A stretch of DNA of 64,000 nucleotides from Squalus acanthias. Lineage: Eukaryota. Under the pieces are notes generated by a model. The model was not told where the DNA came from. It searched no databases and saw only the letters and a program-made list of their open reading frames with translations. Positions within the stretch are counted from its first letter, which is position 1; every line of letters starts with the position of its first letter. Positions 1-64,000 of the stretch are shown here, piece after piece. The stretch covers positions 61,940,001 through 62,004,000 of the forward strand of contig CM059432.1 of NCBI GenBank assembly GCA_030390025.1, in the 5' to 3' direction. Both the position numbers and the translations under genes were made by a program.

Positions 1-653
1 AACAAGAACTACTGCTTGCATTTATATAGCACCCTTAATACAATATAACATCCCAAAATGCTTTACAGAGACAAAACTGGAAAATTAGCATGTTGCATGT
101 TTAGAGAAGTGTTAAGGGAGGTCGAGCATGTTCTCTGGTTAGGGAAGGTGAACAGAGCGATAAATTTTGAAGGAGATAGTAAGGCAGAGGGATGTAGTTA
201 GTATTAGTGTGGGGCCAATACACTTGAAGGTTAGGCAATCTAAGGTGGAGCAGAGAGATGGGGAATGCAATGGCGGCCCGAATTGGAAGAGCAGGCTAAC
301 GAGTACAGATGAAGGAGGTTATGAGGGACAAGCCCCTGGAGGGTACTTGAGGATGAAAGTAAATTGTCATCTGGGTCAGGGACATTTCAAAGCTTTTGCC
401 TGAATGGAGTGTTGATCTTGTGGGGTTGTATTGCAGCCCTTTATGGGAAATTGGGAGAGACTTCTTGACCCAATCTTCCCTCCTTGGGAGAAGGTGGGTT
501 CCCGGAAGAGGCTCGGGATCCTTTAAGTTTCTAGAGTCTACACTGAGTTTAAACATTTCTAGCTGGGAGATATCCCACCTATTTCATCTACATGTTTGTT
601 GTGAGAAGGTTTGCGATAAACATGGGGCGATGTGGAATACTGCATATTACAAG

Positions 654-812
654 CAACATTCCCCCTAATTTTATTTTTGGTGCGTGGTCCCTTTAACAGG
701 CGACGCAGCCCATTCAAAATTTTGCGCATGCGTGGTTTCTCGCATTGAAAAGCCGGTGAGCGGCCTGCACGGGACCTCCAGACCATGGCCACGCAGCTTA
801 GTGGGAACGTTA
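654..812. mobile_element. Non-autonomous hAT-type MITE
   Basis: Imperfect TIRs caacattccccctaa / ttagtgggaacgtta; 8-bp TSD attacaag (646-653) / attacaac (813-820). Confidence 0.7.
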
Positions 813-3182
813 ATTACAACTAATGATGATGAAAATTGTTAGCCTAGGTGTTGCAGGAAGACTTGCTTTCTGGTGGGCAAGTCAAGACTCTCTAGGGATT
901 GTGAGGCCTATCAAGGTTTGGAGCCTCCCATATTGCGGTCCAAAATGGCTGAATGTGGCATCATGACCGTAACTTGTGTAGCAGTGTACCTTCCTGACCA
1001 TAGCCTCTCCAGAAACCCCTCACCATGATGGGTGTATTTTGTGAAGCAGTTGTGCTCAGTGTATGTGGCACTTCTGCATTTTGCTGCATGTATCATTTGT
1101 GAGGACATGGCTCCATACCGCCCTCTCATTTCTCCTTAGTGTCGTCGTCTTGACGCTTGCTCATCATGTAAAATAAATTTTCAAGTTTAACTTTTGCAGT
1201 GTAGTTGTTCCTGCCTGTGATAGTCATGTAAAAAACATCTCAGCCCAACTTATGATGCAGTTAGTTTGCCTCTTTTTATGTTTGTGTAATTCCAGTGCTT
1301 CGCACCCATGTATAAAGCAGATGATGCTGGTTGTGAATTGAATCTAGAGCTGCTGATCTGATGTCCTGCTGCTATAATATAAACAAAGCCTAAATATACA
1401 AATTTGTTTTCAATTTATGCTGCTGGATATTCTGTGTACGAATGTTTGTTTTACAACTGGTGTGAAAAGAAAGACTTGCATTTATACTGCGCCTTTCACG
1501 ACCACCAGACGTCCTAAAGCGCTTTACAGCCAATGAAGTACTTTTTTTTTGAAGTGTAGGACACAATGGCCTATAAATTGGGCTGTGCAGTGCCCATTTT
1601 CCAGGCGCTAACTGGCCTACTGAGTCCCCAATATGGTGGGCAGGAAGCGCGGCACATTTCCATCCAGAAATGCGTCCCTGCCATGTTGGGAAATGAGGTT
1701 GCGTTGGCGGCAGAGTGCATGCTGGCAACATTGGAAGTGAAGAATAATTTATGTAAATTACGGTCCAGCGCTTCTTGCATTACCCCTTGTAGATTATTTA
1801 TCCCCAGGGCTTCACTCCCAATGTGGTGCTAACCAGCAGAAAGGCCCCCATACTTACCTGAATGTAGATCCGGGAGCAGCTGGAGGTAACCAAAACCCCT
1901 GGCCCGAGGCACAATCGCCCCTCCCCGCCAGGCAAAGCTACCTACCCCCCATTAGCCCTTTAGCTGATGATCACTCCCAATCGACAGTCACAACTGATTT
2001 AACTCTGTCTGCTTCTGATAGCTAGGTGGTCATCTCCCTATGCAATTCATTCCCCTTTCCCTGGCTTTGAAGTGACTTTAATGTGCGGCAAAGTGTATTC
2101 AACAAATTCCCATGGGCCATCTGTTTCACACCAACAGTAAACAAATTAGTGGCCAGCAGTTCGTAAAATATGAAGATTCCATGTGGCAGTGCATTTAAAA
2201 ATAATCGTTTATAATTAGAAACAAGGTAGATATCTGATCCATCACAAGTAGCAGCAGCGTGGTTGTTTTAGAGAGAAAGTAAGAGTTTGTGTAGGGCTGA
2301 GACAGGTTATGGCTGTACCGCTAAAGCAGAGGGAGTAAGGATACATGAGATCAGAGTCAAGAGTGAAAGGTGTGAGCTAGAACATAGTCCTGGGTAAGGT
2401 AGGGTTGGGGCAAGGCAATGAAAGAATTTGTAAATGAAGATGATTTTGATCGGCAGTTAGTAGAGATCAACAAAAATAGGGGTGAAGGGAAAGTGGGACT
2501 TGTGTGGCATAAGCTCACAGGCTGCAATTTTCGGAAAGAGTTGGAGTTTATGTAGGTCAGGGAAGTTGTTGAGTGCTGTGGAGAAGTTGAACCTGGAAGA
2601 TGGGAGCTTTAGTGGTGGTAATAAGAGGTTGGATAATGTGCGATGTGGTAGTAAGCAGTTTTGATAACTGCTTGGAAATCCAGTTTGAAGCTCAGCTCCA
2701 TGTCAGACAGATCGCTGAAGTTGTGCATGTTGGGGTCTGCTTGAGCAAGAAGCCAGGGAGGGGGATGGAGATGGGGTAAGGATACAACGTCTTTTTGGGA
2801 GCCAATCAAGATGGCTTTGGTCTTGCCAAAGTTAACACGGCAAAAGTTCCAGTTTGTTTACGACGTTGTCAAGCAATCAGTTGAATAGCACATAGGTGGT
2901 CATGGAGTTGAGGGTGATGATGGAAAGGGAGAGCTGGTGTATGTATGTGGAAGTGAAGGAGAGAAATGGGAGGGGGCATTTCCAAGGTGATATGCAGATT
3001 TTTTCATTTTGGCTGCAGTTAATAATTTGTAAATAATTACACCATGCAAAATAATTATTACATTTAAAGGCCGTAGAATTTTGAACAAATAATTATGCAA
3101 CTCCACAAAATGTGAATAGTTGATTTTTACATTTTGGGTAGAAATAGCGCCTTGTACAAAATTGTTTCTGTTGTTTTGAAGG

Positions 3183-3473
3183 ATTTGAAGTCCCACTCCA
3201 GAGACTTGACCACAAAATTTAGGCTGACACTTCAGTGCAGAACTGAGGGAGTACTGCACTGTTGGAGGTGCCGTCTTTTGGATGAGGCGTTAAACCGAGA
3301 CCCCGTATGGCCCCTCAGGTGGACGTAAATGATCCCTTGGCACTATTTGAAGAGCAGGGGAGCTCTCCTGGTGTCTTGGCCAACACTTATCCCTCAACCA
3401 GCACCACTAAAACAGCACTTTGGGATGTCCTGAGGTTGTGAAAGGCATTACGTAAATGCAAGTTCTTTCTTTC
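3183..3473 (+). mobile_element. DeuSINE (SacSINE1/AmnSINE1-like), internally deleted
   Basis: Deu-domain-like text gcagaactgagggagtactgcactgttggaggtgccgtcttttggatgaggcgttaaaccgag...caggtggacgtaaatgatcc, then an L2-type tail gtgaaaggcattacgtaaatgcaagttc. Confidence 0.75.
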
Positions 3474-3542
3474 TCAGTAGATACAACTTTTTAAATAATT
3501 GTATAATGAATGAATGCTTTTCAGTTATTGAGGGAAGCTTAG

Positions 3543-3786
3543 GAACATAGAGAAAAAAAATAGGAGCAGGCGTAGGCCATTCAGCCCTTCGCGCCTGCTC
3601 CGCCATTCAGTAAAATTGTGGCTGATCTTCTACCTCAACTCCACCTTCCGCTCTATCCCTTGGTTCCCTTAGTATCCAAAAATCTGTTGATCTCTGTCTT
3701 GAATATACTCAACGACTAAGCATCCACAGCCCTCTGGGTTAGAGAATTCCAAAGATTCATAACCCTCTGAGTGAATAAATTTCTCC
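3543..3786 (-). mobile_element. CR1 LINE 3' fragment
   Basis: Same 3' UTR/tail (aggagcaggcgtaggccattcagcccttcg...) as the other CR1 copies in the window. Confidence 0.8.
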
Positions 3787-4667
3787 AAAGGAATGTTTAG
3801 GATTTGGGAAAGACAAACTCAGGTACAAGTGGCCAGCGCCCAGGAAATAGCAAACATCATGATACCTTCTACATGATACGTACTCTTCTATCAAATTTTT
3901 CTCCAGGTACTTATCCAGCTCTCTTGAATTTGCTGATGCAATCAGCCCCAACTGCCTCCTTTGGCTGTCCATTCCATAAATGTAAACTGTCTTTTCACTC
4001 TCCCTCTTGTAGGTTTGAGGCCATGCTCTCCGGTGGAATCTGCAACTATGTTCAACAGATTGGTGTTTATCTTGTCTGTGCCTTTAAGATTTAGAATGCT
4101 TCAATAAGATCACCTCATGAGCCTTCCCTTCTCCAGTGTAAACATTTCCACCTCTGCAGTCTCTTAACTCGGCTTCTTAATCCCAACTATCAATTTAGTT
4201 GCCTTTTGCTACACTCTCTCCATCATTTCCCACAAATCCCTCTCCAGTGTTGTCCTGTAGAATAATGCCATTTAACTTATTTTGCCTCTTAGTTATCCTT
4301 TCCCAATGTTGTGACTTTGCATTTGTTCACATTAAATTACAACTGCATTTGTCAGCTCCACTCCCCAATCAATCCAGGTCCTCACGTGTTTTATCATCCT
4401 GTTTCTAGTAGAGTTTTGTTTCTGTCCCCCACCTCCAAGTTATTTTTTGTACATTGTAAACAGCGATGGCCTCAGCACTGATCACTGAGACATCCCCATT
4501 AGTTATTTCCTTCAATGCCGATCCAGCTCCTTTACTTCCTCTGCTTCTGCCAATTTTTGATCCATTTCAGAACCACTTCACATATGCTATGACTTACAAC
4601 CTTGTGGACCAATCTCTAGCTCAGTATCAAAGGTTTTGCTGAAATCTAAAACAACATCCATCGAGTT

Positions 4668-4809
4668 CAAAAGCAAAATACTGCAGATGCTGGAAATCTG
4701 AAATAAAAACAGAAAATGCTGGAAATACTCAGCAGGTCAGGCAGCATCTGTGGAGAGAGAAACAGAGTTAACGTTTCAGGTCGATGACCCTTCGTGAGAA
4801 CTTCGTCAG
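4668..4809 (-). mobile_element. Penelope-like pLTR fragment (hammerhead core mutated CTGA>CTCA)
   Basis: Matches the 3' end of the PLE at 58628-59486; 12-bp TSD atccatcgagtt at 4656-4667 and 4810-4821. Confidence 0.8.
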
Positions 4810-5103
4810 ATCCATCGAGTTATCCCTGTCTACAATGTTTATTTCCTCAAAGAACTTGGAGATTTGTCAAGCATGATCTTCCTCCTATAAAGTTTTGCAT
4901 TTCTCCAGGTGGTGGTTCATTTGTTCCTTCAGGGTACCTTTCAGCACATTTCCTGACCAGTCTGTAATTCTCCAGGTTATCATTTGTCTTGTTTATAGTT
5001 GGTGTCATGTCCCTTTTCTCTACTCCTCAGGCACAGTCCCTGTTTCCAAGAATTCATTAAGGATACTCACTAGAACATGTCCAGTTGCATTAGCTACTTT
5101 AAG

Positions 5104-6340
5104 CTATCCCTCCTTGTCCTTCTTGACTTGTCTGCAGCCTTTGACAGGGTTGACCACTTCATCCTTCTCCAACACCTCTCCACCGTCTTACAGCTGGGTG
5201 GGACTGCCCTCGCCTGGTTCCATTCTCCTCTATCTAATCGTAGCCAGAGAATCACCTGCAATGGCTTCTCTTCCTGCTCCCGCATCATTACCTCTGGTGT
5301 CCCCCAAGGATCTATCCTTGGCCCCCTCCTATTTTTCATCTAAATGCTGCCCCTTGGCAACATCATCTGAAAACACAGCGTCAGTTTCCACATGTACGCT
5401 GACGACACCCAGCTCTACCTCACCACCACTTATCTCAACCCCCTCCACGGTGTCTAAATTGTCAGACTGCTTGTCCGACATCCAGTTCTGGATGAGCAGA
5501 AATTTTCTCCAATTAAATATTTGGAAGACCGAAACCAATGTTTTCGGTCCCCGCCACAAACTCCATTCCCTAGCCACCGACTACAACCCTCTCCCTGACA
5601 TCTGTCTGAGGCTGAACCACACTGTTTGCAACCTTGGTGTCATATTTGACCCTGAAATGAGCTTCCAACCACATATCCATGGCATAACTAAGACAGCTTA
5701 TTTCCACCTCTAACATTGCCCATCTCCACCCTTACCTCAGCTCATCTGTTGAAACCCTCATCCATGCCTTTGTTACCTCTAAACTTGACTGTTCCAACGC
5801 ACTCCTGGCTGGCCTCCCACGTTCTACGCTACGTAAACTTGAGATCATCCAAAACTCGGCTGCCCGTGACCTAACTCGCACGAAGTCCCGTTCACCCAAC
5901 TCCCCTGTGCTCGCTGACCCACATTGGCTCCCGGTTAAGCAATGCCTCGATTTCAAAATTCTCATCCTTGTTTTCAAATCCCTCCATGGCCTTGCCCCTC
6001 CCAATCTCTGTAATCTCTTCCAGCCCCCCCCCACCCCCCAAGATATCTGCGCTCCTCTAATTCTGCTCTCTTGAGCATCCCTGATTATAATCGCTCAACC
6101 ATTATTGGCCGTGCCTTCTGTTGCCTAGGCCCTAAGCTCTGGAATTCCCTGCCTAAACCTCTCCGCCTCGCTACCTCTCTTTCCTCTAAGACGCTCCTTA
6201 AAACCTACCTCTTTGACCACTGCCCTAATTTCTCCTTATGTACCTCTGTGTCAATTTTTTTGTCTTCTAATACTCCTGTGCAGCGCCTTGGGATGTTTTA
6301 CTACGTTAAAGGCGCTACATAAATACATGTTGTTGTTGTT
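5104..6340 (+). mobile_element. L2-clade LINE, 5'-truncated RT region, decayed
   Basis: [22 protein letters not shown] and YADDTQLY motifs across frames; 3' tail aaaggcgctacataaatacat(gtt)n. Confidence 0.85.
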
Positions 6341-6901
6341 AAGTACCCTAGGGTGCAATCCATCTGGACCTGCGCTTGGCATTTTTCAATGCCTTCAACC
6401 TAACCATCTAGCTGGTTCCATCTATTTTTCTCGTATTGCGCTAGAAATGCTATCCTGACTGTAGGAACGCTGTCGGAGGTTTTGTTTTGAAGAGGCACAA
6501 CCAACATAAGGGCAAAAAAATTAATTATTCAGTAGTTCAAATTAACCAACTTCAAATTAAGAGTACACTGTAGATAGATGATGAAAGATAATACCGTTGC
6601 AACAGTCTGCCATAGAATTCCTGGTCACAAGCACCAAGACTGCAGCCCAAGGTATCCTGCTCATGTATGGTTAAAAATCCTAACATTTCCATTAGAACAA
6701 AATGTAAACTCGAGCTTCAATTTTCAGGAAGCTACCTGGTTGGGGTCCAAGTAGCTGATATTTTGGAATGCCATAATAAAGGATAGGATGATAGAAAAGT
6801 TGAAGACTGACCAAATGGACATTGCAACCAGTTTCAGGATTTGGATCGTTGAGAAACTGGGCTCATCAGTGTCAAATGTCAGAAAAAATGGAATATCCAT
6901 G

Positions 6902-7563
6902 GAACATAAGAAATAGGAGCAGGCATAGGCCATTCGGCCCTTCGAGCCTGCTCTGCCATTCAGTAAGATCATGGCTGATCAACCTCAACTCCACCATTCC
7001 GCACTATCTCCATTGATGCCCCTGATATCCAAAAATCTATCGATCTCTGTCTTGAAGATACTCAACGACTGAGCATCCACAGCCCTCTGGGGTAAAGAAT
7101 TCTAAAGATTCACAACCCTTTGAGTGAAGAAATTTCTCCTCATCTGTCCTAAATGGTCGACCCCTTATTCTAAGATTGTGATCTCTAGTTCTAGACTCCC
7201 CAGCCAGGGGAAAGATCCTCCCAGCGTCTACCCTGTTAAGCCCTGCAAGAATTTTATGTTTCAATTAGATCACCTCTTATTCTTCTAAATTTTAAGGAAT
7301 ATAGGCTTAGTCTCCTTAATCTCTCCTCATAGGACAATCCCCCCCACCCCAGGAATCTGTCTAGTGAACCTTCGTTGCACTCCATCTAAGGCAAGTTTAT
7401 CCTTCCTTGGAGACCAAAACTGTACTCCAGGTGTGGTCTCACCAAGGCTCTATATAATTGCAGCAAGACTTCTTTACTCTTATACTCCAATCCTTTTGTA
7501 ATACCATTTGCTTTCCTAATTGCTTGCTGTACCTGCATGTTAACTTTCAGTGATTTGTGCACA
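6902..7563 (-). mobile_element. CR1 LINE 3' fragment
   Basis: RT C-terminal motifs (KILAGLNRVDAGRIFPLAGESRTR) plus CR1 3' UTR. Confidence 0.85.
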
Positions 7564-9097
7564 ATAGAAGAATAGACGAGTCGTGCAACATCAGAAAAGC
7601 AATGTGAAGGTTATTCTTGGAAAATCACTGAAACCATTGACCCAGTGTGTGGCTGCAGAAAAAAAAATGCTTGAATGAGGGACTTGGTAGCAAAAGGAGG
7701 GCATAGAGATCAAAATATGTTGTTGTATAAGATATTGGTTAGCCTCCATCGGGAGATTCTAAGCTGACCTGCTAAGTTATTCGGGTAAGTTTTATATATG
7801 CTGATGAAGGCTTTAACAAAGGCATGTAATTTAAAAATTAGATATAAAGAGAACATTCAGGAAGAACTATATCCTGCACAGGCTAATTTGCATATAAATT
7901 AATTTATCTGTGAAGTCCATTGAAACAAACAATTTAACTGGGTTAAAGAGATATCTAGATGTGTTTTGAAGGGCTCTGATCTGGGAAGATTTCATACCAA
8001 GAGCCAAAAGGTTTATGTATGGAGTGAAAAAGAAAGTTTGTTACCTCTGCTTCTCCAGGACTCCAGCAACAATTCTCGATCACTGTCACTTCTAACACTG
8101 GTAGAAATTGCAGTTGAGAATCCCATCCAACAATTCTGGAGAGGAGCAGGGTAAGAGAGTGAGGAGGGGAGCTGAAAGGGAGGACGAGGGATGGAGCAGG
8201 TAGTTCAAAGGGGCAACTGTATGGGACAGCACCATTTTAATCTCTCATTTCTTTCTCCACTCCCCTAACCTCCTACCTGCGCCTCCCCTTATCTTTCCCA
8301 CCCCTATGGTTGGGAAGCAGGCTTATGGGGCTCATCCAGGATTGCTTGTTCACTCTGGGTTAAGGGTCGAATCCAGATTAAAATGTTTGTGGGGAGGGAG
8401 TTCAAGGTGCAGGTAAAATTAATCAACTTGGTAAGGAGGGGGTTGTGTGCTAACATTTGATTTTTCATCAGTTGCAGGCCAAAGGATAAAATTTATTAAT
8501 TTATACTTCCAACTACAATTGTGAGGGTACAATTGGGGCCGCTGCAAAAGAAAGTTCCTTTGCTTGTTAGATCTCGCCTAGACTAGATCCTTATTTCATA
8601 GGAGAGTGAAAAATGGCTGTTCTGTACAGAGGAATACAATATTGCTTTCACGTAAACAAAATGTTTGAGTGCAAAAAATTACCACTTCAGGATGTGCACA
8701 GTTCAGATACCTGACTGAGATATTCTTCTTTCGGGTAAGGCACTTATGGATAGTGGGGACTATGTGAAGTCTGAAGGTCAGGCATATAGACTGGAATTTT
8801 CCTTACCTTGGCGGGTCCAGTGCAGGCGGCTGCAATGTTGGGGGGCGGCTGCTATGTCGGGTCCCGACTCTGTTGCTACCTCCATCCCGCTCCACAAAAT
8901 GACTTTCCGATAATGGGGCCTGTTGCACCCGCCCTGCGCGTTGCCCGGCCCAATTAAATGGAGCGGGTGTGGTGACTTCATCGATGATGCGTTTTCAGTC
9001 GGGATATTTAAAGGGACCAAGACCACATTGCATTTGAAGGTTCATCTAGGATAGTGCAGGCAGTGCAATTGGTTTCCACTGCTGTACACGGGCAGAA

Positions 9098-10964
9098 ATG
9101 ACTGCACAGAGGCAGAGGGCTGCACCCAGGTTCTCCAATGACTCCCTCCACATGCTTGTGGAGGGAGTCCGAGCACGCAGGGAGGTCCTCTTCCCTCCTG
9201 ATGGGCAGAAGAGACCTCCCCAGCAAACCAAAGGAGCCTGGCTCCAGATAGCCAAGGAGGTCAACAGCAGGGATGTTGTGAGGAGGACCTCAGTGCAGTG
9301 CCGCTAACGCTTCAACGATCTCGAGATCAGGAATGGTGAGTACAAAGCCACACTCTCCTCCATCCTGCTGTGCCTGTCATCACATCCCCATCACTCTGCC
9401 TTCCGAACCCTACTCCTGCACATCCTTAATCACACCAACCCATTGCACCTCCACCCATCCCCCTCTTTATCTACATTATCCATCTTACTAGCCACCCCTC
9501 ACCCTCATCCTATTGCAATCATACCAACTAACAACACACAAGGAGGCCTCTTGGAATTGCCACCCTACTCCTTCATAGTCACCCTCTACACATGTAACCC
9601 ATCCATTCCTTACACTCATTCCATCACACTAACTCAACCTTCTCTTTCCCTCCTTGCAGGAAAAGGAAGCCCACAATAAGAGGGAGCAGGAAAGAACTGG
9701 TGGAGGACCGGCATCATTCGCAACTCTGACCACTGAAGAGGAGGCTGCGTTGGAGCGCTCTGGTGTCCGAGCACCAGGAAGTGGGATAGAGAGAGAGGGG
9801 GACATCTCAGCAACCTGGTGACAGAATCACTATTCATACATCTACATGGCATACATCAGTCACTCATATTGGGGCTGATGTCAGCAGCCACTGAATGATT
9901 ATGTGCATAATGTTATCTGTGCCCAATGTACAGATGACATATGTAACTCATCTCTTTACTCTCCCACAGGTCCATCAAGAACCCCTCCCCACCTGTCCAG
10001 GAGGAAGCCAAAGATGACGACTCAGAGGAGCCTCCAGCCTCTGAGGGCGCAGCATCACCTGACATAAGCCCACCTAGCACCAGCGCAGATATGCACACCT
10101 CGGTGGGTTCCTCACACCATTGAGTAGTGTTGTCACCTGGTGGCTCTCCAATCACAAGTGAGCAAGAGCAGATGGTGGAGACGGGGACAGCAGTGGAGAC
10201 TCCTCGTCGGAGGGCGCAGGACTCTCCTAGCTTTGCTCAGTTGCATGCAGACACTCAGCCTCGGAGGCGATCCTGGAGCTGCAGGAACAAGTGCAGGAGG
10301 GTCTGACAGGTTTTGCGAGCACATTGACTGCCACTGTTCAGAGAATAGAGGAGTCCTCCAAAATGAGCACCACCGTGTCACAGGCAATGGCGACAGTAGG
10401 CTCCTCTATGGATAGGATGGCCACCTACATGGAGCAGCTAATGCACCACTCACAGGAGCACATGGTGTCTATGCAAATAGATGGCTATCTATGGAGAATA
10501 GATCCCAGGGGCTCATAGACGTCCTCTCTCATGAGGGATGTCAGTGTAGACGTGTGTCCTCATGGCGTCACTGATGTGCAGGAAGGTGCTCTCCAGCTCC
10601 TTGCTAGCGAGGAAGTGCAGGTGGTCCATGAGCGGGATGATGGGGAGAGGGGACATGCAAGTGGGAACTCCTCCAAGTGCTCACACTTCTCCACCATTCC
10701 CCCCCCCCCCCCCCCCTCTTGCCAACCCCTCAGTCAGAGCCCCAGATGCCTCCCCGGACAGCAATGGCCAAGTCTGCCCCTGCACAGTTTTAGGAGGAGC
10801 AGACTTTGGCGGGGCCCTCACAGGCTCCAAAATTCAAAGGACAACCGCCAAAAGTGTCTTAGCAGGCGCAGCAGGGAAGTGTGGAGGCTGCCTCTACCTC
10901 TGCTGAAGCCATAGGGGTAGCACCATGTAGAAGCACGCGTAAAAGAAAGATGCTACACAAGTAG
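9098..10964 (+). pseudogene. Harbinger Myb/SANT-like DNA-binding protein gene, spliced (exons ~9098-9335, 9660-9817, 9970-10964)
   Basis: RAAPRFSNDSLHMLVEGVRARREVLF...AWLQIAKEVNS...RTSVQCR*RFNDL, donor gtgag at 9336; acceptor ttgcag then EKEAHNKREQERTGGGP; basic C-terminus RSTRKRK. In-frame stop and frameshifts present. Confidence 0.8.
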
Positions 10965-11259
10965 ATTCACAAGGGTAGTCACTTGGGTGTTTTGTTCAAT
11001 GTTATTGTGAAGGTTTCGTTCATTTAATGTTTACCATAAATTTATTATTTTCAAAACTTTCTGGTCTTGGACAAATTTGTATGTAGAATGGGAAGTGGCT
11101 TGTTAGTTGGAGTGAAGGGTCAGACCTAACTTTACCTCCAGCAATGGCGGTGATTGTGAAAGGAATGGATTGATCATTGTAGGGATGCTTTATGGTCTGG
11201 CTGTGGGATGTTGCCAACTTGGCGAGGCATGTGGCAGCCATATGGTGTACTGCGTAAAG

Positions 11260-12434
11260 TTAAGTAAATCTGGCCATGATGAGGCCATCCCTGGCCTCAC
11301 TGGCAGCAATGTGCTCGCGTGCTGGTGCCATCTGCACCGCAGGTTCCTCCAGCTCCTCCTCATCTTCCACCTGATGCTCCTCCTCTGAAGAGGCTGTGCG
11401 CTCTGCGCCTTGTTCCTCGTGTAGCGCTAATCCCTGCTGTTGCGCTATGTTGTGCAGGGCACAGCAGGCCACGACGATTCTAGATACCCTGGCTGCTGCT
11501 TACTGAAGGGCTCCTCCAGATCAGTCATGGCATCTGAATTGCATTTTGAGCATGCCGATTGTCTGCTCTGACACATCTGATGGAGCTGTGGCTTTCATTA
11601 TAGCTCTCCTTGGCCTCAGTACTTGGCCTCCTCAAGGATGTCATGAGCCACGTCTTCAGTGGATAGCCCTTGTCTCCAAGCAGCCGGACGGAAAATCTGT
11701 TGCAGATACGAATAGCTGAGGGAGGGTGGACTGGTGCAGGACACAAGTGTCATGGCAGCTACCAGGGAATTTGGCGCACACATGCATGATGATCTCCCTA
11801 TGGTTGCAGACCAGCTGCATATTGAGGCACCTTGCGATTGACCAAGACTCCTGGGTTATGATGGGGTGCCCTGATGGCCACATGTGTGCAATCGATGATA
11901 CTCTGCACCCGTGGGAAGCCAGCCAGCCAGAGTGGCAAAGCTGAGAACCTGCTCAGTAATAGTGGCTTCATCAGTGGCAAAGTTGATACAATTGGCTGAC
12001 TTGTCAAACGGAGCACCGGTAACCTGTGTGATGCATCTGTGGGCGGCCGACTGCGTAATGCCGCAAATGTCTGCTGCAGATCCCTGGAAGGAGCCTGAGG
12101 CGAAGAAGTTGAGGGCAATGGTGACTTTGACAGCCACTGGTAAGACATGTCCACCCACTCCTCTGGGCTGCAGGTCTTGGTCCAGCAATGCGAAAATGTC
12201 TGCGACAACCTGGCGTGATAGCCTGAGCCTCCTTTGGCACTGCTGCTCAGTCATGTTGAGGGAGCTCATCCTCTGCCTGTATACCCTGTGTTGGGGGTAT
12301 CGCCTCTGGCGCGATGCAGCCCTGCGCTTATGCCCTCTGTCCTGTGCAGCATCAGGGCATGGAGGAGAAGGTGGTGTTGGTGCTGCTGGTGTTGGTGCTG
12401 AGGACCAAGATGAGACAGTATAAACGGTACCCAT
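11260..12434 (-). pseudogene. Harbinger (HARBI1-like) DDE transposase, frameshifted
   Basis: Motifs [44 protein letters not shown] and ACCALHNIA spread over several frames. Confidence 0.9.
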
Positions 12435-13297
12435 GCTGATGGAATAGATGGCAGGTGAAGTAGAGATGACAGAAGCAATCTGTCAATGGTGAGAGAGGTT
12501 CTTCCAATGAGGTGACAGTGGATAGAGACTTTGCTTGAAACACTTGCAGCCGGCAGAAAGCGCAATCTGTGTTGCAAATGCAGTGAAAAATAGCTTCTGC
12601 ATGAGGAAAGTGATCAACTGCCAGGTGGGAGCTTTTATAGTACGTTTCATCCCGTCAACTAATCAGCTGGAGCAATGGCCACTCAACTCTCGCCTCAGGT
12701 TTACAGACGTGGATCCTGAGCAGTGTGGTCCCCGTGGGAATCCAGTGAAATTTACAAGGTAAGTTTAAAAATACTCTAGTGTTTGATAACAAGGTAATAA
12801 TTGTTTAAATTGGGACCCCTGCCGCGTCGGGTCAGCTCCGCGAAGACAGACGTGCCTGTGGGAAAGGCACGTGGGAGCGAGATGACAGCAGGGTTCCTGA
12901 CCCACTGTCAAAAAATAACTTTCCCACCCGACCCGCCACTGATCTCGCCCTCTACCACCCCGGAAAATTCCGGCCATGCTGAACCAGAGTTGCACTGCTT
13001 TTAGGAGAGGACAGTGGGCATCAGAAAACTTCATACATTTCAATTACTTACTTTGAGTCAAAAGAAATATTTGCGAATTTAACGCAGCATCCAAATATGC
13101 CAAGAAGATTGAGGGATGGTGACCTCGTGCAAAGCAGATGGCTAAGATGAGAGAACGGCAAGTGCAAGGAAAGATTGAGAGGGCACAAAGCCAATTTAAC
13201 TGTTCATTTCAATGGGGAGAATAAAAGATTGAAATAATTTGTAAAAGGAAAGAAAGTTATAAATGTTATCCTTTGGCCTGTACCTGATAACCCAAAT

Positions 13298-13830
13298 TAG
13301 AACATAAGACGTAGGAGCAGGAGTAGGTCATTTGGCCCCTCGAGCCTGCTCCGCCATTCAATAAGATCATGGCTGATCTGATCTTGGCCTCAACTCCACT
13401 TTCCTGCCCGCTCCCCATAACCCTTGACTCCCTTACCTTTCAAAAATCTGTCTTACTCCACCTTTAAAATATATTCAATGACCCAGCCTCCACAGCTCTC
13501 TGGGGAAGAGAATCCTAAAGATTCACGACCCTCTGAGAGAAGAAATTCCTCCTCATTTCCGATTTAAAAGGGTGCCCCCTTATTCTGAAATTATGCCCCC
13601 TAGTTCTAGATTCCTCCACGAGGGGAAAACAGCCTCTCTGCATCTACCCTGTCGAGCCCCTTCAGAATCTTGTGTTTCAATAAGATCCCCTCTCATTCTT
13701 CTAAACTCCAATGAGTATAGGCCCAACCTTTCTTCATAAGACAACCCCTTCATCTCCAGAATCAACCTCATGAACCTTCTCTGAACTGCCTCCAATGCAA
13801 GTATATCCTTCCTTAAATAAGGAGACCAAA
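13298..13830 (-). mobile_element. CR1 LINE 3' fragment
   Basis: VQRRFMRLI...LSYEERLGLYSLEFRRMRGDLIE plus CR1 3' UTR. Confidence 0.85.
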
Positions 13831-15054
13831 TGTTAACACAAACCCCCCCCCCAACTGATCAATTTTACCTGTGCTCAAAACTAACCCCCCACACCACAAC
13901 TTAGCAATTTAACTTGGACTTGATTGTTAACTGGAGGAAGAAGGTAAGTTCTGAAACTTAAACAAGATGGCAGTCTATAAAAATGTTCACAAAGCCTACC
14001 AGTAGATGTGCATAGGAATTTGTAATGGGATATATACTTATAGTCTGGGCATGGGGTCTTTTGACTCTGAAATGCAGTTAGATTTACAATGAAATCTTTT
14101 TAAATTATTTTTTTGAGTAAAGGTAGCTTGTTGGTAAATACTTTACAAATAAAATTTGAGTAATTAACATTGGATACCTTGAAGCACTATTGCCTGCTAA
14201 TTTTTGCAATTTATGTATAACCAGTACTAAAATGTAATGGGGAATTTGGTTGCAAATTCAACTCCATGGAGAAGCATTTCCTCTAGCTATAGCAAAATCA
14301 TAAGCCTGTTCATCATTAAAAAAAAGTCTACAATTTCACTACCTAGCGCACACATGAGATCTTCCGCCATGGTCAGAAATACTTTGATTACTAAAGATTA
14401 GTTAAACTTCATTGAAAACAAACTAAAATACCTTACAGAATATCAGAGAAGCTAGCTCCTGAGTGCTTCTACACAGAACATATATAAGCACCTTTTAATG
14501 TAGAAAAATGTCCCAAAGTTCTTTAGAGGCATAATCAGATAAAAATGAACTGACCAAAATGTTGAAACAAACTCACCCTCAAATTCTGGCCCAAGTTGGG
14601 GTTTAAATTTGTTTTCCTCCTTCTGTTCCTAACAATTTCTCAGCCACTGATAGATGAGTGGCCCCTATGATGGCTTTATAGGCAAAGGCATTGCTTGACA
14701 GAGCACTAAGCCATAAGGTGCCAGGTTCAATAGCTGGACTTGGCTGAGTTCACTAATTTTAGCAATTGGAATGTCAAAGTTACCTCCGTATCCATGGAGT
14801 AAGAAAGGGTAAAATCAATCTGCTGTCTCACTCCTGATTCCAATCCGCTGATGCCTGCTTGAAAGTGAATGTACGTGGACATCGGGTGAGTACAGGATCT
14901 GTTCTGTTTTGGCTGTAAAGAGTCTCCCTGGCCTGCTGACATTTGCTCACTGGGCCACTTGGCAAGGTATTGGAAGGTTAGAACATAGAACAGTACAGCA
15001 CAGTACAGGCCCTTCGGCCCTCGATGTTGTGCCGAGCATTGTCCGAGACCAAGA

Positions 15055-17955
15055 TCAAGCTATCACACTCCCTGTCACTCTGGTGTGCTCCATGTGCTTA
15101 TCCAATAACCGCTTGAAAGTTCCTAAAGTGTCCGACTCCACTATCACAGCAGGCAGTCCATTCCACACCCCAACCACTCTCTGAGTAAAGAATCTACCTC
15201 GGACATCCCTTCTATATCTCCCCCCATGCACCTTATAGCTATGCCCCCTTGTAACAGCTGCCTCTACCCGAGGAAATAGTCTCTGAACATCCACTCTATC
15301 TATCCCCCTCATCATCTTATAAACCTCTATTAAGTCGCCTCTCATCCTCCTCCGCTCTAAAGAGAAAAGCCCCAACTCCCTCAATCTTTCCTCATAAGAC
15401 CTCCCCCCCAAACCAGGCAGCATCCTGGTAAATCTCCTTTGCACTCTTTCCAATGCTTCCACGTCCTTCCTATAGTGAGGTGACCAGAACTGCACACAAT
15501 ATTCCAAATGTGGTCTGACCAAGGTCCTGTACAGTTGCAGCATAACCTCACGGTTCTTAAACTCAAACCCTCTGTTAATAAACGCCAACACACCATAGGC
15601 CTTCTTTACTGCTCTATCCACTTGAGTGGCAACCTTCAGAGATCTGTGGATATGAACCCCCAGATCCCTCTGCTCCTCCACGTTCCTCAGAACCCTGCCG
15701 TTGACCCTGTAATCCTTATTCAAATTTGCCCTACCAAAATGAATCACCTCGCACTTATCAGGGTTAAATTCCATCTGCCATTTTTCGGCCCAGCTCTGCA
15801 TCCTATCAATGTCTCTTTGCAGCCTACAACTGCCCTCCACCTCATCCACTACTCCACCAATCTTGGTGTCATCAGCAAATTTACTGATCCACCCTTCAGT
15901 CCCCTCCTCCAAGTCATTGATAAAAATCACAAACAGCAGAGGACCCAGCACCGACCCCTGTGGCACACCGCTGGTAACTGGTCTCCAGTCCGAAAATGTT
16001 CCATCCACCACCACCCTCTGCCTTCTATGAGATAGCCAGTTACTTATCCAATCGGCCAAATTTCCCTCTATCCCACAACTCCTTACTTTCTTCATGAGCC
16101 GACCATGGGGAACCTTATCAAACGCCTTACTAAAATCCATGTATACGACATCAACTGCTCTACCTTCATCTACACACTTAGTTACCTCCTCAAAGAATTC
16201 AATCAAATTTGTTAGGCAAGACTTACCCTTCACGAATCCGTGTTGACTATCCCTGATTAAGTTGCCCCTTTCCAAATGGTCATAAATCCTATCCCTCAGG
16301 ACCGTTTCCATTATCTTACCAACCACCGAAGTAAGACTAACCGGCCTATAATTACCAGGGTCATTCCTATTTCCTTTCTTGAAGAGAGGAACAACATTCG
16401 CCACTCTCCAGTCCTCTGGCACCATCCCCGTGGACAGTGAGGACCCAAAGATCAAAGCCAGAAGCTCTGCAATCTCCTCCCTTGCCTCCCAAAGAATCCT
16501 AGGATATATCCCATCTGGCCCAGGGGACTTATCGACCCTCAGGTTCTTCAAAATTGCTAAAACATCTTCCCTCAGAACATCTACCACCTCCAGCCTATCC
16601 ACCTTTATCACACTCTCATCCTCAAGAACATGGCCCCTCTCCTCGGTGAACACTGACGAAAAGTATTCATTCATCACCTCTCCTATCTCTTCTGACTCCA
16701 TGCACAAGTTCCCACTACTGTCCTTGACCGGCCCTACCCTCACCCTGGTCATTCTTTTATTTCTCACATAAGAGTAAAAAGCCTTGGGGTTTTTCTTGAT
16801 CCGACCCGCCAAGGACTTCTCATGCCCCCTCCTAGCTCTCCTAAGCTCTTTTTTTAGCTCATTCCTTGCTACCTTGTACCCCTCAATCGACCCAACTGAA
16901 CCTTGTTTTCTCATCCTTACATACGCTTCCTTTTTCCTCTTGACTAGACATTCAACCTCTTTTGTGAACCATGGTTCTCTCACTCGGCCATTTCCTCCCT
17001 GCCTGACAGGGACATACCTATCAAGGACACGCAGTAATTGCTCCATGAAAAAGCTCCACTTTTCGTTTGTGCCTTTCCCTGATAGTTTCTGTTCCCATCT
17101 TATACTCCCTAATTCTTGCCTAATCGCATCATAATTACCCCTCCCCCAATTATAAACCCTGCCCTGCCGTATGGCCCTATCCCTCTCCATTGCAATAGTG
17201 AAAGTTACCGAATTGTGGTCACTATCTCCAAAGTGCTCTCCCACATACAAATCAAACACTTGGCCCGGTTCATTACCCAGTACCAAATCCAACGTGGCCC
17301 CACCTCTTGTCGGCCTATCCACATATTGTGTCAGGAAACCCTCCTGCACACTGTGCAAAAACTATCCCATCCGAACTGTTTGACCTATAAAGGTTCCAAT
17401 CAATATTTGGAAAGTTGAAGTCACCCATGACAACTACTCTGTGACCTCCACACCTATTCATAATCTGCTTTGCAATTTCTTCCTCCACATCTTTATTACT
17501 ATTTGGGGGCCTGTAGAAAACTCCTAACAACGTGACCGCTCCTTTCCTATTTCTAACTTCAGCCCATATTACCTCAGACGGCAGATCCCCCTCGAACTGC
17601 CTTTCTGCCGCTGTTAAACTATCCTTGATTAACAATGCTACTCCTCCACCTTTCTTACCAACTTCCCTACTCTTACTGAAACATCTATACCCCGGAACTT
17701 CCAACAACCATTCCTGTCCCTGTTCTAACCATGTCTCCGTAATGGCCACCACATCGTAGTCCCAAGTACCAATCCACGCTCCAAGTTCTCCTACCTTATT
17801 CCGGATGCTCCTTGCATTGAAGTAGACACACTTCAAGCCATCTTCCTGTCTGCCGGTACATTCCTGCGACCTTGATACCCTCCTCAGTACCTCCCTACAC
17901 TCACCACTGGCTCGTGGACTACAGCCCTTTTTCCCATCCCCCAGACAAATTAGTT
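15055..17955 (-). pseudogene. CR1 ORF2p (APE endonuclease + reverse transcriptase), one apparent frameshift near 17355
   Basis: NARSIRNK, ITETW, YRPPN, GDFN (EN); [37 protein letters not shown] (RT). ORF track shows two overlapping segments (17315-18070, 15055-17358). Confidence 0.92.
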
Positions 17956-18876
17956 TAAACCCCCCCGAAGAGCCGTAGCAAATTTCCCTCCCAGGATATT
18001 GGTGCCCCTCTGGTTCAGGTGCAAACCGTCCTGTTTGTACAGGTCCCACCTTCCCCAGAATGTGCTCCAATTATCCACATAACTGAAACCCTCCCCCCTA
18101 CACCATCCCTGCAGCCACGTGTTTATCTGCACTCTCTCCCTGTTCCTCAACTCGCTAGCACGTGGCACCGGCAACAAACCAGAAATTACAACATGGTTTG
18201 TACTGGCTCTCAGCTTCCAACCTAGCTCCCTAAATTCCTGTTTTAAATTCCCGTGCCTTCTCCTACCTATGTCGTTGGTACCGATGTGTACCACGACTTG
18301 TGATTGTTCCCCTTCCCCTTTGAGGATTCTGAAAACACGGTCCGAGACGTCACGGACCCTGGCACCCGGGAGGCAACATACCATCCGTGAGTCTCTTTTG
18401 CTGCCACAGAACCTCCTATCTGTCCCTCTGACTATTGAGTCCCCAATAACTATTGCTCTGCTGCTCTCCCCCCTTCCCTTCTGAGCCACAGGGACCGACC
18501 CAGCGCCGGAGATCCGGTCACCGTGGCTTACCACTGGTAAGTCGTCCCCCTCAATAGTATTCAAAGCGGTATACCTGTTACTGAGGGGAACGACCACAGA
18601 GGATCCCTGCATTGACTGCTTCCTCCTAGCCCCTCTCACCGTCACCCATCTATCTTCATGCTTTGGAGTAATTACATCCCTGAAGCTTCTATCTATGACC
18701 TCCTCTGCCTCCCGAATGATCCGAAGTTCATCCAGCTCCAGCTCCAGTTCCCTAACACGGTTTTCGAGGAGCTGGAGATGGGTGCACTTCCCACAGGTGT
18801 AATCAGCAGGGACACCTACGGCGTCCCTCACCTCAAACATTCTGCAGGAGGAACATTTCACTGCCTCCCCTGCCAT
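17950..18876 (-). CDS. CR1 ORF1p: zinc finger + leucine zipper + SGNH/GDSL esterase domain
   Basis: CSSC...CGKC, heptad LENRVRELELELDEL, IVIGDSIVRG, HIGTNDIG, DGLHLN; open 308 codons. Confidence 0.92.
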   Translation of the reverse strand: MAGEAVKCSSCRMFEVRDAVGVPADYTCGKCTHLQLLENRVRELELELDELRIIREAEEVIDRSFRDVITPKHEDRWVTVRGARRKQSMQGSSVVVPLSNRYTALNTIEGDDLPVVSHGDRISGAGSVPVAQKGRGESSRAIVIGDSIVRGTDRRFCGSKRDSRMVCCLPGARVRDVSDRVFRILKGEGEQSQVVVHIGTNDIGRRRHGNLKQEFRELGWKLRASTNHVVISGLLPVPRASELRNRERVQINTWLQGWCRGEGFSYVDNWSTFWGRWDLYKQDGLHLNQRGTNILGGKFATALRGGLN

Positions 18877-20999
18877 CCCCTCCAGCTAACTTGCAGATTA
18901 AACTAGAACAAAAAAGAGCTTACCTGATAGTCACTCACCTCCTTTAGGTTAGAGGAGGAGGAAGGGTGGGGGACACTACAAGTGTAGTGTCTCGGGTTTA
19001 GGAACCGCCCAACTTATATACAGGTAAAAATTACTCACCTACCCAGCAACCACTGCGTCCCGCACTTTAAAAGCCTCTGTGGGCCTACCTGATCGCCGCC
19101 GCCTCTTAAGTCCTCCGCCTCGCCGCAGCCGCACCACCCAGGTCCGCCGCCTCTGTGGGCCTACCTGGTTGCCAGCACCCTTGATACCTTATCGCAGTCA
19201 GAGGCCGCAATCTCAGAAGAAGAGGAAAAGTTGAAGAAAAGTAGATAGTGTATTCAGATATTTGATATTCACGAGATACGTGGCAATTTGGTTGTAAAGT
19301 GACCTTTCATGTAAATGGCCTGGTTTGTTCCATTCTTTTTCATAAGCTCTTGCTTTTCTGGGTAAGAAAACCATGGATGACTTCATGACTGTTATTGCAT
19401 TGTTAATGTAGAATTATTACCACAAATGTTTTAACAGTGGCTGAAGCACAATTTTACTTGATGTTTCTTTTATAACCCGTAACCAGCAATTCATGAAGGA
19501 AGTTTAACGACTGTGCTGTTCTGCTAATCTTTACCTATTGCAAAGAATTTATTTATATGGCTGAAAAGTCAACGGTTTGGAGAGATTCCAGCTTATGAAA
19601 AATTTGTTACTTTTGGAACAGCCCAATAATCCAGATATCTCTATTGTAATTGAGTTTTGTCCATTGTCTGTTTTGCTCAGTTTTGGCATTTGCACCCAGT
19701 GACGGAATGAAGGAGCAGGAGAGAAATGTTGGCCCGTAATTCGTGGTCAGCGGCGAAGAAAAGATGTTCGCTGCTGGCCCTGAAGTAAACTTCCATCAAA
19801 GATCTTGCGATCTCTGTGGCGAGAAGTTTGGCTTTTCCAACGTGTCATTGAAATCAGTGCAAGTTAATGGGGAATCCCTAACGCGAGCTGCTGTGATGTC
19901 AAGCTGTCTAAGCAGCCAATCATAATGCAGAATTCTTGCAGACAGTAAACTTAGGAAGTGAGTAATCTCCTTTGATTCTAACTTTTTAAAAATGTTAAGA
20001 GAGCAAAACAAAGATTGGGGCTTTCACACGGGGAGAAGGTAAACCTGAAAAAAAAGAACAAACTTTTTAAAAAAAAAGTTAAGTTTCTTGATTTAAATTT
20101 TTATTAAAATGGATAAATTTGACGCTACATAAAATTAAAATTCATTTTTCAAAGCCATAACCTTTGCTTAGCAGTCAATAGGCTGTTAAAATCTCAGTTA
20201 CACCTAATCCAAAAGGATCTAACTTTTAATGGGGTAGTTAACAGCGGTATTACTGCGGAAAAGTCGAAGTTTTTGTCAGTTTCCCTGATTTCACAGATTA
20301 CACTGATTGCCGGCTCTGATTTTTGAGGGCGCAGCCAGTGTCGGAGCAGTGAATGACTGATGACAAATTCAGGAATTCCATATTAGGATGCGCATGCGCT
20401 ACATCCTGAAGTTGTGGCCACTTTCAAAGGGGTAATAACAGCGAACGTTTATTTGCCGTAACAGTAGTGTGGAATTTTTAGGTGGTTAGTGCTTTTGTGC
20501 AACATATGGAATGCTGATTTGTGCCTGCCATCTGCGTCATACTGAATTCTCGGCACAGAGGGTCACACTAGATTGTGTTCTTGTACATCATATTTTTTTT
20601 CTTTGGAGCTGTTTTGGTTGCTGCAACAGAACAAATTAACTTGTCCCAAGTGCTGCAGATACTGGAAGGGGGGTGAGGGGAAGAGGTTAATTTGAATAAC
20701 AGTAGTTAAATCAAAAAAAAATTTCCTATCCAAATCATAGAGAAGATTCTTTTTGGTCTGGAATTCTTTGTGGTCCCCTCATTTGGATTGACATTTAATG
20801 CACTTTTAGCATCTGTTTCACCCAATTGGTGAATTACAAGCTAGTAGCAGACTTTATGCCTGCACCCAAAAGAAGAATATTTAATTGCTTATAAAACATA
20901 ACTCATTTACAGCAAAATATTTTGCTGTAAATGCTACCATTTGGCTTTTTTATAAAGAAATTGCTCCATTGACGACAACAGTAAGGGAGCGCAAAGCAC

Positions 21000-21138
21000 T
21001 TTTTTTATTTGTTCATGGGATGTAGGCGTCGCTGGCAAGGCCAGCATTTATTGCCCATCCCTAGTTGCCTTGAGAAGGTGGTGGTGAGCCACCGCCTTGA
21101 ACCACTGCAATCCGTGTGGCGAAGGTACTCCCACAGTG
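21000..21138 (-). mobile_element. 3' tail of the LINE family at 30055-32673
   Basis: Shares gctggcaaggccagcatttattgcccatccct...gaaggtactcccacagtgc with 30089-30197. Confidence 0.75.
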
Positions 21139-22324
21139 CAGCTTCAGTTTGTTTCTGCTGATGTTTGTCGGTTTTGATAGAAACTTTAGTTTCCAGGCAC
21201 TGATCTCTCATGGCACATTTGGTGATCGATTTGTTTGATCTCAAGTATGCGATAGAAATTAAATCTGATAATTGGAGCCATCTAGGGACATGGTTTTTGA
21301 ACCAAAGTCTTAGAAAGCAGTCTGGAGATATAAATACAGTGTGGGAACTCTTAAATGAAAACTTTAATGCACGTGTCTACTTTACAATTTTTTTTTGCAG
21401 TATTTTCTAGCAGTAGGAGAGCAGGAAATCACCAGCTACTCATTCCTATCAACCCTTCCATTGTAACATCTTGTAAGCCACCACTTGCTTTGCTCATGAA
21501 AAAAATCAACCATTTTTAACCTGTTATTTTGTTTTCAGTATAAATAAATTCTGTCAGAAAGCCAACATGCTTTTGACTATAGCTGCCACTTTAATGAGTT
21601 AATGGTCATAATGAGTACGTTAATCCACTGCATCGTCCAATAGTGTGGATAGTGACACTAGGCTACATGACTTCGAGCAGATCAAACAGTGGCACTAGTG
21701 AGTGGGATGCAGGAGTAACAGCACAGTCACGACTCATAAAATGACATCGAAATTGCAACATAGAAACTTGCCGTTGGGCCAAACAAGTCCATGTTGGTGT
21801 TTATGTTCTCCACATGAGCAGTAGTCCTGATTCCAAGCGCCTGCTTAATTCCTATATCTCTCTATTCTCCTTTCCTTCAACTATCTATCTAACCTAACCT
21901 TAAATATTGACATTGTCCCTGTTTCAGCTCTTAACTATTTTATTGCATTCCACAGCATCACATCGTTCTGTATATTTAAAAAAAAAAGTTTCTTCCGCTC
22001 TGTGTCCTAAATCTCAGGCTTTTAGTCTTGTATCTAATCTTATATCCCCTAAATCTAGACCCCTCAACCACTCGAAGCAGTCTGTTCCTATCTACTCTAT
22101 CCCATCCCTTCGTAATGTTTTAACCCCCCATCAAATCACCCTATAGTTTCCTCTGTTCTAATTTTTCAAGTCTGTCTTCATATGTGTATTTCCTCACACC
22201 AGGCAGCGTCCTAGTGAATCTGTGCTGTACCCACTCTCTTGTCTCAACATTAATTCACAGTACTTCCAACTGTGGCCTTACTAAGGTTTTATATAAATTC
22301 ACCACGACATCTTGACCATTGTAT

Positions 22325-25300
22325 GGCCTAGAAATTCCAGTACGCCAAAAACTTGCCGGTGCCACCGCGGGCCACAGTTAACTGCCATCTGAATTCATAG
22401 CGCAGGCAGCACTGGTATTTTAGTGCTGCTTGCTCATTTAAATTAATGCAACACTAAACTTAGCTCTTTTTCCGGCGCTACTCTCAGCGGGAGGCCCAAT
22501 GTAGCGTGGCCGAAGCATCCCTGAAGCAAGAACAGCATTATCTTAAAGCTAGCCTGTCATTTTAGAAAGCCCTTAAAGGGGAACCACCTTCTAAAATGAA
22601 AAAAATTAAAATAATTTAAAAATAGGCAGTTTTTAGCCCAGAGCTCAACTTCAAAAAAAAATAAACATTAAAAATAATTCCCAAATGGCAGTCTTCAGCT
22701 TGTAAAGCTGAATTGCCTTCCACATCTTAAAAAAAAAAAGGTAAAAGTGCTTCAGCTCTAACACAAATGGCTCAACAAGCCAGGGAAGGAGGCATCCAGG
22801 GTCTCGCACACAGCACTCCAGCTTTGTGTGCAGGGGTCGACACTGCAAGAGAGATCCTCTACCCACAGGAGACCCTCAAGAAAGAAGGATGTGGGACTAG
22901 ATCACCAAGGCAGTCACTGCCAGCAGTATCGCCCGCCACGACCTGGCTCCAGTGCCCACAGAAGCTTCATGACCTCAGACCAATGGTCAAGGTCAGTGAA
23001 TGCATCTTCAAAAGTCGCCTCCTACTAACTGCACCACGAGCATCGCACACTGCTCATTGCATGACCGCGCCCCGCCCCCCCCACAAACAGCCATCATTCA
23101 CCTACCAACAATCTCTACCAAACACGAGGCACACCTCCCATTCCTAGCTTCACCTCACCCCCTTGGAGGAGACGGTGCTGGCCATTCTTGTCAGAAGCAT
23201 GGCTGAGCCCTTGGCCAGCGGTGGGGCTGAAAGGATACAAGATGCTGGTATCCTCATACGTTATCCTCCTTCTGGCCTCTTGCTTTCCCGCCCTCCCCTC
23301 ACCACAACTCCATTCTTGTGCCTTCCTCATTTCACACACACAAGAAATGCAGCCTGCCTAGCCAGTGGTTGACCAAGAAGAGGGAGAGGAAAGAGAAGAA
23401 ACACCGTCACTCATTTTGACACTCCCAGCCACCAGCTCCTCTAAGTCGTCCTGCAAGGCCATTTGCAGTGTCCCTCACAAAGTCAGCAGCCTTCCACCAA
23501 CCATGCTACAGCCACTGGGGTAGGACTGTGTGACATCAGTAGGATAGGCAAAGGCACACAAGACAGTCACTAAAAGAATGCATAAGGGTGATTAGTTAAT
23601 TTCTTAATGTCCTATTGGATGGATAGATATATAAAGTTGGATTGGGAAGTTTGCTTTGTGGTGGCTTTTATTTCATTGTTTTGGCCACGAGGATGCTGTG
23701 ATGGTCAGTAACAGAGGGAAGGTAAGTATGGGACAAATGTTGAAAGCGGAACTGATAATGCAGGCGGATGATTCCATTCCAGATATCGCAGCCAGAAAGG
23801 GGCTGTCTGGTTTGCATCCTTTCTTCCTTGTCCTCCTCTTCTGCGTCTTCCTATTCTGCCTTTTCCTCTTCCCTCTCTGAGCGGATGGAAATGTGAAATA
23901 AAAGCAGAAAATCCTGGAAATACTCAGCAGGTCAAGCAGCATTTCGGCCTGAGACGTGAACCCTGTTTCTCTCTCCACGCATGCTGCCTGACCTACTGAG
24001 TATTTCTAGCATTTTCTGTCTTCTCGGAGGCCTTCCTTTACCATCCGAGGCCTTGCAAGCATCCAGAAGCACTCCCTGCACATTTTTAAAACTTTTAACA
24101 GCTATTGCACTAAGCCACTACTTAAATAAAATATAAAAGATCCAGTCCAGAATGCTTAAATCCAAACTTAACTGAAAGATGCATGTGTCCCTTTTAAGTA
24201 TAAGAACATAAGAAATAAGAGCAGGAGTAGGCCATACGGCCCCTCGAGCCTGCTCCGCCATTCAATAAGATCATGGCTGATCATCGACCTCAACTCCACT
24301 TTCCCACCTGATCTCCATATCCCTTGATTCCCCTAAAGTCCAAAAATCAATCTATCTCAGCCTTGAATATACTCAAAGACTCAGAATTCACAGCCCTCTG
24401 GGGCAGAGAATTCCAAAAATTCACAACCCTCTGAGTAAAGAAAATCCTCCTCATCTCGGTCTTAAATGGCCTACCCCTTAAACTGAGACTGTGCCCCCTA
24501 GTTCTAGACACTCCAGCCAGGGGAAACAACCTCTCCGCATCTACCCTGTCAATCCCCTTCAGAATCTTGTATGTTTCAATGAGATCACCTCTCATTCTTC
24601 TAAACTCCAGAGAGGTCGGACCAGTGTTTTTAAAAGTTCATCATAACTTCCTTGCTTTTGTACTCTCTGCCTCTATTTATGAAGCCCAGGATCCCGTATG
24701 CTTTCTCAACCTGCACTGCCACCTTCAACGATTTGTGCAAATATACCCCCAGGTCTCGCTGTTCAGGCACCCCTCTTTAGAATTGTGCCCTTTAGTTTAT
24801 ATTGCCTCTCCTCGTTCTTCCGACCAAAATGTAGAGGTGAACTAATTGCACCCAGCCAGATTCAGTTCCTTCTGGAGAGAAGGGGAGTCACAAAATCCCA
24901 AACGATGTAATGAATGTTTTTAGACAGTAAGGATGAAGGGAGAGTGTGTAGAATGGGGAATTTACAGGTTAGGAGTGTCAGGAGGGAAAATAATGTTGTA
25001 TAAAAACTAGATTTGTCTGTTCTGAAGTTCTATCCTGTTGTAAACACCATTTGAGGGTATTGGAACGGAAGAATCTGCAGATGGAAACTGAATCCAGACA
25101 TTGCGTCAAGATCTGACAGATACATCGGATTTATCAGGACCTGAATATCATCGGCCTTTGGATATAGAAGAAAAAAGCACCAATCACAGTGGAGAGCACT
25201 GAGATCATCTCTGTAGGTCTGCTGCACGCTCGCTTTTCTGAGCAAGCTTGTGATCCGTATTAAAGTCAGCGCAAAGGTCGAAGTTTGCAGAGCATGGCGT

Positions 25301-25478
25301 TAAGTCGGCGTGCAACATAACGCTCTGCTGATTTATATTTCCAGGGCCAGCGCTGCTAACGGCAGCGTTAAGGCCCTCACCAAAATGGCGGTCGCCGAGT
25401 CCCGCGCCAGAGGCGGATGTTTTTTTTTTAAAGAAACATGCCTTAACGAAGAGCACTAAGTCAGCGAATTTCTAGGCC
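22325..25478. mobile_element. Non-autonomous Harbinger derivative with nested CR1 and PLE insertions
   Basis: Perfect 13-bp TIR ggcctagaaattc / gaatttctaggcc; TSD TAT on both sides; decayed Myb-like ORF from 22767 (GVDTAREILYP...TWLQCPQKLHDL). Interrupts an older CR1 remnant. Confidence 0.8.
24203..24613 (-). mobile_element. CR1 LINE 3' fragment nested in the Harbinger derivative
   Basis: MRGDLIETYKILKGIDRVDAERLFPL ORF plus CR1 tail. Confidence 0.85.
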
Positions 25479-26924
25479 TATATCTTTTGACATAGAACCA
25501 GTATTTCATCAGCTTTTTTATAGCCTTTTCCACTTAAGTGGCTGATTTAAATTTCTTGTGAATCTGAACCCCCAAAACCTCTACTCTTCCACATCACCCA
25601 GCTTTCCCTCATTCAAAGCTTTTTTTTTATAACCAAAATGTATCGCCTCACATTTACTGACATTGTATTCCCTCTGCCACATTTTTGCCTATTCCACCAT
25701 CTTATCAATATCCCCTTGCAGCTTCCTTTGTTTCCCACATTACAACAGTGACTGCACTTCAAAAGTACGTCATTGGCTATAAAGCGCTTTGAGACGTCCG
25801 GTGGTCGTGAAAAGCGCTATATAAATGCAAGTCTTTCTTAATTATTTACTGTGCCTCCTATTTTAGTATTGTTTGCAGGTTGGATACCACTCCCCCAAGC
25901 CTTATTTCCAAATCATTGACCTACCCAGTGAACAGAAGAGATCCCAGAACAGGACCCTGCTACGCATTTCAAAACATTGAGAAACTGCCCTTAACTCCTA
26001 CTCTCTCTTTCCTTCCTTATAACCAGTTTTTAATCCAATTTACTACCCTCCTCCTAATTCCACATCCTTTAATGTTGTCCAATAGTCTCCTGTGTGAGGT
26101 ACCTTGTCAAAGACCTCCTGAATGTCCATGTACACCATATCCACTGCACTACCCCCATCCACCATATCTGTCACTTCCTCCAAGACCACCTCCAGGTTGG
26201 TCATGCATGATGTTCATTCTGAAATCCGAGTTGGCTGCTTTTAATTATTTTCTCCTCATCTAGATATTTAGTAATTTCATCTTTAAAAAATGTTTCCTAT
26301 CACTATCAGTTAAACTAACTGGCCTGTAATTACCCGGGTTAGCTCTGCCTCCCTTTTTGAAAATGAGTATTAAGTTGGCCACTCTCCAGTCCTCCAGCAC
26401 ACATCCACTCTCAATAAAACCTTGAAATATCATTTCTAGGGCTCTGTTATTTCTTCCCCTATTTCTCTCCCTATCCTTGTATGCACCACATCAGGTTCTG
26501 GCACTTTGTCCTCCATTAGCTTAATTAACTTCTCTAATACGCTACTTTTATTCTCATCTTGCTTTTAGCCATGTCAGTTTACCTCCTCCCCAATATCCTC
26601 CTTGGAGCAGGCAAGGATGCTACAATGCTGAAGCAAAGGTTGGGAGCATTGTGACGCTGTGTGGAACACTGGGGGATTCTTTAGCCAAATATTAGAAAAA
26701 TGCAAAGGACTAATGAATTTGAGCCAAGTTACTAGCCTCACTTTAACAAAGGGAACATGGATAATATCCTTTTAAAGTCAGCGTGGCATACTGGTGTTCT
26801 TAAATAAAAAATCTCAGCTTAAAGTAATATTTTAGTTTCATTTGCTGTTACAACATTAAATATTTGGTATATGATCACCTCTTTTTACAGTACACGAAGA
26901 AGAGCTTGCACTTTTATTATAAGT

Positions 26925-27556
26925 ATATGAGATCTTGGGCTTCATAAATAGAGGTATTAAGTACAAAAGTAGAGAAGTTATGCTGAACCTTTATAAAGCG
27001 CTGGTTAGGCTACAACTGGAGTATTGCGTCCAATTCTGGTCACCACATTTTAGGAAGGATGGGAAGGCTCTTGAGAGGGTACAGAGGAGATTTACCAGAA
27101 TGGTTCCAGGGTTGGGGGATCTTAGCTACAAGGACAGGTTGGAGAAGCTGGATTTGTTTTCATTAGAACAAAGGAGGTTGAGGGGTGAATTGATAGAGGT
27201 GTACAAGATTATGACGGGTTTGGATAGGCTAGACGGGGTAAGGCTGTTCCCACTAGTTGATGGTACAAGGATTAGGAGACACAGATTTAAGGTTTTGGGC
27301 AAGAGATACAGGGGGATGAGGGGAAAACTTTTTTACACAGCGAGTGGTGAGGACTTGGAACTCGATGCTGACAGAAGTGGTGGAAGCGGAGACACTCGAT
27401 GTTTTCAAGGGGAGACTGGATAGGCACTTGGGGGAAATAAACTTGCAGGGCTACAGGGGTAGAGTGGGGGAATGGGACTGACTGGATTGCTCTACAGAGA
27501 GCGGGCACGGACTCGATGAGCCGAATGGCCTCCTTCTGTGCCGTTATGACTCTATA
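26925..27556 (+). mobile_element. CR1 LINE 3' fragment
   Basis: GFINRGIKYKSREVMLNLYKALVRLQLEYCVQFWSPH... and the 3' UTR hairpin region. Confidence 0.85.
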
Positions 27557-27559
27557 GCC

Positions 27560-28103
27560 CCTTTCATTATCTAAGGATGTCCCAACGCACTTTACAATAC
27601 TTTTTGAAGTGGAGTCACTGTTGTAATGCAGGAAATGCAGAGCCAATTTTCCCACAGCAGGGTCTCATGAATAGCAGAAAGATTAATTAGCAGATAATCT
27701 GTTTGTGATGTTGGTTAAGGGACAAATATTGGCCAGGATACCGGGGGAACTCCTGCTCTAATTTGAATAGTACCATAACATCTTTTACATCCACCTGAGA
27801 TGTGGCACACGGCCTTGGTTTGCTTGAAAAGTTGGCACCTCTGACAGTGCAGCACTCCTTTAGTACTGCTGACAGTGTAGCACTCCTTCACTGCTGCACT
27901 GAAGTGTCAGCCCAGATTATATGCTCAAGAACGTTAAGAACATGGAGCTGGCCCTTCGAGCCTGCTCCCCCATTCAATAAGATCATGGCTGATCTTTTAC
28001 CTCAACTCCACTATCCTGCCCTATCCTTATCCCTATCTAGGCTTGGAGTGGGGGTTGAATGCACTATCTTCTCACTGAGAAGTGAGTGTGCTAGCATTGA
28101 GTC
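27560..28103 (-). mobile_element. DeuSINE-like element, decayed, with a small CR1 piece inside
   Basis: Reverse complement of the Deu domain (atcttttacatccacctgaga...gacagtgcagcactcctttagtactgc). Confidence 0.65.
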
Positions 28104-28639
28104 TGGTGATGTGGTGCAGCAAGTCCACAGCCCAGATTATTCTTTCAATTGAAGACCACAGAATTGCAAACGTTCTGATATTTAAAAGGAGTGAGATGAG
28201 AACTTAAATTCTACATCAGTTGGCTTCACATCTGGCTTCCATCCCTCTCAAACGGCCTCAACTGAGGTTGTGAACAGCATTGTCTTTTTTTTATTCTTGT
28301 CTTCCTAGACCTCTCCGCATTGCTCAACGTAGTTAACCATGACATCCTTTTCCAGTGGTTCTACTCTACCATGGAACTACCCTCACCGTCTTGCATATCT
28401 GAATGGAGCCACTGCATCTCCAGCAATGACTTCCCTTCCCTCCCCTGCAGCATTGTCTCTGGAGACCTTCAAGAATCTATCCCCTTCCTGATCTACATGT
28501 TGCCTCTCAGCATCATCCACAAGCAAATGGGTCAACTGCCATGTTTGTCAATGACACCCAGCCTCACCCCTCCACTACTTTCGTCAATTGCCTCTGTGCT
28601 GACTTCCAGTCTTGGATAAGTTACAGTCTTCTGCAGCTC

Positions 28640-29290
28640 AACATAACGACTTGCATTTATATAGCATCTTTCATGTCGGAAAACGTCCCAAGGGCACTTT
28701 ACAGGAGCATAATCGCACAAAAATTGCTGCCGCGCCAAAGGAGGAGCTATTAGGATGGGTGACTGAAAGCTTGTTCAAAGAGAGGTTTTAAGGAGGATCT
28801 TAAAGGAGAGAGGAGGCAGAAAGGTTTGGGGAAGGAATTCCAGAGCTTAGTGCCTAGATTGCTGAAGACATGGCCACCAAAGGTGGGTGTGAAAAGAGTA
28901 GGGATGCCCAAGAAGCCAGAGTTGGGCGAGCGCACAATTCTTAGGGTTGTAGGGCTGGAGGAGGTTACAGAGATGGGGAGGGGTAAGGCCATGGAGAGAT
29001 TCGATCATGAGAATTTTAAATTTGAGGCCTTTGTGGACCAGGAGCCAGTGTAGGTCAGCAAGCACAGGGTTGATGGGTGAGTGGGACTTGGTATGGGTTA
29101 AGATACAGGCAGCAGAGTTTTAGACGAGCTCAAGTTTATGGAGGGTTGAAGATTGGAGGCCGTCCAGGACAGCATTTGAATAGTCGAGTCTGGAAGTAAC
29201 AAAAGCATGGATGAGAGTTTCAGCAGCAGATGGGCAGAGGCGGTCGATGTTACGGAGGTGGCAGGAGGCAGCCTTTGTGATGGAGAGCAT
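28640..29290 (-). mobile_element. L2-clade LINE 3' fragment
   Basis: AETLIHAFVTSRLDYSNAVL and LADLHWLLV motifs; L2 tail. Confidence 0.75.
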
Positions 29291-30054
29291 ATGGCTACCA
29301 CTGCACACACCTAAGGGGCCAAATGGCTGTTTTTTGTGCTGTAACTTTTATCTTTTTGTATTGTCATAGCAGATCTGAAGACCATATAGTAGAGGATTTC
29401 TTTGTTTACGAATAACTTGAATAGTTGCACAATACTTACAGCCACTTAGTAGAAAATACCCCACGTTCCATTCATGAAATGATAGCATCTGGCCCACTGC
29501 ACCACCAAGTTATCCCACACTGAGAGATTTCCATCAGCTAAGGTGGAAAAGGAAAAGGATTTGGTGTGGTTATTGACCATTCACTAAAATCTTCCAGTCA
29601 GTGTAAACTGTATTATCAATAACAACAATTTACATTTATATTCCTTTAATGTAGAAAAACATCCCAAGGTGCTTCAGAGCTGTAAGAAAAAAAAAAGCTA
29701 ATCGAGTACTGGGATACATTCAGTTAAGACCAAAGAAGTGATTCAAATATGAAGAACTGTTTGGAGTATTGTTTGTGGTTTCAGTCATCCTACCTTCAAA
29801 TGGATATTGATGTGTTGCAGAGAATTTAGAGAAGATCAATATGGATATTGTGACTTTGGCTCAAGGATATAAAGAAAGACTTACAGAACTGACCTACTTT
29901 CTATTGGAAGAAAGAAGATTTGAGAATGACCCTGTATCCAAGTAGTCATAATGTTGAAAAGCATAAATAATTTAGATATAGGCAGGTTATTAGAAAGATT
30001 GAGAAATCTAGGTGAAGAGATGCAGCCGAGAGGGCAAGAAGGTACAGAAGATTA

Positions 30055-32673
30055 TTTTTTTTTTATTCGTTCGTGAGATCTGGCACCGCTGGCAAGGCCA
30101 GCATTTATTGCCCATCCCTAATTGCCCTTGAGAAGGTGGTGGTGAGCCGTCTTCTTGAACCGCTGCAGTCCATGTGGTGAAGGTACTCCCACAGTGCTGT
30201 TCGGGAGGGAGTTCCAGGATTTAGATCCAGCGACGATGAAGGAACGGCGATAAACTTCCAAGTCAGGATGGTGTGTGACTTGGAGGGGAACTTGGAGATG
30301 GTGGTGTTCCCATGCGCCTGCTGCCCATGTCCTTCTAGGTGGTAGAGATCGCGGGTTTGGGAGGTGCTGCCGAAGAAGCCTTGGCGAGTTGCTGCAGTGC
30401 ATCTTGTAGATGGTACACACTGCAGCCACGGTACGCTGGTGGTGGAGGGAGTGAATGTTTAAGGTGGTGGATGGGGTGCCAATCAAGTGGGCTGCTTTGT
30501 CGTGGATGGTGTTGAGCTTTTTGAGTGTTGTTGGAGCTGCACTCATCCAGGCAAGTGGAGAGTATTCCATCACAGTCCTTACTTGTGTCTTGTAGATGGT
30601 GGAAAGGCTTTGGGGAGTCAGGAGGTGAGACACTCGCCGTAGAATACTTAGCCTCTGACCTGCTCTTGTTGCCATAGTATTTATGTGGCTGGTCCAGTTA
30701 AGTTTCTGGTCAATGGTGACCCCCAGGATGTTGATGGTGGGGGATTCGGCGATGGCAATGCCGTTGAATGTCAAGGGGTGGTGGTTAGACTCTCGCTTGT
30801 TGGAGATAGTCATTGCCTGGCACTTCTGTGGCGCGAATGTTACCTGCCACTTATCAGCCCAAGGCTGAATGTCGTCCAGTTCTTGTTGCATGCGGGCATG
30901 GACGGCTTCATATCTGAGGAGTTGTGAATGGCACTGAACACTGTGCAGTCATCAGCGAACATCCCCATTTTCTGACCTTATGTTGGAGGGAAGGTCATTG
31001 ATGAAGCAGCTGAAGATGGTTGGGCCTAGGACGCTGCCCTGAGGAACTCCTGCAGCGATGTCCTGGGGCTCTGATGATTGACCTCCAACCAACACAACCA
31101 TCTTCCTTTGTGCTAGGTATGCCTCCAGCCAGTGGTGAGTTTTCCCCCCCGATTCCCATTGACTTCAGTTTTACTAGCGCTCCTTGATGCCACACTCAGT
31201 CAAATGCTGCCTTGATGTCAAGGGCAGTCACTCTCACCTCACCTCTGGAATTCAGCTCCTTTGTCCGTGGTTGGACCAAGGCTGTAATGAGGTCTGGAAC
31301 CAAGTGGTCCTGGCGGAACCCAAACTAGGCATCAGTGAGCAGATTATTGGTGAGTAAGTGCCGCTTGATAGAACTGTCAACGACACCTTCCATCACTTTG
31401 CTGATGATTGCGAGTAGGCTGATGGGGTGGTAATTGGCCGGATTGGATTTGTCCTGCTTTTTGTGGACAGGACATACCTGGGCAGTTTTCCACAATGTCG
31501 GATAGATGCCAGTGTTGTAGCTGTACTGGAACAGCTTGGCTAGAGGTGCGGCTAGTTCTGGAGCACACGTCTTCAGCATGACAGCCGGGATGTTGTCGGG
31601 GCGCATTGCCTTTGCTGTATCCAGTGCGCTCAGCCATTTCTTGATATCATGTTTCGAAACGAATTGGCTGAAGACAGGCTTCTGTGATGGTGGGGACCTC
31701 CGGAGGAGGCTGGTATGGATCATCCACTCGGCACGTCTGGCTGAAGATGGTTGCAAATGCTTCAGCCTTGTCTTTTGCATTCACGTGCTGGGCTCCACCA
31801 TCATTGAGGATAGGGATATTCATGGAGCTGCCTCCTCCCGTTAGTTGTTTAATGGTCCACCACCATTCACGACTGGATGTGGCAGGACTGCAGAGCTTTG
31901 ATCTGATCCGTTGATTGTGGGATTGCTTAGCCCTGTCTATAGCATGCTGCTTCTGCTTTTTAGTATGCATGTAGTCCTGTGTTGCAGCTTCCCCAGGTTG
32001 GCACCTCATTTTTAGGTACGCCTGGTGCTGCTCCTGGCATTCTCTTCTACACTCCTTATTGAACCAGGGTTGGTCCCCTGGCTTGATGGTAATGGCAGAG
32101 TGAAGGATATGCCGGGCCATGAGGTTACAAATTGTGGTGGAATACAATTCTGCTGCTGCTGATGGCCCACAGTGCTTCATATATGCCCAGTTTTGAGCTG
32201 CTAGATCTGTTCTGAATCTATCCCATTTAGCACGGTGGTAGTGCCACACAACACAATGGAGGATGTCCTCAGTGTGAAGACGGGACTTCGTCGATGCCGG
32301 GTGGTCCGTCCGGTTTTATTCTTATTGTTTCTTGTAGAGGTTTGTTACAACTGAGTGGCTTGCTAGGCCATTTCAGAGGGCAGTTAAGAGTCAACCACAT
32401 TGCTGTGGGTCTGGAGTCACATATAGGCCAGACCAGGTAAGGATGGCAGATTTCCTTCCCGAAAGGACATTAGTGAACCAGATGGGTTTTTACGACAATC
32501 CGATAGTTTCATGGTCACCATTACTGATACTAGCTTTTTATTCCAGATTTATTTAATTAACTGAATTTAAATTCCCCAGCTACTGTGGTGGGATTTGAAC
32601 TCTCATCTCTAGATCATTTGTCCAGGCCTCTGGATTACTAGTCCAGTAACATAACCACTATGCTACTGTTGCC
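30055..32673 (-). mobile_element. CR1-group LINE with a tRNA-derived 5' head, endonuclease region missing
   Basis: RT motifs ([49 protein letters not shown]), poly(A) tail at 30055-30064; 5' end has A box TAGCATAGTGG (32665-32655) and B box GTTCAAATCC (32600-32591). Confidence 0.8.
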
Positions 32674-34784
32674 AGGAAATTGTGATTAGGTGACACCAAG
32701 CCTGAGTTTTAAAAGAACATAGAATGCTGGAGGAAGGGGATGCTGAGTGTGATTACGAATTCAATGTTTTCATGATCCTGGAAATTTTGTTTTAGGGCTT
32801 CACCAGGTACTTCTATTGTGCACAGCATCAAAAACCATTCCCGTAAGCAAACTCTTGCTCCTTACAAACCGAAGAGTGAGCTCGTACACACAATATTTAA
32901 CATTGTGGCATTGCCAAGGGTTGAACAGAAACGCTTGTTCCTGTAATTGGCACACAGGAAATCATACGAGCCAACTCGTATTCTCCTAACCATCGTATAG
33001 CAGAAAAGTAAACACAGAGACTATGTAACTTAGGCTGTAAACTACAAATAGGGTTCTTTAAAAAGTAAAATCAGCGCAGCATTTTCACTTGATTGCACCT
33101 CTTTCGGTACAAAAATAATAAAATGTGCGACATTTTGCCAGTTATCTTGGCAATGCTAAACTTAGCCCAGAGTATGTAACGCAAGGTTCAGTCTATCCTC
33201 AGAGTCTTTGTAAGTCCACTTCCACACTCCAAAGCTGCCGCAGGTTGCAGGGTCTAAATTTCTTGTCACCTTGGAAGTTCAGGCTGGGACATAGGAAATG
33301 ATAATTAAACATATCAAATTAGAGTGATGGATTCCTGAAGCTCCCCCGATGCTTAATACAAAAGCATTTTATGTGGCTCCAAGCACCTTTACTTAAATTA
33401 AATTGATTACTTTTCAGGACGAGGCAAACAGCCTGAGTTTAGTTTCTAATTGTGTTGCAATGAAAATGTATTTGCATACATGAATGGTCTGTTTCTACCA
33501 ACAGTGGTAATTTCCTGGTGATACTTGTATGTTCTAGCTGGATTGCCTGTTGGCATTAACCAAAGTTAAAAGGGCCAGCAAAATCCCATAAGTAGGTATT
33601 AGAAATATAGAGATTTTCTTACGATTTCAAATGTGATTGATATCCCTATACAACACAAACATGAGATAAAATAGACAGTGGCCCTGATATTATGGGGAGG
33701 AGGGTGGGGTAGAGTTCTGGACAGGAAACCCAGAAGTATGGTTTCCCTGACGTCCTGCAAGGTGGGGGTGGGGGGGGAGATTGTATGTTAAGATGGAGGC
33801 ATGCAGCCCCCTTAAAAGCTTTTACCGACTGACCTGGCTCCTGAGAGCGGATTAGTCACTGGCTTCCATTAAATCTCCATTGGGCAGATTGGGGTCAGGT
33901 TTCAAATTTTAACTTCTCACCTGACCCAAACCCAGCCATTCTTGGGAGTTAAAATTACTCCCACTGTCTTGTTTCCAACGTAGTGTGCATTCATGGAGCT
34001 GGACTATAAGTACTCCATAGAACTGGAGTACTGAAATACACCATTAATGAGCCTCAAGCAAGGGAAGACACCAGATTTTAGTTCCCCCATAGCAGTGAGT
34101 GTGTAAAGTAGCTCTCAGCAGAGGAATTAATTAAGTGTTTAATTCCTTCAAAAATAAAAACCTTGGCTAAATAAAAACTGATTCGTCATGGAATTACACA
34201 TTATAGGGATGAATGTAGTCCAAGATATCAAATAATCCAGCAAACTTGATAGTCCCAGCAGCACAGACTAAGAAAATGTCCTCTGTGAAAAGAAATCAGC
34301 CACTGTTGAATAGTTCAGATGTGAGGATGGATAGATATTTTGGAGTTTCACTTGATTTTCATTGATAAGGAATAAATAAGTGGGTAACGATGTTTGCACA
34401 TAGGCTCTGAAATAAGGAAACATAATGGGCTGAATAACTTTTCTCATGCTTCTCATTAATAGCTGTTTCCTCGCAGCGTGACAAAGTATAGTTACAACCT
34501 ATCTCATTTTAAAATCTAAATTTGATGGATTTTCAGCTTTTAACTAGGTGGATAACTTTTTTAAACACTGTATATGCAGTGTCTCATGTCATCTGTCATT
34601 GGTGTTGCCGCAAGATGTTGCTTTGGCAGTTGTGTAAGAATGTACCTGTCTCCGACTTCAATGAGGATGCATCAAGATGGGAGGGGACAGGAGCTGAATA
34701 AACTAAACATTTTTTAAATACAGATAACAAGTGACTGAATATGTTTAAAACAAGCTATTAAGTTTGTTTTTTGTTATTTTTCAG

Positions 34785-34912
34785 CTGGGGAATGGCTGTT
34801 AATGTGTATTCTACGTCGGTAACTAGTGAGAACATGAGCCGGCATGACATCATGGCCTGGATTAACGACACTGTGTGTTTAAACTACACAAAAATCGAAC
34901 AGCTTTGCTCAG
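34785..34912 (+). CDS. MAPRE2: MAPRE2 (EB2) internal coding exon, N-terminal part of the calponin-homology domain
   Basis: Polypyrimidine tract ...ttgttatttttcag| then C TGG GGA ATG GCT... translating (S)[42 protein letters not shown](G), ending at |gtaag. The '[11 protein letters not shown]' N-terminal extension is the EB2-type feature. 128 nt. Confidence 0.93.
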
Positions 34913-37106
34913 GTAAGAACACTTAATAATTAAGTCTTTTTAATTAAAAAAAACATGCATTTATATAGCGCCTTTCATGACCACTGGACGTCCCAAAACG
35001 CTTTACAGCGAACGAAGTACTTTTTGAAGTGTAGTCATTGTTGTAATGTAGGAAATCCTTTAAATGTGCTTTAAATAATATATGGTGGCAGCAAGCTCCA
35101 CTTATTAAGTATGGCCTGTAACATTTATTTTGTAGTGGATGCAATGACCCTTTGTACAATAACATTCAAATGCATTACCCCTTGTTTAAAAACTACCTAG
35201 TTCATGTTGATCCAGAGTATTTAGAATATTTAAAGTGGAAGGTCATTCTCCTGCATGTTGTTTGTAAACTTATTGCTGTCTCGGTATATTTTCACTGCAT
35301 TGGTGCAAATCGAAAATCACTAAATTTAGAGTCTGGGTCCAACCTGACTAGAGCAAAGCACAATGAGACTCCTTGGCTTCAGTTTGACACTGCATGGAGT
35401 GCAATTTCAGTTAAACCTGTTTCTAAAAGGTGCTCCGGCAGCATGCAGGATTCCCTGGACACATTTTCAACCCACCTGATTTTCCTTGAAATATTTAGAG
35501 AGAAGAACTGTTCCCTCCACACACACTCAACATTTGAATGTTTTTACTGTTGGGTAGGGTTGCAAAATTCCGGGAATTTTTAAAAGAGGAAACTTTCCAT
35601 GGGAATTTTCGGGAATTTGGGGAATTTATGGGAATTTTGAGTTTTTTTGCACACTGATGGTTTTTGTCTCTGACCCTTATTATCTTTGTCATCAAAATAG
35701 ACATACTGTTCCATACAAATAAAAACAGGCTTTCAAAACTTTATTTAGGTTATAATTTTGAACTTTATTGAACCCCCACAAAAAAGACCCATCTAAAATA
35801 AAATAAAAAGAGCGTCAGCTTATTTAGCCTGTAATTTGTTCTTATTTTGTCCCTTTGAGTCTTCTACTGATGAGTCTTCTACTCATCATTGCTCCTCCTG
35901 ATTCTCTGGCTCTGACGTGTCCATTTCCTCCTCTGTGTCACTGTCTAGCTGTGTGGTGGACACTTCTGTATCTGGCTCAATAAGTTGTAGGTTCGCCCGG
36001 ATAGACATCAGTTTCTCCACTCTCTTGTTAGTCAACCTGTTGCGCACCTTTGTATGTGTATTCCCAAAAAGTGACCAGTTTCGTTCAGAGGCCGCTGATG
36101 AAGGTGGGATTTGGAGTATCACCGATGCAATGGGTGACAGGGCCTCAGATGCACAAAGTCCCTTCCACCAGGTATGTGCACTGATATGCTTGAATGATTC
36201 CCATATCCCGTCCCCATTCCAAAGACCTTGCTTGGTAGAGAACTTTGCCAGACTTCCCAGAACTTTGCCCACGTCCAGATTGAGGTGGCGTGAGAGGGTA
36301 GAAATCACACTGTAAGCGCTGTTGATCTGTTCTCCAGAAAGTATTGGTCTCCCAACATGCTTTGGGTCCAGCATGTATGCTGCAGCATGAATCGGCTTGA
36401 CACAAAATTCTTGACGCATCTGTATGAATTGAACAATTGCCTTCTCCTCTGCTTTGAGCAGTAGGGATGTGGGTAGGGCAATGCTGATTTGTTCTTTTAA
36501 ATCAGCAAAAAGCTTGAGAACATCTGACAAGACAGCGTCATCTCCTTCAATCTGAGCAATTGCAGATGCTACTGGTGAGAGTAGCTTAAGGCTGCTAACC
36601 ACTCTCTCCCAAAACACATCATCCAGCAGTATTTTCTTGATGGTGGTTTCCATATCCCCAGACTGGGATATTGCCATTTCTTGCAGCGACTCCTTACCCT
36701 CCAGAAGGCTGTTGTACATTATGACAATGCCACCCCATCTAGTGTTGCTGGGCAGCTTCAGTGTGGTGTTCTTGTTGTTTGCTTGGAGTTGTAGGTTGCT
36801 GCAACTACCTGTCTTCCCCTGACATACTTAACACCTTGCTTGGCTCTCTTGTACACTGTTTCCATGGTTCTCAAACCCATGATGTCCTTGAGCAGGTTGA
36901 GCCCATGAGCTGCGCACCCAATAGATGTAATATGAGGGTAGGCCTCCTCCACTTGAGCCCAAGCAGCCTTCCTATTCGCAGCATTGTCAGTAACTACTGC
37001 AAAGACCTTTTGTGATCCAAGATCGTTGATGACCGCTTTCAGCTCATCAGCAATGTATGTGCCTGTGTGTCTGTTGTCCTTCGTGTCTGTGCTCTTGAAG
37101 AACACT

Positions 37107-37541
37107 AATGAGAAGTCGCACAACACCAGGTTATAGTCCAACAGATTTATTTAAAATTACAAGCTTTCGGAGCTATCCTGCCCCTTCTTCAGGTAGAGTT
37201 ACTGAGAGAATCTATCAGAATTCACAGAATATAAACACAGAGAAAATGCATAGATTAAATCTTTCCCTACATCAAAGACACACTAAGAGCACAGCCAAGA
37301 CAATGAGATGTGTCCCAGGGGGTCCAACGCGTCAAAACACCTGCTGGCTGCATATCCTCTCCATTTGTGTTTGTTTCTTGTGTTTGTTTTTTTTTTAAAC
37401 TGGAAAGACAGGCAACGATGTCAAGTCACGTTCTATAGCGTGACATGAACCCGATATCCCGATTGAGGCCGTCCTCATGAGTGCGGAACTTGGCTATCAG
37501 TTTCTGCTCGATGATTTTGCGTTGTCGTGTATCCCGAAGGC
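37107..37541 (-). mobile_element. Penelope-like element 3' fragment (second family) inserted into the hAT transposase
   Basis: GIY-YIG C-terminus RKIIEQKLIAKFRTHEDGLNRD, pLTR with hammerhead motif, 7-bp TSD gaacact (37100-37106, 37542-37548). Removing it restores TPLPVF-FKSTDT. Confidence 0.85.
37158..37195 (-). ncRNA. Minimal type I hammerhead ribozyme motif (PLE-associated)
   Basis: UAC-CUGAAGA-A-GGGGC(AGGAUA)GCUCC-GAA-AGCU-U-GUA: intact core, stem II, palindromic minimal stem III. Confidence 0.7.
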
Positions 37542-39985
37542 GAACACTGGGAGAGGAGTGGAGACGATGTAGTTTATGATGCCCTCCCCTCGTACATTTG
37601 ACCACCCATCTGAGATAACTGCAACACAGTCTGCCATCTCTTGTTTCTCTGAGCTTTCCTTGGACTCTGTTATACTCAGCCTCCAGCAAATAAGTAGACA
37701 AAGCATGTCTGGTGGGAGGACAGTATGCAGGGTGAATAACATTGAAAAATCTCTTCCAGTACACATTGGCTGAGAGCATGAGGGGTGAGCCTGTTGCATA
37801 TACAGCTCGAGCAAGGCACTCATCTGCATTCTTCTGGCTATGGTTATCCATTGTATCAAAGAACCTTTCAAGTGGGCCAGGAGTTGCTGCTGATAAGGAG
37901 CCTGATGCTGAATGTGAACCATCATCTTCTTGAATGGAAGCAGAGGAACTCTGGGCTGACTGCTGTGAGCTTTGAGTGAAGTTGTTGCATTTGGATAAAT
38001 GCTGCTGCATCTTTGTGGCATTCTTTACATATGGCTTTGTACAGTGTTTGCACATGTACTCAGTCTTTCCATCTTTAATGCCTGGGGTAAAATGCTTCCA
38101 CACATCCGACGGTAAACGTGGCATTGTTCTATGCAGAGAAATAAAGGGCATTCGTCTCTGTGTTGAACTGCGGTCGATCAGCACGATTGCAACAGGCCAG
38201 GGTGAGTAAATTTTTCCTGATGCTCCATGTGATGGAAGCATGACCTGTGCACGCACGACGCTACATCACCAATAGAGGGAGCTAATCGCTCATCCACCCA
38301 TCCAACCAATCAGGACACATTTGTTCACAGTCACACACAAAACTTGTAATTATTAAAACAAGCCAAGTAAGAAGATAAACATATATTGATTAATAAATTC
38401 CTTAATAGTTAAGATTCCATCTCTGTTAGTAATTTTAAGAGAGGACCTGTGGGGGAAAAAAAAAGAAAGACAAAAAAAAACCAATATTATGCTAGTATGT
38501 GCTTTTTTGGGCAAAATTCCCAAGCTAAACTTCCCGTGGAAAATTTCCGGAAATTTACCGGAAACTTTCCACCCCTTTGCAACACTACTGTTGGGAGAAA
38601 AAGTTCTATAAGAGTGTATCTGCGGATGGAAGAGCTCTCTTCTGGGTAGGACAATTAGGGACCAGGAGCCAAGCAGTGTAAACCGGGACTGCCGAGCTGA
38701 AACTAAAACTGCAACTACTGGTCTCGGGTGGTGCTGTAATGAGGTTTCCAGTTTAAAGAGAAAGTGTGGAGGCCAGGTAATAAATGTATGTGAATTACTA
38801 ATTTAAAAAATAATTAAAATTAAGCTCCGTTCATTGCAACTGGAGCCTGCTGCATGCTAGCAGTGGAAACTTCAGAGTGCCTTTAACCTGTTTCACTGGC
38901 AGCTGCTCTTGAATCAAACACAGAAGAAAGATGTGTTTGTCCGAGGGCTCCAGTTTCTGTTGACACTATGTCCATTCCTCAGCAGTTAAACTACTATATT
39001 TTAGCATTCTTTACAACTGGCTATGGACTCAAGATCCTGCACAATCTGCATTCCTCTTGCCCACCAAATCAAACTCTCTTTATAGCAATGACTGGAGCTA
39101 TATGAAATGCAAACAAAGTGTGACTGGTCACTTCCTTGTTGCATACTTTTTCTTTTTATTCTTCTTGTACGTTAGAAATACAAATTGGTATAGAGTGGTT
39201 TCCAGTGATGTCTGAAGCCAAGCTAATATAAGGTCAGGAGTGCCACTCTTCCCTGAAGATTCCACAATGTTCAGCTCCATTCTCAACTCTTCCAATAATG
39301 AAGCAACCCATGGCAGCTTACAGTAGGCCCTGGATAACATACATGCTGGGACTGCCAAGTGGCATAACCTTTGCATCATACAAATACCAGGGACTTCAAC
39401 AGTACCACCATTAGAGTCCCCCATCACAGGAGATTTGCAAGTACAAAATGAAAAATACAAAGCAATGTCCATAATGGATTTGTTACCTTTTTCAAGAAAT
39501 GTTTTGGAAATTAATAATTTATCTAATTTGTCTTGTAATCTCAGTGCTGATTGGAATTGAATTGTGTTGAAAATAAAGTCGCAATCTTTTCATCTAGTTT
39601 CAAAACTCAAAGAAATGAAGATCTGTAGTAGGTTCCAGGTTTTGAGCACTTCATTTCCTTTGAAGTCAGGTAACTTAAATGAGTTAAAATTCATAGATAA
39701 AAGACAATCCATTTGATTTTGTATCTGTGAAAGGCAAACTCCACTCCAATGAATAATACTTTATCAAAGACATTTTGCAAGCCTAGTTACACTACACCAT
39801 ATGACTTTCCCTTGTCAATGTTTAGTATCACCACCTCTAAAACTCTCTCTGGTTGGTCAGTTAAAATCTACTCATTTATTAGGTATTTTCATATAGTTAC
39901 TTCTGATGACTAACTAGTTTGATGAGTTTCCCAACTATTGTATTTAGTCTATAAATGTCTGGAATAGACAATGGATAAATGCATT

Positions 39986-40085
39986 ACAAAAGCAAAATAC
40001 TGCGGATGCTGGAAATCTGAAATAATAACAGAAAATGCTGGAAATACTCAGCAGGTCAGGCAGCATCTGTGGAGAGAGAAACAGA
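39986..40085 (-). mobile_element. Penelope-like pLTR fragment
   Basis: Same pLTR sequence as 4668-4809; 9-bp TSD aaatgcatt (39977-39985, 40086-40094). Confidence 0.8.
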
Positions 40086-41205
40086 AAATGCATTTTGTTG
40101 TTTAGCATATAAGAATATGCATTGTTTACAGCACTTCATACTTCAAATTGACCCACTGTTATCATAGGAATAAAGGACATCATATTTTTAACTCTTGAGC
40201 AGCAGTACACCATCCAACCTTTATTTTTAAATATGAGCAAATCCACACATTTCTGGCACTAATGTGTATAGATGCAATAAAGTTGATACTATTTAAATAT
40301 GCTGAAACTAAGGTTTTTTAAGTTTAAAAAGTAAAACTCTCGCATAGTTATTCCATTTCCATGCATTGAGGCTGAGGGTTTTTTTTGCAGAAAGGATTTA
40401 GAGCAATAGAAGTTTTTAGTGCAGAAGGAAGCCATTTGGCCCATCATCTCACCAAACTAATCCCACTGCTCTGCTTTCTTCCCCAAAGCCATGTATCTTT
40501 TTCTGTTACAAATGTTTATCAACCTTTCTCTTAAAAGATGCAATGGTCTGTGCCTCAACTATTCCTTGTGACAAAGTATTACATGCTCCAAGGAAAATAG
40601 TCTTCCACCTATTCACTCAATCAAAATCCTTCATAGTTTAAAAAAACCTCCATTAAATCTCCTTAGTCTTTGTTCCTGTGGAAATAGTCTCAATATCTCC
40701 TCATAACTCTCAATTCTCATCCCTGGTATCATCTTGGTGAATCTATGCTGTTTTTATTTCAACGGGTTTAATGTAATTTCCATAATAGGTGTGGAAAACT
40801 GCAGTGGCATATTGGCTAAATAATGATTTTCACTGACTCCTGTCTAGTAAAAACGTTTCATGGTCCTCTTGGTGGTGGGGGGGTGGGGTCGGGGCGGTGA
40901 AGGTAGGACACTCTAATAACTCGAAACATGTCCTCCAGTATCCATTACAGAACTGGTAAATCTGAGAGTTCTTCAGCTGACCCTGATACCAGGCATGCGA
41001 CTAGACAGCTAGGTCATTGACAGAAAAAACGAACTGCTACCGAATTACCTTAATAAGGACAGAATTTTGGCTTGAGGTGAAGCTGCTGCCTCGGCATCAT
41101 AAATGAATATAGAGTATGTAGTCCTGATTAACACCAGTATTAATGTTCACAGAAGAGCTTTTGGCTTCAGGAAAAGCTGGAGTAGGTCAGCCTCTGAGGA
41201 CCATT

Positions 41206-41390
41206 GGGGGTAACTTTCAACTTTGGTAGGGACATAAAACTGGTGGTATGGAATTGGTTGGCCATTAAATACCCTGCCTGATTGTCCTTTCCATTAACTT
41301 CAGTGGAAAGGACAATAGGGCATGTTGTGTATCGGGCGGCCAATCCAACACTGCCAATTTTACACCCCTCCGAAGTTGAAAGTTACCCCC
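41206..41390. mobile_element. Palindromic Harbinger-type MITE
   Basis: TIR gggggtaactttcaactttgg / ccgaagttgaaagttaccccc; TSD ATT on both sides; inner hairpin attgtcctttccattaacttcagtggaaaggacaat. Confidence 0.8.
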
Positions 41391-42614
41391 ATTGATTATA
41401 AGTTTTTTTAATCGGGTATCCTCTACACATCAGTGGAGTTGAACTTGGCACAGGATAATCTTCTGGGGAGCCCATGTAACTGAATGAGAGCCTTTTAAGA
41501 TATTTCCAACATCCGTGTGCATGGATGTCCCCTCATATACAGCGTCTCATTCTCATGCGATATACAAGGGCTAGCCATGTGTTGGAGCATTTGTTTGTGT
41601 AATTCACAAGTCTGTGACGCTGTTCAGCCCCTCTAAAGTACTATACGATAATTTCTCAAGTCTTTTTATAAAGTAAAATTTTTTTACATTTAAAAAAAAA
41701 ACTGGTACTGTTGTCAGTGTTTACGTCAGTTGTTTGTTTTTGGTGTTTAATGGTATCTGTATTAAGCAAAGGAGTTATGCATTAGTTGATGCACTATTCC
41801 GCTCCAAGTCACACAACATCCTGACTTGGAAATATATCACTGTTCCTTCATCGTTGCTGGGTCAAAATCCTGGAACTCCCTACCTAACAGCACTGTGGGA
41901 GTACCTTCACCACACGGACTGCAGCGGTTCAAGAAGGTGGTTCACCACCACCTTCTCAAGGGCAACTGGGGATGAGAAATAATTGCTGGCCTCGTATTAC
42001 AGACATTAGTGTCTGTCCCAGCTCTGCCAAGAAAAGGTTAAGGGTGGGGGGGGGTGGGGGAGTAAATATTGCCATGGATAAAGCTCTTTCTCAAAGCAGT
42101 CCTGCCTCAACAAGGTGCTCTTATCTGCAGATGCTGTTCCCAGCAGTGCCAGGCTCCAGTGGTGTCAAGAGGCAGTCCGCTATCTGTTCTGGTGAGGTTT
42201 CAGAATATGCCAGAGATGTTCCTTGGTGCTGACTAGTGCTGGGAGGAGGTATGCTCCAATTGTTGCTCTGATATTATAAACTAATAATGAGTTTTGCTGA
42301 GGATTTTCTCCAGCCTTTCTCCACATCACCAATGGCATCAGATCTTATTGAGTGTAGCAATGAAGGTCTTCTTTGGCACCCCACCTTAATGATAAGAATT
42401 TACAGGGATGGGTTTAACTTCCATCAATTCCTCTATTTGCAAGCTAGTTAGGTGCTCGTATCCCTTTTAGTAGGACTGAGAATGTATCTCCCTTGTCCGC
42501 ATTAACCAAATTAGTCCCGCGGATCCCACCTGAAACAGGTGAATGAGCGAGGCTGAACCCAAGAAACAGTAGAAGAATGACATCGAGCCTTAGGATGTTT
42601 CATGCCTTACTATT

Positions 42615-45330
42615 AGAAACATAGAAAAATAGGAGCAGGAGTAGGCCATTCGGCCCTTCGAGCCTGCTCCGCCATTCAATATCATCATGGCTGATCCTCT
42701 ATCTCAATACCATATTCCCGCTCTCTCCCCATACCCCTTGATGCCTTTTGTGTCTAGAAATCTATCCATCTCCTTCTTAAATATATTCAGTGACTTGGCC
42801 TCCACAGCCTTCTGTGGTAGAGAATTCCACAGGTTCACCACCCTTTGAGTGAAGAAATTTCTCCTCATCTCAGTGCTAAATGTCCTACCCCGTATCCTGA
42901 GACCGTGACCCCTCGTTCTAGACCTCCCAGCCAGGGGAAACATCCTCCCTGCATCCAGTCTGTCTAGCCCTGTCAGAATTTTATACGTTTCAATGAGATC
43001 CCTTCTAATTCTTCTAAACGCTAGTGAATACAGGCCTAGTTGACCCAATCTCTCCTCATACGACAGTCCTGCCATCCCAGGAATCAGTCTGGTGAACCTT
43101 CGCTGCACTCCCTCTATGGCAAGTATATCCTTTCTTAGGTAAGGAGACCAAAACTGCACACACTACTCCAGGTGTGGTCTCACCAAGGCCCTGTATAACT
43201 GTATTTTTCCTACCGAAGTGGATAACTACACATTTATCCACGTTATTCTGCATCTGCCATGTATTTGCCCACTCACTCAACGTGTCTAAATCGCCTTGAA
43301 ACCTCTTTGCATCCTCCTCACAACTCTCAATCCCACCTAGTTTTGTGTCGTCAGCAAACTTGGAAATATTACATTTGGTTCCCTCATCCAAATCATTGAT
43401 ATATATATATTGTGAATAGCTGGGGCCTAAGCACTGATCCCTGCGGTACCCCACTAGTCACCGCCTGCCACCCCGAAAAAGACCCATTTATTCCTACTCT
43501 CTGTTTCCTGTCTGTTAACCAATTTTCAATCCATGCCAGTATATTACCCCAATCCCATGTGCTTTAATTTTGCACACTAACCTCTTATGTGGGACTTTTA
43601 TCAAAGGCCTTCTGAAAATCCAAATACACCACATCCGCTGGTTCTCCCTTATCTATTCTACCAGTTACATCCTCAAAAAAAAAACTCCAGTTGGTTTGTC
43701 AAACACGATTTCCCTTTCATAAATCCATGTTGACTTTGTCTAATCCCGTTGACATTTTCTAAGTGTCCTGTTATCACATCCTTTATAATAGACTAGCATT
43801 TTCCCTACTACTGATGTTAGGCTAACCGGTTTGTAGTTCCCTGTTTTCTCTCTCCCTCGAGGGTTACATTTTCCACCCTCCAATCTGCAGGAACTGTTCC
43901 ATAATCTATAGAATTTTGGAAGATAACAACCAATGCATCCACTATTTCCATGGCTACCTCTTTTAGTACTCTGGGATGCAGATTATCAGGCCCTGGGGAT
44001 TTATCGGCTTTCAGTCCCATTCATTTCGCCAGCACTTTTTTTATTTAGCATTTCTGGAAGTTATTTGTGTCCTCTTCCATGAAGACAGAACCAAAGTATT
44101 TGTTTAATTGCTCTGCCATTTCCTTGTTCCCCATTATAAATTCTCCCGTTTCTGACTGTAAGGGACCTACATTTGTCTTCACTAATCTTTTTCTTTTTAC
44201 ATACTTGTAGAAGCTTTTACAATCTGCTTTTATGTTCCTTACAATATTACACTCATACTCTATTTTTCCCCTCTTAATCAATCTCTTGGACCTTTTTTGT
44301 TGAACTCTAAACTGCTCCCAATTCTCAGGCTTGCTACTTTTTCTGGCAACTTTATATGACTCCTCTTTGGATCTAATACTATCCTTAATTTCTTTTGTTA
44401 GCCATGGTTGGGCTGCTTTTCCTTTTGTGTTTTTGCACCAGAAAGGAATGTATAACTGTTGCAATTCATGCATTCGTTCCTTAAATGTCAGCCATTGCCT
44501 ATCCACTGTCATGCCTTTTAATGAAGCTCCCCAATCATAGCCAACTCACTCCTCATACCTTCATAGTTTCCTTTGTTTAGATTTAGGACCCTAGTTTCAG
44601 ATTGGACTTCTTCACTTTCCATCTTAATGAAGAATTCTATCATGTTATGGTCACTCTTCCCTAAAGGACCCCACACAACAAGATTATTAATTAACCCCTT
44701 CTCTTTGCACAATACACAATCTAGGATAGCCTGTTCCCTAGTTGGCTCCTCAACATACTGGTCTAAAAAACCATCTCGTACACACTCCAGAAATTCATCC
44801 TCCACAGTATTATTGCTAATTTGGTTTGGCCAGTCTATCTGTAGATTAAAGTCACCCATGATTACTGTAGTACCCATGTTACATGCATCTCTAATTTCCT
44901 GTTTGATGCCATCCCCTACATTACCACTACTGTTTGGAGGCCTATAGACAACTCCCACCAATGTTTTCTGCCCCTTGGTGCTTCTTAGCTCCACCCTGAC
45001 TGATTCTACATCTTTATTTTTTGAGCCAAATTCCTTTCTCACTATTGCTCTGATTTCATCCTTTACTAACAATGCCAACCCACCTCCTTTTCCTTCTTGC
45101 CTGTCCTTCCTAAATATTGAATATCCTTGGATATTCAGCTCTCAGCCTTGGTCACCCTGCAACCATGTCTCCGTAATCGCAATTATATCGTATCTATTTG
45201 CACTGTTAATTTGTCTACCTTATTACGAATGCTTCGTGCATTCAGATACAGTGCCTTTAGATTTGTCTTTTTAACATTTTTAGACATCTTAACATTTTTT
45301 TGTACTATGGCCCTATTTGTCTTATTACCA
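42615..45330 (-). mobile_element. CR1 LINE, ORF2 (APE+RT) with frameshifts and an internal deletion
   Basis: LYLNARSIRNK, YRPPN, GDFN, SDHN, PGPD, FADDTKL and [10 protein letters not shown] in successive ORF pieces; CR1 tail. Confidence 0.9.
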
Positions 45331-47789
45331 TTTTTTCTTACCCAGACCCTATTTGTTAGTGCACTCCTTTGTTTGTATTGAGCATTGCTATTTGATGCCC
45401 GCAACACCAAGACGGGCAGGCGACCCTGCATGTGTTGAGCCAAGGCTCAGGATCTCCCAAAGATCCCACTTTCCCACTCTTCAACCTTTGCAGAGATTTG
45501 GCATGCCCATTATTTCTAGATCACCACTAAGGGAGTTCACAAATACAGTTCCTGGTAACATCCAGAGTAGAGACAACCTGCTGGGCTCATTGTGCTTCTG
45601 CTGATTTGCTGCATACTGCACTAGTTTCTGACTTGACTGTCACGTTTCAAGTGTTAAGTGAACACAGGAAGGGTTTTGTCCAGGAAACAAATCCTGTTCT
45701 ACCCAATACAATACAAGCAACTGGACTCTGAGCAAGTGGGTCTTTTCAGAAGGGTAAGCACAGATCAGGGTCATTTGTTACCAAATGCATTGGACTAAGT
45801 TTTCTCAGGTGAAAAAAATCCTCAATACAGTAGCAGGCTTGATTGGGTGTTCCCAGTGTAGTTGCCTGGTCCATTCCCTGCTGGCTTGCTTGGATGTGCT
45901 TTAGTGCTTCCCTAGTAGGCAGCTATTATAGATACCCTTGTATATCTCAATTCAGTCATTCAGGCACTGTGTGCAATGGCTGACAACAGTAAACGTCAAA
46001 GATGCCTATTTTTACAACATACATACCCGAGCTCAGCTTTCCTGGTCGCAGCTACCAGTACAAGGTGCTTCCTTTCGGCTTTTCCTCACCCCAACAGTAT
46101 TAATGAATTGCCAGTCGGTTGTCTGAGCCCATTTCTGATTATGGCCCTTACACACCTTAGTAATTGGATTTCTTACTTGTGAGAGCTTGTTATTGGGAGT
46201 TTGCAAGAATAGTTGTTCAGCATGTTTCCATAACATTCTACAAGCTCTGATTCATCAAAAAGTCATCCGAAGCCAAGGCAGGACACGTTTGTTTGTCTGT
46301 CTGTCTGTCTGTCTGTCTCCTCTCCACCAGGGGTCAAGGATGTGATGACAAAAGCCATCTTTGTCATCTCAAAGAATTGACTGTTCAGGCCATCTCTACA
46401 GTTGAATCTGATACACCAATGGTCCCTCGCAGGTCCCCTTTTTTTCTAGCCAGTGGAGATAGACCAAGCCTCTGCTCGGGAATACTCTTGAGTGGATCTT
46501 GCTACAGCTACCATGTCCTCATATGAGTCTGTTAACAGATGCTTCCCTGCACTGCTGGGGAATAAGTGGTAGAATCATGTTATCTCTGATTCTATCCCCA
46601 ACAATCTAGCTAGTTTAAAATGCCAAGGCTTTTTCAATCCTGCTTAACTATGCTCTCGATCCTTTTCACCAGCTGCTAGCATAGCTATCCAAAATATCAA
46701 CATTATATTAGAAACATTTAAAGAGTAATGTGAGTGAACATTAGCTTCAACTGATAAGAGGTAGAAATGCACCAGAGTTGATTTATTTCCGAAAACCTTT
46801 TTAGTACCCTCTGGTAGGATGAATATGCAGTATACTTGCTATTGGAATTAAAAGTATAGTATACTTTGCTAATAAAAGTTTGTATCAATCTTTCACTAAT
46901 AATTGTGTAATTGCATGTCTTGTTTTTCATCTGGAGAGTTTTTTTTTTAGATCTTGGAGTGTAAGTAAACCTTTGTACACCGAATCCATCATTTCAAATT
47001 GCTGTGTATTTTTGTTAATGTTTAACACGACCTTGTCTTCATTGGTGTTGAAATAGAATTGCTTAATGCTGTGCATTTTCTTGGGCCTTCATCAGTTGTA
47101 GTAAAAGTAATAATAACACATTTTCCATTTCAGTTTCAGTCCTGAGGTGCAATTAAATTCTTAATTGAGAGATGTGTATTTTTAATAATTTGGCTAGCCT
47201 TTTTGGTAATTGTCTGATTCACCTTTATACCTTTGGATGCAATCTGCTTGTTTTTCTTCATAATTAGTTCTTTTTGTGGAGTTGCTTTGATGAACAGGAC
47301 TAACTGCAATGAGAAACTGACTAAAAAGATTGCAGCCAACCCTGTGAAGAGATGTTAATTGTTCACATACATTATAAACTGCATTTTAAATGCATGTCGA
47401 TCATTTATGTCCATTGTATTCAATGACTTATTTGTATCATACTTTTTACATAAATCTGTGAATAAATGCAACTGTTTAAACTAAAATAGCTACAATATAT
47501 TGACCGATGTTGAATGAGCAGGGTGGGGTGAATAAGTGACCTAGACTTGTTTGCAAAAAAACTACCTGGAAAAAAATTCTCTTAAGCCTGAGAGTTATAG
47601 GTTATCTTTAAAATTGCTATTCATTTTGACATGTATTTTTTTTTAAGTCTTGAGGCTGTTCTCTGGTCTACCACCTCAAGTATAGCTGAAAATTGTTCAA
47701 ATGGTCCATGTTTGGGGCCATTAACACTATTATGACACACATTTTAAATGGCACCATGAAGCATATTTATTTTTATTTTCTTCTTTCAG

Positions 47790-47935
47790 GTGCAGCATAC
47801 TGCCAGTTCATGGATATGTTGTTCTCGGGCTGTATTAGTTTGAAGAAAGTAAAATTCCAGGCTAAGTTGGAACATGAGTACATTCACAATTTCAAACTGC
47901 TACAGGCATCTTTTAAGAGAATGAATGTTGATAAA
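47790..47935 (+). CDS. MAPRE2: MAPRE2 (EB2) next coding exon, CH domain
   Basis: ttctttcag| GT GCA GCA TAC...: (G)[48 protein letters not shown] |gtaag. Phase is compatible with the previous exon (split Gly codon G|GT); '[10 protein letters not shown]' matches EB2. 146 nt. Confidence 0.95.
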
Positions 47936-49563
47936 GTAAGTACCCAGACTACAGTTACTAGATAGCAATCTTAGCCAAAAGATTGAATTTTTCATTGTTC
48001 TAGCAAATCTCCTATGGCATTGCTCTGGTTACACTGTTGGCAGGAGTACTGGGGTGTTGAAGTAATGGTGGGGGGGGGGGTTGCACATCTCCAGTGAGAG
48101 AATTTGTGAAGAAGTAAGTGACAGTGAATTAAGTGTTTTTGGACCAGTTCCTGGGAAATAGTGTTTTCTTCACCCTTTTGAAAAGATAAATACCATATTA
48201 TGGAGTAGCAGCTCTTTACTATTAGTCTGTTTTAGGGCATTGTTTTTTTTAAACAAGTGCCAAGAAAAATATAAAACTTGAACTTAATCTTTACTTTGCA
48301 TTTTCTTGCCACAAAGCTCTATGACACTACTTAGCATATTTGAGAAAAACCTTTTTGGTAAAACATTTTAAATTTAAAACTACTATTCAGAACTGCCCCT
48401 CCAAACCTGAATAATGCTATAGTCCTTCCACAAATTGCTAAATGTTTATATGAACAGTTGTTTTGGAATTCTCCACATAAACAAAAGGCAACTGCTATAA
48501 CCATTTAGAATTTAATTTTCACTAACTTTCTACTGGAGGATCAGAGCTTCCGAACAGTATCCTTTAGCAGATTTGATGAATGGCTAGTCTTGATGCCAGC
48601 TATAAGATTTTTGAGAACTTGTACTCATAGATGCATGATGGAGACTGTAACATTCTAGCTGTAGTCTCTTCAAATAAGTGATGGGTCTGGAAACCTGCTT
48701 AAGTTTCTCATGCAAGCAAGCCTCTAACGAAAAATGTTGCTACAGGCATGTCAAATGCAGAAAATGTTATTGTATAGATAAGCATAATCATTTTCTTGTA
48801 TTATGTATTTATTGTGTTACCTTATTTTCAGTAGTAAATGCTCAGCTTAGTGGTGGAAAGCAAGATGGTGGCCAAAAGCATTTTCAAAACAAATCTAGTG
48901 ATTTGATTGGTTTGTCTTTTTTAATTGGTAATGTTGCTGACCACAGTTTTCATAATCTTTTGGACTTCATGATAGATGCTTTTTATTCCTGTCTGTAACT
49001 TGATAATTGGTATATTTCCTATTTGTTCAGTTGGGATTTGCTCCCATTTTCTGTGTGTGAAATTTGAGCCAGTATGACATACATATACGGTAAAGGTTCC
49101 TTTGTGTCGCTGCTGGTGTTTATCACAAAATTGCTCATTTCCAGCCTGGAATTTTCCATCCATCATTTTAATGCGCACACAATCGTAGAATAGAATTACA
49201 CAATTTTGCAGTATGCACTTCCTTTAACCCTGCTTCACCTGAAGGCCTCCTGAAGGACTACAGTTCTCATGTGCCAGATAGCAACTAGTAATTTTATATG
49301 AATGGGGTGTTCAGTTTGGTCTCCATATTACTTTAAAAAGGTGGAATTATTGGAGAAAGTTTAGAGGAGAGCTATAAGGCTGATTCATGAATTAGGGCCG
49401 AGTTATTAAGAAAGATTATCTACCTTGGGATTTTACTTTATGGTGGAAGATGAGTGGGGACTTGATGGAGGTTTTTAAGACTTTCAGGAGTATGGAGGAT
49501 TTGAATTCAGGAAAGATTTTCTATTTGGAAACTGGATTTGAGAACTAGGGGACATAGTTTAAA

Positions 49564-49697
49564 CAAAAAGAAAATACTGCAGATGCTGGAAATCTGAAAT
49601 AAAAACAGAAAATGCTGGAGAAACTCAGCAGATCAGGCAGCATCTGTGAAGAGAGAAACAGAGTTAACGTTTCAGGTCGATGACCTTTCGTCAGAAC
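49564..49697 (-). mobile_element. Penelope-like pLTR fragment with intact hammerhead core
   Basis: Minus strand reads agttCTGACGAaaggtcatcgacctGAAACgttaact (49698-49662); TSD catagtttaaa (49553-49563, 49738-49748). Confidence 0.8.
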
Positions 49698-52274
49698 TGT
49701 CAAATGCAGAAAATGTTATTGTATAGATAAGCATAATCATAGTTTAAAGTTGAGTTGACAAGAAAAGGAAATCTGTAGAACTTTTTTTTTTTAAATGAGT
49801 GACAGATTATCAGCAGGGGTGATGGAACAGAGAGCCAGGTGTTTTAAAACCACAGGATGAATTCCTGTTCAGGGGATACAGGCCTACTAGTTACAGAATC
49901 ATATCTTTTCTGTAAGCAAACAAATGGAATATTTGAAGGATAGGCAAGAAGAACCTTCTGCCTAAAACATTACAATATTATACAGTCTCCACCATTTGTA
50001 CTCACTCGATTTGCCAGGTATTTGTGGTGGACAATAAATCCGTCAGACTCCTTAATAACCCCGTAGCATAAGAGCAAATATTATTGACCAGCATTTGCTT
50101 ACCATGGCTTTTCTGCAAAACAATTTATTCCAACATTGATGAGGGGGCCTTGTGCCAGCGGTTAGTGCACCGATGAATCTGTCAACTTGGTTGAGATTAA
50201 AGCCCTGGACCGTTTAAGAGGCGGCTAGACTGTGACTGGGGCAGATGGAAGATGACCCCAAATCTGAAGCAAACCATACCACGAGTTGTCATATTCTCAA
50301 TAACCTCCCATTTCATAAGAACTCTTAAATGTTGGTTATTTGAGAGTTTATTGGCAAGGGAAACTGCTTCTCGATATGCAATTAATGTCTGACAGGTAAT
50401 TGCACAGTGAACAACTGCTTGAACTGGCCAAAACAGCTGACCTACTTAATAAGGTTTAAGCGGCGCCATTTGCCTGATATAGGCAGCTGTCTGAGATAAA
50501 TGGGTGGTATAAGTGGTGGGGACTGTAATTGACATCAACAGGTCAAATGCGTTTTTAAAAATTGGCTTCAGCCAGTGGTATCTCGAAGAGAAGCTCATTA
50601 TATCTGCAGCATGAGGACAAAAGCTGTATTGTCTAGGCTGCAGCCCCAGTAGCCTTTGAACTCAAGCTGATCAAATTATTGATCCTTTGAAGACAGTAGG
50701 TATTTTGTATGTTAACTCCAACTCCTGATAAAATAAAAAGTCGATTTTCAATTTTAACCGAATATGCCTGGTGATAACAGGCCATATTCGGGTTGGCTGC
50801 CCAATTAACACCCCTGCCCGGTTTTGTGCTCCATTGCCTTCAGTGGAGCCGAAAATCGGATGGGGTGTATATCAGGCATGCAACCCAAATGTGTCCCATT
50901 CTCTCCGGAGGTGTTTGGGTTAAATTCAGAGCTGTGGTTTGATTTGCTGCTAGACATCAAAAATTGGGCGAGTACAGTTCTTATCTTAGCTACTTATGTT
51001 AAAAGTGGATAGCATCTTAATTTCCTGTCCATGGATCAACAAGTAGGCCTGCTTTAATATCAACGACAGCTAAGTAATGTGTACCTTGGTTTGTACTGAC
51101 AACTATGTGAGGAGTAATGGAACTCTGCGTAAGGTCGTCTCCCATGTAATATTCATCTGACGCTACTAAAAAGAACCACAAGGATTTCGGACTGCATCCT
51201 CTTGTTTTGAAATAGTATATATATTTTGTGAAGTTAGTATTGTACTGTTATTATCTTGTGTCTTCATTCTCTGTGTTATTTTACATGTAAATAAATCTAT
51301 TAATTTTGGTCTAAACAACATTTAAGAAGAATGTGATGAGCATTCCACATGATCTCCAGTGCACTGTTGAGGGATAATTATTTAGCCCCATGGTTTTGCT
51401 ATCCCACTCATTGCATACAAAAGGGTGCAGGTTTCGATTCAGAGGAAGCTTGCTGTGCTTATGGAAACCATCTTTTTGCTGTGAATTTCAATTAAAAGTG
51501 CTGGAAGTAAGCCTGGAATGTAATAACTGCATCCTCTCACCCCGGTATCATTCTATTGAATCTACATTGCACGTTTTTTTCATGTCCTGAATATTCTTTC
51601 TATAATGTGGTGCCCATAAACAGCACACACTGCACCAACTGTATTGTAACCAGTATCTTCTACAGATTAATTATTCCTTCCTTGCTTTTGTATGCAATTT
51701 CCCTAAATATAAAACCCAAAATCCCATTTGCCATATTTATGGCATTTTCCATCTTCAACCCCCTCTTAAAGATATCTCTGTCTGTACAAATAGATCTCTT
51801 TCTCCATTCCACGCTATTGCCAGCCTAGAAAACTAGCAAAAGCTGACCGGATGCTTCACAAAAAAAAAATCCGATATCTCCAAAAACAGCCCTGCATAGA
51901 TGCCTGTGTCTAGGGTCACTGGTATAGGGTAACGTAATAAGTTAAATTCCATTTTTATTGCATGGACTTTTAGTGGTGTTTTAGAGATCATACATTGCCA
52001 TTTGGCCTGCTTTTCTTTGAAAACGGGAACCCAAAAGTCTTGCATGTGACATGTGAAAATAAGTACTTGCACTGTGGGTGTGATGGGACGTGAGCTTGTA
52101 ACAAGGGTTGCAAGTACGCCCAATATTCCATCACTTTTATTGCAAGGAAAAACTAAACTGCACAAAAGTGCAGTTTTTGCATTAGTGTATTTATAAATTT
52201 CTGAAGGAGATATTAAATATTAGAATACTGTAATTAGAAATTACAATGAAAAGGTAATACATAATTAAGCATGT

Positions 52275-54166
52275 CTTCTTAGGCGGAACCGAGGATGACT
52301 TGCTTCCACATTAAAAAATGAGTTCTCAGGTGACTGAGTCCAATGTGGGACCTACAGTCTCTGTCACAGGTGGGGCAGACGGTGGTTGAAAGGGCAGGTG
52401 GGTGGGGTGCTTGGGGTGACGTGCGCTGCTTGCACTTGGCTTCCGCTTGCTCCCGGCGAAGAGACTCGAGGTGTTCGCCGCCTTCCCAGATGCTTCTCCA
52501 CTTTGTGCGGTCGTGAGCCAGGGATTCTCAGGTGTCTGTGGGGATGTTGCACTTTTTCAAGGAGGCCTTGAGGGTGTCCTTGAAGCGTTTCCTCTGCCCA
52601 CCTGGGGCTCTCTTGCTGTGTCGGAGCTCCGAGTAGAGCGCTTGTTTTGGGAGTCTCGTATTGGGCATGCGGATGATGTGACCCGTCCATCGGAGCTGAT
52701 CGAGCGTGGTCAAAGCTTCGATGCTGGGGATGTTGGCCTGAGCGAGAACACTGACGTTGGTGCACCTATCCTGCCAATGGACTTGCAGGATCTTGCGGAG
52801 GCAGCGTTGGTGGTACCTCTCCAGTGCTTTGAGGTGCCTGCTGTAAATGGTCCATGTCTCTGAGGCATACAGGAGGGTGGGTATCACTACTGCTCTGTGG
52901 ACCATGAGCTTGGTGCCAGGTTTGAGGTCCTGGTCTTCAAACACTCTCTTCCTCAGGCGACCGAAGGCTGCACTGGCACATTGAAGGCAGTGTTGGACTT
53001 CGTCATCGACGTCTGCCCTTGTTGACAGTAGGCTCCCAAGGTATGGAAAGTGGTCCATGTTGTCCAAGGCCTTGTCGTGGATTTTGATAATCAGGGGGCA
53101 GTACTGTGTGGCGGGGGCAGGTTGGTAGAGGACCTTTGTCTTACGGATGTTTAGTGTAAGGGCCCATGCTCTCGTACGCTTCAGTGAAGGTGTTGGAGTT
53201 CGACCTCTTGAGTGTGCGCAGACGCAAGTGTCGTCTGCATACTGTAATTCGATGACAGAGGATGGGACGACCTTGGATCTGGACTGGAGGTGACAGAGGT
53301 TGAACAGTTTCCCGTTTGTTCTGTAAATTAGCTCCACTCCAGCGGGGAGCTGACTGAGGGTGAGATGGAGCATTGTAGCAAGGAAGATCGAGAAGAGCGT
53401 TGGTGTGCTGACACAGCCTTGCTTGACCCCGGTCCGTACGTGAGTTGGGTCTGTGGTGGAACCGTTGGTCAGGATCACGGCTTGCATGTTGTTGTGAAGC
53501 AGGCGGAGGATGGTGACAAACTTTTGAGGGCAGCCGAATTTGAGGAGGACACTCCATAATCCCTCACGGTTGACGGTGTCGAAGGCCTTTGCGAGGTCAA
53601 AGAAGGCCATGTACAACGGTTGGTGCTGTTCCCTGCATTTCTCTTGTAATTGACGCGCGGTGAAGATCATGTCCATTGTGTCCCTTAGTGGGTGGAATCT
53701 GCATTGCGACTCTGAGAGGAGCTCTTCAGCCACTGGGAGAAGGCAATTGCAGAGGATTCTTGCGATGACTTTCCCTGTGGCAGACAGCAGGGAAACTCCT
53801 CTGTAATTACCATAATCGGACTTGTCACCTTTCTTGAAGATGGTCACAATTACGACGTCTCTGAGATCCCCTGGCATGCTCTCCTCCTTCCAGATAAGAG
53901 AAATGAGTTAATGAATTCACGCCAGTAGTGCTTCTCCACCATGCTTTAGTGCCTTGGCAGGGATTCCATCTGCTCCTGAGGCCTTGCTGTTCTTCAGTTT
54001 TCGAATGGCCTTTTCAACCTCTTGTTGGGCTGGGGTTGTGCTGAGGTGGTGGCGGGTAGCATGCTGCGGGTTGGAGTTGAGGACACTCACGTCAAAGACA
54101 GAGTCTCGGTTAAGGAGATCTTCGAAGTGCTCCTTCCAGCGGGCACTGACTGCCTCCCTGTCATTG
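52275..54166 (-). mobile_element. RTE-clade LINE, 5'-truncated RT
   Basis: KKGDKSDYGNYRGVSLL, DMIFTARQLQEKCREQ, FDLAKAFD, GVKQGC, YADD, YLGS, LRWTGHIIRM. Confidence 0.9.
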
Positions 54167-54624
54167 ATGTCCCTGTCCTTGTCTACGTGAATGCATGTAC
54201 CATATCTGAATAATATAATGTAAATAATAAGTGCTCCTGGATCTTAACTGCAGGAAGTGCTTCATTGCATGCTGAGAAGTTCAGAACCACGATGGGGGAG
54301 TGTTTGAACACACATCTTATAGGAAACAATGTTAAGCATCACTGGGCTTTGATGTAAGGTGAGAAAGACCAAAGTATCATTTGTCCTTCGCACTGCTATG
54401 AAAGCAACCACCAAGACCCCCAGGTACAGATACAAATTAATAATTGGAACAGATGGCCCTTATATCATCTGATCAACACCTTCAAGATCCCCTCTTGAAC
54501 CATGCAAAGGCAGTACTGCAGTTGAGGGTAACTCATTGTCATGTTCCACTAGTTAGCCCACTGTTCAAATTTTTGAGTAGAATACAGTAGATCGCAAGGC
54601 AAGTCTACCAACAATACATGCTAA

Positions 54625-55766
54625 CAATAAGAGGTTAGTATGCAAAATTAAAGCACATGGGATTGGGGGTAATATACTGGCATGGATTGAAAATTGGTAA
54701 ACAGACAGGAAACAGAGAGTAGGAATAAATGGGTCTTTTTCGGGGTGGCAGGCGGTGACTAGTGGGGTACCGCAGGGATCAGTGCTTGGGCCCCAGCTAT
54801 TCACAATATATATCAATGATTTGGATGAGGGAACCAAATGTAATATTTCCAAGTTTGCTGACGACACAAAACTAGGTGGGATTGAGAGTTGTGTGGAGGA
54901 TGCACAGAGGCTTCAAGGCAATTTAGACAAGTTGAGGTGAGTGAGCAAATACATGGCAGATGCAGTATAACGTGGATAAATGTGAAGTTATCCACTTCGG
55001 TAGGAAAAACAGAAAGGCAGAGTATTATTTAAATGGTGATAGATTGGGAAATGTTGATGTACAAAGGGACCTGGGTGTCCTTGTACACCAGTCACTGAAA
55101 GCAAACATGCAGGTGCAGCAAGCAGTTAAGAAGGCAAATGGTATGTTGGCCTTCATTGCAGGAGGATTTGAGTACAGGAGCAAGGATGTCTTACTAAAGT
55201 TTTCAGGGCCTTGGTGAGACCACACCTGGAGTACTGTGTGCAGTTTTGGTGGTCTTACCTAAGAAAGGATATACTTGCCACAGAGGGAGTGCAGCAAAGG
55301 TTCACCAGACTGATTCCTGGGATGGCAGGACTGTCGTATAAGGAGAGATTGGGTCGACTAGGCCTGTATTCACTCGAGTTAGAAGAATGAGAGGGGATCT
55401 CATTGAAACGTATAAAATTCTGACAGGGCCAGACAGACTGGATGCAGGGAGGATGTTTCCCCTGGCTGGGGGGTCTAGAACGAGGGGTCACAGTCTCAGG
55501 ATATGGGGTAGGACATTTAGCACTGAGATGAGGAGAAATTTCTTCACTGAGGGTGGTGAACCTGTGGAATTCTCTACCACATAAGGCTGTGGAGGCCAAG
55601 TTACTGAATATATTTAAGAAGGAGATAGATTTCTAGATACAAAAGGCATCAAGGGGTATGGGGAGGGAGCGGGAATATAGTATTGAGATAGAGGATCAGC
55701 CATGATATTGAATGGCGGAGCAGGCTCGAATGGCCTACTCCTGCTCCTATTTTTCTATGTTTCTAT
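54625..55766 (+). mobile_element. CR1 LINE 3' part (same subfamily as 42615-45330)
   Basis: [29 protein letters not shown]; 3' UTR visibly near-identical to the reverse complement of 42615-42800. Confidence 0.9.
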
Positions 55767-58627
55767 CTGCTAAAAATGAGAGCAACAGTTCTTTACAACT
55801 GCCTGGATCATATACTTCAAGCCTGTCCCTTACAATGCCATCCCATTGTTGATGAAGATATCAGATAGGATGGTTGCCGGTCTTCCCTCAATTTTTTGAG
55901 TGAGCAAGAGAGATTCAGCTAGTCTCCCATCTTCCCATACATGAATCTTGAAGCTGGTGTATACATCCTTGATTTAAAAAAATCCCAAGCGCTTTGGTTA
56001 CATAGTTCCATAAGTTCCTGATTCATGATTTCAGTAGAACGCACAAAATCAAAAACCTTACAAGTCAATGAAAACAATCCAAGTAGATTACCCTTGAGCC
56101 TTGGTGTTCTGCTATACTGTATAAAACTGTAACATGCCTTACACATTCCTTGTGAGAGCAAAATGCTGCCTGTGATTATACTGCAGACCTCCAACGTGCA
56201 CGCCATGACAACCCGAAGATGCTAGGTAGCTTTCAGGCTGTCTGGGATTCTCCTTTTTTGTGGATAGAAACCATAATTGCTCTCAGAATACCATTCTTCT
56301 AACAGAATCCTATTCACTAGCTTCAGATAAGGCAGCTCCAAAGCAAGCTTGTGATTCCTGCACTGTTTCCCAAGACCATTGTCATTCTCTGTTTTCCTCC
56401 TCCCAACCTAGAGCAGCAGTAAAGTGCTGATGTTTGGCATTTATGTATCAGCAACCTGTACATTTTCACATCACTCTACCCAGTATATTTCATTATTATG
56501 ATGCATTTTACATGTTCTTTTCAGTACAATTTGCATAATCAGTCTATGTGGTACATCACTGCCTAAAGTATTTTCACTTCACTGGGTGCCATAACGTTTG
56601 AGGGAGCCATGTGATTTCTTGTTTGGTGCTGGGTGCTGATCATGACCCATCATAGGACCCACATAATTGTGCATGTGCACAGGCTCCACTGCGGCATATT
56701 TTGGGTAACTTCAGAAGAGGAACAAGAGGCAGCACGGTGAAGTGCTTATTTTTAATCAACAAATACTAACATAATTCCATAAGTGCTGACTGTCAGTGTG
56801 AAATTCTGATGGCTGACATGTTTGCAATCCAGGGATTAAACCTGGAAAATTCTTGGCTTGTTTGGCTCAATTGCATAGCAGTCACTGCATTTACACACTG
56901 AAATCCCAACATTTCTTAAAGCATATTTTAATATATTCATTGTTCATGTTTATTAAACTACTTAATTACAGGGAGAAAATCAAAAAGTTAAAGAATCGTA
57001 TTCAGAATAAGGCCACCAAATTTTGTTCTACTATGTTTGAGCTAACTTCAGAATATCTTCAGATTGCAGCCAGACTTGATGTGGCTCCTCACTATTGACC
57101 AAAAGCACTCACTTCCTTTTAACTTTATTCCAGCAGTAGTGTTCAAAATAACAATGAAATTATTTTCTTACCACTCTGCTGATTACACACCAGCACAGTA
57201 CCACAAGCGAATTGTGGAGAATTCTAACGTGGTTTTGACAGAGGGGACGGAGGCAGCAGCATGCGCTGATTTTTGTCAGCAAACGTGGACAGAACTCCGT
57301 AAACTGCACTGGTTGGCATATATGATTCAGTTGATAAGTTTAGTGTTATGGGGTATATTACTATTATCTGGTTTTCTCCAAAATATACAGTACTACTTCA
57401 TATTTAGTTCTCAGTAAAATGATATTCCTTATCTGTCGCATCATTTACATGTATTGAGAACACAACAGACACCTTGACATGCCACTAGATACATCATGCC
57501 AATCCAAGAAATATCCATTTGCTCCTATTCACTACTTCCTATCCTTCAGTCATATGAAATAACAGAACATTTATACAAATGCACAACATTTATAGAATGT
57601 TGGCATCTTAATAAAAGAAGGATGAACTTTTTGGGGGGAGGTTTTCCCTTAGTTAGTAGTGGCTTACAGCAATAATCTGATTAGGCTATTTTTTCAAATT
57701 CTTATAAAATTCTTGCTGTTGTCAATTCATGTTTATAAATCCCCAACATTTTTTGTTCTTCAAGCATGATCCTTACTAAAATAGATGAAAAGGATATTCA
57801 AAGTTGATTTTCTGATTCAAAAGTTATGATACCAGCCTACTCATGTGGAAAAAAAATTAATTCACTTCAATATGCAGCATGTAGAGATTAGCTTATCTGG
57901 TCTTTCGAATAATCAGAATCAACTGCAACCAATATGGTGGGTATATTGTGTTTAATCAGAGTTTAAGGCGGAATATAACACTAGTTATACAGCAAAAACA
58001 TATGACCGTGACGAGCAGCAAGTACCAGCCCTGATCGGACAGACGGCTGGTGAGCGCGACCAGCTCTCCTCCTCATCTCGCGTGTGTCTCTTCTTGAACT
58101 GCCCAAGAATGTTAGACCAAGGTCAGCATGGATGCACTCTCGGGAGCTTTTCACTCCACCGTCTGCGCTGGGGGCTTTTCAGGTCTTTTATACTTTTTTT
58201 TTAGGGGTGGACCTGGGGTAGAATATGCTGAAGACTGTTTTCCCCTTATCTCATCTGGTCCTGTCCTCCCAAGTTTGGAGTCAGACATACCATTCTCGGC
58301 CTTCAGATGTTCGTAGCTGCTTGTTATCAGTTACTTATATTCAAAGCTGTTCATGTAGTTTAGCTGTGCAAACTAACTATTTCATTCCATTATCAGACTA
58401 TTGTACCATGGAATGAATCATTAAATTCCCAAAGATACCCTCTATTCTATTCTCACACACTGGTTAACTTACACATTTTAGCAAGCAGTTTTGTTAAACA
58501 AAGTCAAAATCCTAACTTAGCATTATAATATGGTTGTTAACGGTAATGGAAGAAACATAGGCGTTGGGCCTTGGGGTTGGCCAAATTAAAGACAGCAGCC
58601 TTCCTAGCACACAAACAGCAGACAGCT

Positions 58628-59486
58628 CCCTCCGCGACACCCTAGTCCACTCCTCTACCACCCCCAGCACCCCTTCCCCTTCGCCCGGCACCTTCCCGTG
58701 CACGCGCAGGAGATGCTACACATGCCCTTACACCTCCCCTCTTCCCACTGTCCAGGGCCCCAAACACCCCTTCCAGGTGAAACAGCGATTTACTTGTACT
58801 TCCTGCAATTTAGTATACTGTATTCGCTGCTCACGATGTGGTCTCCTCTACATTGGGGAGACCAAACGCAGATTGGGTGACCGCTTTGCGGAACACCTCC
58901 GTTCAGTCCGTAAGGGGGACCCCGAGCTCCCGGTGGCCTGTCACTTTAATTCACCGCTTCACTCCCACTCTGACCTCACCGTCCTCGGCCTATTACACTG
59001 TTCCACGGAAGCGCAGCGTAAGCTCGAGGAACAGCACCTCATCTTTCGTTTAGGCACGCTACAGCCCTCTGGACTCAATATCGAGTTCAACAATTTTAGA
59101 TCATAACCTCAGCTCCAATCACATTTATATTTTATTTTTTCCACCCTTTTATTTGCCCCCCCCCCCACCTTTTTTTTCCTCCTAGAAGCTGGCAGCTGTC
59201 CTTCATTCTGCCAGTGGATTTCACACTTCTTTCAGCCTTAATCTGTCACATTTACACCACCTCTAGCCTTGCATATCTCTTAATGTCTCTTAATGTCTCT
59301 TCATCTCCCTCTTTGTTCTTTTATCCCCTCCCCCTTTTCCCAGCTTTACTCTGGCCTTAAATCTATTTGATTTCCGGCTCTTCACAGTTCTGATGAAAGG
59401 TCATCGACCTGAAACGTTAACTCTCTTTCTCTCTCCACGGATGCTGCCTGGCCTGCTGAGTTTTTCCAGCGTTTTCTGTTGTTATT
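58628..59486 (+). mobile_element. Penelope-like element, 5'-truncated: GIY-YIG endonuclease C-terminus + pLTR
   Basis: CTRRRCYTC...NLVYCIRCSRCGLLYIGETKRRLGDRFAEH...HFN...RKLEEQHLIFRLGTLQPSGLN; 13-bp TSD acagcagacagct (58615-58627, 59487-59499). Confidence 0.92.
59386..59422 (+). ncRNA. Minimal type I hammerhead ribozyme motif (PLE pLTR)
   Basis: AGUU-CUGAUGA-A-AGGU(CAUCG)ACCU-GAA-ACGU-U-AACU: stem I AGUU/AACU, stem II AGGU/ACCU, palindromic ACGU stem III. Confidence 0.78.
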
Positions 59487-60106
59487 ACAGCAGACAGCTA
59501 GCCTGGGAAGCAAGGTCATATATGACTGCCACTGTGTAGAATGTTATAATATCCACAGGGAACCAAAAATTTTAAGCATCTGTCCAGTTACTCTAATACT
59601 AGTCTGAAGACACTTTATCTCAAGCTCTAACACAATCATCTAAACACACAGTATTATTCGCGTCACAATTTCATTCGTGTAACCATATACATTTTAGGTA
59701 CCCCTAATTTCTAACAGACTCCCCACCTTGCGAGAGAGAAAACTCTATTCGACCTCTCATTTTCGACCCTCTACCAACCGTGCCAACTCTGGATTATTGG
59801 TTCGATGGTTCAATCGGTGTGTCTATTTCAGGTTAGTTAGTAAGTGAATGTGAAGTGGAGACTTTCCTAGTATTCTCACAGTCCATACACTTGAGGGGGA
59901 GGAGCAGTTCTCTGACCCCTCACTCAAATTCAATTCACTGTTCCGGTGTTCCAATTCTGCCCCGTCTGGGGTATCCTCTGTTTCTTCTATCTTACCTGAT
60001 CTTACCCCGCCTGGGGTCTCCTCTCTTTCATCTCAGATCTTCCCTTTCGGTGTGCTCAATTAATTTGTTAGTGCTGGTTAGTTATAGGCATAAGTACACA
60101 ATTGGC

Positions 60107-60892
60107 TTATGCGCCAGTGGAGAAGGGTTCTCTTTTTTTTGTTTTATTTAGGGCCCTTCCAGAGTCTAGCCTCCTCCAATAGTCCAGCTTAAGCCTCCTT
60201 AACATAGTTTTTACTAAGTGGGTTACATACATCAAATACACTACCATTACAAGCTGGAGTACTACAAGAGCGTGTGCAATAATACGAACCCAAGGGTGTG
60301 CTGATATATTAAGCCCGATATCCCACCAGTGTCAATTTCAATACCTATTCTCGAGTTGTCTTGCTCCAACATGTAAAAATGCTTTAGGGAGGCGTTCAGT
60401 CGCATCACGAGCTCATGGAAGTCCTCAGACAGCAGGGCAATGTTGTACCCGAATTGTGCCGCTCATACGTAAGTGTCTTATTTACTGTCAGTTTCACTTG
60501 AGCATAGGTTTTTGATATTGAGTAAAACGTGTCGGTTGATGGTTGTGGGTAGATGTGGTATGAAGCAGAAACTGGGGCTATTAATGGGACAGGTCCTGTT
60601 AAACCCGTAAAGCATATTAGTTGCGGTAGTAGTGACACTGTAGGTTCCTTTTCCCTGATCGTTTTACACCCACACCTTCCTCAATCAAGTACGTTGTCAC
60701 CACAGTCCGAGTAACATTGCACATCCTAAGGAAGAATCCCTCGCGGGTGATCGGATTAGAGATCGAGTAGGAGCTTGTCTCCTCTTTCCTACTCACTCTG
60801 TCTCCCACCACTCTTGGTTCCCAATCCCACTGTGTCACCTTACTCGTGTTAGTCAGTGCTTCACACAGGAGACACCACCAAAACCACCTCAT
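60107..60892 (-). pseudogene. Envelope-like type I membrane glycoprotein gene, frameshifted
   Basis: Joined over frameshifts: signal-like MRWFWWCLLCEALT; GKGTYSVTTT...NRTCPINSPSFCFIP; heptad-like FHELVMRLNASLKHFYMLEQDNSRIGIEI; WWDIGLNISAHPWVRIIAHALVVLQLVMVVYLMYV (TM); basic tail. Several N-x-S/T sequons. Lies just upstream of the PPT/LTR. Confidence 0.7.
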
Positions 60893-60914
60893 ACTGGATT
60901 CGTGCTGGTTTTTT

Positions 60915-62530
60915 CATAACATAAGAGAAGGAGTAGGCCATACGGTCCCTCGAGCCTGCTCCGCCATTCAATAAGATCATGGCTGATCATCGACCTCAAC
61001 TCCACTTTCCCGCCCAATCTTCATATCCCTTGATTCCCCTAGAGTCCAAAAATCTATCTATCTCAGCCTTGAATATACTCAAAGACTCAGCATGTACAGC
61101 TCTCTGGGGCAGAGAATTCCAAAGATTCACAACCCTCTGAGTGAAGAAATTCCTCCTCATCTCAGTCTTAAATGGCCTACCCTTTATCCTGAGACGATGC
61201 CCCCTAGTTCTAGACACTCCAGCCAGGGGAAACAACCTCTCCGCATCTACCCTGTCAATCCTCTTCAGAATCTTGTATGTTTCAATGAGATCACCTCTCA
61301 TTCTTCTAAATTCCAGAGAGTATAGGCCCATTCTACACAATCTCTCATCATAGGACAGCCCTCTCATCCCAGGAATCAATCTAGTGAACCTTCATTGCAC
61401 CGCCTCCAAGGCAAATATATCCTTCCTTAGATAAGGAGACCAAAACTGTGCACAGTACTCCAGGAGTGGTCTCACCAAGGCCCTGTACAATTATAGCAAG
61501 ACTTCCTTATTCTTATACTCCAACCCCCTTGCAATAAAGGCCAACATGCCATTTGCCTTCCTTTTTGCTTGCTGTACCTGCATGCTAGCTTTCTGTGTTT
61601 CTTGCACGAGGACACCCAAATCTCTCTGAACACCAACATTTGAAAGTTTCTCACCGTTTAAAAAATATTCTCTTTTTCTATTCCTACCAAAGTGAATAAC
61701 CTCACATTTCCCTACATTATACTCCATCTGCCACCTTACTGCCCACTTACTTAATCTATCTATATCCCTATGCAGACCCTTTGTGTTCTTCTCACAGCTT
61801 ACTGCCCCACCTAGCTTTGTATCATCAGCAAACTTGGATACATTACACTCGGTCCCTTCATCTAGGTCATTAATATAGATTGTAAATAGCTGAGGCCCCA
61901 ACACTGATCCTTGCGGCACCCCACTAGTTACAGCCTGCCAACCTGAAAATGGAATGTATTTTTGTTGAGAATTATGAAATATTTCTTTAAATGTTAGCCA
62001 CTGCTTATCTACCTCCATACCTTTTAATCTATTTTTCCAATCTACCTTAGCCAACTCGCCCCTCATACCTATGTAATTGGCTTTATTTAAGTTTAAGACT
62101 CTAGTTTCGGACTTGGGCAAGTCACTCTCAACATTAACTTGAAATTCTATCATATTATGATCACTCTGCCGCAGAGGATCCTTTACTATGATATTGCTAA
62201 TTAACCCTGTCTCATTACACAATACAAGATCTAAAATAGCCTGTTCCCTGGTTGGTTCCATGACATATTGTCCTAGGAAACTGTCCCGAATGCATTCCAT
62301 GAACTCGTCCTCCAGACTATCTTTGCCAATTTGATTTGTCCAGTCTATATGAAGATTAAAGTCCCCCAAGATTATTGCATTACCTTTGTTGCAAGCTCCT
62401 ACTATTTCTTGATTAATATTCTGTCCAACGGTATAGCTACTGTTAGGGGGCCTATATACTACTGCTGCCAGTGTTTTCTGCCCCTTGTTATTCCTTATCT
62501 CCAGCCATACTGATTCTACTTCCATGATCT
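60915..62530 (-). mobile_element. CR1 LINE fragment with an internal deletion (EN fused to RT C-terminal half), inserted in the ERV-like element
   Basis: 356-aa ORF with YRPPN/GDFN/SDHN running straight into [16 protein letters not shown]1 tail at 60915. Confidence 0.88.
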
Positions 62531-62599
62531 GATGCCTACAAAACACAATTATTACAGTCACAGTTATAAATCAGTCTTGCAATCATTAGCACGTCGATT

Positions 62600-64000
62600 A
62601 AGTACATACATTTCAAGCAACAATGATGCAGACCAAGAAAACAGACATTGTAAAGAAAGCTACAGTTTAACATCTAATCAACAAATCATGGACTTAAAAG
62701 ATTCTCCAGATCTCTCTTACTCGTATCCATCTTGTGGATGATTCTTGCTAAATTTATTTCTCCTTAGCCTTCAATTGTCCCAATCCAAATCCTATGTCAC
62801 TTTTTACTTAAATTTTAATCCCTCTGACAGGTACCAGTGTGTTTAACTCTATCGTGATTGTTTCATTAATTAGATAATTTCTCGATGGAGTATGTGTCAG
62901 TGCTTAAAGTTGTCTCATTCTCCTGAGCCACATTAACCATTTCATGTCTTGCTGTTGTCAAGTAACTGAGCATGTCTGAGACCCGTTCTTCAGTGCAAAT
63001 TCACCATGTATTTCCGCATGCTAATTGCTTCATACGTAACAAATCACTTCTGCACTCACCCACTGGTATCCCAATATCATGCCACACGTACCATCCGATA
63101 CAAGCCATTCTTGGGCTTTCAGGTGATCTCATCAAAAGATCGTAGTCACCTGGAGATCTTTGCTCATCTCCCTCTGCATGGTCCCGATGTCTCGGGTAGT
63201 GACCAGGGTATCAAATGCAGTTTTCGTAAAGTTCATAGGCAAGGACACAAAACTATCAATTTACTATTCTTAACTGCACTTTCATGACTTTCACTAGAAT
63301 GTACATTAATACCAGATTGCACCCAGGTGATTTATGCCAAGTCGCTTAAGAAAATGATTCCCATTTAGTGGTGTAATGAAACATTTCCTGTTTCTATCTG
63401 CATTGTAAGTGGGGCATCCCATTAATTACTATTCATATCTCATTCATGAACCCTGGAGGAACTTTACTGTCCAATACAATAATAAAGATAGAAAACATAG
63501 ATTAAACATTCCCACTTGGTCCAAGTTATTAACTTTTTTTAATTCTTTATAACCCGCTATATTGTGCCTGAGTCCATGTTATCATTTCAAACTTATCCCA
63601 AATCCAAACAGCAGTATTATTGGACTGACAGGTTTTGTCAATGTTCAATTTTATTTCCCCACAAACTTTCTTCTTTAATACACAGCAATTGGTAGGACCA
63701 CCTCGACTGCTTTACACCAGTTTCTTTAATGAAAATTTTTATATTCCCTTAAACTTCAGTTAGATTTTCCTTTCTCGAGTGCTTGAAACAATTTATCTCA
63801 TCAATTTCATAAACAGGCTTGCTGGTTTACATGGTGTTTTAACATTAGAGACAGAAGTACTCGCAATTAGTTTACAAGATAACTTCCATATAACAAAAGA
63901 AAGTTGAGAATCCATTGTGGCCCTGCTTAAGAGCCCAAGGGATTAATTTGTCAAATCATAATTTTCTATCTGTCACCATGGGAAAATATTCACTTAAAAT
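62600..64000 (-). pseudogene. Possible second, more decayed membrane-glycoprotein gene of the ERV-like element
   Basis: Coding-like fragments with sequons (NNT, NFT, NET), ending EINLARIIHKMDTSKRDLENLLSP*FVD*ML and hydrophobic TVAFFTMSVFLVCIIVA (62666-62616). Many stops and frameshifts. Confidence 0.35.

Follow-up and report, generated by a model that had tools for sequence, protein, structure and literature searches.

Two consecutive decayed membrane-protein genes, probably both F-type envelope genes, precede the LTR of a multi-copy element, likely retroviral, of a shark-type host

Introduction

Retroviruses normally carry a single env gene, and they are held to swap that one gene by recombination. 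The frog element XTERV1 may have two env open reading frames. Among described systems, the closest to the locus analyzed here are the lokiretroviruses. In the portion of the literature source available to us, these are defined as a reverse transcriptase clade sister to the other retroviruses, possessing a tether and an RNase H, an Env that resembles the F protein of the Mononegavirales (PF00523), and an RXKR cleavage site before the fusion peptide (PMC7947760). The term 'env2' does not occur in the first 300 of the 318 pages of the supplement to that paper, and the table, in which we found two cartilaginous fish genomes, marks neither of them with an asterisk, which we read as no element found. 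A two-env layout of the sort described below was not found in our literature search.

Results

The window, by which we mean the whole 64-kb stretch of DNA that was analyzed, contains what is probably the broken 3' half of an LTR element present in many copies. The element is likely an ERV of a shark-type host, and two membrane-protein genes follow one another ahead of its LTR; both are likely env genes of the F type (that of the measles and RSV fusion proteins), from two diverged lineages that were probably joined by recombination. We refer to the upstream gene as env-A and to the downstream gene as env-B; the copies present here are both dead. The 3' LTR (57880..59716, minus strand) has TG...CA ends, starting with TGTTAG at 59716 and finishing with TCTACA at 57880, and it contains TATAAAA at 58192 and the poly(A) signal ATTAAA at 57956, in agreement with the LTR-like block reported in a first-pass annotation made from the sequence alone. 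That annotation had set a purine tract directly before TGTTAG; the tract is present (59719..59729, minus strand, 10 of 11 purines), but two pyrimidines lie between it and the LTR. TG...CA ends, a TATA box, a poly(A) signal, a preceding polypurine tract and many copies are thus all found, as in a Retroviridae-like LTR element. The 3' untranslated stretch (59730..60106, minus strand) is multi-copy and, when tested together with the LTR start, its minus strand is no more open than shuffled sequence. Neither pol, nor a PBS, nor a 5' LTR occurs within the 64-kb window, and because pol and reverse transcriptase are absent from it, the class previously given as fish-type ERV is at most provisional. 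The domain that marks a gamma-type Env, TLV_coat with ISD and CX6CC, gave no match in the scanned ERV-derived pieces or in the two homologous shark proteins described below, and decay could mask one in env-A.

Two insertions interrupt this copy. The CR1 LINE fragment between the two genes, identified by Pfam matches to RVT_1 and Exo_endo_phos_2, had been noted earlier at 60915-62530; the insertion stands, but joints in other copies set its boundaries at 60914..62521 (minus strand). Similarly, a Penelope-like element fragment is supported by a Pfam GIY-YIG match and by identical 13-nt target duplications on its flanks, but it spans 58628..59486 (plus strand, within U3) instead of 58628-59499; without it the LTR is 965 nt long. 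A joint skipping 58520-59486 was observed in all four runs. Contigs of other copies also skip the CR1, joining 60913 directly to 62522/62528: three in run X1, with depths of 597 and 379 versus 16-24 for the flank, and three in run X6, from another organism. The short side of the longer-sided junction contigs measures 35 and 34 letters, and the other copies were observed as short contigs, not as whole-genome loci. As these joints show, CR1 and Penelope entered this copy later.

The upstream region is itself multi-copy. Specifically, 62708-64000 has a summed depth of 9,369-51,625 versus 24 in the flank bin (run X1), while beyond the LTR the depth falls to single-copy level; divergence from the other copies is about 15%. 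The region is therefore not a single-copy host intron unlinked to the LTR, being multi-copy and joined to env-B in other copies. The pair is best read as separate TM-ended genes 5' of the LTR, each with its own ATG and hydrophobic end and with their linkage kept in other copies, which supports the first-pass proposal of two separate surface-protein genes at the 3' end. A one-off chimera, with fragments of two unrelated elements placed side by side by chance or by nested insertion, would explain why env-A and env-B are unlike each other, and the region does attract insertions. Nevertheless, contigs carrying the direct junction reach 16-37 times the depth of the flank in run X1, and the junction recurs in the second organism; this explanation, largely refuted, is extremely improbable.

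env-A (62613..63915, minus strand, about 435 codons) is decayed, with many stops and frame breaks. Its start falls inside the window, at an ATG (63915) whose Kozak context ranks first among 101 ATGs. Eight nucleotides 5' of this ATG is a candidate splice acceptor (63923..63945, minus strand) with YAG followed by G and a branch-like motif; it is not exceptional, as 12 of 70 YAG sites have as many pyrimidines. At the other end, a TM-like hydrophobic helix (62616..62666, minus strand) follows a heptad-like stretch and is closed by a stop at 62615. The helix had been called earlier and is confirmed here, its hydropathy being reached by 13 of 500 shuffles of 62530-64000, which is modest evidence if taken alone. 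In openness the region equals shuffled DNA (cost 22 versus 20.3±2.4; 157 of 200 shuffles as open). No match was obtained in Pfam, in a set of 5.8 billion proteins searched with single frames and X at stops, or among PDB sequences (nothing under E 0.05), and the Pfam scan of single frames gave no match to PF00523. Readings of upstream frames by eye as integrase (HHCC-like) or RNase H were dropped, having no family match and the wrong order.

Because there is no database match, our assignment of env-A rests on motif order and spacing. The comparison covered 16 of the 23 published lokiretrovirus Env protein entries. When two residue-class patterns from published Loki Env were run against all six frames of the 64 kb, each matched once (63501 and 63188); both matches are on the minus strand, and their order is the right one. 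Of 5000 shuffles, 1 and 0 did as well, figures to be read with the patterns being post hoc, that is, composed after the window was seen and relaxed to fit. A third pattern carried no information, matching 29 times in the window and in 1698 of 5000 shuffles. At 62910-62884, a stretch of nine residues compared by eye has five identical and three similar positions relative to two lamprey Loki Env proteins, whose sequences were seen after the patterns had been fixed. As judged by eye and with these post hoc patterns, the short motifs of env-A, which run from the fusion peptide to the stalk over about 600 nt, are ordered and spaced like those of published lokiretrovirus Env. Between the fusion-peptide region and the Cys-rich region env-A is about 78 codons short of published Loki Env; if that stretch is added to the distance between ATG and TM, the total of about 513 codons falls within the lengths of the Loki Env proteins compared. 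A basic cluster lies ahead of the fusion-peptide-like motif, but an intact RXKR is absent. Taken together, motif order, spacing and length suggest that env-A is likely a lokiretrovirus-type F-like envelope gene.

The upstream stretch might instead be a decayed pol end, some other open reading frame or non-coding filler, with env-B as the element's one env, and the locus would then be an ordinary env-deleted ERV end. Such a stretch would be expected to lack database matches and to be no more open than shuffles, and an env preceded by an acceptor normally comes after pol. We nonetheless regard this as unlikely, given that no frame of the upstream region matches integrase or RNase H, that Loki-like motifs stand in order and at the right spacing over about 600 nt, and that the region has a Kozak ATG where such a gene should begin and a hydrophobic end.

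env-B (60107..60892, minus strand, 262 codons) comprises an ATG, a signal-like start as judged by eye, a C-terminal beta-rich part, a heptad, WW, a TM and a basic tail, with three frame breaks in the homologous part; the second glycoprotein-like gene previously seen at 60892-60107 is thereby upheld. Its TM hydropathy is reached by 2 of 500 shuffles, and its openness is modest, with 2 or 18 of 200 shuffles as open depending on the frame-change cost. Single frames with X at stops yielded no homologue in a first search, and a full homologue scan returned two proteins, of which P0001 was dropped, being a repeat protein that matched an out-of-frame stretch. The stretch 60654-60161 is homologous to the C-terminal half of proteins of the horn shark Heterodontus francisci, P0004 (XP_067888393.1, uncharacterized) and the tail of P0002 (XP_067888431.1, an fbxo15 model). 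Residues 166-313 of P0004 align to 60654-60224 with three frame changes, at a frameshift-aware score of 163 versus 36.7±5.0 for shuffles (0 of 60 as high) and 65 for the best of 78 window controls; residues 353-510 of P0002 align to 60594-60161 (E 2e-12 within the window). Six metagenome loci matching 13-24 residues of the TM region were taken as chance. The Atlas held no usable match for the env-B tail, PDB sequence searches gave nothing under E 0.05, and viral contigs gave no match.

Of the F-type features, the C-terminal beta domain, heptad stalk and TM are present in env-B by homology to P0002 and P0004, whose own F-type assignment lies below thresholds. P0002 has a weak Baculo_F match at residues 364-489 (E 0.0011, under the curated cut-off), and Atlas structure neighbours of the env-B relatives belong to Baculo_F clusters, with TM values of 0.41-0.42 that stay short of the threshold; all of these signals are below curated thresholds. 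The single-sequence fold of P0004 was unusable (pLDDT 38). On this evidence, env-B is likely an F-type (paramyxo/pneumovirus-like) envelope gene. Within its 262 codons we saw no fusion peptide, cleavage site, first heptad, Cys-rich domain or second hydrophobic segment; the 5' 80 codons match nothing, and the alignment to P0004 begins abruptly at residue 166.

These observations bear on whether the CR1 insertion divided what had been a single long env, in which case the upstream 'TM' and the downstream 'signal' would be misread. P0004, extended colinearly from its match, would span the CR1 site, and the first portion of env-B, by eye, also allows a reading as a diverged middle stretch of such a protein. 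Against this, residues 1-165 of P0004 match neither side of the junction, and env-A, by motif, already holds the C-terminal beta region, stalk and TM that env-B has, making the parts repeated rather than complementary; a split single gene is accordingly very unlikely. Nor are the two genes recent duplicates, since they have no DNA match to each other and neither P0004 nor the P0002 tail aligns to env-A. Comparison of alignment A1 with two env-A frames by hhalign gave probabilities of 0.0 and 0.3. We do not claim that env-A died earlier than env-B (22 versus 5.5 breaks), as neutral decay could give this gap at about 15% divergence and in a more AT-rich sequence.

Discussion

Two separate env-like genes in one element raise the question of how they came together and how they were used. 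Their unlikeness suggests that two F-type env genes of different lineages were probably brought together by recombination. Each may have been expressed from its own spliced RNA; a weak candidate acceptor lies between the genes (62536..62560, minus strand; 22 of 70 YAG sites have as many pyrimidines), and both acceptors are weak. In this copy the fusion-driving part is missing from both genes (about 78 codons of the first heptad region in env-A; the fusion peptide, first heptad and most of the Cys-rich part in env-B). The family therefore likely kept spreading inside the genome, with no need for a working envelope.

A bolder reading is that of an ancient shark retrovirus that replicated by making two F-type glycoproteins, each from a spliced RNA of its own, one a lokiretrovirus-type fusogen and the other a pared-down F derivative (distal beta domain, stalk and anchor), which would amount to a paramyxovirus-like division between attachment and fusion built from two F paralogues; we hold this to be rather improbable. 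env-B would then be short by design, an F-derived, stalked surface protein without a fusion module, whose role beside the env-A fusogen was attachment, receptor interference or counter-defence, a proposal about which we are equally doubtful. In its favor, env-B keeps a signal-like start, stalk, TM and tail, has its own ATG and candidate acceptor, and at one cost setting is more open than shuffles (2 of 200 as open). Moreover, one contig from the second organism (run X6) runs through the short env-B, spanning 60510-60836; among the listed contigs none crosses the env-A gap. On the other hand, P0004 has 165 further Cys-rich residues before its match, indicating that the lineage had a longer protein; joints hint at further deletion variants in the family, one of which drops env-B entirely, as decay predicts; and at the other cost setting 18 of 200 shuffles are as open. 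If two F-type env genes of different lineages are indeed present, the element would represent either an env exchange captured midway or a retrovirus that bears two surface proteins, and the many copies in several organisms make the two-env question directly testable by copy comparison. A lokiretrovirus-type Env would also be placed in cartilaginous fish, where the table in PMC7947760, as we read it, shows none.

Extra open reading frames beside env are likewise known from fish retroelements, namely the foamy-like ERVs, as far as the accessible parts of PMC5210030 and PMC5512871 describe them; there the accessory frames lack TM motifs and the PPT:LTR border reads GGGTG, whereas in the present element the additional gene does encode a TM, and another sequence stands at the border. 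The errantivirus F-type ENV and baculovirus F proteins (PF12259) belong to the same broad fusogen class, with a weak PF12259 signal in the relative of env-B, but errantiviruses are invertebrate Ty3/gypsy elements with one env of F or gB type per element, and neither 'two env' nor 'tandem' occurs in the available text of bioRxiv 10.1101/2023.10.26.564294. The Heterodontus proteins share 34-44% identity with env-B across the beta-rich part, heptad, WW and TM, and P0004 differs in its 165 more residues with a Cys-rich part. Compared with the lokiretroviruses, as presented in the portion of PMC7947760 available to us, env-B stands apart by its membrane-proximal WW/HPW, which we did not see in the Loki Env proteins compared. 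The likeness to them lies in an F-like Env with signal, fusion peptide, coiled coil and TM, whose short motifs env-A shows in the same order and spacing, and in a TG...CA LTR that follows a purine tract after a short spacer; the difference is that one env (plus an optional smc gene) is described there, whereas this element has two TM-ended genes that are linked in other copies.

Results

Organization of the element and its other copies

Read on the minus strand from 64000 down, the element at 57880-64000 consists of an AT-rich decayed gene, a CR1 fragment, a second gene, an untranslated stretch of ~380 nt, an 11-nt purine tract two bases before the LTR, and the LTR itself, which runs from 59716 (TGTTAG) to 57880 (TCTACA) with TATAAAA at 58192 and ATTAAA at 57956. 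This layout of two genes before an LTR, described in the first-pass annotation, was confirmed. Within the LTR lies a Penelope fragment (58628-59486) with a GIY-YIG match, flanked by identical 13-nt duplications; minus this fragment the LTR measures 965 nt. The CR1 fragment, which has reverse transcriptase and endonuclease matches, is nearly open (cost 2) and is therefore much younger than its surroundings. By eye, two imperfect direct copies of ~25 nt each were seen in the 3' untranslated stretch (60020-59950, minus strand).

Contigs from 4 of the 21 listed sequencing runs (X1, X6, X7 and X13) were aligned to 57500-64000. In X1, depth was 24 in the flank bin versus 3,132-51,625 in bins wholly outside the CR1 and Penelope fragments, a step of two to three orders of magnitude that drops at the LTR end, although the tool itself warns that summed contig depth does not equal copy number. 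The element is one many-copy element. Since three X1 and three X6 contigs, among the joints listed, connect 60913 with 62522 or 62528 and leave 1 or 7 letters in the gap, other copies have the upstream stretch joined to the downstream gene with no CR1 separating them; among the joints listed for X7 and X13 this one was absent, 908 further joints lying outside the listing. The junction contigs remove the alternative that the upstream stretch is single-copy host sequence separate from the LTR element. A joint bypassing the Penelope region was present in all four runs.

One contig from X6, a run from a second organism, spans 57500-57951 with 8 differing letters in 455. As it bridges the flank and the LTR end, it suggests that the same insertion is common to two organisms. 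Compared with the window copy, most of the longer pieces from other copies carry ~11-17 differing letters per 100, and one carries 2 per 100. Length differences between copies fall inside both genes (12 of 84 differences listed), so some of the breaks in the window copy are probably its own.

Elsewhere in the window, an inverted pair of CR1-type pieces (42684-43550 and 54666-55706) is 94-99% complementary, the two pieces lying ~11-13 kb from each other. Three long minus-strand open frames at 15058-18885 (311, 251 and 768 aa) look like the ORF1 and ORF2 of a LINE that is almost complete, two at 35889-38265 (279 and 313 aa) we take to resemble a DNA transposase, and one at 52531-53907 (459 aa) is presumably akin to a LINE reverse transcriptase.

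The upstream gene, env-A

The upstream gene (62613-63915, minus strand) is very probably a remnant of an F-type env. Its single frames found no match in database searches, and in openness the region does not exceed shuffles; the case is built on comparison with lokiretrovirus (Loki) Env proteins in 16 of the 23 entries of the PMC7947760 supplement. Among the 101 ATGs of 59700-63990, the one at 63915 stands in the strongest Kozak context and is preceded by a YAG at a distance of 8 nt. At 63501 lies a fusion-peptide-like motif with M-P after it, spaced as in Loki-Bsp; at 63188, Gly, aromatic-Leu, Cys and Trp-Val form a pattern that covers ~43 residues with the Loki spacing to within one residue. 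Each pattern has one match in six frames of the 64 kb and is matched by 1/5000 and 0/5000 shuffles, respectively, statistics that overstate the case because the patterns were written post hoc on the window with one spacer adjusted. Less biased is the comparison with two lamprey Env proteins from the same entries, met only afterwards, in which a 9-residue stretch (62910-62884) has 5 identical and 3 similar residues. The gene ends in a heptad-like stretch and then a hydrophobic helix at 62666-62616 (13/500 shuffles). From the fusion-peptide region to the Cys-rich region there are ~58 codons, versus ~136 in Loki-Ofa, and most of the first heptad region is therefore missing. The motifs sit in different frames with many stops in between.

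The downstream gene, env-B

A homologue scan of 1.84 billion representatives with the downstream gene (60107-60892, minus strand) returned two matches, of which one, a repeat protein, was dropped. The other, P0002 (XP_067888431.1), is a fbxo15 gene model of the horn shark Heterodontus francisci, whose final 190 residues resemble an envelope tail and match Baculo_F weakly (E 0.0011, 18 bits versus a cut-off of 24). By way of P0002 we found P0004 (XP_067888393.1; uncharacterized, 317 aa), residues 166-313 of which align to 60654-60224 with a score of 163 over three frame changes, compared with 36.7±5.0 for shuffles (0/60 reach 163) and 65 for the best of 78 window controls. Named homologues came from H. 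francisci only, and the host is accordingly probably a shark or relative. P0004 had no match in Pfam; in the Atlas it falls close to Baculo_F clusters (features 0.88, structure TM 0.41-0.42, all below the bar), and by eye its Cys/Trp pattern parallels lokiretrovirus F-like Env proteins. From these signals, each of them weak, env-B is likely F-type.

The envelope-like tail with a transmembrane segment occupies the last ~190 residues of two RefSeq fbxo15 isoforms, P0002 and P0003, and reflects exon capture from an ERV or else an artefact of the gene model; three further fbxo15 models of this shark (P0005-P0007) share their cluster. The WW/TM part of P0004 also has a weak match at 9793-9954 on the plus strand (tblastn E 0.018; score 65, top of the 78 controls), probably by chance.

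The alignment starts abruptly at P0004 residue 166, and no match was found for the first 80 codons of env-B. At 262 codons the gene is too short to hold a fusion peptide together with a first heptad and a Cys-rich domain. Two X13 and three X6 contigs skip 228 bases within it (60634-60863), and donor- and acceptor-like dinucleotides lie no more than one or two bases from the ends; the gap is a deletion variant or a retro-copied spliced form.

Relation of the two genes

The C-terminal beta region, stalk and anchor were recognized in env-A by motif and in env-B by homology. Since both hold these parts, the genes appear to repeat rather than complement each other, as two genes and not one. No common DNA was detectable between them, and env-B relatives did not align to env-A (score 43; 11-14/60 shuffles), which argues for diverged lineages and no recent duplication. 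Judged by position, splicing may use candidate acceptors at 63923 and 62536 on the minus strand (12/70 and 22/70 YAG sites score as well). The two-gene interpretation proposed earlier is thus supported, within the limits of one dead copy and an upstream gene identified by motifs.

Discussion

Retroviruses exchange env by recombination (PMC10536682). In the simplest history, an additional F-type env cassette, bringing an acceptor of its own, would have joined the first rather than replaced it. One X6 contig runs across 60510-60836 of env-B, which makes it probable that copies other than the one in the window also have the short form. The main rival explanation, a virus employing both proteins, one of which, env-B, would be short by design, we consider unlikely. 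Both genes in the window copy are without a fusion core. A joint between 59993 and 62661 (one contig each from X7 and X13, possibly RNA runs), with no intron-like character at its ends, skips 2667 bases including the env-A helix and the whole of env-B, and the contig joints hint at further deletion variants in the family. The missing fusion cores and these joints fit a family that would have spread within the germ line with no functional envelope, the course we favor. Loss of env accompanies spread inside the germ line.

No title or abstract start in the literature searched described two env genes in one element (subscription papers, Repbase, Loki Fig. S2, the last 18 supplement pages and bioRxiv supplements lay outside its scope). 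The comparison drew on portions of PMC7947760, PMC10536682, PMC8672886, PMC12440569, PMC12813294, PMC5210030, PMC5512871, PMC5408684, bioRxiv 2023.10.26.564294 and 2021.11.05.467493, and on the first part of PMC4422223. The layout is surprising, and testable with an assembly. Neither a foamy-like border motif nor a gamma-type Env domain was found in the element. Compared without pol, which is outside the window, it resembles the 3' end of a lokiretrovirus with one extra F-type gene, and it differs from lokiretroviruses, which have a single env.
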